In this document: one piece after another, positions 1 through 60,529 of the stretch
Layout: each line of letters begins with the position of its first letter
How positions within the stretch are numbered: position 1 is the first letter of the stretch
Virus record (IMG/VR): IMGVR_UViG_3300032282_004613
Origin: an uncultured virus (IMG/VR IMGVR_UViG_3300032282_004613)
Taxonomy: Duplodnaviria > Heunggongvirae > Uroviricota > Caudoviricetes
Length of the DNA stretch: 60,529 bases
Reading direction: 5' to 3' (one strand)
The notes under the pieces: model-generated
Seen by the model: only the letters and a program-made list of their open reading frames with translations
The model's database searches: none
What the model was told of the DNA's origin: nothing
Program-made: the position numbers and the translations under genes

Positions 1-220
1 CTGAAAGTTTATGTGGGTACGCAAATGGGTCCCACTCACCCCATATTTTACCATCTGGGGCTTCTGTTCCGGTTCTTTCATTTCTTAATCTATCTAATTC
101 GTCGTTTATTTCATTACATTCCTCTTCTGTTAATAGTTCCAGAACCGTGAATCCTCTGTATCTCCAATCAAAGGTTATTTGTTGAACTTCTAAGTCGGTA
201 AGATGTTTAAAATTACTCAT
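1..220 (-). CDS. Partial ORF (N-terminus only), probable phytanoyl-CoA dioxygenase (PhyH)-like 2OG-Fe(II) oxygenase
   Basis: Not in the ORF track. ATG at 220 reads MSNFKHLTDLEVQQITFDWRYRGFTVLELLTEEECNEINDELDRL... and is open to the window edge. The LT..(Q)..W...GF.VL.LL..EEC pattern is typical of PhyH N-termini. Confidence 0.5.
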   Translation of the reverse strand, partial: MSNFKHLTDLEVQQITFDWRYRGFTVLELLTEEECNEINDELDRLRNERTGTEAPDGKIWGEWDPFAYPHKLS

Positions 221-276
221 ATATATATGCTTTAATACCCTAAATTAAATAAAAAAATACTTATTGTAAAGAAGAT

Positions 277-642
277 ATGGGTATAATTCCGATTACCTGG
301 TATATTGAAACGCCAATAGATTTTGAACATAAACAATATACGTTATTATCCTACCTACAGCGTGTAGACGCTAGTTTTATTGAAAAGCAACTATCTCCAC
401 ACCTTTTACATATGGAAAACATGCTTAAAGAGTTATATGTGTTTGACGAAAAATTTCTATCAATATTAAAGGATTTTGACAGGAATAGATATAAATTCTT
501 TAATAACCCAAAATTAGAAGGTGAAGATAATGAATTAGTTTACGAGGTAAAGGATATCGTAGATTTCTCAATCCCCCAAGTAAAAACTAGGTTAAATCTA
601 GGTTATAAAATACTAGAAAGACATTCTCAGATTTTGTTCTAA
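277..642 (+). CDS. Hypothetical protein
   Basis: 121 aa ORF; IDFEHKQYTLLSYLQ resembles a conserved hypothetical family I associate with Bacteroidota. Confidence 0.6.
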   Translation: MGIIPITWYIETPIDFEHKQYTLLSYLQRVDASFIEKQLSPHLLHMENMLKELYVFDEKFLSILKDFDRNRYKFFNNPKLEGEDNELVYEVKDIVDFSIPQVKTRLNLGYKILERHSQILF

Positions 643-684
643 TAATTTTTCCGGCAATATATACGCTCTATTTGCCTTGCCCGA

Positions 685-691
685 TATTTAT
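685..691 (+). promoter_or_regulatory. Putative late promoter TATTTAT for the exported-protein cluster
   Basis: The same heptamer recurs just upstream of the terminase, portal, protease and scaffold genes. Confidence 0.55.
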
Positions 692-695
692 TTTA

Positions 696-731
696 TGGCA
701 AGAAGAAACTAAATGTATCTCTATCATTAAA
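696..731 (+). repeat. Copy 1 of a ~33-nt dispersed repeat (copy 2 at 18037-18068)
   Basis: aagaaactaaatgtatctcta is identical at 703-723 and 18041-18061; flanking tggcaagaa and cattaaa are also shared. Confidence 0.9.
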
Positions 732-780
732 ATGATGGGGCATAGGTTAGGTAAAACTTCTATATCTAAAACTTAATTTT

Positions 781-1425
781 ATGCAGAAAATCAAAGCAAT
801 TTCAAGGAATATCGGTGATTACATCGTTTACGCCTTCCTATCATTAGCAATACTATTTGTTGTATGTGCACTTATCGCCCAAATCTTTTTTATCTTTTTA
901 GAGTTTAGCGGTAGAAGTGAAACTGCGGCACAAATAGCAAGAGAGTTTAACTGGAAATTTGACGGAACCTTTAAAAATGATCCAAATAACATATTCTATA
1001 ATGCTGACGAACATGTGTATGTTGAGAGTGTTGTTAATAATGTTAAGATAGGCAAATTGGCCGGAAATAGAAATTTAGAGTTTGGGGTAAAAAACATATT
1101 AGAGGAGTTTTTACAAGACAAAGGGTATGACTTAACACCAAACGCTCCAAATAAATTAAAGGTAGAAATTATATACCTAGACGTCTTAACTACAAAAAAG
1201 AACGTGTCAGTATTTCATAAAAACGAAGAAGAAGTAGTCATAAGAATGAAAGGTATTTTATATAAGGACGGAAAAAAAGAAAAGGAAATCGTTGTTGAAG
1301 AAGGTTCCTCAGAAATCTCAATGTCAAGTTTAATTGTTGATGAAGGAGGTCAGTTTAATCAAACATCTCTAAGTAATGCAATAAAGAAAACTTGCGATAA
1401 ATTGATTCAAAAATTATTTAGTTAA
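781..1425 (+). CDS. Membrane-anchored exported protein, possibly CsgG/TolB-N-like alpha/beta fold
   Basis: N-terminal TM helix. The pattern GVKNILEEFLQ...beta strands...FNQTSLSNAIKKTC parallels FNQSTISIATKKAL in the CsgG-like ORF at 7774. Confidence 0.5.
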   Translation: MQKIKAISRNIGDYIVYAFLSLAILFVVCALIAQIFFIFLEFSGRSETAAQIAREFNWKFDGTFKNDPNNIFYNADEHVYVESVVNNVKIGKLAGNRNLEFGVKNILEEFLQDKGYDLTPNAPNKLKVEIIYLDVLTTKKNVSVFHKNEEEVVIRMKGILYKDGKKEKEIVVEEGSSEISMSSLIVDEGGQFNQTSLSNAIKKTCDKLIQKLFS

Positions 1426-1427
1426 AA

Positions 1428-3086
1428 ATGAAAAAATTATTACTGTTATGCGGTTTATTTTTATTGTGGGTATCGGGCTACTCGCAATTAAGTGTTAATC
1501 AAAGTATTGTTCAACAACCACCATATAAAGTGGGTGACACAATATCTGTAAACTACACTTTAAGTAGAGGTACAACAAATCCAAAACCTCGTTATTTTTG
1601 GTTAAGATATCAATATAACAACAAAGCGTTGGAATATGTGTCAACCACATGGTCTCAAGGATCACAAACTCAGGTGTATTACACAAACTGGAGCAATTAT
1701 GTTTTTAATGCTAATGCCGGTGTTGCTGCAACTGATTTGTATGGTCAATATATGTTAACCCCTTGGGCTTATGTTACAAACGTAGATTGGAGTGTTGGTC
1801 AATTATCAATACAAAGAGTTGATAAATCTATGGACGGTTTATTTGCAACACAAAAGTACATAATTAAAGACAAGAGTGGTTATGATAATATTCATAAATT
1901 AGATTTATCATATGCTTTAGATAGTACTGCTGGTGCAAATATTTCACCACTAACAACAACTGGTGGATCTGTAGGATTAACCCAGGTTGTAGGTAACACA
2001 TCACAATTTAAGGTTAGAGTGTTATATCCAACAAACTACACTAACATTGCTGACCATAGCGTTCAATTAATGCCATTAAAAACCGATGGTAGTGGTGATA
2101 TTGATTGGACAAAACAACCTATTGCAACAAAAGCATTAGACGCCACTGGTGAAGCAACATTTATTAGCGGGATTAAAGTTGGTGATAGTTTAGGTATATT
2201 CATTGCACCTGCAATGCAGAAGTCATTCATGAATAACATTGTTACAGTTTCAGATGCATATAAAGCATTTTTAGGTGTTTCTCAAACAGACATTAATGGT
2301 AATGCAAATTATTTTACATATCCTAATTTAGAAAAACATGTGGGTAATGTGACTTTAGGCGATACAACATTTAATGAAAATGACGCTTATTTCTTGTTCT
2401 CATATGTTATGGGTATTAATGTATCTTCAAATACAGGTATACCAACATCGTCAGCACAAAGCATAAAATGGCAATCTGGTTTATTAAATCAAAGTTGGTT
2501 AGATGGTAAACCAAAATATAGGACATATATAACATCTTCAAATCAAGCAGTAGATGCTGTTTATGCTTGGGGTGGTGATATGGATTGGTCGCATTCAACT
2601 AGTCCTTCACAAATTGCTTCAAAAATTGCTAGTGGAAATTATAATAATTCTGTGAATCCAGGTTCTAGTGATATTAAGATTGGAACAATGTCTTCATTGG
2701 GTTATCAAGCAGCAGCATTAGAAACTGTTAATTTAAATGTCACATCAACATTGCAAAATGGTAAAGTGGTTCTAACAACAACCTTATCAAAAGAAGGACT
2801 GGCTGGTTTACAAGTTATAATGAATTATGACACAAATAAATTGTCTTTAGATAATGTAATATTTGATGCTGGGAGTACAATTACAAACTTCTCAACACAT
2901 GATAACGGTAGATTAACATTCGGATCAATAGATCAATTAAAAGTTGCTAGAATTAAAACTGGTACACCTTATAAATTAATATTTACACCAAAAGTACCAT
3001 TAACAAATACTTCGGGTTTATTCTTCTTTGTATTAGCAGATGCTGTTGATGCTGGGGGTAATAAAGTCAACCTAGTTGTTGAATAA
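1428..3086 (+). CDS. Secreted protein with dockerin-like segment and C-terminal cohesin-like domain
   Basis: Sec signal peptide; IVTVSDAYKAF / GNVTLGDTTFNENDAYFLFSYVMG (dockerin-like); GLQVIMNYDTNKLSL...YKLIFTP...DAVDAGG (cohesin-like). Confidence 0.6.
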   Translation: MKKLLLLCGLFLLWVSGYSQLSVNQSIVQQPPYKVGDTISVNYTLSRGTTNPKPRYFWLRYQYNNKALEYVSTTWSQGSQTQVYYTNWSNYVFNANAGVAATDLYGQYMLTPWAYVTNVDWSVGQLSIQRVDKSMDGLFATQKYIIKDKSGYDNIHKLDLSYALDSTAGANISPLTTTGGSVGLTQVVGNTSQFKVRVLYPTNYTNIADHSVQLMPLKTDGSGDIDWTKQPIATKALDATGEATFISGIKVGDSLGIFIAPAMQKSFMNNIVTVSDAYKAFLGVSQTDINGNANYFTYPNLEKHVGNVTLGDTTFNENDAYFLFSYVMGINVSSNTGIPTSSAQSIKWQSGLLNQSWLDGKPKYRTYITSSNQAVDAVYAWGGDMDWSHSTSPSQIASKIASGNYNNSVNPGSSDIKIGTMSSLGYQAAALETVNLNVTSTLQNGKVVLTTTLSKEGLAGLQVIMNYDTNKLSLDNVIFDAGSTITNFSTHDNGRLTFGSIDQLKVARIKTGTPYKLIFTPKVPLTNTSGLFFFVLADAVDAGGNKVNLVVE

Positions 3087-5686
3087 TGAGAAAAATTTTA
3101 TTAATATTTTTACTGGTTTGCTCGTTCATATCGAACGGGCAAACTGTTTATTCACCTGACCCTAAATCGTTTATAATAAACACTACTAGTCAAGATGCTA
3201 GTGGTTTTGAATTAACTGGATTTAGTGCAACATCGACTTTACTTACTTCAATAAGTTTAGTTAATCCTCCATCTGGTACAACATTTTATCTTAACGATAC
3301 AAGGGGGTTAATTGCAGCAAGTGGATTTACTTTAAGTGGTAATAAAACTCGTTTGGTGGTGACTGGTACAATGGCTAGCATTAATACTGCATTAGCGTCT
3401 TTAAAAATAAACACGGGTTCGGTAAAGGGTGATGTTAATATTTCTGTGGCCGCTACTGTTAATCAAGCAGGGTATTATTACAATGGTGTGAATGGGCATT
3501 TTTATAAACCAGTTGCAACAGGTGTATATTATACTGCAGCGAGGGCTGCGGCATTAGCAACAACATTCAAGGGACAGCAAGGGTATTTGGTGACTATTAC
3601 TTCTGCGGATGAAGATGCGTTTATTTATAATAATGTTCCACAAAGTAATATTTGGTTCGCGTTGACCGATGAGGTAACAGAAGCACAATGGAAAATTGAC
3701 GCTGGTCCTGAAAAGGGGACTTTAATTAAAACATCAAACGGACAAACCGCAGGAAACATACAAGGACAGTATAATAACTGGGCGGGTGGTGAGCCAAACA
3801 ATAGTGGTAATGAAGATTATGCTGTAACTAAATGGGGTGGTGGTACTCAATGGAACGATCTACCAAACACTTTTAATTGTGCGTATGTAATTGAATACGG
3901 AACTTGGTCTAATCCTGATGACGCAACATTTACTGAATTTTATACTAATAGCGTGACCCATTCAAATGGGGAAACCATAAAAGCACTATTTGGGTTTAAG
4001 TTCAATAATTCAATAGATAAAACCAAATTTACCGCACAAGTATTCAAAAGAAATGATTCATATTCAACTTGGGCTGCTGCGGATGGTTACAAATCATTAA
4101 GTGGGTTAGGTAAGGTATATCTTTCAAATCAAATAGACACCGCAAAAATATTCTCAACAGGTATCCCTTTAAGTGGTGTAAGCGATATGACTCAATTTTC
4201 TAACGCTGATATTGGTAAGGTTTATAGAATGACCATAACAGGGACACAAGGTGGCGGATGGGGAACTGATATCTACACAAATGATTCTTATATTCCAGCA
4301 ATGGCGGTACATGCTGGTATTGTGACAATTGGTCAAACAAAAGAAGTTTATATTAAAATAGTTGAAGGGCAAAATAGTTATCCAGGATCTACTCGTAACG
4401 GTATAACAACTTCTGAATGGGGTGGCTGGGGATTAAGTTATCAATTTGTTTCGGCGCCAACGTCATATAAAGCAACAATTTCACCCGGAGGGGCTGAATG
4501 GGCGTACGTAAACCCAAACGCAAGTTGGTTGAGTGGTAATAGTAGATTGTTAATTGACATGAGACAAGTAGGATCGTTAGACCCAACAAAAATATCAAAT
4601 GTAAAAATATTAGATGCTTATGATGGCCCTGTTACATTTATTTCAAACGATGGAACTTGGGCACAATATAATGTTCCGTCACCATTAACAAAAGTAACCG
4701 ACGGGACTTCAGCATATAACCAATATATTAGAAATGTAAATGGTTGGAATACTGATTATGCATTTCAATGCGGTGTTGGGTTTACTCAGCAAGGAGCATT
4801 CAAACAACATAGAATGGAATTACAAGAATATAACTCAACTGAGTTAAAAACATTATATAACAGTATTGTAACAGTAACAGATGTTTATTTAGCGTTTAAA
4901 GAACTTGTAAACGGAGGTTTATTTGGAAACCAAACTGGTAATGAATTTACGTATGGTATTCAATATAAAAATGCGGATGTTGACGATAACGGAGTATTTA
5001 ATGAGGCCGATTGTTTTGCATTATTACAAAACTTAACTGGTGTAAAAGATTTAGTACCATTATATACTTTAGATAATACGATTCGTTTAATTCCTGATTC
5101 AATTTATAATTCGATCGGCAAATCAAATTGGAACACTTTTCAAACTTTTGCCGGAAAATCATACGGATTTAGTTTATTAGACAACGTTATAAGTTATAAC
5201 TACGATTTGGCAGTTAGTTGGAAAGGTGACGTAAATCTATCACATTCAGCAATACCACCTTCAAATGGTATTACAACAATGTCTACCATTTCATCTAGAA
5301 CAATGAGTATTAGTAATGAAATTAATTCATCTATTTTGACCGAGATAGTTGATGGGGCGGTATATGCTTACATTACATTAGATCCTTTACAACAAAATGT
5401 TGTTGGTACGCAATTTAAATTGGACTATGATAATTCGGTTTTAAAATTTGAAAAAGTAGAATTTAAAACAAAAGGCAACCCTATGAACTACGGTTCTAAT
5501 AATGGTTCATATATTAATATTGGATCTTTAGTGACTGATGGTAGTACTACTTTAGATAACACCACAACATATAAAATTACATTTACACCAATAAAAAAGA
5601 TTGACAATGTTTTGGGTTTAATTTCAATATCTAATACTGACGCAGTAAATAAAAATGGGACTCAATTAACTATTAAAATATTATAA
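3086..5686 (+). CDS. Secreted multidomain adhesin-like protein: C-type lectin, LCCL, dockerin-like and cohesin-like domains
   Basis: Signal peptide; GYLVTITSADED..W.ALTD...W..GEPNN..ED...WND (C-type lectin); GTDIYTNDS.I..MAVHAG...SY.GSTRNGI.T (LCCL); ADVDDNGVFNEAD (dockerin Ca loop); GTQFKLDYDNSVLKF (cohesin). Confidence 0.75.
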   Translation: MRKILLIFLLVCSFISNGQTVYSPDPKSFIINTTSQDASGFELTGFSATSTLLTSISLVNPPSGTTFYLNDTRGLIAASGFTLSGNKTRLVVTGTMASINTALASLKINTGSVKGDVNISVAATVNQAGYYYNGVNGHFYKPVATGVYYTAARAAALATTFKGQQGYLVTITSADEDAFIYNNVPQSNIWFALTDEVTEAQWKIDAGPEKGTLIKTSNGQTAGNIQGQYNNWAGGEPNNSGNEDYAVTKWGGGTQWNDLPNTFNCAYVIEYGTWSNPDDATFTEFYTNSVTHSNGETIKALFGFKFNNSIDKTKFTAQVFKRNDSYSTWAAADGYKSLSGLGKVYLSNQIDTAKIFSTGIPLSGVSDMTQFSNADIGKVYRMTITGTQGGGWGTDIYTNDSYIPAMAVHAGIVTIGQTKEVYIKIVEGQNSYPGSTRNGITTSEWGGWGLSYQFVSAPTSYKATISPGGAEWAYVNPNASWLSGNSRLLIDMRQVGSLDPTKISNVKILDAYDGPVTFISNDGTWAQYNVPSPLTKVTDGTSAYNQYIRNVNGWNTDYAFQCGVGFTQQGAFKQHRMELQEYNSTELKTLYNSIVTVTDVYLAFKELVNGGLFGNQTGNEFTYGIQYKNADVDDNGVFNEADCFALLQNLTGVKDLVPLYTLDNTIRLIPDSIYNSIGKSNWNTFQTFAGKSYGFSLLDNVISYNYDLAVSWKGDVNLSHSAIPPSNGITTMSTISSRTMSISNEINSSILTEIVDGAVYAYITLDPLQQNVVGTQFKLDYDNSVLKFEKVEFKTKGNPMNYGSNNGSYINIGSLVTDGSTTLDNTTTYKITFTPIKKIDNVLGLISISNTDAVNKNGTQLTIKIL

Positions 5687-6033
5687 TGAAAAAGATTATT
5701 GTTTTGTTACTTATACTTTTTGTGTCTTGTAAAAAGACGGCAGTTTATCCAATAGAAGAACCACAAAACATAGTTAACTTTTTTGATAACGAACAAAACA
5801 CTGTAACTGATGGTTCACAAGTCACGTTTGACCTAAAAAACGCCGGTACTTACACCATGACTATGTTGGATTCCACTAGGAACCAGGTAGTTACTAGAGA
5901 AAAAATATCCGGCAAAATTGGGGCAAATGCCTTGAAGATTTACACCAAATCCTTGAATTCAAAGTATTTATATTTATTACTGAAGGATAGTGTTGGTAAC
6001 CAAATAGGTAAAACGCTATTAATTATAAAATAA
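5686..6033 (+). CDS. Small lipoprotein, Ig-like/T9SS-CTD-like
   Basis: Lipobox LFVSC; paralogous to the next ORF (N.LK.YT..L.S..Y...L.DS.GN..G.T). Confidence 0.6.
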   Translation: MKKIIVLLLILFVSCKKTAVYPIEEPQNIVNFFDNEQNTVTDGSQVTFDLKNAGTYTMTMLDSTRNQVVTREKISGKIGANALKIYTKSLNSKYLYLLLKDSVGNQIGKTLLIIK

Positions 6034-6040
6034 AAGAAAA

Positions 6041-6412
6041 ATGAAAAAAGTATTTTTAACATTATTTGGCACAATTGCCCTGTTTAGTTGTACTAAGCAT
6101 GATTTATCACCAATTCCTCCAGTTGCGGTTAATAGTGACTTGGTGATAGCAAAATCCGTAGGTATCAAATTGGAGACGCCATTTGTTACCTCTGAAGTTT
6201 CTATGAACGTAAAAACAGAAACATCACAAACGGTGACAATAAAAATAATTGACATTAGTAATAGAGTAGTGTCAAAAGAAACAGTATATGTTAATTCTGG
6301 TGATAATATACTTAAGGTATATACAACAGCATTACCATCTTCAGCATATAGAATTGCATTATTTGATTCTGCAGGAAATATGTTGGGGATCACAGATTTT
6401 AATAAAATATAA
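6041..6412 (+). CDS. Small lipoprotein resembling a T9SS type A sorting (CTD) domain
   Basis: Lipobox LFSC; VTIKIIDISNRVV...SGDN......ALPSSAYRIAL resembles the CTD consensus (I.I.D..G..V ... L..G.Y.V). Confidence 0.6.
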   Translation: MKKVFLTLFGTIALFSCTKHDLSPIPPVAVNSDLVIAKSVGIKLETPFVTSEVSMNVKTETSQTVTIKIIDISNRVVSKETVYVNSGDNILKVYTTALPSSAYRIALFDSAGNMLGITDFNKI

Positions 6413-6432
6413 AAAAACATAAAACAAAAACT

Positions 6433-6744
6433 ATGTCAGAAGAAGAACAAAACGACGGAACCTGGTCAGGTTTAAAAAAGACCATTGTTGGTGTAATTGG
6501 TACAGTAGTAACTGCTGGTGGAGTATTTTTAACTACTCTTTTTGGTGGCGGAGATAAAGAAGCAACCCCAGCGGCTGCAGCCCCAGTAATCAATATTACA
6601 AACTCAAACGCACAACAACAAGCGGCAGGAGGTAATAAAACTATAATCATCAATAAAGGCGGTGACGGTAAACCTGCAGAGCAACCAAAACCAAAACCTA
6701 AGAAAGAAGGTGATGAATTTAAAGAAGAAGCCCCAAAATGGTAA
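6433..6744 (+). CDS. Small single-pass membrane protein
   Basis: Hydrophobic IVGVIGTVVTAGGVFLTTLF followed by a low-complexity tail. Confidence 0.7.
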   Translation: MSEEEQNDGTWSGLKKTIVGVIGTVVTAGGVFLTTLFGGGDKEATPAAAAPVINITNSNAQQQAAGGNKTIIINKGGDGKPAEQPKPKPKKEGDEFKEEAPKW

Positions 6745-6747
6745 AAA

Positions 6748-6849
6748 ATGGATTGGTATAAAATAGGTGTAACATCTTTCTTTATACTTTTCTTTATATG
6801 GGCAATTAAACACGCGGAAAAACAAAGTAAACAAAATGGCAGAAAGTAA
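6748..6849 (+). CDS. Unannotated 33-aa membrane peptide
   Basis: MDWYKIGVTSFFILFFIWAIKHAEKQSKQNGRK*; fills the gap between two genes and has an aaaaATG start context. Confidence 0.55.
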   Translation: MDWYKIGVTSFFILFFIWAIKHAEKQSKQNGRK

Positions 6850-7426
6850 TCAAGCACCAGATGGTTTTAAACAACTCTTAAACTCAATGATGAAACGCAG
6901 ATGGTTAATATCTGCAATGGTATTAGGTGGGTTTATGATGATAATTGCGGGAATGTTCACAGCAATTGGGTTAAAAACACCAATGGCGGCAGAATGGAAA
7001 GAATTGTTATTATTGTTATTAGGTGCATTTATTGGTAGTTATGGTAAAATCATAGATTACTGGTTTAGTGACACAGATAAGGATAAGATGTTGGTTCAAA
7101 AGATGGATGAGGAAGATGGTGTATCATTGGGCAGTGTAAATGACATAAAAGAAAGTAACAAACCGTTTACTCCAATTATTCCAGATGCGTTTGTTCAAGG
7201 TGCACAAGCCGCTAGAGAATTGGCTGTTACTGAAAATAAACAAAATTTTGAACTGGAGAAGGATGAACAAGAGCATCGCCAAGAAATGGAAAAATTAGAG
7301 TTTTTACATCACGAACATAGACAATGTGAACACGTGTGGGGAGATTCTGATAACGATGGTGAAGAAGAATGTCAAAAATGTGGTAAGATAAAGGATTCAC
7401 ATCCTGATGACCATATTGAAGGATAA
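6836..7426 (+). CDS. Two-TM membrane protein with C-terminal Cys/His zinc-ribbon-like motif
   Basis: Two hydrophobic helices; C-terminal CEHVW...CQKCG. Confidence 0.7.
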   Translation: MAESNQAPDGFKQLLNSMMKRRWLISAMVLGGFMMIIAGMFTAIGLKTPMAAEWKELLLLLLGAFIGSYGKIIDYWFSDTDKDKMLVQKMDEEDGVSLGSVNDIKESNKPFTPIIPDAFVQGAQAARELAVTENKQNFELEKDEQEHRQEMEKLEFLHHEHRQCEHVWGDSDNDGEEECQKCGKIKDSHPDDHIEG

Positions 7427-7456
7427 AAAACAATAAACTAAACTAAAACGAAAAAC

Positions 7457-7717
7457 ATGGGATTTATTAAAGATTTATTTAACGACAATAACACAATTAA
7501 CGAAAAATCGGTAGTTGGGTTCCTATCATTTGGAATGATGGTTATAGCCCTATTTGTTGACCTTATCACTGGTTGGATGGGTAAACCTCTAATCATTAAT
7601 GAGTTCATTTTTGATGGGTTTCTGGTTATCACACTAGGTGCTTTTGGTATCGCATCGGTAGATAAGTGGATAAATAATAAGGGGAAGAAAACGGAGGAAG
7701 AAACAACTGAAGGATAA
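7457..7717 (+). CDS. Small two-TM membrane protein (holin-like)
   Basis: 86 aa, two TM segments, charged C-terminus. Confidence 0.5.
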   Translation: MGFIKDLFNDNNTINEKSVVGFLSFGMMVIALFVDLITGWMGKPLIINEFIFDGFLVITLGAFGIASVDKWINNKGKKTEEETTEG

Positions 7718-7719
7718 TT

Positions 7720-7746
7720 AAAAAGGGAGTTTAACTCCCTTTTTTT
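7720..7746 (+). terminator. Intrinsic terminator
   Basis: aaaagggagt-tta-actccctttt followed by a T-tract. Confidence 0.8.
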
Positions 7747-7773
7747 ATATTTATATAATATCAATAGAATTAT

Positions 7774-8496
7774 ATGAAAAAAACATTAACATTACTAACT
7801 ACTTGTTTACTAACTAGCATTATTGTTAGTTCTCAAACAATCGGATCAACAAAAACCGAACAATATAAGGCATCATTTGAAACAGCAATAGACATATCAC
7901 AATTTATGGACTATGATGGACCACAAATACCTATACAAATATTGAAATGTGGTATTTCAGACGAGATGTACGAAATGTATCCAGAATTAAAAGAAAAAAG
8001 AGTCGGTCTAGGGGTTGCAAATATTTCTATGGAATATCTTGAAAATCTTAACCGTTTTAAATTTACGGAAGATAAAACCGAAATTAAAAATAGAATGGTT
8101 AAACAATTCCAGGCATCTCAGGCGGGTATTTCAGAAAATAAATTAGATGGTAGGGGTAAAATTAATTTAGCAAAATATTTCGTAACAATAGAATGTTACG
8201 ATTATTCTGTATCTGAAGATGAAACAGTAAACCTAAAAGATGGGGTTAAAAATTTAATGGTAACTAGAATAGGTTTGCAGGTTAGATTTACTGATGCGGA
8301 AACCGGAGTAGTATTCGGGGCATCAGGTTTAGGTGAAGCAAAAACAGTTAGAGAGTTAACATTACTTTCTGATGCTACGGTTGATCCTGTTAAATTTAAT
8401 CAATCAACAATATCTATAGCAACTAAAAAAGCGTTAGATATTGCATGTGCAAGAATACTTGATAGGATGATTAAAAAAGGGATCTATACAAAATAA
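7774..8496 (+). CDS. CsgG/HfaB-family (curli assembly channel-like) exported protein
   Basis: Signal peptide; GLGVANI..EYL.N.NRF.F.E...G.INLAKYFV...Y...IGLQVRFTDAETG.V..ASGLGEA pattern typical of the CsgG family. Confidence 0.7.
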   Translation: MKKTLTLLTTCLLTSIIVSSQTIGSTKTEQYKASFETAIDISQFMDYDGPQIPIQILKCGISDEMYEMYPELKEKRVGLGVANISMEYLENLNRFKFTEDKTEIKNRMVKQFQASQAGISENKLDGRGKINLAKYFVTIECYDYSVSEDETVNLKDGVKNLMVTRIGLQVRFTDAETGVVFGASGLGEAKTVRELTLLSDATVDPVKFNQSTISIATKKALDIACARILDRMIKKGIYTK

Positions 8497-8533
8497 CCGG
8501 TTATTTATTAACCACAATTTTAATTAAAACAAC

Positions 8534-9379
8534 ATGAAAAAATTTTTATTAGTTACAGGTTTAATATTAATATTAATATTATTCTGTACTATAATGTTAA
8601 ACGCTCAAGTGTCATCTTGGAGAAATAATCCTCCACAACAAAGAACTGAAACCCCAAGAGTTCAACCATCTGCACCACAACAACAAAACAATGTGAGTCA
8701 ATGGAGAACACAAACTGCACCAATTAGACCCGGCGATAAATATGAATTACCGCAGCCAACTAGAAGAGTACGTGTACAAAATTGGAACAGACAAAACCCA
8801 TATGGTTATTATTTTGGTACATATGGGTGGTATCAACCTTTTCCATATATTTGGTATGATGATCTTGGGTGGAGACAAAGAAGTGTAATTCATGTATATG
8901 AAAATGGTAAAAGAGATACTGTTAGAAAAGAATCGATTTACACATCTTTCGGTTTAGGGTATACTAATAACAAGCAAGTGTCTTTCTCTGGCGTATTGGG
9001 TGGAAAGAAAGGGTATTTTATTTTAGATTACACAATGTCTTATGATATTGATCAGAATCAATTTTACCCATATGGTAGAATTAACGAGGTGGATTTTCCA
9101 TTAAGTAAAAATGATTTTATTAAACAGGGAACAATATATCTCGGCGGAGGTAAAAGGATTGGTAAGTTGGGTGTACATGGAATGGTTGGTTTTGGTAATG
9201 AAAATATTAGATACCAAGGTAAAGATGCTCTTGGCGGTATTTCATTTCCTAAATCAAACGCTAATTTTATAACATTTAAAATAGGATTAATAAAAGATTT
9301 TAAAATTTTTACTTTAAAACTAGATAGTGATCCGATAAGAAGATATACACAAATTGGAATTGGTTTGAACAATAAATAA
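8534..9379 (+). CDS. Probable outer-membrane beta-barrel with disordered Gln/Pro/Arg-rich N-terminus
   Basis: Signal peptide; C-terminal ~150 aa of alternating Gly/aromatic strands. Confidence 0.5.
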   Translation: MKKFLLVTGLILILILFCTIMLNAQVSSWRNNPPQQRTETPRVQPSAPQQQNNVSQWRTQTAPIRPGDKYELPQPTRRVRVQNWNRQNPYGYYFGTYGWYQPFPYIWYDDLGWRQRSVIHVYENGKRDTVRKESIYTSFGLGYTNNKQVSFSGVLGGKKGYFILDYTMSYDIDQNQFYPYGRINEVDFPLSKNDFIKQGTIYLGGGKRIGKLGVHGMVGFGNENIRYQGKDALGGISFPKSNANFITFKIGLIKDFKIFTLKLDSDPIRRYTQIGIGLNNK

Positions 9380-10767
9380 TGAAAAAATATATTATATCTT
9401 TATTAATATTATGTTTCATTGGTTTTAAATCATACGGTCAAATATATACGCAAACATTTATTGATAAATGTACTGGTGAAACAAAAATTGCAACAACAAC
9501 ATACGTTAATGGTAATGCTGTTGTTTCTTTTTATAATCAAGTAAAAACATTTTCACCAACTCAAGTACAAAGTGGAGAATTACAAACTTGGTTGCAAACA
9601 ATATATAACGATTACAGTACTAGGGCATGCCCAACTAGCCAGGTTGTACAACAGACAGTGACCGCCGCGGTATCACAAGCGGCATCACAAGCAGCGTCAG
9701 CAGCAGCAAGTTCAGCAGCATCGGCTGCCGCAAGTAGTGCGGCGAGTTCTTCGGCTAGTTCAGCCGCTAGTTCATCAGCAAGTAGTGCCGCTAGTTCATC
9801 ATCATCTACCGCAGCATCTTCAGCGGGCTCATCAACTTCTAGTTCGTCGTCAAGCCAAAGTAGTTCGTCTAGTTCGTCTAGTTCATCATCTGAAAGTAAA
9901 TCAGAAGGTAGTTCATCTAATTCCTCAGAATCAAAATCAGAATCAAAATCAGAATCAAAATCAGAAAATAAAAGCGAAGAGAAGAAAGAAGAATCTAAAT
10001 CTGAAGAGAAAAAGGAAGAAAAGAAAGAAGAAAGTAAGGACGAGAAAAAGGAAGAAAAAAAAGATGAGAAAAAGGAAGAAAAGAAAAAAGAAGAAAAGAA
10101 GAAACAACTTTCAGCAAACCCGATGTTATTCGCATCAGATTTAACCGGAGCACAAGGTAGTGATAAAAAATATAATATTGTTCTTTCTTTAGGTATTAGT
10201 AAATCATCGATGGCTGGTGATGAAAGTTTTAGTGGAACAGCGTTAATTTGGAGTAATTTAAGACAGTTTGCGTTTAGTGGCGGATATACTAAAATGAAAT
10301 TTAAAAACGGCTCTTTAAATAGTATACATTCCTACTCAGCAACAGCGGCATATCTTGATGGTAATTTTATGGGACTGCTTGGTTATACCTGTATTAAACC
10401 AAACCCAAAATTCGGTACATACGGATATAATGTGGGTATGGTAAACTTAATGACTAAAAGTGTTATTCAAAAATATGATTACAGTTTAATTACTTCGGCT
10501 GTTGTATTTTGGACGAAACCATATCAATATTCAAAAAAATTAACATTTTCGCCGCAAGTATTCATTATGACTTCCCCATTGTCATATAACACTTTTACTG
10601 GTAATACAATGATTAATAGACATGCTGGGTTTTTACTAGGTACATCTATTGATTATAAAATAAGTAAAAGATTCGGTTTTAGTTTTAACTATAAGTTTAG
10701 CGGGTCGACAGCGAAAGAAACACCAATTTTACACAACTTTTTAATTGGATCTAGGTTGATTTTGTAA
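9379..10767 (+). CDS. Exported protein: N-terminal domain, Ser/Ala and Lys/Glu linker, probable C-terminal beta-barrel
   Basis: Signal peptide; long low-complexity linker; amphipathic strands ending FLIGSRLIL. Confidence 0.55.
   Translation: MKKYIISLLILCFIGFKSYGQIYTQTFIDKCTGETKIATTTYVNGNAVVSFYNQVKTFSPTQVQSGELQTWLQTIYNDYSTRACPTSQVVQQTVTAAVSQAASQAASAAASSAASAAASSAASSSASSAASSSASSAASSSSSTAASSAGSSTSSSSSSQSSSSSSSSSSSESKSEGSSSNSSESKSESKSESKSENKSEEKKEESKSEEKKEEKKEESKDEKKEEKKDEKKEEKKKEEKKKQLSANPMLFASDLTGAQGSDKKYNIVLSLGISKSSMAGDESFSGTALIWSNLRQFAFSGGYTKMKFKNGSLNSIHSYSATAAYLDGNFMGLLGYTCIKPNPKFGTYGYNVGMVNLMTKSVIQKYDYSLITSAVVFWTKPYQYSKKLTFSPQVFIMTSPLSYNTFTGNTMINRHAGFLLGTSIDYKISKRFGFSFNYKFSGSTAKETPILHNFLIGSRLIL
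9661..10105 (+). repeat. Coding low-complexity repeats (SSAA, SESK, KKEE)
   Basis: Tandem gaatcaaaatca units and aaagaagaa-type units are visible. Confidence 0.85.
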
Positions 10768-10790
10768 TAAAATTATGGTATATTAATACC

Positions 10791-11528
10791 ATGAATATTT
10801 TAGTAATCGGTGATACGTGTACTGATGTTTTTATTTATGGTGCATGTGACAGAATTTGTCCAGAAGGTCCAGTACCTATTTTTAAACCCATTAAAAGGGT
10901 TGAAAATAAAGGTATGGCAGGAAATGTTTATCAGAATTTATTATCATTAAACATTGATAATGTTGATATTATTACAAATCATGAAACAATAGTTAAAACA
11001 AGATACGTCGAAGAGAAGTCAAATCATTTAATTGTTAGAGTTGATGAAAACGACACTGTTGATAATAGTTTCAATATAAACGATATTGATTTTGAAAAAT
11101 ATGACGCTGTAGTTGTTGCAGATTACGATAAGGGATTTTTAACAATTAACGATCTCATTGCGATATCTAAATCACATGAATTAACTTTTTTAGATACAAA
11201 AAAAATTTTAGGTAAGTGGGCAGATAATTTCACATTTATTAAGATAAATGAATTAGAATGGAGTAATTGTGAAAAAGCGGGACTTGACTATAATTACTGG
11301 AAAGAAAAATTGATTATTACTAAATCTAGTAAAGGTTGTTTATACAATAATTTTATTTACCCTGTTGAAAGCAATTTAGATGTTAGGGATATAAGTGGTG
11401 CTGGTGATACATTTATGGCAGCATTTTCGTGCTCATATGTTAAAACATTAGATATGGTTGTTTCATTAAAATTTGCCAATAAATGTGCTAGCACAGTCAT
11501 ACAAAAAAGAGGGGTTAGTACTCTATGA
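10791..11528 (+). CDS. hldA: Heptose-7-phosphate kinase (HldE/RfaE domain I, PfkB family)
   Basis: ILVIGD..D.FIYG.CDRICPEGPVP, DYDKG and DISGAGDTF motifs. Confidence 0.8.
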   Translation: MNILVIGDTCTDVFIYGACDRICPEGPVPIFKPIKRVENKGMAGNVYQNLLSLNIDNVDIITNHETIVKTRYVEEKSNHLIVRVDENDTVDNSFNINDIDFEKYDAVVVADYDKGFLTINDLIAISKSHELTFLDTKKILGKWADNFTFIKINELEWSNCEKAGLDYNYWKEKLIITKSSKGCLYNNFIYPVESNLDVRDISGAGDTFMAAFSCSYVKTLDMVVSLKFANKCASTVIQKRGVSTL

Positions 11529-11941
11529 AAAAAGTTTGGATAAATGGATCTTTTGATATTTTACATATCGGTCATATCCGTCTTATCAATTTTGCTAAAT
11601 CCTTTGGTTCTGTAATGGTGGGTCTAGACACCGATCAACGGATCTCTGAAAAAAAAGGACCATCTAGACCATTAAACACACTATCTGATAGGGTGGAATT
11701 TATATCTAATATCAATGGGGTTAACTCTGTTGTGTCTTTTAGTTCAGATTTGGAACTTTCTAATTTAATTAAAGAATATAATCCGGATTATTTTGTCATT
11801 GGGGACGATTATTTGGGTAAACAAATAATAGGTTCAGAATATGCTAAAGAAATTGTATATTTCAATAAAATAAATGGTTATTCTACTACCGAGTTAATTC
11901 ATAAATGTAAAAACGATGTTACAAAAACCAGTCATTACTGA
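11525..11941 (+). CDS. hldC: Heptose-1-phosphate nucleotidyltransferase (HldE/RfaE domain II)
   Basis: NGSFDILHIGH (HIGH motif), KG.SRP.N and GYSTT. Confidence 0.8.
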   Translation: MKKVWINGSFDILHIGHIRLINFAKSFGSVMVGLDTDQRISEKKGPSRPLNTLSDRVEFISNINGVNSVVSFSSDLELSNLIKEYNPDYFVIGDDYLGKQIIGSEYAKEIVYFNKINGYSTTELIHKCKNDVTKTSHY

Positions 11942-12287
11942 ATGTTGCAAAATCCCAAAAGGGTGGGGTCACGAGTTAATTATTGAAAATAATGAAATGT
12001 ATTGTGGTAAGGTTTTAGTTTTTAAATCAGGTTGTAAATTTTCAATGCATTATCATTTATTAAAAGATGAGACATGGTATGTTAATAAGGGTGAATTTAC
12101 ATATAGATTTATTGATACATCAGTTGGTATTACACATGAAACACATTTAAAAGAAGGTGATGTTGTTAGGCAAAGGCCAGGTCAACCACATCAATTAATC
12201 GCACTAACTGATGGTGAAATTTTTGAAGTGTCTACAACGCATTTTGATGAGGATAGTTATAGAATATATAAAGGAGACATAATATGA
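11916..12287 (+). CDS. Cupin, sugar isomerase-like
   Basis: KGWGHE, SMHYH..KDETWYV, H.L.A and EVST.H cupin motifs. Confidence 0.75.
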   Translation: MLQKPVITECCKIPKGWGHELIIENNEMYCGKVLVFKSGCKFSMHYHLLKDETWYVNKGEFTYRFIDTSVGITHETHLKEGDVVRQRPGQPHQLIALTDGEIFEVSTTHFDEDSYRIYKGDII

Positions 12288-12688
12288 AAGAAAGAAGATT
12301 TTTACCAACATTATCAGAGTTAATAGATAGGTTATCTATTGTACAATTAAAAGAAGTTAAAATTCCAGAACACAAAACAGAGTATGCTCAGGAAATTTCT
12401 GATATTGTTCATGACATTCAATTAATAATGAATGAAAAAGATGTTGTTATAACAGCAGAATTATTAAGGGCGGTAATTGTTTGTGCTCAAATGAATGCAC
12501 ATATTTGGTATAATGAGACCAACGTTAGAAGTGGTGTTTCTGGTCCAAGTATGTTAGCATTAACCCATGGAATAAATGGAATTAGAAATACTGCAAAAAA
12601 TAAAATACAAGAGGTTGTTGGGGGTAGGAAAGATTATAAAATTGATTGTATTGCTGCGGACTTCAAAGATTGGGAAGTTAGTTGGTAA
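12284..12688 (+). CDS. Hypothetical helical protein
   Basis: 134 aa, translationally coupled; SELIDRLSIVQLK resembles proteins found in glycan clusters. Confidence 0.6.
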   Translation: MKERRFLPTLSELIDRLSIVQLKEVKIPEHKTEYAQEISDIVHDIQLIMNEKDVVITAELLRAVIVCAQMNAHIWYNETNVRSGVSGPSMLALTHGINGIRNTAKNKIQEVVGGRKDYKIDCIAADFKDWEVSW

Positions 12689-13460
12689 TTTTATTTTTTA
12701 AATTGTCTATTATTGTTTCTGCAATAACTTTATGGCAATTTAAAGACATATGGTGATCAGGTGGTGGATCTGAACCTAAATTTTTATAATCTGATTTTAT
12801 AAAAAACTCCTGATTCATATCCATTAATGATTGAATACAACTGTATGTAAAGTTTTTATAATTTATTTTTAATAAATTATCAAGCAATATCGGTTCGTTT
12901 CTAAAATTTTGAATATAGTCATTTGTCCATGACAGTATTATAAATTTTATATTTTTGGATTCTAAAAATATTGACAAATCTTTTATTTTATTTATAATTT
13001 GTTTTTTTAAATCCATATACCAATCATCTACATCTATATTATTTTCAATAAGATACTCTCTAAATATTTTACTTTCATTATTATCATCTAAGTGTAATGC
13101 TGATCCGCATATATACCTTTCTTCGTTTTTATAAAAATAATTATAAACAGATCTTGCTGGTTGAGTTGTTTGTAAAATGACAACTTTTACATCATCATTA
13201 ATGTTTTTATAAATAAATTTAATTGATTCGTCATCAGATCCGCCATTGTCTGGTTTTACTATTTCAGCGCAATTAAAATATGTTGACACTAATTTAGCGT
13301 ATCTATTTTCTTTTATATAAGAAATATGTTGTTCTGTTAAATATGAACGAATATATTGGTTACCTGGCATTATTTTAATATCTGAAAATCCGCCGTAATA
13401 TTGTAATCCTTGCCCCCAAGTAAAAGAATCTCCGCTAAAAATTATTTTATTATTTTGCAA
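12678..13460 (-). CDS. SGNH/GDSL-like protein
   Basis: FSGDSFTWG block I, NGGSD, C-terminal DHH.S...H..IA. Confidence 0.6.
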   Translation of the reverse strand: MQNNKIIFSGDSFTWGQGLQYYGGFSDIKIMPGNQYIRSYLTEQHISYIKENRYAKLVSTYFNCAEIVKPDNGGSDDESIKFIYKNINDDVKVVILQTTQPARSVYNYFYKNEERYICGSALHLDDNNESKIFREYLIENNIDVDDWYMDLKKQIINKIKDLSIFLESKNIKFIILSWTNDYIQNFRNEPILLDNLLKINYKNFTYSCIQSLMDMNQEFFIKSDYKNLGSDPPPDHHMSLNCHKVIAETIIDNLKNKITN

Positions 13461-14190
13461 ATTGATATAGTTTTTCAGATATAAAAATCATTCCGTTTTC
13501 AGATAAATGCATATCATGGTTATTTATTAATTTATTTTTAACTGTATAATCTAACATGGAATAATTTCCATCTATATTAAAGAAAGAACGTTTTTTTAAT
13601 TCATTAATTTGATCTTTATTTTTTAATTCTGGCCAAAACAAAAATACTATCTTACAATTTTTTTGTTTTACATATTCTGTTATTAAATCCACTTTATACA
13701 TTAGATCATTAAACGTTTCTTTTTGGTTAAACACATATTTTAAATATGTTTCATACGCTACTTTAATTTCTTTACGTATTTCATCATCAGGAAATATAGC
13801 ATTTATTCCGTTATCTTGAGATAAAATTTTATTATATGTTATTTCGTATTCTATGTTTAATTCTCCTGTACTTTCATTAATTGTTGGTATTGGATTACTA
13901 AAATATGGTTGGTGATCAACCCAACAATTAGTTATATCATGATAACACCCAATTCTATGTAAATGTGTTAATTGACAAAAAATAATTGAGTTGTTGAAAT
14001 TTTCTAAATTAATTGCATCATATATTTTTTTTAAAATAGAGGCATTGCTATGTCCGGGCATAGCAAATGATTTTGCTATTGTTTCCGAATCGACTTCTTT
14101 GAATAAGTCACTAACTAGTTTTGTAATACTAGGGTGACCACATGAGTACGAACAACCTGAAAATAATATTTTATTTTGCAATGAATTCAA
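13450..14190 (-). CDS. SGNH/GDSL-like protein
   Basis: FSGCSYS, A.PG.SN, C-terminal DMHLSENG. Confidence 0.6.
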   Translation of the reverse strand: MNSLQNKILFSGCSYSCGHPSITKLVSDLFKEVDSETIAKSFAMPGHSNASILKKIYDAINLENFNNSIIFCQLTHLHRIGCYHDITNCWVDHQPYFSNPIPTINESTGELNIEYEITYNKILSQDNGINAIFPDDEIRKEIKVAYETYLKYVFNQKETFNDLMYKVDLITEYVKQKNCKIVFLFWPELKNKDQINELKKRSFFNIDGNYSMLDYTVKNKLINNHDMHLSENGMIFISEKLYQFAK

Positions 14191-15454
14191 AAGGTTTTAA
14201 TGTTAAATTTGGAACAAAACTATAATGATAATTTTCTGTGTTACTTATTATTTCTTTTATTGATGAAAAATACATACCATGAATATCTTCATCACTTAGG
14301 TCACATAATTTTTTAATATGATTCATTAACGAATATAATACAAATTCTTTCTCAACGTATGGGTCAACGCGACCTGTAATCTCCTCGTATTTGTCACAAT
14401 ATAATTCTGAATTAAAAGAAAATCCTTGGGTTTTTAAAAATGAATAATAATCGGGACCATTAATACCACAAAACGGTGTAAAGGTTGCCAATGGTTTCCA
14501 CGTTTTTTCGCTTATCCATGTTCTATCTGGCGTACCAAAAAATGTTTCAATAAAAATTTCAAAATAAGATGAAATTTGTAACACAAGATTAGAAGTATGA
14601 AATCCAACTTGTCTTAATGTATAAATTTGATTTTTTTGCGATCTTTCAAACATCATAGCCATAAAATCAGTGTCCGCTCTTTCAACAACATCATCGGCCA
14701 TTGAATCGATTAATAATGGGAAATTTTTTGAGAACGGGTGGTTATACATATATTCAACTTCATAATCAGAATTATACATTTTTGCTGTTTCATTTATTGG
14801 AAAAATATTTAAATCAGGGAAAGATATTTTACCCAATTTATCATATCCATTTTCAAATAAAAATTTAACCAGTCGCCATCTTGTTAATTTTGGGTGGTGG
14901 TTCAAAAAGAAAAATCTATTTTGTTTTTTAAATTGTGAAGTTGATATTAGTGATCTTAAAAAATTAATATTTTCTGGCGGTAAACAATATGAATGCGGTT
15001 TATCATCCCAAAAAAATACATTGTAAGGGTCTATATTAATTATTTGAGCATTACATGTAAATAATATCCATCTAATATTTGGGTACTTAGCCATTATATT
15101 TTTCATTATATTATGGTATTTCTCGTTATAATACTCAATATATGAAAATTCAAAAATGATTTTATTTGTGTCTGGATTATCTTTTAACATCTTATCAATC
15201 CACACTTCCATGTTTGTAGATCTTTCCGGAGGTGTAAAATCATTATCGGTAAACATTGTTGCAATCATTAAATTATATATGATTACATTATCGTTGCTTG
15301 AATCTAGATATGATGAGATACTTTTTTTAACTAACCCAAGTTCAACCATTCTATTAAATTTTGAAAAAAATTTGTGGTGTGATACTGGCTCTTGCGATTC
15401 TTTAATTGTTCTTTCGTGCGCTTCAGTAATGTAAAACTTTATTTTTGCTGACAT
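14171..15454 (-). CDS. Putative glycosyltransferase-like protein
   Basis: F.FLN...K..R and EIFIET...ISEKTWKPL..F.PF motifs recall GT-B/GT10-like phage proteins. Confidence 0.45.
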   Translation of the reverse strand: MSAKIKFYITEAHERTIKESQEPVSHHKFFSKFNRMVELGLVKKSISSYLDSSNDNVIIYNLMIATMFTDNDFTPPERSTNMEVWIDKMLKDNPDTNKIIFEFSYIEYYNEKYHNIMKNIMAKYPNIRWILFTCNAQIINIDPYNVFFWDDKPHSYCLPPENINFLRSLISTSQFKKQNRFFFLNHHPKLTRWRLVKFLFENGYDKLGKISFPDLNIFPINETAKMYNSDYEVEYMYNHPFSKNFPLLIDSMADDVVERADTDFMAMMFERSQKNQIYTLRQVGFHTSNLVLQISSYFEIFIETFFGTPDRTWISEKTWKPLATFTPFCGINGPDYYSFLKTQGFSFNSELYCDKYEEITGRVDPYVEKEFVLYSLMNHIKKLCDLSDEDIHGMYFSSIKEIISNTENYHYSFVPNLTLKPFEFIAK

Positions 15455-16458
15455 AATTTTTCGTATTTTTCTTTTTCTATGTTTTTAAATTCACTAACAT
15501 TTATTGTTTTATCGTTAATGAATTCATTATTTACTTTTTCAAATAATCCTGAGTCGATTATATATCTAAAATCACCATATTGATTTAAATGGTCACCGAA
15601 AGACACTGGTTTTACGTTATAACTAAGATAACCAATTGTACCTATATTTTCTAACGCAAATTCATCGATTCCACCATATTCTATTCTATCGTTATTGTAA
15701 AGAATAAAATTATCCCAATCTATTAAATTTTTAAAACTGGCCCATTTATTTTTATTGTAAATTATGGATTCTCTCCAAATTTTTGGTAAAATAAATCTTT
15801 CATTTTTATCTTCAATTATCTTTTCAACTCCTTTTATTTTTTCAACATCAACCATATCTAAGCCATTCAAAAAACTATCCGATCTGTCAAAATTAAATCC
15901 AGTTAATGCAGAATTAAAAAATAAAAAAGAATATTTTATTTTTTTAACTTTAAGATAATTTTGTAAATTAATAATATCAAAATGATATTGAGCCGCTCTT
16001 TCACTAGGCGAACTATGTGATAAATTATCTAATAAAAAATTTCTTAGATTTTTATTTGAAATACTTTGTATTGTATTATATTGATTAGCAATATTAACAA
16101 AACCAAATTTATCGAACCCGACAGAATATAAAGTATCATTACTTTTTGTTCTCCAGGTATTCATGTCAAAATTCATGGTAACAAAACTAAAGTTTTCAAA
16201 AAAATCAATATCGTACATTGTTGTTACCCTAAACATACTCGACCATTGACAAACAACATATATATCATCAGTAGATACTCCTTTATTAATTAGTTTTTCA
16301 ACTGCGCTTATTGCTGACATTAATTGGTATTTACTACCAAGGGAACTACCTTGTAGGTTGTAAAACTTGGTATTTTTACAATATCCAAGATTTTGTAAAT
16401 CATGGAATGCTCTTGCTTGTTGACCATATGAACAACCTGTAAAAACAATATATTTCAT
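15439..16458 (-). CDS. SGNH/GDSL-like protein
   Basis: FTGCSYG, NL..SSLGS, VVCQWS..R and GDHLN motifs. Confidence 0.55.
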   Translation of the reverse strand: MKYIVFTGCSYGQQARAFHDLQNLGYCKNTKFYNLQGSSLGSKYQLMSAISAVEKLINKGVSTDDIYVVCQWSSMFRVTTMYDIDFFENFSFVTMNFDMNTWRTKSNDTLYSVGFDKFGFVNIANQYNTIQSISNKNLRNFLLDNLSHSSPSERAAQYHFDIINLQNYLKVKKIKYSFLFFNSALTGFNFDRSDSFLNGLDMVDVEKIKGVEKIIEDKNERFILPKIWRESIIYNKNKWASFKNLIDWDNFILYNNDRIEYGGIDEFALENIGTIGYLSYNVKPVSFGDHLNQYGDFRYIIDSGLFEKVNNEFINDKTINVSEFKNIEKEKYEKLCQQK

Positions 16459-17000
16459 CGGTCTCTTTTTTGTAATGTTGGTTTATCTGTTGGCCATTCC
16501 ATTTGATACTCTGGATCGTTCCATTTAACAACGCCTTGCTCATTTGCGTCCACATAACCATCTTTGTAAAATAGATTATAATGAAACATACAATCTGTTA
16601 ACGCATAATGTCCGTTTGCAAATCCAGGAGGAACTAATACTTGATTTCTATCCTTTTCAGTTATCATAAAAGATTCCCATTCACCATAAGTTTCTGATTG
16701 GGTTCTCATATCTAAAACAATTAAGTATATATCCCCTACCGCTGCTTGAACTAATTTCCAGGTCTTATTGTCATAATGTAGTCCTCTTAATACCCCTTTG
16801 TATGATTTTGAAAATCTACCGTGGATACTAATTTCACTTTTTTCATAATGAATGTGCCTCATTACTGGATGTTCTTCGCTATGGAAAGTGGTGAATATTT
16901 CACCTCTGTATTCGCGATAAATTGAAGGTGTAAAAATCGGTACTTGAAAACCAAATTTTTTTGATGGAGTTTCAATAAACTCATCCCATTTATTACTCAT
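16455..17000 (-). CDS. rfbC: dTDP-4-dehydrorhamnose 3,5-epimerase
   Basis: S.KGVLRGLH, KLV....G.I...LDMR..S.TYG.W, VPPGFANG and WNDP motifs. Confidence 0.9.
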   Translation of the reverse strand: MSNKWDEFIETPSKKFGFQVPIFTPSIYREYRGEIFTTFHSEEHPVMRHIHYEKSEISIHGRFSKSYKGVLRGLHYDNKTWKLVQAAVGDIYLIVLDMRTQSETYGEWESFMITEKDRNQVLVPPGFANGHYALTDCMFHYNLFYKDGYVDANEQGVVKWNDPEYQMEWPTDKPTLQKRDR

Positions 17001-17001
17001 A

Positions 17002-17970
17002 TTAAAAATTTTGTGCGTAACCTAAAGGAAAACCATTTCTAAATTCAGATGTCATTCTAGGGATCAATACTTGATAGGTCTTCATTAATTCTTTTATACC
17101 GTCATCTAATGTCCATTTTGGTTTCCATCCAGTTTTTTCAATTTTTTCGTTCGACACAATGTAATCTCTTTTGTCTGGATCTTCATAAAAGTCAGAATAT
17201 GTTATTGCAAAATCAGGTATAAATTCTTTTATTTTTTCTAACAGTTCTTGCTTCGATAGGTTGGCATCACTTAATCCAACATTATATACATTACTATTCA
17301 TTGTTGAATAATTTTCTAAGGAAAATGCAAATACATTTGCAACATCTTGAATATGTATAAAATTTCTTTTAAAATTTTTCTCAAATACGGTTATGTATTT
17401 ATCGGTCATTGCTTTGTATACAAACTCATTTACCAATAAATCCGTCCTCATTCTAGGTGACGATCCAAATACTGTGGCTAATCTAAAACATATCGCATTA
17501 GTATATTGTAATAAGATTCTTTCCGACTCACATTTACTTTCACCATAAACAGATATTGGATTTAATGGAGAATCTTCAGTGCAAAATTTATCGTCTTTCC
17601 CAATACCATATCCGCTATTAGTATTTGGGTACAGTATCATTTGTTCTTTAGAAATAAAATTAAGCAAGTTTTTAATTTGTGTATGGTTAACCTCCCAGGA
17701 TAACTTTGGATCTGCTTTACATGCTGGAAATCCAACAATTGCCGCCAACGGGATTATAACATCGTGTAACTCAACTTGTTGTTTTAATAAATTTTCATTT
17801 CTAATATCTCCATAAATAAAATTATATTTTGGGTTATAAGTGAATTGAAGTGGTGATAATTGTTTAAATAACAAACTATCAATAACGGTTACACTATGAC
17901 CAAGGTCTAAAAATTTTTTAGTGATTACGGAACCTAGGTATCCGGCACCGCCGGTAATAAGAATTTTCAT
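17002..17970 (-). CDS. NAD-dependent sugar epimerase/dehydratase
   Basis: Likely true start MKILITGGAGYLG at 17970; YGESK (YxxxK) motif. Confidence 0.9.
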   Translation of the reverse strand: MKILITGGAGYLGSVITKKFLDLGHSVTVIDSLLFKQLSPLQFTYNPKYNFIYGDIRNENLLKQQVELHDVIIPLAAIVGFPACKADPKLSWEVNHTQIKNLLNFISKEQMILYPNTNSGYGIGKDDKFCTEDSPLNPISVYGESKCESERILLQYTNAICFRLATVFGSSPRMRTDLLVNEFVYKAMTDKYITVFEKNFKRNFIHIQDVANVFAFSLENYSTMNSNVYNVGLSDANLSKQELLEKIKEFIPDFAITYSDFYEDPDKRDYIVSNEKIEKTGWKPKWTLDDGIKELMKTYQVLIPRMTSEFRNGFPLGYAQNF

Positions 17971-17995
17971 AGTATTAATATAAGGAAAATTATGG

Positions 17996-18068
17996 AAAAA
18001 ACAAACCCCCGAGATAGAAATCAGGGGGTTTTTCTTTGGCAAGAAACTAAATGTATCTCTACATTAAA
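17996..18068 (-). ncRNA. Candidate small antisense RNA (~65-70 nt)
   Basis: - strand reads TATATT box (18071-18076), AAUGUA-GAGA-UACAUU hairpin, UAGUUUCUUGCCA, then a terminator. The 5' half is complementary to the 696-731 leader. Confidence 0.45.
18003..18034. terminator. Intrinsic terminator (possibly bidirectional)
   Basis: aaaccccc...gggggttt stem flanked by A and T tracts. Confidence 0.8.
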
Positions 18069-18084
18069 CTAATATAGATAAAAA

Positions 18085-18423
18085 TTATTTATTTTCAAAG
18101 GCCTCGTATAAACTTTTTATTTCAGCACATCTTTCATATTCTTCTAATTCTTCATAATATGGTATTAGTTGATCTATTAGGATATCATATTCGTCTTTTT
18201 TAAATATAAATTCGGTGTCCCATGAAAGTGGACCAATATCAGTAGAAACTAACAAAGTTAAACTACGTTTCCTGCTAATTTTTAATTCATTATAGATCTG
18301 TAAAACACCTTCATAAATTTGACCTTTGTTTGTGTCATAAAGTTGTTTAAAATCTCGATATTTTTTTTTTTCGATTTGCACCGTTATAAATGGTGTTTTT
18401 CTACTATTTGGTGTCTTTTTCAT
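18085..18423 (-). CDS. Hypothetical protein
   Basis: 112 aa; C-terminal EELEEYERCAEIK resembles a UVR-type helical motif. Confidence 0.6.
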   Translation of the reverse strand: MKKTPNSRKTPFITVQIEKKKYRDFKQLYDTNKGQIYEGVLQIYNELKISRKRSLTLLVSTDIGPLSWDTEFIFKKDEYDILIDQLIPYYEELEEYERCAEIKSLYEAFENK

Positions 18424-19447
18424 TTTTAAATGGCTTTGAGTATGATGGGTATATTAGTTTCCAAATTATGTGGTGTGTTTGTTTTCCATTATACATTGCG
18501 AATAGTAATGATGAATGTGGATATTGTTTTGCTTTTTCAGCAAACTCTTTTTTAGTTTCGATCAATGAAAATATTGAATTGAATATGTCATTATAATCAT
18601 TATCAATGTTTTCAAACCTTACTGTTAAATCACGGGCCGTTTCTTTAACCCAGTTATAAAATTCATCTGGAACTTTGTTAAGGATCTCATCAAATGACTT
18701 ACCGTCTTTTAAAATTTCCCAAATATCTCTATTTGATATGTTTGTTAAAATTTTATGTAATCGTTTATACTCGTCTCCTTTGATTTTCATACGAAAACCA
18801 TTCTTGAAACGAATAACGTATCCTTCTCTATCTTTGCTAATTTCTTCTTGCAATAGATCGTATCCTTCGCCCCAAGTTTTATATGTTGTGACAACTTCAA
18901 ATCCAGCGTCTTGCATCCAAAATAAACTACTGTCTGGTATTTCGTCACCAGTTTCAGTATGAATACCACCAATAACAACTAATTTTTCTTCGCTCCCATA
19001 ATCAACAACAATTCTATTTTCCGGATAGATAATTTCAAACAAATATGTGTTATCTTTTCTTAAAGCACTAATATCATGTTTATCAAGAATTTCTTTTCCT
19101 TTAATTGCTTGTGGTGATGTAAATGATCCACGCGTTGCTAATATCCATTCATTTTCATAATTAAAAAGAATACCTAAAGATCCATCCATCTTTTCATAGA
19201 CAACATAATCTTCATTTGGGATATCTTCAGGTTTATGTTCTTCGTAGTTAAAAAATTTCTTAAATGGTCTTGCAACAATATCACCTTTTGAGTTGGTCAC
19301 CAATCCACGACACATAATAGTTACATCGTCCCACAATCTATCGTATTGAACTTTTGGTGTATAGTTCCAAATAGTTAAGTCGAATGTAGGGTGGGCTTGT
19401 TTATGTAACAAACCGTCTTGATAGTATTTTTCTAAAATTTCTAACAT
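18404..19447 (-). CDS. RNA ligase, T4 Rnl1/RnlA-like
   Basis: Likely start MLEILEK at 19447; CRGLV, RPF.KFFN, EKMDGSL (motif I), FEII, EGYV and KIK. Confidence 0.85.
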   Translation of the reverse strand: MLEILEKYYQDGLLHKQAHPTFDLTIWNYTPKVQYDRLWDDVTIMCRGLVTNSKGDIVARPFKKFFNYEEHKPEDIPNEDYVVYEKMDGSLGILFNYENEWILATRGSFTSPQAIKGKEILDKHDISALRKDNTYLFEIIYPENRIVVDYGSEEKLVVIGGIHTETGDEIPDSSLFWMQDAGFEVVTTYKTWGEGYDLLQEEISKDREGYVIRFKNGFRMKIKGDEYKRLHKILTNISNRDIWEILKDGKSFDEILNKVPDEFYNWVKETARDLTVRFENIDNDYNDIFNSIFSLIETKKEFAEKAKQYPHSSLLFAMYNGKQTHHIIWKLIYPSYSKPFKNEKDTK

Positions 19448-19449
19448 TA

Positions 19450-19677
19450 TTATATGCGTCGGTATATGCCAGTAACAACTGACCATTTAAACCAAGTGAG
19501 AGACAAATATAAACCAACAAACCCATCCGCAAAAGATTTTGGTGAATGAGTTTCTAAATAAATGTCAATTGTGGGTAAAATGTGAAAAGACCATTGGTGA
19601 GTAAATGTGTTAAAGTGTGTCCTCATATAAGGTTTTGGTTTTATTGTTTCAGTAAATGAATTAATAAATTTACTCAT
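19450..19677 (-). CDS. Hypothetical protein
   Basis: 75 aa ORF tightly packed within the operon. Confidence 0.55.
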   Translation of the reverse strand: MSKFINSFTETIKPKPYMRTHFNTFTHQWSFHILPTIDIYLETHSPKSFADGFVGLYLSLTWFKWSVVTGIYRRI

Positions 19678-20100
19678 CTATAGTTTAACTTCAAACCTGT
19701 TTTTCATTTGTATTATTTTGTCTTCTGGAACCCCGTGGATATTTGATCCATTATGTTTATTTTCAACTATAACACTATGAACCCTATATCCATATCTTTC
19801 AGCCATTTCGTAATATGGTATCATTTCCCAATCTTGGGTAAACGTATTAGCGACAACGATCTTAAATGTCTCCAACTTCATTTTTTCAGCACATCTAACT
19901 TGACAAGAATTATGTGCTTCTTTTAATTTACTACCGTCAAAATGATATTCACCCCTTTCATTTACAAAAAAATCATCTGCAGATAAAACGTCTACCGACC
20001 CTCCTGGGGTTGATAATATTACAGATGCCAAAGTGGTTTTTCCTGAACCAGGTAACCCCCTAAGTAATATTAATTCTCCTTTATATGTAACATCATCCAT
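19678..20100 (-). CDS. P-loop kinase, polynucleotide kinase-like (AAA_33)
   Basis: LRGLPGSGKTT, SADDFF, AH..CQ, VVANT and N.HGVP motifs. Confidence 0.8.
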   Translation of the reverse strand: MDDVTYKGELILLRGLPGSGKTTLASVILSTPGGSVDVLSADDFFVNERGEYHFDGSKLKEAHNSCQVRCAEKMKLETFKIVVANTFTQDWEMIPYYEMAERYGYRVHSVIVENKHNGSNIHGVPEDKIIQMKNRFEVKL

Positions 20101-20132
20101 AACAGATAAATATATTGGTCAAAAAATTGAAA

Positions 20133-20372
20133 TTATTTATTAGTGTAATGATCCCAGTAAAATCTTCTAACAACAGATCCTAATTCGGCGTCGTTAGGGT
20201 ACATATTAACATATTTTCTTGGAATAGTGATATGGGTGTTATCGGACATGTTTTCGTAACAATTTTTACATAATTGTCCAGCACCTTCGATGTAGCCAGT
20301 TCTTGTATCTACATGATCTTCAATATCATGTGGTGTTTCTTTACCACACATGATACATGTGTCTTTTGCCAT
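20133..20372 (-). CDS. Small Cys4 zinc-finger-like protein
   Basis: CIMCG...YIEGAGQLCKNC. Confidence 0.65.
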   Translation of the reverse strand: MAKDTCIMCGKETPHDIEDHVDTRTGYIEGAGQLCKNCYENMSDNTHITIPRKYVNMYPNDAELGSVVRRFYWDHYTNK

Positions 20373-20398
20373 AATTTAAAATTTACAAAATAAGAAAG

Positions 20399-20419
20399 GT
20401 TGGGCCATTACAGCCCAAC
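20399..20419 (-). terminator. Hairpin/terminator after the lipoprotein gene
   Basis: gttggg...cccaac stem followed on the - strand by ctttctt. Confidence 0.55.
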
Positions 20420-20422
20420 ACT

Positions 20423-20605
20423 TTATTTTACTGTTGTAGAATCAGTTGGAATTTTTGCTACAGTAGTATCATTACCACTAACAGCACCCGTATCAACCGC
20501 TACAGCAGTAGTTGAATCTGTTTGTTCAGTTGTGGCAGATCCTGAGCCACAAGATACGATTGTCATTGTGATAATCGCAACTAGAAAATATGTAATTTTT
20601 CTCAT
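20423..20605 (-). CDS. Small low-complexity lipoprotein
   Basis: Likely start MRKITYFLVAIITMTIVSC (lipobox); Thr/Asp/Ser-rich tail with DST/DTT repeats. Confidence 0.7.
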   Translation of the reverse strand: MRKITYFLVAIITMTIVSCGSGSATTEQTDSTTAVAVDTGAVSGNDTTVAKIPTDSTTVK

Positions 20606-20637
20606 AATAATTAAATATAAGAAAAAAAATTGAAAAA

Positions 20638-20740
20638 ACAAAAAAACCCCAACGAGATGTCGGGGTTTAAGGTCTTTCGGTGGGTTCAACCCCACTTATT
20701 TAAAAAACGAAAAGGTAATCGGCAAAGAGAACCTCTGAGA
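20638..20740 (-). ncRNA. Candidate structured ncRNA (~100 nt)
   Basis: GC-enriched intergenic island between a - strand TATTTAT (20743-20749) and a terminator (20644-20668 plus U-tract), with an internal GUGGG/CCCAC hairpin. Confidence 0.45.
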
Positions 20741-20802
20741 GTATAAATATATAAATTTTGATAAAAAGTTTAGTTTTTTTTATTAATTTCAAGAAAATAT
20801 TC

Positions 20803-20810
20803 TATATTTG
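20803..20810 (+). promoter_or_regulatory. Bacteroidota-type -7 promoter element TAnnTTTG
   Basis: TATATTTG about 20 nt upstream of the peptidase ATG. Confidence 0.5.
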
Positions 20811-20829
20811 CATTCTAAAATAATATAAA

Positions 20830-21627
20830 ATGGAAAATTTTGTGAATATGGGGCTTCTAACTGATTTATTATCAGTGCCTTCTGAGACATTTGACGAATG
20901 GGACATGGTTTTTTTTCTATCCAAGTATTTGGATAAAATGGATTATGAGTACGATGTGGATGAATACGGTAATATTTTTGTGACAAAAGGTGATGGTGCA
21001 AATAAGCCATTAGTATGTGCACATATTGATACTGTACATAAAAAAACCACAATCAACATTCGTGAAGTATGGCTACCTAGAACTAGTTGTTATGGTCAAA
21101 AATATGACCAAAACGAGACATTGTTATGTTTAAAGGGTTATACTAATGATGGTAATGAAACCGGATGTGGTGGTGATGATAAATGCGGAATTTACGTATG
21201 CTTAGAACTTTTAAAACGAGTTGATAACATTAAAGTGGCGTTCTTTGTATCTGAAGAAATTGGTTGTGTTGGTTCAAGTAAGTGTGACGCTGATTTTTTC
21301 AATGATGTAGAGTACGTCGTATCATATGATGGTCCTGGAAATAGATTAGTTACTGAAATATGTAACGGAGTTAGAGTATTTGATAGAGATAGTAAGTTTT
21401 TTGAAATTGTATCAAAAACATTTGACGAGATTAATTACGAGCCAGTGTACGGTAATCATCCATACACTGACATATACATGATTAAAAAGAGATTTAATAT
21501 TGATGGAGTTAATTTATCTTGTGGGTATTATAACATGCACAGTCCGTCGGAATATGTTTGTGTCGACGACTTAAATAAAGCCATCGACACTGGTTTAAAT
21601 TTAATCAGAAATCTTAGTAATAACTAA
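20830..21627 (+). CDS. Zinc metallopeptidase (M28/M42/M20 clan MH)
   Basis: AHIDTV, GGDDKCG, SEEIG, YTD and GYYNMH motifs. Confidence 0.85.
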   Translation: MENFVNMGLLTDLLSVPSETFDEWDMVFFLSKYLDKMDYEYDVDEYGNIFVTKGDGANKPLVCAHIDTVHKKTTINIREVWLPRTSCYGQKYDQNETLLCLKGYTNDGNETGCGGDDKCGIYVCLELLKRVDNIKVAFFVSEEIGCVGSSKCDADFFNDVEYVVSYDGPGNRLVTEICNGVRVFDRDSKFFEIVSKTFDEINYEPVYGNHPYTDIYMIKKRFNIDGVNLSCGYYNMHSPSEYVCVDDLNKAIDTGLNLIRNLSNN

Positions 21628-23619
21628 AGCATTCTTTCTATAAACTAATTTATAGTTTTTGTTTTCTTTAATTGTTCCTCTTAGAATTTCATCACTTAAA
21701 TAATCTTCACATAAAGATTGAATAATTCTTTTTACAGGTCTGGCGCCATATTCTTCTTGTTTGTTTCTATTTAATATCTCATCAATAACAGAGTTATCAA
21801 ACTTGATATTATAATTTTTCTCACTTAATCTTTTCGCTAGTTTTGTTACTTCTAAACCAATAATAGATTTTAAAGAGCCCTCGTCTAACTTATTGAATAG
21901 AATAATATCATCAACCCTGTTTAAAAATTCAGGATTGAATTGTTGTTTAAGTGCTTTTTGGATCATTGTTTTTCTAACTTCATACTTTTGTTCTTCACTA
22001 GAATTTGTTGAAAAACCAACACCGTTACCAAATTCAGAAACTCTTTTTGCACCGACGTTTGATGTCATTACAATCAATGTATTTGTAAAATTAACTTTTC
22101 TACCGAAAGAGTCAGTCACATGACCTTCATCTAATATTTGTAATAAAATATTGAAGACGTCTTTATGTGCTTTCTCAATCTCATCAAATAAAATAACTGA
22201 AAATGGATTGTTCTTAACCTTTTCTGTTAATTGACCGCCTTCGTCATATCCAACATAACCTGGAGGAGCGCCAACTAATCTTGAAACGGCGTGTTTTTCC
22301 ATAAACTCACTCATATCAATTCTTATAACTTTATCTGCTGAACCAAAAATTAATTCTGCTAATATTTTTGCGAGATATGTTTTACCAACACCCGTTGATC
22401 CCATGAATATAAATGAACCAATTGGTTTTTGTCCGTCTTTAATACCAACTCTATTTCTTCTTATTGCTTTAGATATTGTAGCAATAGCATCTTCTTGCCC
22501 AATAACTCTATCAGCCAATCTTTTCTCTAAACTTAATAAATTTTGAGTTTCTTTATCATCTAATTTAGAAATAGGTACACCGGTCATAAAAGTAACCATT
22601 TCATAAACATCATCAACGTTAACTGGTATTTTATTATCTCTTTGGCTTTCTGCCCAATTTTCTTTTTCAGTATCTAACTTCTTCATCACCTTTCTTTCTT
22701 CGTCCCTTAGTTTCGCCGCTTGTTCATAATTTTGAGTTTTAACGACCTCTAATTTTTTATCACGGATAACATCAACTTCTTGTTTTAATTTTTCAATAGA
22801 TTCTGGTACTTTAGTTATAACTCTTTTTTCTGAACCTAATTCGTCTAATATGTCTATCGCTTTGTCTGGAAACTGTCTGTCTGTAATATATCTACTTGCC
22901 AATTTAACAATTGTTTCCATAACATTGTCTTCATATGTTACTCTATGATATTGCTCGTACGATGATTTTAAATTTTTTAATATTTCAATAGTTTCATTTT
23001 CAGTTGGTTCTTTTAAAATAATTTTTTGAAACCTTCTAACTAAGGCACTATCTTTTTCAATATGTTTTTTAAATTCATCAAACGTTGTTGCGCCGATACA
23101 TTGGATTTCACCCCTTGCTAATGCTGGCTTTAAAATATTTGCAGCGTCCATTGATCCTGAGGCGTTTCCGGCACCAACCATTGTATGTAATTCATCAATA
23201 AAAAGTATTACTTGTGGGTTTTCAGATAATTCATGTAGTATCGCTTTTATCCTTTCTTCAAATTGTCCTCTATATTTTGTACCAGCAACTAAAGAAGTTA
23301 AATCTAAAGATACCAATCTTTTATCTAAAAGATTTGTTGGACAGTTACCTTTGATGATCATCAATGCTAATTTCTCAACAAGCGCAGATTTACCGACACC
23401 GGCATCACCAACAATAACCGCGTTATTTTTTTTCTTTCTAGAAAGAATTTGTGCTATTCTTTTAACTTCAACATCTCTACCTACTATCGGATCAATTTTA
23501 CCCTCCTCCGCTAACTTATTCAAATCCCTTGAAAAATTATCAAGAATTGGTGTTGTTGAATTGTTCTTTTTGTTCTTAGGATTTGTCTTAGGACCATCTT
23601 CAAAAAAATCTACTGACAT
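21601..23619 (-). CDS. clpC: ClpC-like AAA+ ATPase lacking the N-terminal domain
   Basis: Two Walker A motifs (GDAGVGKS, GSTGVGKT), KYRGQFEER, UVR middle domain (YEQAAKLRD), GYVGY and VGF loop; likely start MSVDFF at 23619. Confidence 0.9.
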   Translation of the reverse strand: MSVDFFEDGPKTNPKNKKNNSTTPILDNFSRDLNKLAEEGKIDPIVGRDVEVKRIAQILSRKKKNNAVIVGDAGVGKSALVEKLALMIIKGNCPTNLLDKRLVSLDLTSLVAGTKYRGQFEERIKAILHELSENPQVILFIDELHTMVGAGNASGSMDAANILKPALARGEIQCIGATTFDEFKKHIEKDSALVRRFQKIILKEPTENETIEILKNLKSSYEQYHRVTYEDNVMETIVKLASRYITDRQFPDKAIDILDELGSEKRVITKVPESIEKLKQEVDVIRDKKLEVVKTQNYEQAAKLRDEERKVMKKLDTEKENWAESQRDNKIPVNVDDVYEMVTFMTGVPISKLDDKETQNLLSLEKRLADRVIGQEDAIATISKAIRRNRVGIKDGQKPIGSFIFMGSTGVGKTYLAKILAELIFGSADKVIRIDMSEFMEKHAVSRLVGAPPGYVGYDEGGQLTEKVKNNPFSVILFDEIEKAHKDVFNILLQILDEGHVTDSFGRKVNFTNTLIVMTSNVGAKRVSEFGNGVGFSTNSSEEQKYEVRKTMIQKALKQQFNPEFLNRVDDIILFNKLDEGSLKSIIGLEVTKLAKRLSEKNYNIKFDNSVIDEILNRNKQEEYGARPVKRIIQSLCEDYLSDEILRGTIKENKNYKLVYRKNALVITKISD

Positions 23620-23747
23620 ACTATAATATTTTAACAAAAATAACAAAAAAAATTCGTAAAAAAAAATATATGCAGATTGGTTAAAGAATGTGTTTAATTT
23701 CCTTTTTTAAAGTTTTTTATGTATATTACTGTCAATAAACTATTTTT

Positions 23748-23993
23748 ATGGCTATAGTATCAGAAAGTATTGAAGGGAAAGTAATTAATGTGTCTATTAG
23801 TTCAACTAACCTTAAATCTGCGTCTTACAATACAGAGACCTCGGTTTTAACAGTAAATTTTAATAATGGAGGTATTTATGAATACCAAAACGTACCTTGG
23901 GAACTTTTTACGAAATTTCGTATGAGTGATTCTCAAGGTAAGTTTCTTAATCAAAAGATTAAGGGTGCATACCAACATACAAAAATTAAATGA
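23748..23993 (+). CDS. KTSC domain protein
   Basis: SSTNLKSASY...L.V.F.NG.IYEY..VP.......S.GKF pattern. Confidence 0.85.
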   Translation: MAIVSESIEGKVINVSISSTNLKSASYNTETSVLTVNFNNGGIYEYQNVPWELFTKFRMSDSQGKFLNQKIKGAYQHTKIK

Positions 23994-24793
23994 TTAAAAA
24001 GACATTAATAGAAGAGTTAATAGAAAAATCAAATCCTGAAACAGATGATAAGATCGTCAAATCATTTAAGATGAGGGACGAATTGGCTTCTGATATTTTT
24101 GAAAGATCTGGGAATTCTTATAAAATGAATAAAGGTGTTAGGAATAAACTAATGGATGTCTCTAACGCCTTTTTAGATTTTATTGATATTGATTTCTTTG
24201 TACATGATGTGGTATTAACCGGATCTTTAGCAAATTTCAACTGGTCCGAGTTTTCGGACGTTGATTTACACATATTAATCGATTTAGACGAAGTTGATGG
24301 TGATAAACAATCAGATTCCCCAAGATTACACACAATAGTTAAAGAATTTTTTGACTTAAAGAGACAAGCATGGAATGGTTCTCATGATATCAAAATCAAA
24401 GGATATGAAGTAGAAGTTTATGTTCAGGATGTTGATGAGAAGCATTTATCATCGGGTGTTTATTCAATTTTAAACAATAAATGGGTTGTTGAACCCAAAA
24501 AAATCGATTCGGCTTCGGATATCGATGAAAGAAAAATCAAAGAAAAAGCAGAAGATTTTATCGATTTAATTGATCAATACGAGGATAGACATGAAAATGG
24601 TGAGGACATAACTGTTGAAATTGACAACCTAAAGAAAAAACTTAAGAAGTTTAGACAAAGTGGTTTAGATGAAGGTGGGGAGTACTCATACGAGAACCTA
24701 GTTTTCAAATTATTGAGAAGAAACGGGTATATCGGGAAGATGCTAGAACTCAAAAACTATTCAATCGACAAGAAATTATCCGTAGAGCAATAG
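23990..24793 (+). CDS. Pol-beta superfamily nucleotidyltransferase
   Basis: GSLANFNW..FSDVDLH and VEVYVQD motifs. Confidence 0.75.
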   Translation: MIKKTLIEELIEKSNPETDDKIVKSFKMRDELASDIFERSGNSYKMNKGVRNKLMDVSNAFLDFIDIDFFVHDVVLTGSLANFNWSEFSDVDLHILIDLDEVDGDKQSDSPRLHTIVKEFFDLKRQAWNGSHDIKIKGYEVEVYVQDVDEKHLSSGVYSILNNKWVVEPKKIDSASDIDERKIKEKAEDFIDLIDQYEDRHENGEDITVEIDNLKKKLKKFRQSGLDEGGEYSYENLVFKLLRRNGYIGKMLELKNYSIDKKLSVEQ

Positions 24794-24863
24794 TTAACGC
24801 TATTTTTTTGCTTTTCTTTTGTATTTATAGGATAAGAATAACCTTATATATAATTTTAAAAAA

Positions 24864-26162
24864 ATGGGAGATTTAAAACCTCTAGGTAGTGAAAAACTTC
24901 AAGGAGACAACAAATTAAAAAGAATACTTGAACTTACGTACTATAACGACAGTAAGAATAATGCCACAACATCAAACAAACCTGAATTAGTTAAGGAGGG
25001 TAAGAATGGCGTATATGCTATAGTTAAAGAGAAAGACGGTTACCATGTAAAGAAAGGTTTAACCGAATCTACTCTTGATTATATCGGTGGTATGTTCATG
25101 AAAAATAAGAATAAATTTAATTCATATGCTGAAGCATTAAAGAGATTAGAACTTATCAAATCTCAAGAATTGCAAGAGGCAACAAATTATGTTTTAAAAA
25201 CAAATAAACCTAAAACCGAAGCCCCAATGCCAGCGCCTTCTTTTGATAGCGCACCGGCGCCATCAGCGGGTGAACCTGCTCCTGCTCCAGCGCCAGCACC
25301 TGATGCTGCACCAGCACGAGAAGAAGAACCGGCTTTGCCACCTTCAGATTCTGAAGAAACTAGTGACGAAGCACCAGAAGGTGATATGGGTGGAGAAGGT
25401 GGTCCTGAACACATGAAAGAGGTTCAAAGATTAAGCGGTAAACTTGGTCAAGCAATTAGAGAAGTACAAGATGATATGGAAAGCGATGACGTAAAATACG
25501 TTATTAACATGTTATTATCTGCTGTTGATTTGGATAAATTATCTGAAGAAGACAAAGAAGAAATTGTTGATAAGTTTGAACCTGAAGAGGGCCAACCTGG
25601 TGACGAAACATCTTACGGAGACGAAGATGAGGTTAAACCAGAAGAAGAACCCGCTCCAACACCTGAAGAGGATATGGACGAAACAATGAGTAGTTTAGAA
25701 GAATTAATTAATACCGATTTTGACCTAAGTGGTGATAAATCTGATATGGACGAATATTTTTACTTCGATCCAGAAAATGAAACTGAAACTGGTGATGAAC
25801 CTGTTACACGTATTCGCAATGTTAACAATTTAAATGGAAATGATAACCCAAATTCAGACGAAAAACCAAGTAGAGTTGGTAAAAGTTCTAGAGGCGAAAG
25901 TTGGTTAGACGACAAATATCACACTTATAATGATACTGATTTAGGTTCTGAAGATTATGATGAAGAAGAGTTTGATAATCATGATGATTTTATGGCGAAA
26001 CATTCTGACACAAATTGGGATGTTAGAGACAAAAAATATTTTGATATGCACAAACCAATGAAGATTAAAACATTAAAGAAAAAGGACGATCTTGACATTA
26101 CTCCAGAATTAACTGAAATTAATGAAGCGATCAAAACAACATTAAGCAAATACTTTGAATAA
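24864..26162 (+). CDS. Acidic Pro/Ala-rich late protein (possibly head-associated)
   Basis: TATTTAT at 24822-24828; located upstream of the terminase; low-complexity. Confidence 0.6.
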   Translation: MGDLKPLGSEKLQGDNKLKRILELTYYNDSKNNATTSNKPELVKEGKNGVYAIVKEKDGYHVKKGLTESTLDYIGGMFMKNKNKFNSYAEALKRLELIKSQELQEATNYVLKTNKPKTEAPMPAPSFDSAPAPSAGEPAPAPAPAPDAAPAREEEPALPPSDSEETSDEAPEGDMGGEGGPEHMKEVQRLSGKLGQAIREVQDDMESDDVKYVINMLLSAVDLDKLSEEDKEEIVDKFEPEEGQPGDETSYGDEDEVKPEEEPAPTPEEDMDETMSSLEELINTDFDLSGDKSDMDEYFYFDPENETETGDEPVTRIRNVNNLNGNDNPNSDEKPSRVGKSSRGESWLDDKYHTYNDTDLGSEDYDEEEFDNHDDFMAKHSDTNWDVRDKKYFDMHKPMKIKTLKKKDDLDITPELTEINEAIKTTLSKYFE

Positions 26163-26164
26163 TA

Positions 26165-26566
26165 ATGTATCTACTTTACATCAATGAACTAGGAGAAGAT
26201 TATAAAGGCCAGAGACAATATGAGTTTATTTTTGGCGAAGATCCTAGTGTTTTGATGGAAGAGTGGTTTCATATCCCATCATCAGGAAGGGCGATACCAC
26301 CGGAATTAGAATTTATAGATTTAGTTGGTTTATTAAAAAATTCCGATTTAAAACTAGATTTAGTTCAAAATTCTGACTATTTTGGTGTAATCGATGCTGT
26401 TGATGGGATTGTTGCGTTAGGTTGGGAATCGTTTGATCTAAACGCTGAAGAGAGACCTATACGGGTCTGTTTTCATTTTGGCGAGGAGTTAGATAGTATT
26501 ACTCAAAAATTAGCATCAAAAGGGTTAAGATTAATAAATGAAGATATCAAATACAAATTAAAATAA
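26165..26566 (+). CDS. Hypothetical protein
   Basis: 133 aa ORF within the operon. Confidence 0.7.
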   Translation: MYLLYINELGEDYKGQRQYEFIFGEDPSVLMEEWFHIPSSGRAIPPELEFIDLVGLLKNSDLKLDLVQNSDYFGVIDAVDGIVALGWESFDLNAEERPIRVCFHFGEELDSITQKLASKGLRLINEDIKYKLK

Positions 26567-26567
26567 A

Positions 26568-27302
26568 ATGAAAAGAATCGATTTAGTTAAACAATTAGTT
26601 AAGGAAGGTATGTCTGAAAAAACATTAGTTAATTTCAGCGATAAGCAATTAAGAATGCTTTCTGAAAGATTGCAAGTAAAAGCAAGTAATTTAAAAACAA
26701 AACCAGAATTACAAGCAATGGCTAAAGACCCTGCGGTTGATATGGAGGTGATGGAAAAGAAAGATGAGTTAAAAGGAAATCAAAAGAAGTTAGATAAAAA
26801 TCATAATGGAAAAATTGATGGTCAAGATTTTAAAATATTAAACGGAAAAAAGAAAACTAAAGTTCCTGCAACAAAGAAAAAAGGTAAGGTCGGTCAAAAA
26901 GCAAAAACGGATTTGAATTTAAAAAATTTGAATGAATGGGTTGATACATTAGTTGAAAAGTCGTATCATCCTTTAACAACTAAAGGCGATATGATGGAAG
27001 CGATTAGCAAAAAAATTAAAACAGCAGCAATTGCAATGCCCGCTTCTAAGCCAAAAAGAGGACATAATGGTGTCGCTGAGTTTATGGAATATAATAATCC
27101 AGAACCAGAAAAACAAGAACCAGATATTGAAACAATGCCTGCGGAGCCAGATACTAAACCTAGAGAAAGGCCAAAACACCCAGGACAAAGACCAAACGAT
27201 AACCCTGATCCGGCGCCAAAAGCAAAGGCGAAACAAAAGATTTCACCTAAAGAAGCAAAATCTAAAGTTATAGGGTCAATACATAAATTACTTTCTAAAT
27301 AA
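26568..27302 (+). CDS. Lys/Pro-rich protein with EF-hand-like loop
   Basis: LDKNHNGKIDGQDF. Confidence 0.65.
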   Translation: MKRIDLVKQLVKEGMSEKTLVNFSDKQLRMLSERLQVKASNLKTKPELQAMAKDPAVDMEVMEKKDELKGNQKKLDKNHNGKIDGQDFKILNGKKKTKVPATKKKGKVGQKAKTDLNLKNLNEWVDTLVEKSYHPLTTKGDMMEAISKKIKTAAIAMPASKPKRGHNGVAEFMEYNNPEPEKQEPDIETMPAEPDTKPRERPKHPGQRPNDNPDPAPKAKAKQKISPKEAKSKVIGSIHKLLSK

Positions 27303-28643
27303 ATGAAGAAAAAGAAATTAAGGGAGGATATCGATTACGGTAACTACCCAGAAAGAATGGGTAGGTCTACCGAAAGAGCGGCCGCTGATCCAAATAGTTT
27401 ATACGCCACAAATCCAGCAATGAAAAGAGGTGCTGCTGATGTTGAAAAACTTATCGGGAATAGATTTAAGAAAGTGGTTGATTATCTAAGACAAGTTACA
27501 AATATTCAAGATTTAAGTTCTAGACAAGTTCAAGGACTGTTATTTAATGAAATGATGTCGAATCTTGTTCCTAGAGTAATTCAAATCGAAGATGGTCACA
27601 AAGAAGAGATTCAACAATTGGCTATCGAAGCATCATTAGATGAAACTGAGGTTCCTGCTGATTGGTATGAAATTGAGGCACAATTAATCAGAGCCCCGAT
27701 TGATCCTAATGAGTTTAGATTGCAACCAGACGATGATGAGGAAGATCAAGATCAAGAAGAGGATCAAGAAGATGATGAAGATAATGAACAACCAGAAATA
27801 CCTTCTTTTGATATTGAAGATCTAACGCCTGATGAACAATTAGAGTTAGAAAAACACAAAAGAAATATCATAAATGCATTAATACAAGGCGCAGCAAAAA
27901 AAGGGCATCACATTTATGATAAACCATGGGTTAAAGAAAGATTAGACCAAATAGATCCAAATTTACATGCAATGTATAAGAAGATCATGGCTATAACTGA
28001 TTTTAACTATTTTACTATGGATGAAGCCATTGACGCTATGAGTGAATCTGGGTCAGGTATTGCTGGTATGAATAAATTAAGCAATCCAGATGAGGATGGC
28101 GGTGACGAAGGTGGTGGTGGTGATGAAGGTGGTGGCGGAGAACCAAAACCAGATACTAAAATAACTGCTTTAGGTTTATTTTTCCCAATACTTTGTCACG
28201 AAATTGTTAAAGGAATTAAAGAAGCATCAGGAAGACATGGTTTACCAAATGATCCCGAAATGTCACAAAAGATCAGAGGAAAAACAGATGTTTTAAGTAA
28301 TGAACCAATGCAATTGAGAGTTGGTCCTGAGTTATTTGAAAAATTAAGATTTTTATTACCAGACGAAATGTTTGACGAATCAAATAAAGGTTTAACACCA
28401 TGGTTTGAAATGGTTTTATATCAAATACCTGCTCAAGAATTTTTAACAATTATTGGTAACATAGTTACAGATGATGAAAGAAAAAACAATTTAGTTAAAA
28501 CTAAATTCCGTGAGATAATGAGAGAAGCGACTAATCTTAAGTCGGAATATGATGATTACAAAGAAGATAACGATATCCCCCCAAACAATGATGATACATT
28601 AGGTGACTGGCTTAATAGTATGGGTATCGATTTACCTAGTTAA
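27303..28643 (+). CDS. Hypothetical protein upstream of the terminase
   Basis: 446 aa with acidic insertions. Confidence 0.7.
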   Translation: MKKKKLREDIDYGNYPERMGRSTERAAADPNSLYATNPAMKRGAADVEKLIGNRFKKVVDYLRQVTNIQDLSSRQVQGLLFNEMMSNLVPRVIQIEDGHKEEIQQLAIEASLDETEVPADWYEIEAQLIRAPIDPNEFRLQPDDDEEDQDQEEDQEDDEDNEQPEIPSFDIEDLTPDEQLELEKHKRNIINALIQGAAKKGHHIYDKPWVKERLDQIDPNLHAMYKKIMAITDFNYFTMDEAIDAMSESGSGIAGMNKLSNPDEDGGDEGGGGDEGGGGEPKPDTKITALGLFFPILCHEIVKGIKEASGRHGLPNDPEMSQKIRGKTDVLSNEPMQLRVGPELFEKLRFLLPDEMFDESNKGLTPWFEMVLYQIPAQEFLTIIGNIVTDDERKNNLVKTKFREIMREATNLKSEYDDYKEDNDIPPNNDDTLGDWLNSMGIDLPS

Positions 28644-28649
28644 AATAAC

Positions 28650-28677
28650 AAAAGTGGTCAATTTAGACCACTTTTTT
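28650..28677 (+). terminator. Intrinsic terminator
   Basis: aaaagtggtc-aattta-gaccactttt followed by T's. Confidence 0.75.
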
Positions 28678-28690
28678 CATATTTATATAT

Positions 28691-30466
28691 ATGAGTCAAA
28701 AAATAGAACAATTAAAAGAGTATGCTCGTATTATAAAAGATACCCCATACGCACTTAGAACATACCTACAAACGTTTGATAATACTCAAAAGAAATTTGT
28801 ACCATTAGAATTGTTTCCTGATCAAATACAATTATTAAAAGATTATGAAACATATAATGAAAATATTACTAGAAAATATAGACAAGCGGGTGTTACTACG
28901 GTAACTGCAGCATGGTTATCAAAAAAATTACAACTAGCAAAACCAGATAATCCTGAAAGAGTTCTAATTATTGCAAACAAACGCGATACAGCAATTGAGA
29001 TGGCTAATAAAGTTAGACATTTCTTAGACCAGTGGCCAGAATGGATTAATGTTGGTTTTTCTCCGGATAAAAACTCGGAAAGTAGATTTAGATTAAACAA
29101 TGGTTCTGAAGTAAAAGCGGTAGCAACTTCTGCGGATGCGCTTCGTGGTTTTACCCCTACAGTACTTGTATTTGATGAGGCCGCGTATATTGAAGCGGGT
29201 GAAGATTTCTGGGCTGCATCAATGGCGTCATTGTCAACGGGTGGTAAGATTATATTAATCTCAACACCAAATGGCTACGATCCAATTTATTGGGGTGTTT
29301 ATGATCAAGCAATAAGAGGTATTAATGATTTCCATATTACCGATTTAAGATGGTTTAAAGATCCACGTTACACGAAAGATTTAGCATGGATAAAAGTTCC
29401 AGATATTGTTCATTACATGTTGAATAGAGAACAATATAATGATGATGAAGTGATACTAAAAGAATTTGATCTTTCAAAATATGAAGAATTGATGGACCAA
29501 GGTTATCAACCATATTCAAGTTGGTTTGAATCTATGTCTAAAAAATTCAAATATGATAAAAGAAAGATTGCACAGGAATTGGAATGTGATTTCTTAGGTT
29601 CTGGAGATAGTGTTATTCCTTCTGAAACAATGGAAAGAATTGCTAAAACTATGATTAAACAACCTAAAGAAAAGTACATGCAAGGTACTTTATGGTTGTG
29701 GAAAGAACCAGAACAAGGTCATAGATACATTATGGGGGTAGACGTTAGTAGAGGAGATAGTGAGGATTTCTCATCAATAAACATTATTGATTTTGACGCT
29801 AGAGAACAGGTAATGGAATACATTGGTAAAATACCACCAGATGATTTAGCGGCTATTGCTTATAAATGGGGAATACTATATGATGCATTTATTGTTGTGG
29901 ATATAACCGGAGGTATGGGTGTTGCGACTTCTAGAAAACTACAAGAAATGAATTATAAAAATTTATTCATTGACGGTATTAACACAAAAAACATATGGGA
30001 ATATAATGCCAAAGCAATGGAAAAAATCCCAGGAATAAATTTTAATAACAAAAGAACACAAATAGTCGCATGTTTTGAGGAACAATTAAGACATGATTTT
30101 ATAGTTAGATCAAATAGATTATTGAATGAATTAAACACATTTGTTTATCTAAATGGTAAACCAAACCACATGAAGGGATCACATGATGATGCTATCATGA
30201 GTATGGCTATCGCTTTATATGCTGGGGATATTTCGTTTACCCAACTAACAAGGAACGAAAATCAAGCAAAAGCAATGGTTGATTCCTGGATGTTAGCGGA
30301 AAGGACATATGATTCTGGTAAAGGGTTTTATTCATATGGAACATCTTTTGATGGTGTGGGATCAATGCAAATGGATCAATCTCAGTATGGTAATCAGCAA
30401 ACTCAACCAGCAAAACAACTTTATCAAGAATATGGTTGGCTATTTGGAGGTAAAAAGGGTTCATAA
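28691..30466 (+). CDS. terL: Terminase large subunit (T4 gp17-like)
   Basis: KYRQAGVTT Walker A, VFDEAA Walker B, ISTPNG, QELECDF, GVDVSRG and HDD nuclease motifs. Confidence 0.95.
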   Translation: MSQKIEQLKEYARIIKDTPYALRTYLQTFDNTQKKFVPLELFPDQIQLLKDYETYNENITRKYRQAGVTTVTAAWLSKKLQLAKPDNPERVLIIANKRDTAIEMANKVRHFLDQWPEWINVGFSPDKNSESRFRLNNGSEVKAVATSADALRGFTPTVLVFDEAAYIEAGEDFWAASMASLSTGGKIILISTPNGYDPIYWGVYDQAIRGINDFHITDLRWFKDPRYTKDLAWIKVPDIVHYMLNREQYNDDEVILKEFDLSKYEELMDQGYQPYSSWFESMSKKFKYDKRKIAQELECDFLGSGDSVIPSETMERIAKTMIKQPKEKYMQGTLWLWKEPEQGHRYIMGVDVSRGDSEDFSSINIIDFDAREQVMEYIGKIPPDDLAAIAYKWGILYDAFIVVDITGGMGVATSRKLQEMNYKNLFIDGINTKNIWEYNAKAMEKIPGINFNNKRTQIVACFEEQLRHDFIVRSNRLLNELNTFVYLNGKPNHMKGSHDDAIMSMAIALYAGDISFTQLTRNENQAKAMVDSWMLAERTYDSGKGFYSYGTSFDGVGSMQMDQSQYGNQQTQPAKQLYQEYGWLFGGKKGS

Positions 30467-30514
30467 TCTACTAAAATTTGTTTACATTAACAAAGGAAAA
30501 GTATTTATATTAAT

Positions 30515-32347
30515 ATGGCAGATCAAAATTTAACAATATTTCAAAGGTTAACGAAGATATTCGGGTTCCAAGGTCAAGTACCTCAGCCACCATCCTTTAA
30601 TTTTTCAAAAGAAGAACTTCTTAGGACCGACGATCCTGCTGTTTTTGAAAAAGAAAAACTACAGCATCAACAAAGTCAATATCTTTTTGATAAATGGACT
30701 AAACTAGATAATTCATTATATAACCAATCAGTTTATTATGAACCAAATAGAATTGCTGCGTATTATGATTTTGAATCAATGGAGTTCACTCCAGAGGTTT
30801 CGGCGGCATTAGACATTTATGCAGAAGAGTCAACAACAGTTTCAGAAAAGGGACATATTTTAGAAATCTATTCAGAATCTAAAAGAGTAAAAAACATATT
30901 AATCGATTTATTTGAAAATAGATTAGACATCAATACAAACTTACAAATGTGGGCAAGAAACATGTGTAAGTATGGTGATAACTTCTTGTACTTAAAAGTT
31001 AATCCAGAAGATGGGAAAGGTGTAGTCGGTTGCCAACAATTACCAAATATTGAAATTGAAAGATTAGAAGGCGCATTGAATGCTAGTCCACAACAAAGGG
31101 ATGCAAAATTACCTGCTAAAGAACTTAGATTTAGATGGAAGAATAAAGACCTAGAATTCCAAGCATGGGAGATTGCTCACTTTAGAATTATGGGTGATGA
31201 TAGAAAGTTACCTTACGGTACTTCTATGTTAGATAAAATTAGAAGAATTTGGAAACAACTTTTACTTGCTGAAGATGCTATGTTAATCTATAGAACTTCA
31301 AGAGCACCGGAAAGACGTGTTTTTAAAGTATTCGTTGGTAATATGGACGATAAAGATATTGAACCATATGTACAACGTGTTGCAAACAAATTTAAACGCG
31401 ACCAAACAGTTGATTCTAGAAATGGTCAAGTGGATATGCGTTACAACCAAATGGCGGTTGATCAGGATTATTTTATTCCTGTTCGTGATCCAGCAACGCC
31501 AAACCCAATTGAAACATTGGCTGGTGCTCAAAACTTAGGTGAGATTGCTGATATTGAATATATTCAGAAAAAATTATTAGCAGCCCTTCGTATACCTAAG
31601 GCATTCTTAGGTTTTGAAGAAGTTGTTGGTGATGGTAAGAATTTAGCATTAATGGATATTCGTTTTGCTAGAACAATTAATAGAATTCAAAAATCATTAA
31701 TACAAGAACTTAACAAGATTGCATTAATTCATCTTTACATGTTGGACTTGGAAGATGAATTAGATAATTTCTCATTAGGTTTAAGTAATCCTTCCGCGCA
31801 ATCAGATTTATTAAGAATTGAAAGTTGGAAAGAAAAAGTTACATTATATAAAGACGCAACGTCTGACCAATCACAAGTTGGTATTTTACCAGTATCGCAC
31901 ACTTGGGCTAAGAAAAATATTCTTGGATTTAGTGATAACGAAGTGTTACTTGATTTACAACAACAACGCCTTGAGAGAGCGATGGGATTTGAATTGACAA
32001 ATACTCAAAACGTAATTAAACGCTCTGGAATATTCGATGAAGTAGATTCTAAGTACGGTATTCCTGAAGAAGAGAGAGCAAAAGCCCAGGAAGCCGCAGA
32101 CGCTGGAGAAGGCGGAGGAGATATGGGTGGCGGAATGCCTCCTTTAGGAGGCGGCGGTGGATCAGCACCAGCACCAGCACCAGACGCTGGCGGAAGCGAG
32201 CCATTAAGTGAGGGTAAAAAAGACAAAAAGAAAAAATTACTTTCATTATTAGAAAGCGAAACCGATCATGATTTATTCAATATGGAAAAGGCGCAGAAGA
32301 ATATTTATGAAATAGAAAATAAACTAAACAATTTACTAAACGATTAA
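30515..32347 (+). CDS. Portal protein (T4 gp20-like)
   Basis: PEV.AALDI, PYGTSML, EDAMLIYR.SRAPERRVF, DYFIPVR and IETL.GAQNL motifs. Confidence 0.95.
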   Translation: MADQNLTIFQRLTKIFGFQGQVPQPPSFNFSKEELLRTDDPAVFEKEKLQHQQSQYLFDKWTKLDNSLYNQSVYYEPNRIAAYYDFESMEFTPEVSAALDIYAEESTTVSEKGHILEIYSESKRVKNILIDLFENRLDINTNLQMWARNMCKYGDNFLYLKVNPEDGKGVVGCQQLPNIEIERLEGALNASPQQRDAKLPAKELRFRWKNKDLEFQAWEIAHFRIMGDDRKLPYGTSMLDKIRRIWKQLLLAEDAMLIYRTSRAPERRVFKVFVGNMDDKDIEPYVQRVANKFKRDQTVDSRNGQVDMRYNQMAVDQDYFIPVRDPATPNPIETLAGAQNLGEIADIEYIQKKLLAALRIPKAFLGFEEVVGDGKNLALMDIRFARTINRIQKSLIQELNKIALIHLYMLDLEDELDNFSLGLSNPSAQSDLLRIESWKEKVTLYKDATSDQSQVGILPVSHTWAKKNILGFSDNEVLLDLQQQRLERAMGFELTNTQNVIKRSGIFDEVDSKYGIPEEERAKAQEAADAGEGGGDMGGGMPPLGGGGGSAPAPAPDAGGSEPLSEGKKDKKKKLLSLLESETDHDLFNMEKAQKNIYEIENKLNNLLND

Positions 32348-32349
32348 AA

Positions 32350-33105
32350 ATGAACAATAAAGTTGGGATTTTAAAAACCAAAATATTAAAAAAACTTACA
32401 GAATCTTACACTTCTGATAATAAATCAGAAATGAAAAATATTCTTAAACTTATAAAAGAAAACAAAGATTTTAAAGAAATGTATTTGTTTTATGAAGAAA
32501 TTGAGAACAAATATATCTCAGACAAAGAGACAGCAAAACTATATGTGGAGGGATTAAGCACAATGTTAAATAACCCAACATTAAAGGGAAATAAGAATAA
32601 CTTAGAAATGTTTTGTAAATCGTTAGATAAAACAATAGGTGATGTTTCAATTAACGAAAATGAATTATATTCAGCATTAGATATATTGAGTGAAAAGGAC
32701 GCATTGTCAAACATAGAAAAGAAGGTAATTTCAAAAAAGAAATTAGTTGAACATTTAACAACTAAAAAAGAAATTAACGAATCTAAAGAATCAACATTAG
32801 TACCTAACGAAAATTTATTAAACGCAATATTAACAAGTAATTTTAACGCATTATATTCAAAAACACTTTCTGAATCTGAAAAAGAAGAATTGAAAAATAT
32901 TTTATCTATTCCTCATAATGAGATTGAAAGTAAAACAGTTGAATTAAAAGAATCAATTATTAATCAAGTATCAACACTGATAAATGAAGCAAACGATAAT
33001 GATTTATTAGACAAATTAAAGACGGTAAAGGACGAGGTCGTTCAAATGCAACCGTCGAGGTATAACTACTTCAGATTAAACGAATTAAAAAATGGACTTA
33101 ATTAA
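32350..33105 (+). CDS. Helical head-module protein
   Basis: Directly follows the portal gene; 251 aa. Confidence 0.65.
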   Translation: MNNKVGILKTKILKKLTESYTSDNKSEMKNILKLIKENKDFKEMYLFYEEIENKYISDKETAKLYVEGLSTMLNNPTLKGNKNNLEMFCKSLDKTIGDVSINENELYSALDILSEKDALSNIEKKVISKKKLVEHLTTKKEINESKESTLVPNENLLNAILTSNFNALYSKTLSESEKEELKNILSIPHNEIESKTVELKESIINQVSTLINEANDNDLLDKLKTVKDEVVQMQPSRYNYFRLNELKNGLN

Positions 33106-33113
33106 GTCCATTT
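33090..33113. terminator. 24-bp perfect palindrome, probable bidirectional terminator
   Basis: aaatggacttaa|ttaagtccattt with A and T tracts on either side; overlaps both stop codons. Confidence 0.7.
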
Positions 33114-33289
33114 CTTTTTTGTTCAATATAGATCGCTTTTAATTTCTCATCTCTCTTCTTTACTGAAGGTTTAACATAAACCTGTCTATCCCTCAATTGT
33201 TGGATTTGTTTAGTTTTTTGAACTTTGTTTTTATAAGTTCTTAATGCGGTTTCTATACTTTTTTCTTTCGATAAATCAATAATAATCAT
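33098..33289 (-). CDS. rpsU: Ribosomal protein bS21 (phage-encoded)
   Basis: SIETALR.YK.K..KT.....LR.R..Y.KPSV.KR....KA.Y pattern of Bacteroidota-type bS21. Confidence 0.9.
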   Translation of the reverse strand: MIIIDLSKEKSIETALRTYKNKVQKTKQIQQLRDRQVYVKPSVKKRDEKLKAIYIEQKRNGLN

Positions 33290-33395
33290 AAAGGATTCCT
33301 CTTTATTTTAAATATATACAAATTTTTGGAATTTTAAAAAAATTTCTTTATTTTTATACTTAACACCATTAAAATATAATAATATGAAGAAATAA

Positions 33396-33824
33396 ATGAA
33401 ATTTGGTAAATTTATTCACCTTGGTGAATATGAAGAAATTAAAATTGGTTACGGTACCGTAGATTTTAGAAACTTAAAAACCGTTTATGTTAAATTAAAC
33501 TCCTGGGTAATGCCAACAGATGAAATGGCTGATTTTGATAAAACAATTTTAAGGAGTAGAAAGAGAATTAAAGACACAATAAGGGAACATAATCTAAATA
33601 ATTTATTTAAAAAAGAAAGTATTGTCGATCTAGATATTAGAACTAAAGGTATAAAACTAGATAAAAAATCTTTTATGAATCTTGAGGTTACATTATTTGC
33701 TGAGAATCAATTCGATATAAAGAGTAAAGAAATTAAAAATACGCTTAAAAATTTGATTGAAAGTATAGTAGATAACTGTTTAATTGATAGATCCTTGTTT
33801 AATTTCAGTAAAACCAAGTTTTAA
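33396..33824 (+). CDS. Hypothetical protein
   Basis: 142 aa, between bS21 and the protease gene. Confidence 0.7.
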   Translation: MKFGKFIHLGEYEEIKIGYGTVDFRNLKTVYVKLNSWVMPTDEMADFDKTILRSRKRIKDTIREHNLNNLFKKESIVDLDIRTKGIKLDKKSFMNLEVTLFAENQFDIKSKEIKNTLKNLIESIVDNCLIDRSLFNFSKTKF

Positions 33825-33861
33825 ACGTTAATACGCAATATTTATAATGTAAAAACTATAA

Positions 33862-34548
33862 ATGCGCATATTAGGACCAAAAGAAATTGGAAAGGGGATT
33901 TTAATAGAATACGACGCAGGACATATATCACCTAGCGAAAACAAACATATTTTAAAAGAGATGGAGAATAAAGATACCGATCAGGACTTTATTCTCTTTG
34001 CTGTTTTACAGAAATTCGATACACCAAACAAAAACGGTAGAATATACCCAGAAAGAATTCTCAAGAGAGAAAATGACAAGTATCAACAAGTCATGAAAAA
34101 TGGTTCAGCATTAAATGAACTAAATCATCCATCATCATCACTTATCGATTTAGATAGAGTTTCCCATTCAATTCTTGAAACATGGTGGGAAGGTAGAATG
34201 TTAATGGGTAAAATCAAATTATTTACATCTCCTGGTTGGAGAAAAATGGGTATAGTTTCCACAAAAGGAGATCAAGCCGCTATGCTTCTTTTAAATGGAG
34301 CAACCCTAGGTATTTCATCTAGAGGTGTCGGATCATTAAAAACAGAGAAAGGACAGAATGTTGTTCAAGACGACTTTGAATTAGTTTGTTTTGACTTAGT
34401 GTCATCTCCATCTACTCCGGGTGCATATATCTTCCAAGATATTGCTGATAGAGACAAATTTCAGGAGTCAGTTCAAGAGGAAAAACCAATTGAAAATAAT
34501 AGAGTTTTAAAATTAATGGGAAAACTTGATTCTTTCCTTAGCAAATAA
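33862..34548 (+). CDS. Prohead core protease (T4 gp21-like)
   Basis: N.NGRIYP, ELNHP, VSH, GISSRGVGS and DLVS.PS motifs. Confidence 0.95.
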   Translation: MRILGPKEIGKGILIEYDAGHISPSENKHILKEMENKDTDQDFILFAVLQKFDTPNKNGRIYPERILKRENDKYQQVMKNGSALNELNHPSSSLIDLDRVSHSILETWWEGRMLMGKIKLFTSPGWRKMGIVSTKGDQAAMLLLNGATLGISSRGVGSLKTEKGQNVVQDDFELVCFDLVSSPSTPGAYIFQDIADRDKFQESVQEEKPIENNRVLKLMGKLDSFLSK

Positions 34549-34629
34549 TGAGTTTATTTAGGTTTTCAATACAAAAACCTAACTTTTTTTAAAAATCACA
34601 GTATTTATATATTAAATCGATCATAACAA

Positions 34630-35853
34630 ATGACAGAAAAATCCATTTTAGAACAAGCGTTACTTCAAATTAATACACTTGAAGAAGCAGTAAAGCAAAA
34701 TGCAAAAGGTATCCTTGGATCAGTAATGAAACAAGAACTAAACGATTTGCTTAAAGAATCTATGGAAGAAGAGGACGAAGTTCCAGCAGACGGAACTGAA
34801 CCTGAAGAAAAAGAAGAGGATATGCCAAATCCAGATGTACAAACAGAACAACCAGAAGACGAAGTTGGTGATGAAACCGACGACGATTCTGAAGATGTTG
34901 CTGATGATGACTCTGAAGAAGGAAATGAAGAAGGCGATGACTTACCATCATTAGAGGACGAACCAAACAAAGAAATCGATTCAGACGATTCATCAGAAGA
35001 TGAGTTTAACTCATTTGGAGGTGATACTGAAGAAGAAGGTATGGGCGGGGAAGACGAAGATGTTTTAGATATGACTGGCGCTCCACACGATGAAGTTGTT
35101 AAGGTATTTAAAGCAATGAAAGACGAAGACGGTATCATAGTTAAAAAAGACGGTGATAATGTTGAGTTTAAAGATGGTGAAGACGAATACATCATTAAAT
35201 TAAACGAGGAAGAGGAGTTTACTCCTGACTCAGAAGAAGAATCAGATGATATGTCTCAAGAAGATATGTCTGAAGATTGGAACGAAGAAGAGGAAACCGT
35301 TTATGAAATTGAGTTAGGTCAAGATGATGAAGACGAGCCAGTTAAAAAAGTTGAAGCAACAGAAGCAGCAAGAACTAAATCTAATCCACACGGTAATAAA
35401 AACGGTATGAATAGATCTGGTTTGCCTAGTAAGAAAAAATACAAAGCAGGTTCTACTGTAGTTGGTATCAACGAAGAAGTTGAAACTTTGAAAAAACAAA
35501 ATGCTGAATATAAAAAGGCGTTAGTAATGTTCAAAGATAAACTTAACGAGGTTGCGGTATTCAACGCAAATCTTGCATATGCTACAAGATTATTTACAGA
35601 ACATTCAACTACAAAAACTGAAAAAATGGGAATTTTAAAAAGATTTGACACCATTTCTTCAATAACTGAATCAAAAAATCTTTACACTGCAATTAAAACT
35701 GAATTAGGTTCTAAAAAATCAGTAACTGAATCAGTTGCAGAAAAAATCACATCATCTCCTTCAACATCTTCTAGCGAAGTGCTTGCTGAATCAAAAGTTT
35801 ACGAAGCGCCTCAGTTTGCAAGAATGAAAGATTTAATGAGAAAAATAAAATAA
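34630..35853 (+). CDS. Prohead scaffold/core protein (gp22-like)
   Basis: Highly acidic with a C-terminal coiled coil; lies between the protease and the major capsid protein. Confidence 0.7.
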   Translation: MTEKSILEQALLQINTLEEAVKQNAKGILGSVMKQELNDLLKESMEEEDEVPADGTEPEEKEEDMPNPDVQTEQPEDEVGDETDDDSEDVADDDSEEGNEEGDDLPSLEDEPNKEIDSDDSSEDEFNSFGGDTEEEGMGGEDEDVLDMTGAPHDEVVKVFKAMKDEDGIIVKKDGDNVEFKDGEDEYIIKLNEEEEFTPDSEEESDDMSQEDMSEDWNEEEETVYEIELGQDDEDEPVKKVEATEAARTKSNPHGNKNGMNRSGLPSKKKYKAGSTVVGINEEVETLKKQNAEYKKALVMFKDKLNEVAVFNANLAYATRLFTEHSTTKTEKMGILKRFDTISSITESKNLYTAIKTELGSKKSVTESVAEKITSSPSTSSSEVLAESKVYEAPQFARMKDLMRKIK

Positions 35854-35879
35854 AAAATTAAAAAACAAATATTTTAAAA

Positions 35880-37607
35880 ATGGGAGCATTATTAGAATCA
35901 GGTATGGTAGGAAACATTGGTCTTAAACACTTACGTGTGATCAAAGAAGATACCATCAAAAAATGGGATGATTTAGGTTTCTTAGACAACCTTGAAGGTC
36001 ATCAAAAAGATAATATCGCGCAATTGTATGAAAACCAAGCGTCATATTTGATTAACGAAGCAGCGGTAGCGGATTCTTCAGGTTCTTTCGAAACTGTAGT
36101 TTTCCCTATTATCCGTCGTGTATTCTCTAAATTACTTGCTAACGATATCGTATCTGTGCAAGCAATGAACTTACCTATCGGTAAATTATTCTTCTTCATT
36201 CCTAAAATTCAGGAAAGAGGTGGAACTAACGATAGTCAACATCACCACCCTTATGGTTACCCTAACGCTAATGCTAACCCAACAACTGGTTACACAGGCG
36301 TAAACCTTTACGATCGTTTCTACGAAGCAGATGATTCTTTATCAAGTGGTCTTTTTGATTACTCTAAAGGTCAATTCTCTGGTGCAACATTACCAGGTGC
36401 TTCTTATGTAACTTTCGCTAATGGCGCTGTTACTGAAGTTGCAAACGCTGCAATGACAGGTTTAACTAAGAGTGACGTTGTTATCAAATTTAGTGGTTTC
36501 ACTAAAGATGGTCAAGGTAAATTAATCGGACCTAATGGTAACGTGATGGATACTGAAGAATTTTTAGCATCTAGCACATTAACTTTCTCTGGTTCTTCTA
36601 GATCATTCAACGTTGTAACTCAACAATATGGTAAAGGAATCGTTGCTTACGGTACTAAATCTCCTGCAGCCGGTTATCCTTCTGGAAACTTTAACGATAT
36701 CTGTGATGAGAATGGCGTAATTTACATTAAAGTAGATTTACAAGATTATTCATCAACTTCAGGTTTCTCTAGTCCAACATTGGCTTCTGACGCGTTAGCA
36801 TCTGCTTTCGTATTAAACTACAGAGTTTATGATACTTTGGAATTTGAAGATGAAATCGGTGAGGTTTCTTTCGATCTTTCTTCTGTAACAGTTTCTGTGA
36901 CTGAAAGAAAATTAAGAGCATCTTGGTCTCCAGAACTTGCTCAAGACGTTAGTGCATTCCACAACATCGATGCTGAAGCAGAATTAACTGCTTTGTTATC
37001 TGAGCAAATTGCTGCTGAGGTTGACCGTGAAATTTTACGTGACCTTAGAAGAGGTGCTGCTTGGTCTCTTAAATGGGATTATAACGAGTGGAAATACGGT
37101 GGTGCGTCTGGTGCAACTTTACAAGGTTACACTCAAAAAGATTGGAACCAAACATTGATCACTAAGATCAACCAATTATCTGCTCAAATCCATAAAACAA
37201 CCTTGAGAGGTGGTGCAAACTGGATCGTTGTATCTTCAGAAGTTTCTGCAGTATTCGATGATTTAGAGTATTTCCACGTTTCAAATGCTAACCCTGAGCA
37301 AGATCAGTACAACATGGGTATTGAGAAAGTAGGTACTTTAGCAGGTAGATATCAAGTTTACCGCGATCCTTACTTCCCACCAAACAAGATCTTAATTGGT
37401 CATAAAGGTAAATCATTATTAGACGCAGGTTATATCTACGCTCCATATGTGCCTTTACAATTAACTCCAACAATGTACAATCCTTTCACAATGACACCTA
37501 TCAAAGGTATCATGACTAGATACGCTAAGAAAATGGTTAACAACCGTTACTATGGTACTATCGACGTAAAAGGTATCCAAACATTTGATCTTGGAACTTT
37601 AAGATAA
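35880..37607 (+). CDS. Major capsid protein (T4 gp23-like)
   Basis: P.IRRVF..L.A.DIVSVQ.M..P.G, RKLRA.WSPELAQD....H.IDAEAEL, YAPYVPL and GIMTRY motifs. Confidence 0.97.
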   Translation: MGALLESGMVGNIGLKHLRVIKEDTIKKWDDLGFLDNLEGHQKDNIAQLYENQASYLINEAAVADSSGSFETVVFPIIRRVFSKLLANDIVSVQAMNLPIGKLFFFIPKIQERGGTNDSQHHHPYGYPNANANPTTGYTGVNLYDRFYEADDSLSSGLFDYSKGQFSGATLPGASYVTFANGAVTEVANAAMTGLTKSDVVIKFSGFTKDGQGKLIGPNGNVMDTEEFLASSTLTFSGSSRSFNVVTQQYGKGIVAYGTKSPAAGYPSGNFNDICDENGVIYIKVDLQDYSSTSGFSSPTLASDALASAFVLNYRVYDTLEFEDEIGEVSFDLSSVTVSVTERKLRASWSPELAQDVSAFHNIDAEAELTALLSEQIAAEVDREILRDLRRGAAWSLKWDYNEWKYGGASGATLQGYTQKDWNQTLITKINQLSAQIHKTTLRGGANWIVVSSEVSAVFDDLEYFHVSNANPEQDQYNMGIEKVGTLAGRYQVYRDPYFPPNKILIGHKGKSLLDAGYIYAPYVPLQLTPTMYNPFTMTPIKGIMTRYAKKMVNNRYYGTIDVKGIQTFDLGTLR

Positions 37608-37624
37608 TCTTAACGACTATCAAT

Positions 37625-37656
37625 AAAAAAACCCTCGAGAAATCGGGGGTTTTTTG
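37625..37656 (+). terminator. Intrinsic terminator after the major capsid gene
   Basis: aaaaaccctcga-gaaa-tcgggggttttt. Confidence 0.85.
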
Positions 37657-37682
37657 TTTTCTAGAATTTTTCTTTATATTTG
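37653..37682 (+). promoter_or_regulatory. Bacteroidota sigma70-type promoter (TTTG...TAnnTTTG)
   Basis: TTTG at 37653-37656, 18-nt spacer, TATATTTG at 37675-37682, ATG at 37687. Confidence 0.5.
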
Positions 37683-37686
37683 TGCC

Positions 37687-37992
37687 ATGTCTGAGGTTGA
37701 TTATGATAAATTAAGGTTAGACGTCCTTATTAAGTTAGCGGACGAAAGGAACATTGAATGTAAACCCAAAAAAGATGAGATTATAAAATATCTTAAAATG
37801 GATGATAACGGGAAATACATTAAAGAAACTACATACACTAAACAAGGTAATGGTTATGTAGTTGGTATTGATATTAGTAATAAAAATCACATGATGCAAA
37901 TGGGTGCATTAATTCTTAAAAAAGAAGCGAGGGCGTTAAATAGGTATTGTGATAATAGAATACAATACTGGGCGCAACAAAAATTAGTTTAA
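37687..37992 (+). CDS. Hypothetical protein with N-terminal SAP/Rho-N-like helical motif
   Basis: Likely start MSEVDYDKL; L..L...R.I....KK.EII..L pattern. Confidence 0.55.
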   Translation: MSEVDYDKLRLDVLIKLADERNIECKPKKDEIIKYLKMDDNGKYIKETTYTKQGNGYVVGIDISNKNHMMQMGALILKKEARALNRYCDNRIQYWAQQKLV

Positions 37993-38492
37993 TTTCTATC
38001 TGAGTAAGTTATAAAAAAACTCTTAAATGCTTTGATTACGCTTGTTTTGTTCTTTGCTGTTATTTTTAATATTTCTTTGTGACCTTCTTTAAATTCGGAC
38101 ACATCTTCTGTTAAATCACCATCTTCGGTAAGGTGTTTTGTAAAATATAAAATACCTTCTTCTTCTAGATCTTCGTCACCATCAGGATGATAAATTGTAG
38201 TACTAGTGCGACCATCTTCGTCCCAACCGTATTCTGTTGTCCCAACAAAATCAGTAGAAAAGTATTCATTTGTGATCATATCCACATTAACTAAATAATT
38301 TGTATTTGTTTCGGTATTTAAAACTAGGGCTAAATCATCGTCATCTAAACGCAAAGTTTTTGCCCACGAAGACCAAAATTTAACATCATAGTTATCAACG
38401 TCTTGAGAATCATCAAACCGGCCAATAAGCCCTCTATAACTGTCTTCTGATGATTCAAATATTTGTTTGGCTAATCTATGTAGTTTTAACAT
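37989..38492 (-). CDS. Hypothetical acidic protein
   Basis: 167 aa, at the end of a - strand operon. Confidence 0.65.
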   Translation of the reverse strand: MLKLHRLAKQIFESSEDSYRGLIGRFDDSQDVDNYDVKFWSSWAKTLRLDDDDLALVLNTETNTNYLVNVDMITNEYFSTDFVGTTEYGWDEDGRTSTTIYHPDGDEDLEEEGILYFTKHLTEDGDLTEDVSEFKEGHKEILKITAKNKTSVIKAFKSFFITYSDRN

Positions 38493-38493
38493 A

Positions 38494-39261
38494 TTACCAA
38501 GTTTTACAAGCCCAGTAACGTGGTTTCCAACGTGGGCCCGGATTGTCGCAATTCATGCGCGCGCGAAAAGATTTACGTCTTTCTGGATTATCTTTTTTAA
38601 TCACCATTCTTTTTCCATGTGCAGATTTACCACCAAAACCAAAGTTTACCTTAACAACTTTACCTTTATCATTTTTAACATAAACTTTAAATTTCTTAAT
38701 ATCTCCTTGCATTATTTTACCAAGTTTAACTTTACGTCCTTGGTATTCTGCTTCATTTAATAAATCATCAGCAATAAAATCGGTTTCCTCTACTGAACCG
38801 TCTTCATCTTCATAGATGAAAACAGATTCTTTTATTGGAACACAATTTGGGACTTCTTTTCCGTTTTTCATTTTTTTTCCAACCATTTCATACCCATCCC
38901 AGCAAGGGTCTTCTCCCTTCATCTTTTCCTCGCTAAATTCTTGAGGTAATCCAGCATCTCTTTTTATGAAATCTTCATCTTCGTATCTGTTTACAGTTTC
39001 ATAATCATTTGCGCTATTCATTATAAAATTAAAAACCTCTTCGATGTCATCTTTAGAGGTCGCTAAATGGTTTACAGCCCATTCATGTTCTTGCATCATG
39101 TCTCTGACCGCTTGTTGCATTTTTTCATCTTGCATTAGTTTAATGATCTTAGATAGTTGACCATGCATGGTTTGGATATCTTGAATATACATGTACCCGC
39201 CTTCCTTTTCTTCGGCTATTTCGTTTAATTTTAACTTTATAATTTGATGTAAGTTTTTCAT
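38494..39261 (-). CDS. Modular phage protein with basic Cys-containing C-terminal domain
   Basis: CWDGYE.VG.K.K.GK.VPNCVP and RRKSFRARM.C.......RYW.C..W motifs seen in large-phage proteins. Confidence 0.7.
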   Translation of the reverse strand: MKNLHQIIKLKLNEIAEEKEGGYMYIQDIQTMHGQLSKIIKLMQDEKMQQAVRDMMQEHEWAVNHLATSKDDIEEVFNFIMNSANDYETVNRYEDEDFIKRDAGLPQEFSEEKMKGEDPCWDGYEMVGKKMKNGKEVPNCVPIKESVFIYEDEDGSVEETDFIADDLLNEAEYQGRKVKLGKIMQGDIKKFKVYVKNDKGKVVKVNFGFGGKSAHGKRMVIKKDNPERRKSFRARMNCDNPGPRWKPRYWACKTW

Positions 39262-39262
39262 A

Positions 39263-40633
39263 TTATTTTTCTGATATTATTTCAAATTTTATTATTTCTT
39301 TATGATGAATTTCTTCATTATGTGTCTTACCTTTTATTTCTAACCAGTATTCCCTGGGAATCATTATTGACGTATCTAGAAAAAACGAATTTTCGTTTGT
39401 TTTATCCATTTGGGTCCAGTCAAAAACAATAACCTGAGTTCTACCTTCTTTTATAAATATCCTGTAATATACCTCATCAAATAAAACCGATTTAGGTAAA
39501 TCTAAAGATCTAAAGGTTACTACTATTTTTCTTTTTTCGCCTCTTTTTACTTTTTCATTTAAATTGATGCCATAGAACTGAGTAGAATATCTTTGTAACT
39601 CTACTGGGTTTGTTCCAACAGTAAAAAGTGACGTATATTGGTTTGGTACAAATTTTTGTTTAACATTAGGTATTGAGATACCATCTAACGACAGTCCTTT
39701 CCAGTTATCGAAATAAAACCTCTTACCGTCACATAAATGACCACTTAGTCCAAAAGTAACCTTATATATCCCTTTTCTTATTTTAGTCGTTGTAAGGCCC
39801 TGTAAACCGTTAACAACGCTATTATTGTAATCTAATATATCCACGGTGGGTAAATTATCTAAATCGTAGTAATTTGAACCTTTTGTTACGTATAAATAAA
39901 GGTTTTGTTGGACTTCAGCGATAAAATTATCCCTATTATCGTCAATTCTATCATCAAAAACGGTCTCTACGAATGGTTCAAAGAATGTTTGAGTGTATTT
40001 TGTGAAGAAAGATACCGATTGGTCCACATCTTCTTTAAGGTCTTGATAGACAACTGCAAATGCTAAACCCAAACCATGGTTAGTGTCACCATTAATGATG
40101 ATCCCATTCACGTAACTGGTAATGTCAATATCGATATTTTCATTACCATTGTCAAAATGTATTGTATCAACAACGACTGGGCTGGTCGAATATATACCTT
40201 CTGCTGACCAGGCGTCTAGAGTAGTTCTATTGAACCAGTTTGATGGCCTTTCATCATAGGTTTCATTACCGGTTGTAAAATCGTAACCTTGTTCATAATC
40301 AAAACCAACACCCTCATCCCAGAATTGTGGGACTTTAAATAAAATTAGGTCAAATGATGTTGTTCTATCCCTACCAGTACCCTTTTTTTGTCCGATAAAT
40401 GACTCATCACCAAATATGGTGTTAGTCATTTTTAGATAATGTTTAGTATCATTATTAACAACATACTCACCATTATCTATTTTTGCTTTCAGTTCTGTAA
40501 AATCAACTTTAAAGATGAATTTAGAGAAACTAGAACCATAAAATATCTCAGTATTTGGGTTTTTGGCCGTGTTTACAACGGATTTCTTAAGAATTGTATT
40601 GTTTTTCTCAAAATACGAACGAAAATAAGACAT
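39263..40633 (-). CDS. Probable virion structural protein (beta-rich)
   Basis: TATTTAT at 40645-40651; beta-rich; adjacent to the gp5-like gene. Confidence 0.55.
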   Translation of the reverse strand: MSYFRSYFEKNNTILKKSVVNTAKNPNTEIFYGSSFSKFIFKVDFTELKAKIDNGEYVVNNDTKHYLKMTNTIFGDESFIGQKKGTGRDRTTSFDLILFKVPQFWDEGVGFDYEQGYDFTTGNETYDERPSNWFNRTTLDAWSAEGIYSTSPVVVDTIHFDNGNENIDIDITSYVNGIIINGDTNHGLGLAFAVVYQDLKEDVDQSVSFFTKYTQTFFEPFVETVFDDRIDDNRDNFIAEVQQNLYLYVTKGSNYYDLDNLPTVDILDYNNSVVNGLQGLTTTKIRKGIYKVTFGLSGHLCDGKRFYFDNWKGLSLDGISIPNVKQKFVPNQYTSLFTVGTNPVELQRYSTQFYGINLNEKVKRGEKRKIVVTFRSLDLPKSVLFDEVYYRIFIKEGRTQVIVFDWTQMDKTNENSFFLDTSIMIPREYWLEIKGKTHNEEIHHKEIIKFEIISEK

Positions 40634-40656
40634 GTTTTTATTTAATAAATATCAAA

Positions 40657-42198
40657 TTAGTTGATTCTAAGTGAACTATTTACCATATCTTCTTTCATTC
40701 TGTTTTTTAAGTCGTTGATTTTCTCTTTTAACTCCTTTGGCCATTTTGGTGGAGTTACAATTCCGTGCTTGTGACCCAATAACATTTCGACTATTAATTC
40801 AAGAATTTCAATTAGTTTTTCACCACGAACTAAAGAGAATGTGCTAGGATCTATTTTTTCCAAATAGTCCGTTTGATTAAGTTCATATTTTGTGAGATTA
40901 GGAAAATCAACTCTTTTATCGCCTAACCCATTTTTTTCACTAGAAAGGATATAAAACCTATCGGAGATTACGGAACCAATACTTTGTTCGATAAAATCTT
41001 CTCTAATGATTTTATTATTTCTATCCAAAGTTATGTGTTTATTCCTCACAACGTTAACTTCTTTAATTCTTTCAAATGCCGTTGGTTCTGCTGAATCTTT
41101 ATCAAAGAACAAACCATGATTATCTCTAACTGAAACTTTAATATTAGTTAAAAACTTAACTTTATTATCATTTTCCAATGTTGTTGTTACGCTTCTTTCA
41201 ACCAAAGAATTTGGTTCAATAACTGGTCTGAAATAAAATGGATGAGCATAAGTTTCTGGAAGTGTTGTTGATGTAACAGACATTTTATCATTATCTAATG
41301 TTGATATAAAATTTCTAACAGTAACATAACCTTCTTCAATACTTGAAATTTCAATAGTATCACTATATATTAATTCAGTATTACCACTAATATTATATGT
41401 TCTAGAATCAAATTTATCTGTTTTAAATTTTTCACCTTCTGGACCTTTTACTTTATAGATGTTTAACGTTACACCAGTTGGGTTAGCAAAATCGTTTATA
41501 TCGTATTCAACAATATGTGCTAAATCTGATCTATTAATTCCGTTAATTACGCTTCTTTCTTTAACTAGTTCAGCGGTATAAGGGAATTTTTTTAAAGATA
41601 GTTTTGATATGGTTTTACCTCTGTACGGATAAACGCTTAACTTATCTTTAATACTTTTACTCTTTGTTTCTTTGGTAACAAATTTACCAGCCCTTAATTG
41701 CACGCCATTATCTGTCAATAATAAATCGGAACCATAATTTCCATAAACGGCAATATCTCCCGTTTTGGCCATAGTACCAACAGAATTTGCTTCGACATAA
41801 TTGTCTTCAAATGTTGTTTTAGAGTTACTAAAATCCTTAATATCTGGACCTTTTTCTGAATCAATTCCGTAAGATGTAAAAACTAACTGAGTTTTAAAAA
41901 CTTGATTTTTAAAATCATGTGCCGTGGTAAATGGCCCCGGAACGTATTCCTGGTTAGTAATACCATCCGCTTCAGCGATATGTTTTATAACTTTAACTGC
42001 TGTTTTTTCTTCAGGAATAATTGATAAATGAGTTGGTAAAAATGGAGACGCCATTAATGGATCATTCTTAGCCCATTCAGGTCCTTTATAAATTTTTTGT
42101 TTAGCCGAGATATTATCATCAAAAGAAAAGTATCTAATTCTACCTATACCTTGTGGATCTTTGTTACTAAGAACGGTTCCAATATCGATTATTTTCAT
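40657..42198 (-). CDS. Baseplate hub/spike gp5-like protein
   Basis: N-terminal G.V..N.DP...GRIR (OB-fold) and P.LP......P motifs; C-terminal LVRGE.L...H.H. Confidence 0.55.
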   Translation of the reverse strand: MKIIDIGTVLSNKDPQGIGRIRYFSFDDNISAKQKIYKGPEWAKNDPLMASPFLPTHLSIIPEEKTAVKVIKHIAEADGITNQEYVPGPFTTAHDFKNQVFKTQLVFTSYGIDSEKGPDIKDFSNSKTTFEDNYVEANSVGTMAKTGDIAVYGNYGSDLLLTDNGVQLRAGKFVTKETKSKSIKDKLSVYPYRGKTISKLSLKKFPYTAELVKERSVINGINRSDLAHIVEYDINDFANPTGVTLNIYKVKGPEGEKFKTDKFDSRTYNISGNTELIYSDTIEISSIEEGYVTVRNFISTLDNDKMSVTSTTLPETYAHPFYFRPVIEPNSLVERSVTTTLENDNKVKFLTNIKVSVRDNHGLFFDKDSAEPTAFERIKEVNVVRNKHITLDRNNKIIREDFIEQSIGSVISDRFYILSSEKNGLGDKRVDFPNLTKYELNQTDYLEKIDPSTFSLVRGEKLIEILELIVEMLLGHKHGIVTPPKWPKELKEKINDLKNRMKEDMVNSSLRIN

Positions 42199-42392
42199 TT
42201 AGTTCTTTTTGCTATTTCTTCATTAATCTTATTATACAAATGTTCAATTGCATCTAAGTGTCTAGTTAAATCAATTATGATTTGTTTTGCCTTTTCGTGC
42301 TCTTCAATTAAAAAATCTCTAGATTCTACTAGAGTTTTATTTGGTTGATTTTCAACATCATTCGCTATTTCTAATATTTTTTCTTTTTCCAT
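42195..42392 (-). CDS. Small coiled-coil protein
   Basis: 65 aa, translationally coupled. Confidence 0.65.
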   Translation of the reverse strand: MEKEKILEIANDVENQPNKTLVESRDFLIEEHEKAKQIIIDLTRHLDAIEHLYNKINEEIAKRTK

Positions 42393-44293
42393 TACATTAA
42401 TATTCCTGTTCCTTTTACTAATGGTGAAATTAATGCGGCACCGCCTAATGGCGCTACTGGAATTGTTCCAGGATCTAAACTAATTTGAACAAATGAATTT
42501 TCATCCATTTCATCTTGATGTCCACAAAGAACTGATTGAACAAAAGACATCAAATTGTTGGGTTCACCAAAAAGGTCACCAGTTTCAACACCATTTGCTT
42601 CTAGTTTTTCACCAACATTTATTGTTGCTCTATCACAACTAAATCCAGGTCTAGTTTTTGCAAGTTGCAATAAGAAACCTGATATTTTTGTTTTTACCCC
42701 AACTCTTAGTAAATCTAATAGTTTTAATATTTGTTGATACAAATCAGTACAATTTTTAATAGATAAAAATGGTATTGCGTAAGAAAGAACTTTTAATAAA
42801 CTTTTAATAATTTTAATAAATCTTTTTGATGCTTTTTTAAATAATCTAGGAACCAACGCTGTTACAAGTTTAATTAATTCTGGTTTTACTTTTTTCCAAA
42901 AAATTGTAATAAATTTAAAGAATAAATCTTGTAAAATACCAAATAATAATTTAGCAAAATTTTTAATTAAATCTTTTGCTGATGTGAATATATTGATACC
43001 TGTCGCTTTTAGCATTTTCCATAAAACAGCCAAAGGTAAAAATATTTTTGCTGAAAATATTGAACCTAATAATGCTTTTGGTAAATTGGCAACTGCCATC
43101 ATATTCATTGATACTGAAAAGTTTTTTAAGGGTATAGAACTTTCTCCAGGAGCAGAAGATGCTGCATTATATGCGTCTTTTGCAACCTTATTTAATGTAG
43201 AGTTATAAGCCGCTAAAGGATCTTTTTTTGAAAGGTATGCAAAATCTTCAATGTGATTTTTATTAATAGGTACTTCAAAATTATTACAATCTGTAAATCT
43301 TAAAACTCTTTTATATCTTAAATTTTCATCATCTAAGTCAATCCCATCAACATCATCAAAGTCAAAATAAAATTGAGTATCTTCTTGTTCATCCTCTTCA
43401 AATTGATCTATTGCCGTTTGCTGTAATTCATTGTCTTTATTTGGCACTCCGCAAGCGCACATTACTTTAGATAAAACTCTATTTAAAGAATTCATATTAA
43501 CATCAAATTCTTTTGTTTGGGTTCCGTCTCCACTTAATAACATTGACATACTATTTTTGATAATATCACTAGGTGTTGGGAATTCTATTGTTTCGTAGTA
43601 TTGTGAAATAAATTGATCCACAGTTTGATTTGAACTAGTTCCTTGTAACCCTGTTACATTATAATGTTGTGCACCTGGGTCCCACGCTAATGAAAATATA
43701 TCGTTTCCAGAATTACTAACAAAAGTGTATGGTGCGGTGTTATCAAATCTTTGATAAAGTTCAGTATTCATTTTAACTTTATCTCTTTGTTTTTGATCTT
43801 CATACAATAGTGTTCCCATTGGAGTAGTAGGGTCCATTTTTAATGTCCCTAAAAAATCAAATTCTGTTGGTTTTATTGTAATGTTATTATAAGGCATTGT
43901 AGTGCTAGTTCCACATCCAAAATTACTATCGTTTGCAAATAGAACTTTTTTTACATTATCAATAACAACTTGTTTTGTGGATTTAACGGTTTCGTCTATC
44001 GATTCTCTTGTATATTTTCTTATCTTAGATTCACCCTTAATTTCATCTATACCAACCATTTTATCTAAATCTGAAATAAGTCCGTCAAATATGTTTTTTG
44101 TGTTAGGTAATTTCTTTTTTGCTTTATCAGCAAAATCTTGCAACTTCTTTCCTTGTTTATTTAACAAATCTTTGGTATCGCCATCCAGTTTTTTTAAGAA
44201 ATCTCCGTCAAAATTTTTTACTTTTTCATTAAAACTTTTAATAGCGTTAATTTTACCAATCGACTCTTTTCTTAGATCTTTTAAATTAGCCAT
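42392..44293 (-). CDS. Hypothetical, probably structural protein
   Basis: 633 aa with amphipathic helices in the C-terminal half. Confidence 0.65.
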   Translation of the reverse strand: MANLKDLRKESIGKINAIKSFNEKVKNFDGDFLKKLDGDTKDLLNKQGKKLQDFADKAKKKLPNTKNIFDGLISDLDKMVGIDEIKGESKIRKYTRESIDETVKSTKQVVIDNVKKVLFANDSNFGCGTSTTMPYNNITIKPTEFDFLGTLKMDPTTPMGTLLYEDQKQRDKVKMNTELYQRFDNTAPYTFVSNSGNDIFSLAWDPGAQHYNVTGLQGTSSNQTVDQFISQYYETIEFPTPSDIIKNSMSMLLSGDGTQTKEFDVNMNSLNRVLSKVMCACGVPNKDNELQQTAIDQFEEDEQEDTQFYFDFDDVDGIDLDDENLRYKRVLRFTDCNNFEVPINKNHIEDFAYLSKKDPLAAYNSTLNKVAKDAYNAASSAPGESSIPLKNFSVSMNMMAVANLPKALLGSIFSAKIFLPLAVLWKMLKATGINIFTSAKDLIKNFAKLLFGILQDLFFKFITIFWKKVKPELIKLVTALVPRLFKKASKRFIKIIKSLLKVLSYAIPFLSIKNCTDLYQQILKLLDLLRVGVKTKISGFLLQLAKTRPGFSCDRATINVGEKLEANGVETGDLFGEPNNLMSFVQSVLCGHQDEMDENSFVQISLDPGTIPVAPLGGAALISPLVKGTGILM

Positions 44294-44676
44294 TATAATG
44301 AATATTTTTCACCGTTTTTATCGTTATCTGGCTCTTCGTTAACTAATTTAGCCAAAATCTCTCTATCTTCGTCACTTAAAGTCATTTTTCCTCCACCAAA
44401 TTTACCACCATCATTACCTCCAGATTTTTGAATCAAATTTGTTTGGATTTTAACCAATGATATCTTCTTTTCAGTACATTCGTTTAGGATTTTTTGTTGC
44501 TCTTTGATTACTGGACCAATTACGGACATGTCTTCTGATTCTTTCATAAACGAAAGCATCTTTTTCATGATAAGAGTAGCGGTATTTTTTTGTTCTACAA
44601 TGTCATTATAGATTTCTTGCATTAGTGCAAGTGCTGAATCTGTCTCTAACGCTATGTTTTTTCTAATGTTTCTCAT
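44293..44676 (-). CDS. Hypothetical coiled-coil protein
   Basis: TATTTAT at 44681-44687; 127 aa. Confidence 0.65.
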   Translation of the reverse strand: MRNIRKNIALETDSALALMQEIYNDIVEQKNTATLIMKKMLSFMKESEDMSVIGPVIKEQQKILNECTEKKISLVKIQTNLIQKSGGNDGGKFGGGKMTLSDEDREILAKLVNEEPDNDKNGEKYSL

Positions 44677-44690
44677 AATAATAAATAGAT

Positions 44691-45389
44691 TTACTCTAAA
44701 AACTTGCCCAAAATACCTTCATAAAGCACTTTATACTTTTTTATTGATATTCTAATTTCTTTTGTTGACAAAGATGTCATTTCTCTTAGAGACAACAAGA
44801 TAAGGTTCTTGTTGAACTTGTTTCCGTCACCAACTTGAAATATTTTATCAAAATTACTGAATATTTCAAGTAGGGCATATCCAAGTTTTCGCTCATTATC
44901 TGTTAAAACCTCATTGTCAATATAAGTTTCCAACTCTACTGACAATTTAATGATAATATTACTATAATCTATGTGTTCTTCATCAATATAATATGCTAAA
45001 TCAGTCCTTTCTTCAATGTCTGAAGAGACATCCTCATAAGAAACACTCCTATTTTGTTCTTTGTTATCTTTTTGGATTGCTCCCATTAAGTAATTCTTAC
45101 AAATGGTACCAAAATAGGAATATGCTTTATGATTTTTTGTGTGATCAAATTTATTGATCTTTGTAATAAGAAATGACATCGTATCCGTGTGTAGATCTGT
45201 AAAATCATAATCTTTTCTGTATAGTTTGTATCTTCTAATGATACTTTCAACCATCGTGATGAGAGGTTCTCTTAAATATTCATTGAATATCTTGTTTCTT
45301 TCTGCTTCGTCTGTACTTTCTAAGTAACTAACTACTGCCTTTTCTTGATCCTCCCCAAAATATATTTTTTGGGTTCGTTTTCTTGGCAT
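44691..45389 (-). CDS. Phage late sigma factor (T4 gp55-like)
   Basis: KINKFD..KNHKAYSYFGTICKNYL resembles sigma region 2 as seen in gp55 (FD..K..N..AYFTQ). Confidence 0.65.
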   Translation of the reverse strand: MPRKRTQKIYFGEDQEKAVVSYLESTDEAERNKIFNEYLREPLITMVESIIRRYKLYRKDYDFTDLHTDTMSFLITKINKFDHTKNHKAYSYFGTICKNYLMGAIQKDNKEQNRSVSYEDVSSDIEERTDLAYYIDEEHIDYSNIIIKLSVELETYIDNEVLTDNERKLGYALLEIFSNFDKIFQVGDGNKFNKNLILLSLREMTSLSTKEIRISIKKYKVLYEGILGKFLE

Positions 45390-45392
45390 TTA

Positions 45393-46178
45393 TTAATTCG
45401 TATAGTTTACTTCTCGTTTATTTTTAAAGAAAAATTCTTTTTTAGCAGTATCTAGCCAAAATTTAACTTCATCTTCTGACATTTTAAAACCGTCGTCATT
45501 TTTATAAGCCCAGAAAAGAGAATCTTCTCTAAGGTTTACGTGCCTATAGCCAATTCTCGGAATTGACATAACTTTTACACCGTTATGTGTTAATCTTAAT
45601 AACAATTCATACGGGAAAGTCAATTTAATGTTGTTTTTAAACGAACCATTGTCTTTGAAAACTTGTGTTCTGTATAAACCGCCACTTGTTTGGTAGTTTT
45701 GGTATTCTAATAGCACTTCATTGTCTAAAAATCCTTGTGTGTCTGAAAAACCATACGCCCAAACGGATTCATTTGTATAACTCATGAACTCACCTTCTTT
45801 ATTAACATCTTTAATAATACTCAAAAAGACATCAACATCTGGATATTCTTTTACATATTCAGTAACGTTAGATAACCACTTTTTTTGATATTCATCGTCA
45901 ACTTCTAAAATTGAAAACCATTCAGTATCACATGCTGCTGCACCAATATTTATTTGAGAACAAAAATCGGTTTCCTTTGATGTGTTGTAAATAACTTCAA
46001 GTTCTAATTTTTGACCAAAGTTAAATTCTTTGATTTTTTTTGTTAATTTTTCTGGACAAATTATTTTAACTTTAACATCATTATGGAATTCTTTAACAGA
46101 ATCCAATGCGTTTTCTAGCATTTTATCATAATCATTATCTAGTTTATGTACAGGAATTAAAATTGTTATATTTTTCAT
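45393..46178 (-). CDS. Glycosyltransferase family 2
   Basis: ITILIPVH, N.G....TEWFSILEVDD and ELLLRL motifs. Confidence 0.8.
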   Translation of the reverse strand: MKNITILIPVHKLDNDYDKMLENALDSVKEFHNDVKVKIICPEKLTKKIKEFNFGQKLELEVIYNTSKETDFCSQINIGAAACDTEWFSILEVDDEYQKKWLSNVTEYVKEYPDVDVFLSIIKDVNKEGEFMSYTNESVWAYGFSDTQGFLDNEVLLEYQNYQTSGGLYRTQVFKDNGSFKNNIKLTFPYELLLRLTHNGVKVMSIPRIGYRHVNLREDSLFWAYKNDDGFKMSEDEVKFWLDTAKKEFFFKNKREVNYTN

Positions 46179-47242
46179 GCTTTTTCTTCAACTTTTAATT
46201 TTTCAAGAGCCGACTCGATCGATTCTTTTCTTTTATTTTTTAATGATGTAAAAATTGAAACTGTATTATTAACAGTAACCTCTCTATCATATTGAACTAA
46301 TGTTTCTTTCATTTTGTCTTTTACTTCATCAGTTATATCTGCACCTTCTAACCAAGCAAGACAGTATGTTCCAAGTAATTCAACAATTTTATTTCCGTCA
46401 TATGTCCACATACCATTTTCAGATAACCAATCTGGTTCTGTATCTGGAATTTTACCAATCACAGGTACACCACACTTCATTGATTCTAGCGGGAATGTAC
46501 CAAATGTACTCTCATCATCTAACCATATGGAAACAAAGCACTCTTTTAGCGTATCAGCAAATTCGGTATATTGCATTTGTACCATATCTCTAAATGTTAT
46601 CCATCTTAATTGTGGGTAACGAAGATAAAATTCTGAAATTATTTTTCTATGTTGTGATCTATCTCTACAAGATATTGCAATATATGGTTTTGCTGGTTTT
46701 TCCGATGGAGAAAATATATCATCAATAATTGGTGGAATAATGTATACTAAACTCTCTGGAAAATATGTTAAAATATATTCTTTACATTTATTGGTTGTGG
46801 TAATCACCTTATCAAAACCAAACTCAGACCATCTGCTACCAATTGGTAATGTTTCAAACATATATTCTTTTTGTTGTACAAGCATCACTTTAACACATCT
46901 AATACTAGACAATTGTTGTAAAACATTTGAATAGTATTCTGGAACAACTAAAATATCTTCAATCTTAAGTTCTATCTTATCTTCTTTAATTGATACAACT
47001 TCTATATCAGAATATGTGTCGTCTAACCATGACTTAACGCCAGAGTAGGTTTTATCTTCAACTAGTATTTTACTGTTGAATCCATTTTGTTTAGTAATTA
47101 AGGCAAGGTCGTAAATGTGTTTTACCGCTGCTCTTGCATTACCTTTTGTTTCATAGCATAAAAAATATACAACGCTATCACCAGTATTTAATCTAGTTAA
47201 TGCGTCTTCTAATTTTTCTATGTTTTTTTGTTTTTCACTCAT
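46175..47242 (-). CDS. Glycosyltransferase (GT-B, family 4-like)
   Basis: VVPE and FGTFPLESMKCGVPVI motifs. Confidence 0.75.
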   Translation of the reverse strand: MSEKQKNIEKLEDALTRLNTGDSVVYFLCYETKGNARAAVKHIYDLALITKQNGFNSKILVEDKTYSGVKSWLDDTYSDIEVVSIKEDKIELKIEDILVVPEYYSNVLQQLSSIRCVKVMLVQQKEYMFETLPIGSRWSEFGFDKVITTTNKCKEYILTYFPESLVYIIPPIIDDIFSPSEKPAKPYIAISCRDRSQHRKIISEFYLRYPQLRWITFRDMVQMQYTEFADTLKECFVSIWLDDESTFGTFPLESMKCGVPVIGKIPDTEPDWLSENGMWTYDGNKIVELLGTYCLAWLEGADITDEVKDKMKETLVQYDREVTVNNTVSIFTSLKNKRKESIESALEKLKVEEKA

Positions 47243-47531
47243 TTTCGTCTTCGTTTTCTTCGATTATTATTCCGTATTTTAATAGGGTATTAAATGCAAT
47301 CTTAAATGATACTGATGTTGATTTTTGTGCAAACGGTCCGATTTCCTCATCAATTTCATCGACCTCGCCAAGCACTCTTTCTAACATTAATTTGAATATT
47401 TCGTATTTAAAAACATTTATTTCTAAAACGTCTTTTCCTTCTTCATCTTTTATTGTGTCACCAGTTCTACAGTTTGCGGTAATTGAATCTAAATCAATGT
47501 AGTATCCTTTACCAAAAATTTTTTCTATCAT
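47235..47531 (-). CDS. Hypothetical protein
   Basis: 98 aa, translationally coupled. Confidence 0.65.
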   Translation of the reverse strand: MIEKIFGKGYYIDLDSITANCRTGDTIKDEEGKDVLEINVFKYEIFKLMLERVLGEVDEIDEEIGPFAQKSTSVSFKIAFNTLLKYGIIIEENEDENE

Positions 47532-48124
47532 TATTCTATTAATTTTATTTCCGAACTATTTTTACTAACAAATAATTTATCTAATTTATCTTCACAAGTA
47601 AAGTGTTCGTTATATTTCGTCTTAAACAGACGGAATTTTTTATTTTCAGGACACAAGTCCATAATTTTTTTATTGTCACTAATCCAAACGTCAACATCGC
47701 CCCATTCTTTAGTAATGTCTTCAGTTTTTATAAATTTAATATTTGTGGCCATACAACCATTTCTAGATAAAAAGAATAAAGTCGCTGGACGTGCCTTACC
47801 AAATTCATCTAGACCAACTAATGTTATTGTATTGTCTTGATTTTCATGGATAAAATTATTTAGGTCATTAATTACGCCAGTATAACTAACTGGGCTATGA
47901 CCAAATAACTCCATTGGATATTCTATGTATGTGAAAAACTCAAACTCTTCTTTAGATTGAAAAGCGAAATGATCCATTAAGTTATTATTAGTTAATGGTT
48001 CTGTAACCTTGTAATCAAATTCAGTACTAGGTTCCTCAACATCAATATACGCTTGTTCGTAATGATAATGAAATCTATTAATAAAATTTCTTAATACTCC
48101 ATCAATTGATATGTAAATATTCAT
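47531..48124 (-). CDS. HAD/5'(3')-nucleotidase-like protein with degenerate motif I
   Basis: IYISIDGVLRNF, T.FFL, DVWISDN and YN motifs. Confidence 0.6.
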   Translation of the reverse strand: MNIYISIDGVLRNFINRFHYHYEQAYIDVEEPSTEFDYKVTEPLTNNNLMDHFAFQSKEEFEFFTYIEYPMELFGHSPVSYTGVINDLNNFIHENQDNTITLVGLDEFGKARPATLFFLSRNGCMATNIKFIKTEDITKEWGDVDVWISDNKKIMDLCPENKKFRLFKTKYNEHFTCEDKLDKLFVSKNSSEIKLIE

Positions 48125-48161
48125 GTATGAAATATAACAAGTTTACTATATAAAGTAAACT

Positions 48162-48890
48162 CTAGTCATATCTTTCCAATATCTGAGAGATAATTGGATT
48201 TCTAACAATGTCTTCCATCCCAAATTCAAAAATACCAATACCTCTTACGTCATGCAATCTTCTCTTTGCATCATATAAACCCGATTTGGTTTTATCTTTA
48301 AATTTATCTGATTGTTCTAGGTCACCGGATAGAAAGAATTTAGAATTGAAACCTATACGTGTTAATAATAATTTTATTTGTGCTGGGGAGGCGTTTTGTG
48401 CTTCTTCAAAAACAAGGATGGTATTATCGACGTTCCATCCTCTCATGTATGCTAATGCTGCAACTTCAATGTAACCCTCATCTTTTAATTGTTCTCTAGA
48501 TTCTTTACCAATTATCTTATTTAATAGATAATACGAAGGGTATATATATGGGTCTAATTTTTCTTCTAAACCGCCAGGTAAGGAACCTAGTTTTTCTTCT
48601 GCTTCAACCGCTGGTCTAACAATGATAATCTTTTCGTATTTGTTATTATCGTCATAAAGCAAATCAATTGCTCTTTTCATTGCGATATATGACTTACCAA
48701 CACCAGCAGGACCAAAACACAATGTTATTTGGTTATCTCCTAAAATACGCCAATATTCTTCTTGTGATTTTGTAAGGAATTTTTCTTTTGGTTTTTTAAT
48801 TATTTCTCTAATTCTTTGCTTATGAGTTGTCTTTCTATCTTCTACTGAAACTACTGGGTAGTTTTTTCCAATTTTCGGTTTTAACGGCAA
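48162..48890 (-). CDS. phoH: PhoH-family ATPase
   Basis: GPAGVGKS, RPAVEA.EKLG.LPG, AYMRG, EAQN and GDLEQSD motifs; TTG start. Confidence 0.95.
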   Translation of the reverse strand: MPLKPKIGKNYPVVSVEDRKTTHKQRIREIIKKPKEKFLTKSQEEYWRILGDNQITLCFGPAGVGKSYIAMKRAIDLLYDDNNKYEKIIIVRPAVEAEEKLGSLPGGLEEKLDPYIYPSYYLLNKIIGKESREQLKDEGYIEVAALAYMRGWNVDNTILVFEEAQNASPAQIKLLLTRIGFNSKFFLSGDLEQSDKFKDKTKSGLYDAKRRLHDVRGIGIFEFGMEDIVRNPIISQILERYD

Positions 48891-48935
48891 AATATATCCT
48901 TTTTAAAATTAATTTATTATTGATTATAAATATCA

Positions 48936-49571
48936 TCAAATACCGGTTGAACCAAATCCATCGGACCCCCTGGTTGTTTCATCCAAGGAGTCCGTAGATT
49001 TTAAATCAATATAACCCTCACCAAATACCGGACAAATAACGCCCTGAGCGATTCTGTCGCCTTTATTTACTATAAATGGATCTTCCCCTAAATTAATCAA
49101 AATAACCTTAATTTCGCCCCTATAATGACTATCAACAGTACCTGGAGTGTTAACAACACTAATACCGTGTTTTAAAGCCAAACCGCTTCTTGGCCTAACC
49201 TGGATTTCATAACCTTTTGTTAATTGGAAAAATAATCCGGTAGGTATCAAAGCCCTTTTCAAAGGTAAAATAGTTATTGGTTCATTTTCGGGAACATCTG
49301 CTCTTAAGTCAAATCCGCTATCACCTTCATTGGCATATTTTGGGTCATCATTATTAGATTTGTTAACAAACATTATAACCGATTTTGTTTCATCGGTTTT
49401 TTGATTGTTGCTAATAATGTCCGTCAATTGTGCTAATGTAGAATCAAGTTGATTCATAAAATTTTCATCGAACTCATTTTCTTCGTTAGAACCATCTTCT
49501 AATGCTTCTTCATACTTTTTTAATCGTTCAATAAAATCGTCGTATTGTTCTCGGTTTTGATCGTTAGGCAT
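48936..49571 (-). CDS. dut: Trimeric dUTPase with acidic N-terminal extension
   Basis: GFDLRA, RPRSGLA, GTVDSHYRGE, GDRIAQ and RG..GFGSTG motifs. Confidence 0.95.
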   Translation of the reverse strand: MPNDQNREQYDDFIERLKKYEEALEDGSNEENEFDENFMNQLDSTLAQLTDIISNNQKTDETKSVIMFVNKSNNDDPKYANEGDSGFDLRADVPENEPITILPLKRALIPTGLFFQLTKGYEIQVRPRSGLALKHGISVVNTPGTVDSHYRGEIKVILINLGEDPFIVNKGDRIAQGVICPVFGEGYIDLKSTDSLDETTRGSDGFGSTGI

Positions 49572-49574
49572 ATT

Positions 49575-49808
49575 TTATCTTTTATAATATTCCGGTGTAT
49601 TTTTTTCATCGATTACACATTCGATTTGCATTTTAACAACGCTTAAACTTTCACTACCTCTAATATCACCTTCGCGATATTTTGCAGCAACGATAGTTGC
49701 TTCTTCTACTGATTCGGCTTGCAATACGTATTTCACTTTTTTAATACGTGGGTTGCCTTCTTTGTCCATTTGTTCGGTTTCATAACCGATTGTAACTTGA
49801 TAATACAT
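49575..49808 (-). CDS. Small protein, DUF4494-like
   Basis: Y.V.I.YE......G.....K.KY.L.A.S..EA pattern. Confidence 0.5.
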   Translation of the reverse strand: MYYQVTIGYETEQMDKEGNPRIKKVKYVLQAESVEEATIVAAKYREGDIRGSESLSVVKMQIECVIDEKNTPEYYKR

Positions 49809-49819
49809 GGTTTTTTGTT

Positions 49820-51040
49820 TTATTTAATTGATTTAAAAAATTGTACTCTATCATTACAAACATTTTTTAAAGAATATTTGTCTTTAACCGTTTCGTATAA
49901 ACGATTTCCAAGGTCTTCAATCATGTTTGGGTTTTCAATTAACCGTTTCATATTTTTAGCCCAATCTTTATGGTTTCTTTTTGTGTCAACTAATAGTGCA
50001 TTACCGCTGTTATTTAATTGACCATTATCCATTGCAGATTTTAAATCAAAAGTATATGGACTAGTCGCACTAGCAATTAATGCTTTTTTGTGAAACCCTG
50101 CTTCAATAACTTTTAATTGTGATTTACATGAGTTAAAAAATGATTCAACTAATGGTGCTAAAGATACATCAAAATTATTATAATTAGATGCGTATGTTGA
50201 AATATTTTTTGTCCATCTTCTTCTATATGGCATTAATAAATCATCGTACTCTTCTTCTTTATATTGATTTAAAAATTTAATATATTCTGGTTCTAAAACT
50301 TTATATTCATCGGTAAAAATACCTTCATATTTTTTCCACACAGTTTCTTCCGGTTTTATTGGTCTGTTTCTTTGAGATCCTGTTGTTCTGTCTATCTCTG
50401 TAACAGTTCCTCTAGTATCAAAACCACATAAAACAAATTGAACTTTATTTTTAAAAGCATTAAGGGTTGTTGAAACACCGCTTCTAATTAATTCAATATC
50501 ATGTAAATGCGATGAGCCGCCTAACCAACCAAATCTAACTAATTCTGACTTTGGCGTATTTGGTTGAAATTGCTGCTCTGTTTCATCAACAGCATTTGGG
50601 AAAACAAAGACATTTTTATTTCCCGACCTATCTTTGATTATACTAGCGTAATATGGTGTTGTCGTTGTTACGTAATCGGCTAGTTTCAATAATTCAATTT
50701 TTTTCTCTGGAATTTTTGAGTCGATTATTTTTTGATACATTGGGTGTCTTTGATCAACAGACCAAAAATCATCAGTATCAACAATAACTTTTATTCCCTT
50801 GGTTTTCAACCATTTAATTCTTTCAACATTCTTTTCGTGACTTGCTTTGTGAATAAAACTGTGTAAAACAACAACATCGTAGTTTTCAAAAATTTTATCA
50901 TCTTCTGCTACGTCCATCATGATATCAACATGAACGTCTTCTGTGTGATTAGAGCCAATAAATGTAAATGGGTCAAGTATTCTATATTTTCCAACTCCGT
51001 GGCTATCGGAGGGGACCGCTAGTATTCTAATTTTAGACAT
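49820..51040 (-). CDS. Glycosyltransferase (GT-B)
   Basis: YRI..P, DTDD, GW.GG.SH..D and LAPL....FN.CKS.LK.IEAG motifs. Confidence 0.85.
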   Translation of the reverse strand: MSKIRILAVPSDSHGVGKYRILDPFTFIGSNHTEDVHVDIMMDVAEDDKIFENYDVVVLHSFIHKASHEKNVERIKWLKTKGIKVIVDTDDFWSVDQRHPMYQKIIDSKIPEKKIELLKLADYVTTTTPYYASIIKDRSGNKNVFVFPNAVDETEQQFQPNTPKSELVRFGWLGGSSHLHDIELIRSGVSTTLNAFKNKVQFVLCGFDTRGTVTEIDRTTGSQRNRPIKPEETVWKKYEGIFTDEYKVLEPEYIKFLNQYKEEEYDDLLMPYRRRWTKNISTYASNYNNFDVSLAPLVESFFNSCKSQLKVIEAGFHKKALIASATSPYTFDLKSAMDNGQLNNSGNALLVDTKRNHKDWAKNMKRLIENPNMIEDLGNRLYETVKDKYSLKNVCNDRVQFFKSIK

Positions 51041-51089
51041 TAAATAATATTATATGTCCAATATACATAAAAAATTTTAAAAAACAAAA

Positions 51090-51947
51090 CTAAACGGGCT
51101 TAATAGCGGAACAAATTCCATTTTCAGAATGTAGGGTATATCCTATATTTTTTAGGTAATTATATATCTTTGTTTTCTCTTCCGAAAGTAAATTAAAATC
51201 TTCAAAAATGATAAATGGTGGTAGTAATTCTGAACTTACGCTCATAATTAATTTTGCATCAAGACCTTCAACGTCAAGATGTAACCAATCCATTTTTTTA
51301 CCATATGCTGTGAAATAATCAAAGATTAAATTATCAAATGAAATTGATTTTTTTATTGTTGTATTGATTTCTTCTTTTTCCCAATATTCTATGACTCTTT
51401 TAACGACCGAATTGGTATATCCTCTTCCACCTTCAAAAAATTCAATATCAGCACCATCGGGAGTTACTAATTTATTTAAAACAACAACACCTTCTTGTTT
51501 ACCTTCATAATTGTTTCTTAAATCAATAAATTGTTTTTCACTACCTTCAACAAGAACCATTTCTGACATAAAATTTCTAAACAATGGTACCCATTCACCA
51601 AATTCTCCATCATGTGTCCCAATTACTAACCCCTTTGGTTTAATACCTTTATTAATTAAAGATTTACAATATAACCATAGTGATTTATAAAAAACAGATC
51701 CGTGTTCAATTACATTCCAATTATATTGATAAACAAAATTACCTTTAGCATCATAAACAACTACGTCATTTATTTCATTTTCTGGATATGCGGCCCACAT
51801 ATTGTCATTTAATTCTATAGACCAAATAATTTCTTTTGAAATTACTTTTTTTATTTTAAATAAAAGTGGTAATTGATCTTGAGCAAAAACTTTTGACAGG
51901 TCTTTGGTTGTAATTTTTATTCCTTCGCTGTAATCAATATTAATCAT
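51090..51947 (-). CDS. FkbM-like SAM-dependent methyltransferase
   Basis: VIGTHDG, LVEG, LHLDVEG.D and IIFE motifs. Confidence 0.7.
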   Translation of the reverse strand: MINIDYSEGIKITTKDLSKVFAQDQLPLLFKIKKVISKEIIWSIELNDNMWAAYPENEINDVVVYDAKGNFVYQYNWNVIEHGSVFYKSLWLYCKSLINKGIKPKGLVIGTHDGEFGEWVPLFRNFMSEMVLVEGSEKQFIDLRNNYEGKQEGVVVLNKLVTPDGADIEFFEGGRGYTNSVVKRVIEYWEKEEINTTIKKSISFDNLIFDYFTAYGKKMDWLHLDVEGLDAKLIMSVSSELLPPFIIFEDFNLLSEEKTKIYNYLKNIGYTLHSENGICSAIKPV

Positions 51948-52489
51948 AAATGTTTATCAATAAATTCATCAATATTATTTGACCACATACTCATTGCTTC
52001 AGTTTTAATTCTATCTTCAGTCCAGTTCCACCAAGATATTTTTAATAGGGCTTCTATTTGTTTTTCGGTGAATCTGTATTTTACAATTTTACCTGGATTA
52101 CCAACTACGATAGCGTATGGCGGCACATCTTTTGTTATTGTTGAATTTGAACCTATTACGGCGCCATTACCAATATTAACTCCAGACATTATTGTTGATT
52201 TTGCGCCAATCCAAACGTCGTTCCCAATATTAATATCACCTTTACAAGTTGGATGTCCCATTGACATATGCATGTCAGCAATTTCGGGTGTTACTGGTCC
52301 CCACAATTGAGAACTTGTTGTTATCCAATCAACTCTGTGATTTGCATGTAAAAAAAAATTACAATCCCTACCAATGGAATTGTATTTACCTAGATGAATG
52401 TGGTATTGGTCGCTCCATGAGATTATATTGACATTTCTATCAAAATAAGTCCCTCTGTCGGCATGCCACAGATGGATATTTTCTATCAT
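51944..52489 (-). CDS. Hexapeptide-repeat O-acetyltransferase (CatB/Vat-related)
   Basis: IGNDVWIG, GV.IGNGAVIG, DVPPYAIVVGNP and YRF.....L..I.WW.W motifs. Confidence 0.9.
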   Translation of the reverse strand: MIENIHLWHADRGTYFDRNVNIISWSDQYHIHLGKYNSIGRDCNFFLHANHRVDWITTSSQLWGPVTPEIADMHMSMGHPTCKGDINIGNDVWIGAKSTIMSGVNIGNGAVIGSNSTITKDVPPYAIVVGNPGKIVKYRFTEKQIEALLKISWWNWTEDRIKTEAMSMWSNNIDEFIDKHL

Positions 52490-52492
52490 AAA

Positions 52493-53065
52493 TTACTTTG
52501 CTTTATTAACGCCAGTGATTTTTCCTTTAAAAATTGAATCGCCAACCTTAAGTACTAAATTTTCGTTTACTGATTGTGTTTGTTGTGCTGATAAAATTTG
52601 ATTTAATTTTTCATCCATAACCTTACGAACCACATTTTCAATAATAGGTGTTAAAGTTGAAATTAAATCGCTTGTATTTGTTTGTGAGTTTGAACCATTA
52701 CCAGTATTTTGTTTTTTTGGGTTAACCAATCCTTCCCTTTCCATTAATTTTTTTGCACCCTTAACAAAATCCATATCAATTGTTTCAGATAATGAAATTT
52801 GTGGTATTGGGTTTTCAATCATTGCTTTTTTAATTGCGTCTGGTAATTTTGATTGATTAATTCTATCTCTACTTGGTGTTCCGCCAACACCTCTTGCTGA
52901 TTGTGGTTGTATATTCATTGCTTGCACCTCTTCTGGTGAACTATTAATAATATTTTCATTTATGTTACCTCTTTCAAAGTTACCGCTATCCACTTTATTC
53001 ATGACTTTTTTAGCATTAACTAATCTCATCATTAAATCATTTTCTGATATTTGTCCTGTTTCCAT
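52493..53065 (-). CDS. Hypothetical late protein
   Basis: TATTTAT at 53072-53078; SKLPDAIK.AMIENPI. Confidence 0.7.
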   Translation of the reverse strand: METGQISENDLMMRLVNAKKVMNKVDSGNFERGNINENIINSSPEEVQAMNIQPQSARGVGGTPSRDRINQSKLPDAIKKAMIENPIPQISLSETIDMDFVKGAKKLMEREGLVNPKKQNTGNGSNSQTNTSDLISTLTPIIENVVRKVMDEKLNQILSAQQTQSVNENLVLKVGDSIFKGKITGVNKAK

Positions 53066-53103
53066 AATATGATAAATATATTTCTTTAAATCAATTTTGT
53101 AAA

Positions 53104-53934
53104 TTATTTATTACCTTCTTTTTCCTTTTCTTCAGCATCTTTGTTCAAATCCTTAGCAATATCGGTTAAATTTAATGAAGGTTTCTCCTTTTTCTTTGGT
53201 TGTTTAAGCGCAAATGAGTTTTTTAATGACGCAGTAGCATCTTCCGCCTTTTTAACTAGATCTACTTTCTCTTTAGGGGGTTCCTCTGGGGTTGGGGATG
53301 GTTTTACCTCTGGCTTTGGTGTTGGTAAGTTATCAGTAGTTTTAACTTCTTTTTCTTTAGGTTTGGGTTCTTTTTCTTTTGGCGGTTCTGGCTTCTCAAC
53401 TGGTTTTGGTTTTCTTTGTTTTGTTACCATTGTATCCTTAACACCTTTTATTGCGTCATCCGCCTTTTTAACCAAATCTTTAGATGATTCTGGTTTAGCA
53501 GGTTCTTTCTTAACTGGTTTTGTTTTTGTCCAATCTGATGTAACGTATGTTACGTTCATTGATTTATCATCTCCTGGTTTATAACCTGGTCTAGTTGTAT
53601 CAAATGTTTCATCAGGATGAATTACAACATTACTCATTCTTGCCACCATAAATGTTCTCCAACCATGTTTTTTAAATCCCTTTTTAGAAACTGAAGGTGG
53701 TTGTACCCAAGCCCTAACAACTAAATTTCCTTTTTTACTTAAACCCATTGCGACTACCTCTGCTTTAATTCTTTTTCCTCGTTTAACACTATCTTTTTTA
53801 GGTTTGTATGGTCCAGAATACATAAATGTAATTGGATTTCTTTGTTTAATTGCTTTAACAATAGGTTTATTGGCCGTTGTTTTTAAAGCAATCTCATCTT
53901 CAAGTAATAAAGTAATAAAATCTTGTAATTTCAT
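53104..53934 (-). CDS. WYL-like domain protein with Pro/Lys/Glu-rich tail
   Basis: AI......F.Y....R..E....G......VRAW.....WRTF.V.RM pattern. Confidence 0.6.
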   Translation of the reverse strand: MKLQDFITLLLEDEIALKTTANKPIVKAIKQRNPITFMYSGPYKPKKDSVKRGKRIKAEVVAMGLSKKGNLVVRAWVQPPSVSKKGFKKHGWRTFMVARMSNVVIHPDETFDTTRPGYKPGDDKSMNVTYVTSDWTKTKPVKKEPAKPESSKDLVKKADDAIKGVKDTMVTKQRKPKPVEKPEPPKEKEPKPKEKEVKTTDNLPTPKPEVKPSPTPEEPPKEKVDLVKKAEDATASLKNSFALKQPKKKEKPSLNLTDIAKDLNKDAEEKEKEGNK

Positions 53935-53942
53935 GTTGTATT

Positions 53943-54602
53943 TTAAAAATCTGGATATCTTTTACTTTCCTTATATGTGTTTCTAGCAACAGAATCGTTT
54001 CTTTCTAAAATATCTTTTTTTGTTCCGACTGATCCGTTTACCTCACCTCTACCTTTTTCATCTCCGTCAGATAAAGCATCTTTGTGGTTATAAAAATAAC
54101 CATCTGCTTTATTATAATCATTTTTAGCGATTAATTGTTTTCTTTCATTAATGTCTGTTTTTGAACCTACACTATTATTTAATTCTCCCTTGCCTTTCTC
54201 ATCACCATCTGATAATGCGTTCCTATTTCCTGAGTTATAATTTTTGTTTTGATTGTATGTGTTTCTAGATAATAATTGAGTTCTTTCATTAATATCTGTT
54301 TTAGACCCGACACTTCCAGCATTTTCACCCTTACCTTTATCGTCACCATCAGATAAAGCATTTAGGTTGTTTGAATTATAAATGTTATTATCTGAATAAG
54401 AATTTCTTGCTAATAATTGGTTTCTTTCTAAGATATCTGTTTTAGAACCAATATGGTTTGAGTTTTCACCTTTACCATGTTCATCACCATCGGATACGGC
54501 GTTTGGATGACCTGAATTATATTCCCCCTTTAAATTATATGTGTTTCTAGCAATGTGTTCATTTCTTTGTTTATCTGCTATCAATTCTAATTTTGTTGGC
54601 AT
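53943..54602 (-). CDS. Tandem 47-aa repeat protein
   Basis: Four full copies of ARN.Y.....Y......A.SDGD..G.GE.....G.K.DI.ER plus a partial fifth. Confidence 0.85.
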   Translation of the reverse strand: MPTKLELIADKQRNEHIARNTYNLKGEYNSGHPNAVSDGDEHGKGENSNHIGSKTDILERNQLLARNSYSDNNIYNSNNLNALSDGDDKGKGENAGSVGSKTDINERTQLLSRNTYNQNKNYNSGNRNALSDGDEKGKGELNNSVGSKTDINERKQLIAKNDYNKADGYFYNHKDALSDGDEKGRGEVNGSVGTKKDILERNDSVARNTYKESKRYPDF

Positions 54603-54603
54603 A

Positions 54604-55101
54604 TTAATGATTTATAATTTCTTTAATTCTTTTTATTTCTTCAAATAAAGTTGAAACTTTTAAAGGGCTAACAACCGATTTTTGTGAATTCGCTTTTATT
54701 CCTAATTCAAATCTTGGAATAACGCTATCAGTTTTTTTGGTGTGTTTCTTTAGAAATGGATTTTTCCTTTCTACACCTGTGTTTTTATTGATATTAGCAC
54801 TAGCATCTTTTTTATCTTTAATTAATTGTCTTTCACCTTCCAAAAATTTTCTACTCCAATCAACCATCTCTTTTCCACCATATAAATCATACTTTACTTT
54901 ATCTGATCCGGTGTCCATATGTTCTAAATCGTGAATAATTCTTTTTAATTGACCATATTTTACTTTTTTATCTTTAAGTAATCTTTCTGCTCTATTTCTA
55001 CCATGAACATGCATATCACCTAAACCAGTGATCGTATGTCTGATTTTGTCCAAAATGTTTTGAGGAATATCAAATACCCTTTGTTTTAATTTACTGTTCA
55101 T
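54604..55101 (-). CDS. Hypothetical basic protein
   Basis: 165 aa; ends LFEEIKRIKEII. Confidence 0.7.
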   Translation of the reverse strand: MNSKLKQRVFDIPQNILDKIRHTITGLGDMHVHGRNRAERLLKDKKVKYGQLKRIIHDLEHMDTGSDKVKYDLYGGKEMVDWSRKFLEGERQLIKDKKDASANINKNTGVERKNPFLKKHTKKTDSVIPRFELGIKANSQKSVVSPLKVSTLFEEIKRIKEIINH

Positions 55102-55915
55102 TTTTTAAGTAGTCAATGATTTCATCAATTTCAACATCATTATTTGCTGCTGAAGATCTTAATGAGTTAATTTGTCTTTTAATTACCGAATTTATTTGTT
55201 TTTTTGGTTTTTTATAATCGTCTTCGAAATCAAATCCATCGATCTCATCACTATCGCTAATTGGTTCTTCATCGTCTCCCCACCATTCTTTTTCAGAATC
55301 TAATATTTCGCTATCCTTTCCTTTTTTAACTAAAACACTTTCTACGTACTCCTCAATAAATTTTATTGGGTTTTCAACTAATCTCTCAACATCTTTTTCT
55401 CCTGGTATCTTACCCATTGCTTTTACTCTATCTTCCGCTTCTCTTTGATCTACACCCAAACTCATTAAGTGTTTAACACCTTGTTCATATGTCATATCGT
55501 CTAAAACAATGTCAGAACCTAAAACATTACTCATGTCTGATTCACCCCAATATCTTTGAGGGGCTTGAACTGTACCACTAACGCCGTACATACCCATTGA
55601 ACCTCTAGCCATGCTTCTTTCTGTATCACTTGTTTTCTTAGGTGAAATAAATTTTGATGAGAAGTTACCTGGTTTAGCACCTCTCTTTATATTACCGTTA
55701 TCGTCAACAATTTCATCCATTTCCTGTTCTTTCTCTTTAACCTCGTCTGGAATTTCATCAAAATCGGTCTTACTTGAAAATTCATCAGCCCAGTTAGCCC
55801 ATTTTTTCCTTTCTTTCTTAGGTAATGACTTGTCATTCGCCTTAGCGTAGAAGTATTTTTGTTGTTTTTTGGACTTAAATCTCTCCTCAATTATGTTTTT
55901 AAAAAAATCGTTCAT
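55091..55915 (-). CDS. Hypothetical late protein
   Basis: TATTTAT at 55931-55937; FKSKKQQKYFYA motif. Confidence 0.7.
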   Translation of the reverse strand: MNDFFKNIIEERFKSKKQQKYFYAKANDKSLPKKERKKWANWADEFSSKTDFDEIPDEVKEKEQEMDEIVDDNGNIKRGAKPGNFSSKFISPKKTSDTERSMARGSMGMYGVSGTVQAPQRYWGESDMSNVLGSDIVLDDMTYEQGVKHLMSLGVDQREAEDRVKAMGKIPGEKDVERLVENPIKFIEEYVESVLVKKGKDSEILDSEKEWWGDDEEPISDSDEIDGFDFEDDYKKPKKQINSVIKRQINSLRSSAANNDVEIDEIIDYLKNEQ

Positions 55916-55930
55916 CTAAATAGTTTCTTA

Positions 55931-55961
55931 ATAAATATCAAATGCTAGGAAAGATATTTAT
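55931..55961. promoter_or_regulatory. Back-to-back divergent TATTTAT promoters
   Basis: ATAAATA at 55931-55937 (- strand) and TATTTAT at 55955-55961 (+ strand) within a 52-nt gap between divergent genes. Confidence 0.65.
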
Positions 55962-55967
55962 AATAAC

Positions 55968-57803
55968 ATGAATAGTCAGAACATTTTAAAATATTACGGA
56001 ACCAGGTTTGATGTTAAATTAGATAGTTCAGAGTTTTACGACTATGAGATATCCAAGGTTCAAGGGGATTATGCTACAGATATCTTAGATTTTACTCACC
56101 CTATAACATATACAGGATTAACGATTAGTGATAGTTTAGCCGGCTTTTCTTGTGATAGGAACACAATAACGCTTGTAGAATACGATAACAGGATTAATGA
56201 TAGTAGTTATATATATTCGGGTTTAACATCAACATTGGATTATGGTGATTTTGTTAATTATTTGGGTTACCCATATGAATTTACTATTTTAAACAACGAC
56301 ATTTATAGTTACACAGGGATAACTGGTGAAAATCATTACTTTAGAATTACGGGTTTTAACAACATATTAGATCTTAATCTGGAATTAACTGGTTTTACAA
56401 GTGATATAACTAATTGTATACAAAAACTTGCAAACCCAAATAATTGTTGTCCAATAACCCCAAAACTTTTAAATAAACCATGGGCGTATAAATTTGATAC
56501 TGGAGCAGGAATTGATAATTGTGACCCAATAATCAGAAGAAGAACTGAAAAGGGTTGGACTTTAGATTTTATTTTTAATCGAGAAAGTTTGCCGTGGTCA
56601 TTAGGTGGTGTATTTTATTATCTAGGTGTTAGAGGCGACGATAATGTTAGAAATTACGCAGATAATAATTTATCATTTCAATTTACACCAGATAGAAGAA
56701 TTAAATGGGTATCTGTGCATTATACTGGTTATTGTACCGATGCCGGGGTATATACCGAAGATTTTTATGTTGCATCTGGACAAACACCAACATTATGTAC
56801 AACTCTCCCAACAAAAGATTTTAATATCACTATTGCTTTTGAAAGAAACAAATATTATGAAAAATGTGAAATTGAAAATGACGGTGGTTGGAATGATTTG
56901 ATTCCAGAATATATTATAAGTGAATATACGAATATGGAAGTAACCGCAGTAACCTCAACACAAATAGCGGTTCATAATGATTCTGAACTTTTAAATAAAA
57001 AATGGGCCGAGGAGAGACAAAGAAGATTAGGGACATTAAAAATATATCTAAATGGTAGGCCGATTTATAAATTAAAAAATTGGGAAGAAATAATACCATC
57101 AGAAAGAGGTAACCAACCATTTATCCAATCTTGGGGAGGCGGAACTGGTTTAATGAATGACCTACACTATGGGGTTTGTTGTTTCAACATGAAGTCCATA
57201 AAGTATTATGAAGAACCATTGGATTTTTTACATGTTAGACACAATTTCTTAACTAGATTAAATCAATACGATTTCTTTATATGTGGTTTAGATTGCGAAG
57301 ATGATATTACTGGGTTTGTTCCTACGCCTACACCAACACCTACACCAACACCGGCGCCTAATAATATAGTTATAGACGCTAATTTCAGCCCTGGATCAGT
57401 TGTAATACTTTATACTGCAACATCTGATAACCCGGTATTAACTGATACAACAGTAACATTTGATAATGTTATTGAATTATATGATGGTACATCTATTTTA
57501 ATAAGAGTTTCAATAACAATATTACTGGGTGAAACAGTAGGAACATATCAAAAAACATTAAGATTAACTTACAACGATGTTAATCAAAATATTTGTGAGT
57601 TTACAAATTATGTAAGTTCTGATAATGTTTCAATTAATCCACCACAATTAAACACATATGTGTTTGAAAATGTAATACCTGAGGAAGACGTTATTTATGA
57701 TGCTATCATTACAGACGATGATTTAATATATCACGATAACCATTTCTACATATCCGCAGGTGACAATGTTTATATAAGATTTGTGGACCCACCAACACCT
57801 TAA
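55968..57803 (+). CDS. Probable virion protein, Cys-rich, ConA/LamG-like core with PT linker
   Basis: GWTLDFIF, LKIYLNG and IKYYEEPL motifs; (PT)n linker at about 57321-57358. Confidence 0.55.
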   Translation: MNSQNILKYYGTRFDVKLDSSEFYDYEISKVQGDYATDILDFTHPITYTGLTISDSLAGFSCDRNTITLVEYDNRINDSSYIYSGLTSTLDYGDFVNYLGYPYEFTILNNDIYSYTGITGENHYFRITGFNNILDLNLELTGFTSDITNCIQKLANPNNCCPITPKLLNKPWAYKFDTGAGIDNCDPIIRRRTEKGWTLDFIFNRESLPWSLGGVFYYLGVRGDDNVRNYADNNLSFQFTPDRRIKWVSVHYTGYCTDAGVYTEDFYVASGQTPTLCTTLPTKDFNITIAFERNKYYEKCEIENDGGWNDLIPEYIISEYTNMEVTAVTSTQIAVHNDSELLNKKWAEERQRRLGTLKIYLNGRPIYKLKNWEEIIPSERGNQPFIQSWGGGTGLMNDLHYGVCCFNMKSIKYYEEPLDFLHVRHNFLTRLNQYDFFICGLDCEDDITGFVPTPTPTPTPTPAPNNIVIDANFSPGSVVILYTATSDNPVLTDTTVTFDNVIELYDGTSILIRVSITILLGETVGTYQKTLRLTYNDVNQNICEFTNYVSSDNVSINPPQLNTYVFENVIPEEDVIYDAIITDDDLIYHDNHFYISAGDNVYIRFVDPPTP

Positions 57804-57841
57804 AAACAATAAATGATATTTATAATAAAGAAAATTAAAAG

Positions 57842-60529
57842 ATGCTAACAGGAAAAACCATAAGTCAATTAAACATATTAACTAACCCGACGCCAGATAC
57901 TGCGATTCCGGTTGAATTGACTGGTTCAACATATCATATAACCTATTCTTCAATCGAGAATTCTATAAGTGGCGCAACCAATGATTTAAGTTCTAGTATT
58001 GCTACTATAACAAATGATTTAAGTTTTAGTTTGGATTCTCTAAGTGGCTCAATTGCAACAACAACTAATGATTTAAGTGCCAGTATTAATTCTATATCCG
58101 GCTCATTATCAGGAAGTATAAATGACTTAAGTTCTAGTATTGCAACAACAGATTTAAACCAAGAAAATAGATTAGATATCATTGAAAGTCGATATGCAAC
58201 AACCGGATCAAATGAATTTTATGGTGACCAATATATTAGCGGAGCAATTTATTTAAATGATGGGACCAATTTTGGTGCTATCGCAATAGTACCAATAATG
58301 TCCGGAAGTGGTTTTCCTTTATATGATAATTTAAGTGGTGATTTAGTAATTGGCTCACCATCTTCTGACATTACATTATTTACATATCTTAATGATTATC
58401 AAAATGAGGGTGACGTCGTTGAAGTTAGTTTAACTCGTAGTGGTTCGTTAGATGTTTATGCCAACATGAATGTTAGCGGCTCCGCATCATTTAACGATAA
58501 ATTAATTGTTGATGGTGGAATCACGGGTTCTTTAGATTTTCCTAATTTAATAAATGTTCCTGATTTTGCAACAACAGGTTCAAATACATTTAATGGTAAC
58601 CAAATTATAAGTGGTTCTGTTAAAATTAATTCAGATTCAGGTTCATGGACATTTAAAAAAGATGGAACATTAATATTACCAAATGGTGCTGGAATTTACG
58701 GAGACGGTTTATTACAAGTTGATTCAATAGGTGGTTTTAAGATTAATTCATACACAAATGAATTTGGTAGTGGTAGTCAATATTGGTATTTCCATACTGA
58801 TGGAACCACAAATGTACCGGGAGACATATTTGGAGCCGGAAATTTGGCAACAACCGGTTCAAACACATTTAAAGGTATTCAAACAATAAGTGGGTCAGTA
58901 ACAATAACCGAAAATCTAACGGTTCTCGGTTCATCTTCAATTACATATATTTCCCAAAGCGTTTTAAATATTGAATCAAATGTGATTACAGTAAATGCGA
59001 CTAACCCATCAGTTAGATTTGGCGGTTTATCGGTAATTGATTCTGGTTCAAACCCAACAGTTTCTGGTTCTTTATTTTTTGATAGTGTAGAAAATCAATG
59101 GATATTCATACATCAGAATGCCGCAGTAATAACATCGTCTTTATTAATAATGGGCCCCGAAACTCATAATAATGTAGGTAATGAAGTTCATCCTACAACA
59201 AATAGATTAATGAAATCTATTAATGATGAACATATTGGTGATAGCAATATAACCGATAATGGGTTTAAGGTTAGTATTAATAGTGATACAGAAGTTACTG
59301 GTAGTTTAAAAATAACATTAGGGGATTTATACATAAACGGAACATCTTATAATGCTGCAACATCTGGCACATCAGGTACTAGTGGAACTTCAGGTTCCAA
59401 CGGTTCTTCTGGAACTAGTGGAACTTCAGGATCAAGCGGATCTTCTGGAACTAGAGGTACGTCAGGTACAAGCGGTACATCAGGATCTTCTGGATCAAGC
59501 GGTACATCTGGAACTAGTGGAACATCGGGAAATCAAGGAGATAAAGGTGGAATAGTTTATAGATTTAATAATAACTCATCAATGTCTGACCCTACATCGG
59601 GTTATATAAGGTATAATAGTGGAACCGGATCAACAGTAACAGTAACAGGATATATAGGTCCAACGGCCGATTTAAAAATATTGACAATAATAAGCGGATG
59701 TCCAATTACTGTAGGTATGATAGTTACAGGTCCTGGCGTAAACGCGGGAGTTACTGTGACAAAATTACCAGGTGCGGGTGGATGTGCAACGGGCACATAT
59801 AAAATTAGTGGACAATTAACAAACGTTGGGTCATCTGGTTCACCTGTCACATTTACTTTAACAAGTACCGCAGGTGCAATCGCATCTACATCGGCAATTG
59901 CAATTAGTAAAACGTCATATGATGGTTCGGATATGTATAATTTTATATCTAATTGGGACGATTCAACTAATGGGGTTAAAGGTATATTAACAGTAAAAAG
60001 TAATATAAATGGCGATTCATCATATACCACATTTAATGTAATATCGCTTATAGATAATACAAGTTGGTTACAAATTGGGGTTGTTTATTTAGGTGGTATT
60101 GCACCAATTAACAATGATATACTTTCATTACAATATTCATTTGCAGGTGATGCTGGTACAAGTGGAACCTCAGGAACAAGTGGTACATCAGGAACCTCAG
60201 GAACAAGTGGTACATCAGGAAGTTCAGGTACAAGAGGAACATCAGGAACAAGTGGTACATCAGGTTCTAGTGGAAGTGCTGGAACATCGGGAACATCTGG
60301 TGCAAATGGTAGTTCTGGTACAAGTGGTATAGGTAGTTCAGGTTCATCAGGTAGTAATGGTACTTCAGGAACATCAGGTGTAAATGGTAGTTCTGGTACA
60401 AGTGGAGCAAGTGGTGTTCAAGCAACAATAAACACGTTGAGTGTTACTAATCCAAGTGCCACCGTAATACTATCATATAACTCAACAACATATCACGGAA
60501 GTAATTTAAATTTTGTTGTAATTGAAGAT
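57842..60529 (+). CDS. Partial tail-fibre/collagen-like protein (runs off the window)
   Basis: Not in the ORF track. Begins MLTGKTISQL; three ATTGSN.F.G.Q.I.G repeats and two Gly-X-Y runs (GTS/GSS); TATTTAT at 57817-57823. Confidence 0.8.
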   Translation, partial: MLTGKTISQLNILTNPTPDTAIPVELTGSTYHITYSSIENSISGATNDLSSSIATITNDLSFSLDSLSGSIATTTNDLSASINSISGSLSGSINDLSSSIATTDLNQENRLDIIESRYATTGSNEFYGDQYISGAIYLNDGTNFGAIAIVPIMSGSGFPLYDNLSGDLVIGSPSSDITLFTYLNDYQNEGDVVEVSLTRSGSLDVYANMNVSGSASFNDKLIVDGGITGSLDFPNLINVPDFATTGSNTFNGNQIISGSVKINSDSGSWTFKKDGTLILPNGAGIYGDGLLQVDSIGGFKINSYTNEFGSGSQYWYFHTDGTTNVPGDIFGAGNLATTGSNTFKGIQTISGSVTITENLTVLGSSSITYISQSVLNIESNVITVNATNPSVRFGGLSVIDSGSNPTVSGSLFFDSVENQWIFIHQNAAVITSSLLIMGPETHNNVGNEVHPTTNRLMKSINDEHIGDSNITDNGFKVSINSDTEVTGSLKITLGDLYINGTSYNAATSGTSGTSGTSGSNGSSGTSGTSGSSGSSGTRGTSGTSGTSGSSGSSGTSGTSGTSGNQGDKGGIVYRFNNNSSMSDPTSGYIRYNSGTGSTVTVTGYIGPTADLKILTIISGCPITVGMIVTGPGVNAGVTVTKLPGAGGCATGTYKISGQLTNVGSSGSPVTFTLTSTAGAIASTSAIAISKTSYDGSDMYNFISNWDDSTNGVKGILTVKSNINGDSSYTTFNVISLIDNTSWLQIGVVYLGGIAPINNDILSLQYSFAGDAGTSGTSGTSGTSGTSGTSGTSGSSGTRGTSGTSGTSGSSGSAGTSGTSGANGSSGTSGIGSSGSSGSNGTSGTSGVNGSSGTSGASGVQATINTLSVTNPSATVILSYNSTTYHGSNLNFVVIED
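59357..59550 (+). repeat. Gly-Thr-Ser collagen-like repeat, block 1
   Basis: TSGTSGTSGTSGSNGSSGTSG...GNQGDKG. Confidence 0.85.
60146..60420 (+). repeat. Gly-Thr-Ser collagen-like repeat, block 2
   Basis: ggaacctcaggaacaagtggtacatca-type tandem units. Confidence 0.85.

What the first reader, a model, noticed from the sequence alone, without database searches (positions are those of the whole stretch)
17996..18076. Candidate trans-acting antisense sRNA against the leader of the surface-module operon 17 kb away
Seen: a 21-nt exact match (703-723 = 18041-18061), extending to about 33 nt with two small gaps; both copies are intergenic. Copy 1 lies just downstream of a + strand TATTTAT motif. Copy 2 lies in a - strand context between a TATATT box (similar to those before the genes starting at 10791, 17970 and 20605) and a strong terminator, and forms AAUGUA-GAGA-UACAUU (GNRA tetraloop). 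The two transcripts would therefore be complementary. Inference: a ~65-nt RNA, or the 3' UTR of the RNA-ligase operon, silences or times the envelope module.
Basis: partly seen in the sequence, partly recalled or inferred. Interest (0 to 1): 0.75.

Follow-up and report, generated by a model that had tools for sequence, protein, structure and literature searches.

The report
Phage small RNA mirroring a late-operon leader
An uncultured freshwater giant phage and its relatives carry a roughly 70-base RNA gene whose middle mirrors the first 25-30 bases of the message for a late operon of secreted and membrane proteins 6-17 kb away; the two sequences change together between phage lineages, so the RNA most likely controls that operon.

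Summary
703-723 equals 18041-18061, there are only two copies in the window, and chance expects 0.03. Relatives give the meaning. Fourteen related contigs hold both copies 6-17 kb apart on the same strand.

Copy 1 starts at the predicted 5' end of an mRNA made from a TATTTAT box. That box also precedes the terminase, portal and prohead protease genes. Copy 2 is read on the minus strand. It lies between a conserved sigma-70-like promoter (TTGACW, 17 nt, TAnnnT; 35 of 35 distinct loci) and an intrinsic terminator. The terminator's G.U pairs work only on the minus strand, and its stem shows compensatory changes.

The two copies co-vary in five sequence types. Predicted cognate duplexes are -33 to -43 kcal/mol, against -17 to -25 between most types.

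In two lineages the target is a leaderless mRNA and the RNA covers its AUG.

No RNA data exist. The transcript, its ends and the direction of control (probably repression) are inferred. Nothing in Rfam matches. The closest known case is the c4 RNA of P1/P7. I rate this a new variant of a known kind.

The parts
685..691 (+). TATTTAT box, the late-type promoter element of the target operon
   Evidence: Of 38 TATTTAT in the window, 17 are intergenic (7% of the window is intergenic). 15 of those 17 lie up to 150 nt before a same-strand gene, including terminase 28691, portal 30515 and prohead protease 33862. The reverse orientation TATAAATA does so only twice. The box is conserved before the homologous gene in at least 20 of 55 related loci.
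696..725 (+). Copy 1: predicted 5'-terminal 30 nt of the operon mRNA, the target site of the small RNA
   Evidence: duplexfold gives 26 pairs with one 3-nt bulge, -36.1 kcal/mol; shuffled leaders give -18.9 +/- 3.5. It is the best trans site in the whole window: -36.5 against -24.9 for the next, with a mean of -9.3 and sd 3.0 over 8064 windows.
696..780 (+). Unusually long 5' leader of gene 781-1425
   Evidence: The box lies 90 nt before the ATG. For 13 of the other 14 same-strand boxes the distance is 5-36 nt. The leader folds into a long irregular hairpin, -19.2 kcal/mol, z -2.9.
781..7744 (+). Target operon: 8 ORFs (781-1425 ... 7457-7717), ended by the hairpin terminator 7720-7744
   Evidence: ORFs. 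N-terminal signal-peptide, lipobox or membrane-helix-like starts by my own reading of the translations. Weak Pfam hits to LCCL, C-type lectin and cohesin-like domains. No PHROG family. Terminator.
18093..18098 (-). -35-like hexamer TTGAAA, inside the last codons of gene 18085-18423
   Evidence: In 35 of 35 distinct related loci a TTGACA, TTGACT or TTGAAA lies 17 nt (16 nt in 2) before a TAnnnT. It overlaps coding sequence, so coding constraint may add to its conservation.
18071..18076 (-). -10-like hexamer TATATT
   Evidence: T1, A2 and T6 are invariant while the spacer and the other positions vary (TATATT, TATAAT, TAAATT, TACATT, TAGAAT, TATACT, TATCCT and others).
17996..18065 (-). Predicted small RNA, about 69-70 nt (start 6-7 nt after the -10, end in the U run)
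   Evidence: It folds as a 5' hairpin, an open stretch and a terminator: -19.7 kcal/mol, z -2.9, 0 of 200 shuffles as good. The same architecture is seen in 35 of 35 distinct related loci, where the minus-strand fold always beats the plus-strand fold.
18050..18065 (-). 5' hairpin AAUGUA-GAGA-UACAUU (GNRA-type loop)
   Evidence: Relatives keep a 5' hairpin, with GAGA, GUAA, GAAA or 8-nt GA-rich loops, in two registers. This helix shows only one-sided changes (U.G to U-A), no double-sided ones.
18037..18062 (-). Anti-leader: the 26 nt that pair with 696-724 of the mRNA (copy 2 read on the minus strand)
17996..18031 (-). Intrinsic terminator hairpin (18031-18003) and U tail
   Evidence: In 14 aligned relatives 7 of 10 stem pairs show changes on both sides. 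The covariation score is 0.310 against 0.162 in shuffles (0 of 500 as high) and at most 0.124 when the partner is slid. There are many G.U pairs, which the plus strand could not form.
18085..20112 (-). RNA-repair operon that runs into the small RNA: TATTTAT 20106-20112, kinase-like 20100-19678, ORF 19677-19450, Rnl1-type RNA ligase 19486-18404, 112-aa ORF 18423-18085
   Evidence: Pfam RNA_lig_T4_1 2e-19 and AAA_33 1e-12. PHROG 562 2e-73. TATTTAT 6 nt before the ATG. The scan lists one terminator-like hairpin on the minus strand between 20100 and 18032, at 18396-18378 inside ORF 18423-18085.

Best explanation
The locus 17996-18098 (minus strand) is the gene of a roughly 70-nt base-pairing RNA. 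The RNA is made from its own housekeeping-sigma-type promoter. It probably also arises as the 3' end of the RNA-ligase operon transcript. It consists of a 5' hairpin with a GA-rich loop, a U-rich open stretch and an intrinsic terminator.

From its 5' end to the foot of the terminator it is complementary to the first 25-35 nt of the mRNA that starts at about 696-698, behind the late-type TATTTAT box. That mRNA encodes an operon of secreted, lipoprotein-like and membrane proteins (781-7717). The open A-rich 5' tail of the mRNA and the open U-rich stretch of the RNA can meet first, and the duplex can then spread into both hairpins.

The likely result is repression or delay of the operon. Possible routes are covering the 5' end or start of the message, refolding the leader so that the start region is closed, and making a long duplex that RNase III could cut.

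Shown by sequence comparison: the gene architecture, the strand, the complementarity and its co-evolution. Inferred: that the RNA is made, where it starts, and the sign and route of control.
For: (1) The layout is conserved. Fourteen related contigs hold both copies on one strand, 6-17 kb apart.

(2) The copies co-vary. There are five sequence types (window GGCAAGAAACTAAATG; GACAAAAAACAATAAATG; GACAAAAAATAAATG; GGACAAAATAAATAAATG; GGACAAAATAAATAAAAG), each present in both copies of its own genome. 13 of 25 aligned columns show at least 2 matched states. The true pairing of five type representatives is the best of 120 permutations.

(3) Energies fit. Nine cognate duplexes give -33.2 to -43.0 kcal/mol, most pairs of different types -16.5 to -25.6, and shuffled leaders means of -17.4 to -20.8. 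Five more pairs give -29.4 to -38.5.

(4) The strand is clear. 15 of 15 and then 35 of 35 distinct loci fold better as minus-strand RNA, for example -19.6 against -7.8. 7 of 10 terminator pairs have double-sided changes. In relatives the T run follows the hairpin only on the minus strand.

(5) A promoter is conserved. TTGACW or TTGAAA, a 17-nt spacer (16 nt in 2) and TAnnnT occur in 35 of 35 loci, with the hairpin starting 6-7 nt later in most.

(6) One column shows U-A, U.G and C-G between mRNA and RNA (column 23). All three pair only in the proposed strand sense.

(7) Copy 1 and copy 2 differ by a 3-nt bulge in the window. In G054 they differ by a 7-against-4-nt internal loop. An RNA duplex tolerates this; a protein operator would tolerate it less well.

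(8) In G053 and G054 the homologous gene is leaderless (TATTTAT, 4 nt, ATG), and the RNA pairs with the AUG and the first ten or so codons.

(9) Blocking leader nt 1-30 lowers the predicted openness of the start region in 4 of 10 leaders: 0.75 to 0.47 in the window, and 0.66 to 0.53, 0.72 to 0.41 and 0.69 to 0.33 in relatives.

(10) The target gene is the only short-range (within 36 nt) exception among the TATTTAT-driven genes: it has a 90-nt distance from box to ATG.
Against: No transcript has been seen. None of the 20 listed sequencing runs is RNA.

The promoter is a consensus match. Such matches are not enriched in this AT-rich DNA (99 found against 118 expected in 20 kb). Its -35 lies in coding sequence, and my search pattern required TAnnnT.

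If the host is a Bacteroidota bacterium, as several hints suggest, its main sigma factor is described as reading TAnnTTTG and TTTG (PMC7366714, passages). The promoter found here does not match that well.

The pairs are not perfect. A C.A mismatch sits in the middle of the duplex in four of the nine genomes (G013, G003, G002 and the L029 contig), and A.C mismatches occur in G057 and G058. Differences between the copies show no clear excess of wobble-compatible over incompatible transitions.

Identity of two DNA copies could also come from a shared binding protein or from gene conversion.

The refolding effect is predicted for only 4 of 10 leaders; the other 6 show none. G053 pairs weakly: -29.4 against shuffles of -20.1 +/- 4.2, with the best shuffle at -35.0.

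The lineages are related, so counts of genomes overstate the number of independent events.
Confidence: 0.72

Rival explanations
1. There is no separate small-RNA gene. The anti-leader is simply the 3' untranslated end of the late RNA-ligase operon mRNA (20112 to 17996, minus strand), and it pairs with the surface-operon leader from there or after processing. The promoter-like hexamers are chance or coding constraint.
For: The operon starts at a TATTTAT box 6 nt before its first ATG, and the conserved terminator behind copy 2 ends it. The -35 hexamer lies in the last codons (Leu-Thr) of the 112-aa gene. Sigma-70-like matches are not enriched in the window.
Against: The -10 lies in non-coding DNA. 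It keeps T1, A2 and T6 at a fixed 17-nt distance in 35 of 35 distinct loci although the spacer sequence is free. In most loci the 5' hairpin begins 6-7 nt after it. The two routes do not exclude each other; sRNAs at mRNA 3' ends with a promoter of their own are known (recalled).
Confidence: 0.15
2. Both copies are DNA sites for one phage-encoded DNA-binding regulator that sits just downstream of two promoters, the late one at 685 and the one at 18076. RNA pairing plays no part.
For: Each copy begins a few bases after a promoter-like box, where a repressor would block elongation. Direct repeats that change together between lineages are also what operators of one repressor do (general knowledge of lambdoid immunity regions).
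Against: The site is about 25-30 nt long and not palindromic. The copies differ by a 3-nt insertion (window) or a 7-against-4-nt block (G054), which would shift half of a protein site. Five freely diverged types would need the protein to change each time. The likeness ends exactly at the mRNA 5' end on one side and at the foot of a strand-specific terminator on the other. There are only two sites in a complete 335-kb genome.
Confidence: 0.07
3. The repeats have no regulatory role. They are kept alike by recombination or gene conversion, or they serve as linkers for module exchange or deletion of the 6-17 kb between them, as repeated promoter-stem-loop cassettes (PeSL) do in T4-type phages (recalled, not read here).
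For: They are direct repeats flanking a segment of very variable length and content: 6.1, 9.8, 11.6, 14.0, 14.5 and 17.3 kb. The phage has a T4-like capsid protein.
Against: The same difference between the two copies (C against T at column 19) persists in four type-C contigs, so the copies are not being homogenised. The likeness is confined to the transcribed part. None of the joints listed for four DNA runs links 723 to 18062, although 105 joints were not shown. There are two copies, not a dispersed family.
Confidence: 0.04

Closest known systems
c4 antisense RNA of phages P1 and P7 (immI region; Citron and Schuster 1990, as described in review PMC12197685, passages read)
   Same: A phage-encoded RNA of about 70-77 nt, not overlapping its target, that pairs with a message of the same phage. 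RNA and target differ together between related phages and so define specificity types (P1 against P7).
   Different: c4 belongs to temperate plasmid-prophages and controls the antirepressor. According to the review it acts around the ribosome-binding site through short complementary stretches exposed in loops. Here the phage appears virulent and T4-like. The target is the extreme 5' end of a late operon for surface proteins 6-17 kb away, and the match is one long stretch of 25-35 nt. No Rfam family, C4 included, reached its gathering score, and no C4 hit appeared at E up to 10.
Trans-encoded sRNAs of Bacteroidota such as GibS (Ryan et al. 2020, PMC7366714, passages read)
   Same: AT-rich RNAs with long open seeds (30-50 nt in GibS) that pair with the 5' region or start of Shine-Dalgarno-less mRNAs and repress them, in bacteria without Hfq or ProQ. 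This would fit the probable host: 4 of 72 genes have an SD-like motif, and the nearest cultured capsid relative is a Flavobacterium phage.
   Different: GibS is a host RNA with several metabolic targets, and its seed is at an unstructured 5' end. Here the RNA is phage-borne, has one extended target and starts with a hairpin. The weak Rfam hit to FopS (24.7 bits against a gathering score of 56) lies on the other strand.
sRNAs at mRNA 3' ends with their own promoter (DapZ or MicL type in enterobacteria; recalled, not read here)
   Same: The RNA shares the terminator of the upstream operon and has an internal promoter overlapping the end of the last gene, so it can come both from its own start and from the long mRNA.
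   Different: Those are Hfq-dependent host RNAs with 7-12-nt seeds and several targets. This one has near-complete complementarity to one phage leader.
Plasmid copy-control and hok/sok-type antisense RNAs (CopA/CopT, RNA I/RNA II; recalled)
   Same: Both partners carry complementary hairpins (GA-rich loop on the RNA, CU-rich loop on the leader in the GACAAAAAATAAA-type relatives) beside open tails. Extended duplexes are likely RNase III substrates. Orthogonal specificity types exist.
   Different: Those RNAs are cis-encoded, made from the opposite strand of their target. Here the two genes are 6-17 kb apart and must be kept complementary by selection.
FasX-ska type control by pairing at the extreme 5' end of an mRNA (Streptococcus; recalled)
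   Same: The sRNA pairs with the very first nucleotides of the message, far from the start codon.
   Different: FasX stabilises its target. Here the leaderless variants, where the AUG is covered, point to repression instead.

Membership tests
Trans-encoded base-pairing small RNA (generic kind) | A non-coding transcription unit with its own promoter and an intrinsic terminator | tested here: met
   By sequence only. A conserved -35/-10 pair occurs in 35 of 35 distinct loci. The terminator shows 7 of 10 pairs with double-sided changes. The predicted RNA reads AUG UAG at its start, so there is no ORF. No transcript data.
Trans-encoded base-pairing small RNA (generic kind) | Complementarity to a target mRNA encoded elsewhere, kept by co-variation | tested here: met
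   14 contigs hold both partners. 13 of 25 columns have at least 2 matched states. Permutation test 1 of 120. Cognate duplexes -33 to -43 kcal/mol.
Trans-encoded base-pairing small RNA (generic kind) | The RNA is expressed and changes target expression | not testable with these tools
   No RNA run holds the phage. No cultured relative carries the target gene.
C4 antisense RNA family (P1/P7; Rfam) | Match to the family's covariance model | tested here: not met
   cmscan of 17900-18200 at E up to 10 lists 23 weak matches. None is C4 and none reaches its gathering score.
FopS family of Bacteroidota sRNAs (Rfam RF04319) | Score at or above the gathering threshold on the transcribed strand | tested here: not met
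   24.7 bits against 56, E 0.089, on the plus strand 17961-18040.
3'-end-derived sRNA with internal promoter | Shares the terminator of an upstream co-oriented operon, with no terminator in between | tested here: met
   Operon 20112 to 18085. One minus-strand terminator-like hairpin is listed at 18396-18378 inside ORF 18423-18085, and the conserved one is the hairpin at 18027-18006.
3'-end-derived sRNA with internal promoter | Primary 5' end inside or just after the last gene | not testable with these tools
   Only the conserved promoter-like hexamers are available.
PeSL cassettes of T4-type phages (recalled definition: many dispersed copies of early promoter plus stem-loop between genes) | Many dispersed copies per genome | tested here: not met
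   2 copies in the window. 2 real copies in a complete 335-kb relative.
Operator sites of a DNA-binding repressor | Fixed-length site, usually with dyad symmetry | tested here: not met
   The site is not palindromic. The copies differ by 3-nt and by 7-against-4-nt length changes.

The most novel reading that the evidence does not exclude
The RNA-leader pairs may be specificity determinants in competition between co-infecting giant phages. This would be an RNA-based mutual exclusion or incompatibility system. An RNA made from a host-type promoter soon after entry would shut off the late surface-protein operon of any later-arriving phage of the same type. Selection to escape a rival's RNA would have driven the split into mostly orthogonal types (window type, -36 for its own leader against -17 to -25 for the others). 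A weaker version: the RNA splits the late genes into two timing classes by setting a threshold that the operon's mRNA must exceed.
Probability: 0.12. Interest if true: 0.85.

Novelty: new variant of a known kind. Interest (0 to 1): 0.68.

Why it matters
Base-pairing RNAs that phages use on their own genes are known mainly from temperate coliphages: c4, sar, OOP and the P4 CI RNA. The review I read (PMC12197685, passages) lists mainly cis-antisense RNAs and host-directed sRNAs. My two literature searches found no trans-encoded RNA with co-varying target in a virulent or giant phage.

Here comparative data alone define a whole RNA family: 35 distinct loci in public viral contigs, one clear target, a defined strand and architecture, and natural compensatory mutants in five types. 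That makes a testable case of post-transcriptional control of a late operon in uncultured freshwater giant phages, probably of Bacteroidota, where RNA chaperones of the Hfq type are absent.

The natural orthogonal pairs could also serve as ready-made, mutually non-interfering RNA switches.

Earlier notes of this same scan report similar anti-leader RNAs in other uncultured phages (unchecked here). The kind may therefore be common and overlooked, which lowers the surprise of this one case and raises the interest of the class.

Tried and rejected
- **RNA evidence.** No RNA holder is listed among 20 runs that share words with 13000-22000. Expression could therefore not be examined.
- **DNA contigs.** Contigs of four runs were laid on 500-18300. 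No listed joint links the two repeats, but 105 joints were not shown and contigs drop rare forms.
- **Rfam.** Nothing reaches a gathering score at either copy.
- **Cultured phages.** There is no DNA match for 1-20000 or 500-4500 and no protein match for the first operon protein.
- **Own assembly.** It is not held, so whole-genome copy number was taken from relatives.
- **Bacterial and archaeal genomes.** 53 pattern matches were found. None has the promoter-leader or the terminator-promoter setting; one regex hit in Hafnia is a false positive.
- **First viral pattern scan.** It was repeated with a stricter pattern.
- **Wobble bias.** I looked for an excess of wobble-compatible differences between the copies and found none.
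- **Upstream mini-ORF.** The window leader reads ATG GCA AGA AGA AAC TAA from 695, and two other leader types have similar ORFs. I rejected this as a general feature. The commonest leader type has no start codon there. The ATG lies only 2-3 nt after the box, against 4-6 nt in the leaderless genes.
- **Transcription attenuation.** A hairpin followed by a U run before the ATG occurs only in two leader types.
- **T9SS sorting domains.** None was found in the operon proteins.
- **More distant clade.** A clade with another leader type (complete 202-kb record G026) has only the leader copy and no second copy. The system is therefore confined to the clade with the long G(G)ACAAAA-type or GGCAAG-type leaders.
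- **MAFFT alignment.** It placed the window's 5' hairpin out of register, so helix 1 counts only the other 12 sequences.

Full report
**Observation.** The two stretches are as described. 703-723 and 18041-18061 are identical over 21 nt. With a 3-nt and a 1-nt gap the likeness runs from 697-730 to 18038-18068. A 20-mer with up to 3 mismatches occurs only at these two places in the 60.5-kb window. It expects 0.03 by chance, and 0 of 100 shuffles give two. The 13-nt core alone is no commoner than chance elsewhere. Both copies are intergenic and on the same DNA strand.

**What the window is.** It is AT-rich (31.7% G+C) and densely coding. It holds a terminase, a portal, a prohead protease, a T4-type major capsid protein, PhoH, dUTPase, a ClpB-like ATPase and an Rnl1-type RNA ligase. 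The nearest cultured capsid relative is a Flavobacterium myovirus at 42% identity over 47% of the query. Only 4 of 72 crude gene calls have a Shine-Dalgarno-like motif. Related viral contigs reach 335 kb and are rated complete. This is therefore an uncultured freshwater giant phage with T4-like head genes. Its host is unknown; the missing Shine-Dalgarno motifs and the capsid relative hint at Bacteroidota. The DNA runs that share its words are labelled as freshwater, lake or river metagenomes.

**Copy 1.** TATTTAT (685-691) is an oriented promoter-like box. Of 38 occurrences, 17 lie in the 7% of the window that is intergenic. 15 of those 17 precede a same-strand gene within 150 nt, among them terminase, portal and protease. 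The reverse orientation does so twice. In 6 of the 15 the ATG follows after only 4-6 nt. Transcription should therefore start about 5-7 nt after the box, and many messages would be leaderless or nearly so. By that rule the operon mRNA starts at 696-698, exactly where the repeat begins. The gene at 781 is the only one in this short-range set with a long leader (90 nt from box to ATG). The operon (781-7717, ended by a strong hairpin at 7720-7744) encodes proteins with signal-peptide, lipobox or membrane-helix starts by my own reading. It gives weak LCCL, lectin and cohesin-like hits.

**Copy 2.** On the minus strand it lies between TTGAAA, 16 nt, TATATT (18098-18071) and a hairpin with a U tail. 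The predicted RNA (about 18064 to 17996, 69 nt) folds into a 5' hairpin AUGUA-GAGA-UACAU, an open stretch and the terminator. The energy is -19.7 kcal/mol and 0 of 200 shuffles fold as well. It also forms the 3' end of the RNA-repair operon that starts at a TATTTAT box at 20106-20112.

**Relatives.**
- The first operon protein has 55 related loci in IMG/VR. By my reading, at least 20 keep TATTTAT followed by a G(G)ACAAAA... leader.
- In three distant relatives the same 17-nt motif occurs a second time 10-14 kb downstream on the same strand. It lies next to a hairpin whose T run, or whose G.U pairs, fit only the minus strand, and after a homologue of the 112-aa gene.
- A protein search in 42 records found that gene in 16. 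An RNA locus was present in all those where the homologue is clear, except one record (G014). That record also lacks the long leader.
- A stricter pattern scan gave 69 loci: 11 leaders, 53 RNA loci and 5 chance hits.
- In all, 14 contigs hold both partners, 6.1 to 17.3 kb apart.
- I found no contig in which a long leader is present and the RNA is demonstrably missing from the expected place. All such cases run off the contig end.
- A more distant clade with another leader has no second copy in a complete 202-kb record.
- None of 53 pattern matches in representative bacterial and archaeal genomes has the setting.

**The RNA gene.** All 35 distinct loci have TTGACA, TTGACT or TTGAAA, a 17-nt spacer (16 nt in 2) of free sequence and a TAnnnT hexamer. 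A 5' hairpin follows, 6-7 nt after the hexamer in most. Then come a U-rich open stretch of 16-21 nt, a G+C-rich hairpin and a U run. Two rows in the listing picked an inner hexamer, and I read them as. Predicted lengths are 64-82 nt. In 35 of 35 the minus-strand RNA folds better than the plus strand, for example -19.6 against -7.8. On a MAFFT alignment of 14 of these loci, 7 of 10 terminator pairs show changes on both sides. The covariation score is 0.310 against 0.162 +/- 0.025 in shuffles (0 of 500 as high) and at most 0.124 with slid partners. The 5' hairpin shows only one-sided changes, but it exists in two registers and with GAGA, GUAA, GAAA or longer GA-rich loops. The window and G006 were out of register in that alignment and count as gaps there.

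**Co-evolution of the two copies.** Five sequence types occur, and each genome carries the same type at both places. Over 25 aligned columns, 13 show at least two different states that are matched in both copies. With one representative per type, the true assignment is the best of 120 permutations. Predicted duplexes of nine cognate pairs are -33.2 to -43.0 kcal/mol. They span mRNA nt 1 to 30-47 and RNA nt 1 to about 33. Most pairs of different types give -16.5 to -25.6, the two GGACAAAATAAATAAA types cross-react, and shuffled leaders average -17.4 to -20.8. Five further pairs give -29.4 to -38.5. In the window the leader is by far the best trans site for the RNA body: -36.5, next best -24.9, mean -9.3, sd 3.0 over 8064 windows.

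One column shows U-A, U.G and C-G between mRNA and RNA in different genomes, which is an RNA-level signature. Another column carries a C.A mismatch in four of the nine contigs, and two genomes have A.C mismatches. Overall I see no wobble bias.

**Mechanism.** Leaders have an open A-rich 5' tail of 13-17 nt followed by a hairpin. In the commonest type that hairpin has a CU-rich loop complementary to the GA-rich loop of the RNA. Pairing can therefore start between two open stretches and spread.

Three observations point to repression.
1. In G053 and G054 the homologous gene is leaderless, and the RNA pairs with its AUG and first codons, which encode a signal peptide.
2. If leader nt 1-30 are blocked, the freed 3' arm is predicted to pair with the region just before the AUG in 4 of 10 leaders. 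The window's start-region openness falls from 0.75 to 0.47. The other 6 show no change.
3. A 24-26-bp duplex is the kind of substrate RNase III cuts (general knowledge; RNase III is reported in Bacteroides, PMC7366714).

The promoter types suggest that the RNA can be made before, or independently of, the late genes. It could then act as a threshold or timer, but this is inference. The direction of control is the weakest step. I put repression at about 60% given that pairing occurs.

**Rivals.**
- A pure 3'-UTR origin is compatible with everything except the conserved -10, and it may act alongside the RNA's own promoter.
- A shared DNA-binding protein is disfavoured by the length changes between copies, the lack of symmetry, the free divergence into types and the exact coincidence with transcript boundaries.
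- Recombination linkers or conversion are disfavoured by stable differences between the copies across lineages, and by the fact that there are only two copies.

**Comparison with known systems.** No Rfam family fits. The closest described system is the c4 RNA of P1/P7, where RNA and target also differ together between phages (review PMC12197685, passages read). It differs in life style, target gene, target position and form of complementarity. The long open seed resembles Bacteroides GibS (PMC7366714, passages read). The position at an operon's 3' end with an own promoter resembles DapZ- or MicL-type sRNAs (recalled). My searches for giant-phage or lytic-phage sRNAs acting on phage mRNAs (listings and one review read in passages) found no equivalent. 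Notes of this scan describe similar anti-leader RNAs in other uncultured phages. I did not test them. They suggest a wider class.

**Verdict.** It is a new variant of a known kind of regulator.

Noticed in passing
window, e.g. 7748, 24822, 28680, 30502, 33839, 34602, 55955 (+); 20106, 40645, 44681, 53072, 55931 (-): TATTTAT(A) is an oriented promoter-like box before structural and other genes. It often follows a terminator hairpin directly, with the ATG only 4-6 nt later in six cases. Many messages of this phage would then be leaderless. The box reads as the reverse complement of the T4 late promoter TATAAATA (recalled), but it is used in the opposite orientation.
   Followed up: partly
loci L308 (G053) and L309 (G054), upstream of the homologue of gene 781-1425: In two lineages the target gene has a different N-terminus (a signal peptide) and is leaderless. 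Its first codons resemble the non-coding leader start of the other lineages. The long leaders may descend from a once-coding 5' end.
   Followed up: partly
window 695-712: The leader can be read as a five-codon ORF (ATG GCA AGA AGA AAC TAA) starting 3 nt after the TATTTAT box. Two other leader types have similar short ORFs, but the commonest type does not.
   Followed up: partly
window 12971-12998 (+): A perfect TTGACA, 16 nt, TATAAT match lies on the plus strand, inside or opposite the minus-strand ORF 12678-13460 and near a small plus-strand ORF 12955-13134.
   Followed up: no
window 59347-60414: Long runs of 9-nt periodic repeats (GGn-ACn-TCn and the like) indicate a Gly-X-Y, collagen-like protein region at the window's end.
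   Followed up: no
window 54042-54590: Four tandem copies of a 141-nt unit (62-71% alike) lie inside minus-strand coding sequence.
   Followed up: no
window 9920-10117: A low-complexity Lys/Glu/Ser-rich repeat region lies in ORF 9379-10767.
   Followed up: no
window 10779 (+), 17976 (-): A second box, TATATTA, lies 6 nt before the ATGs at 10791 and 17970. It has the same spacing as between the small RNA's TATATT and its predicted first base. It may be a second promoter class for leaderless messages.
   Followed up: no
loci L074, L075, L072 (G002, G003, G004): In these relatives a plus-strand gene ends directly at the RNA's terminator (convergent layout), and no plus-strand T run follows the hairpin. 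Read-through from that gene would be antisense to the small RNA. In the window, minus-strand sugar-nucleotide genes lie there instead.
   Followed up: no
loci L035, L036, L049, L057 upstream of the target homologue: In a more distant clade a tRNA-like 3' end (GGTTCGACTCCC...CCA context) and a terminator lie just before the TATTTAT box of the homologous gene.
   Followed up: no
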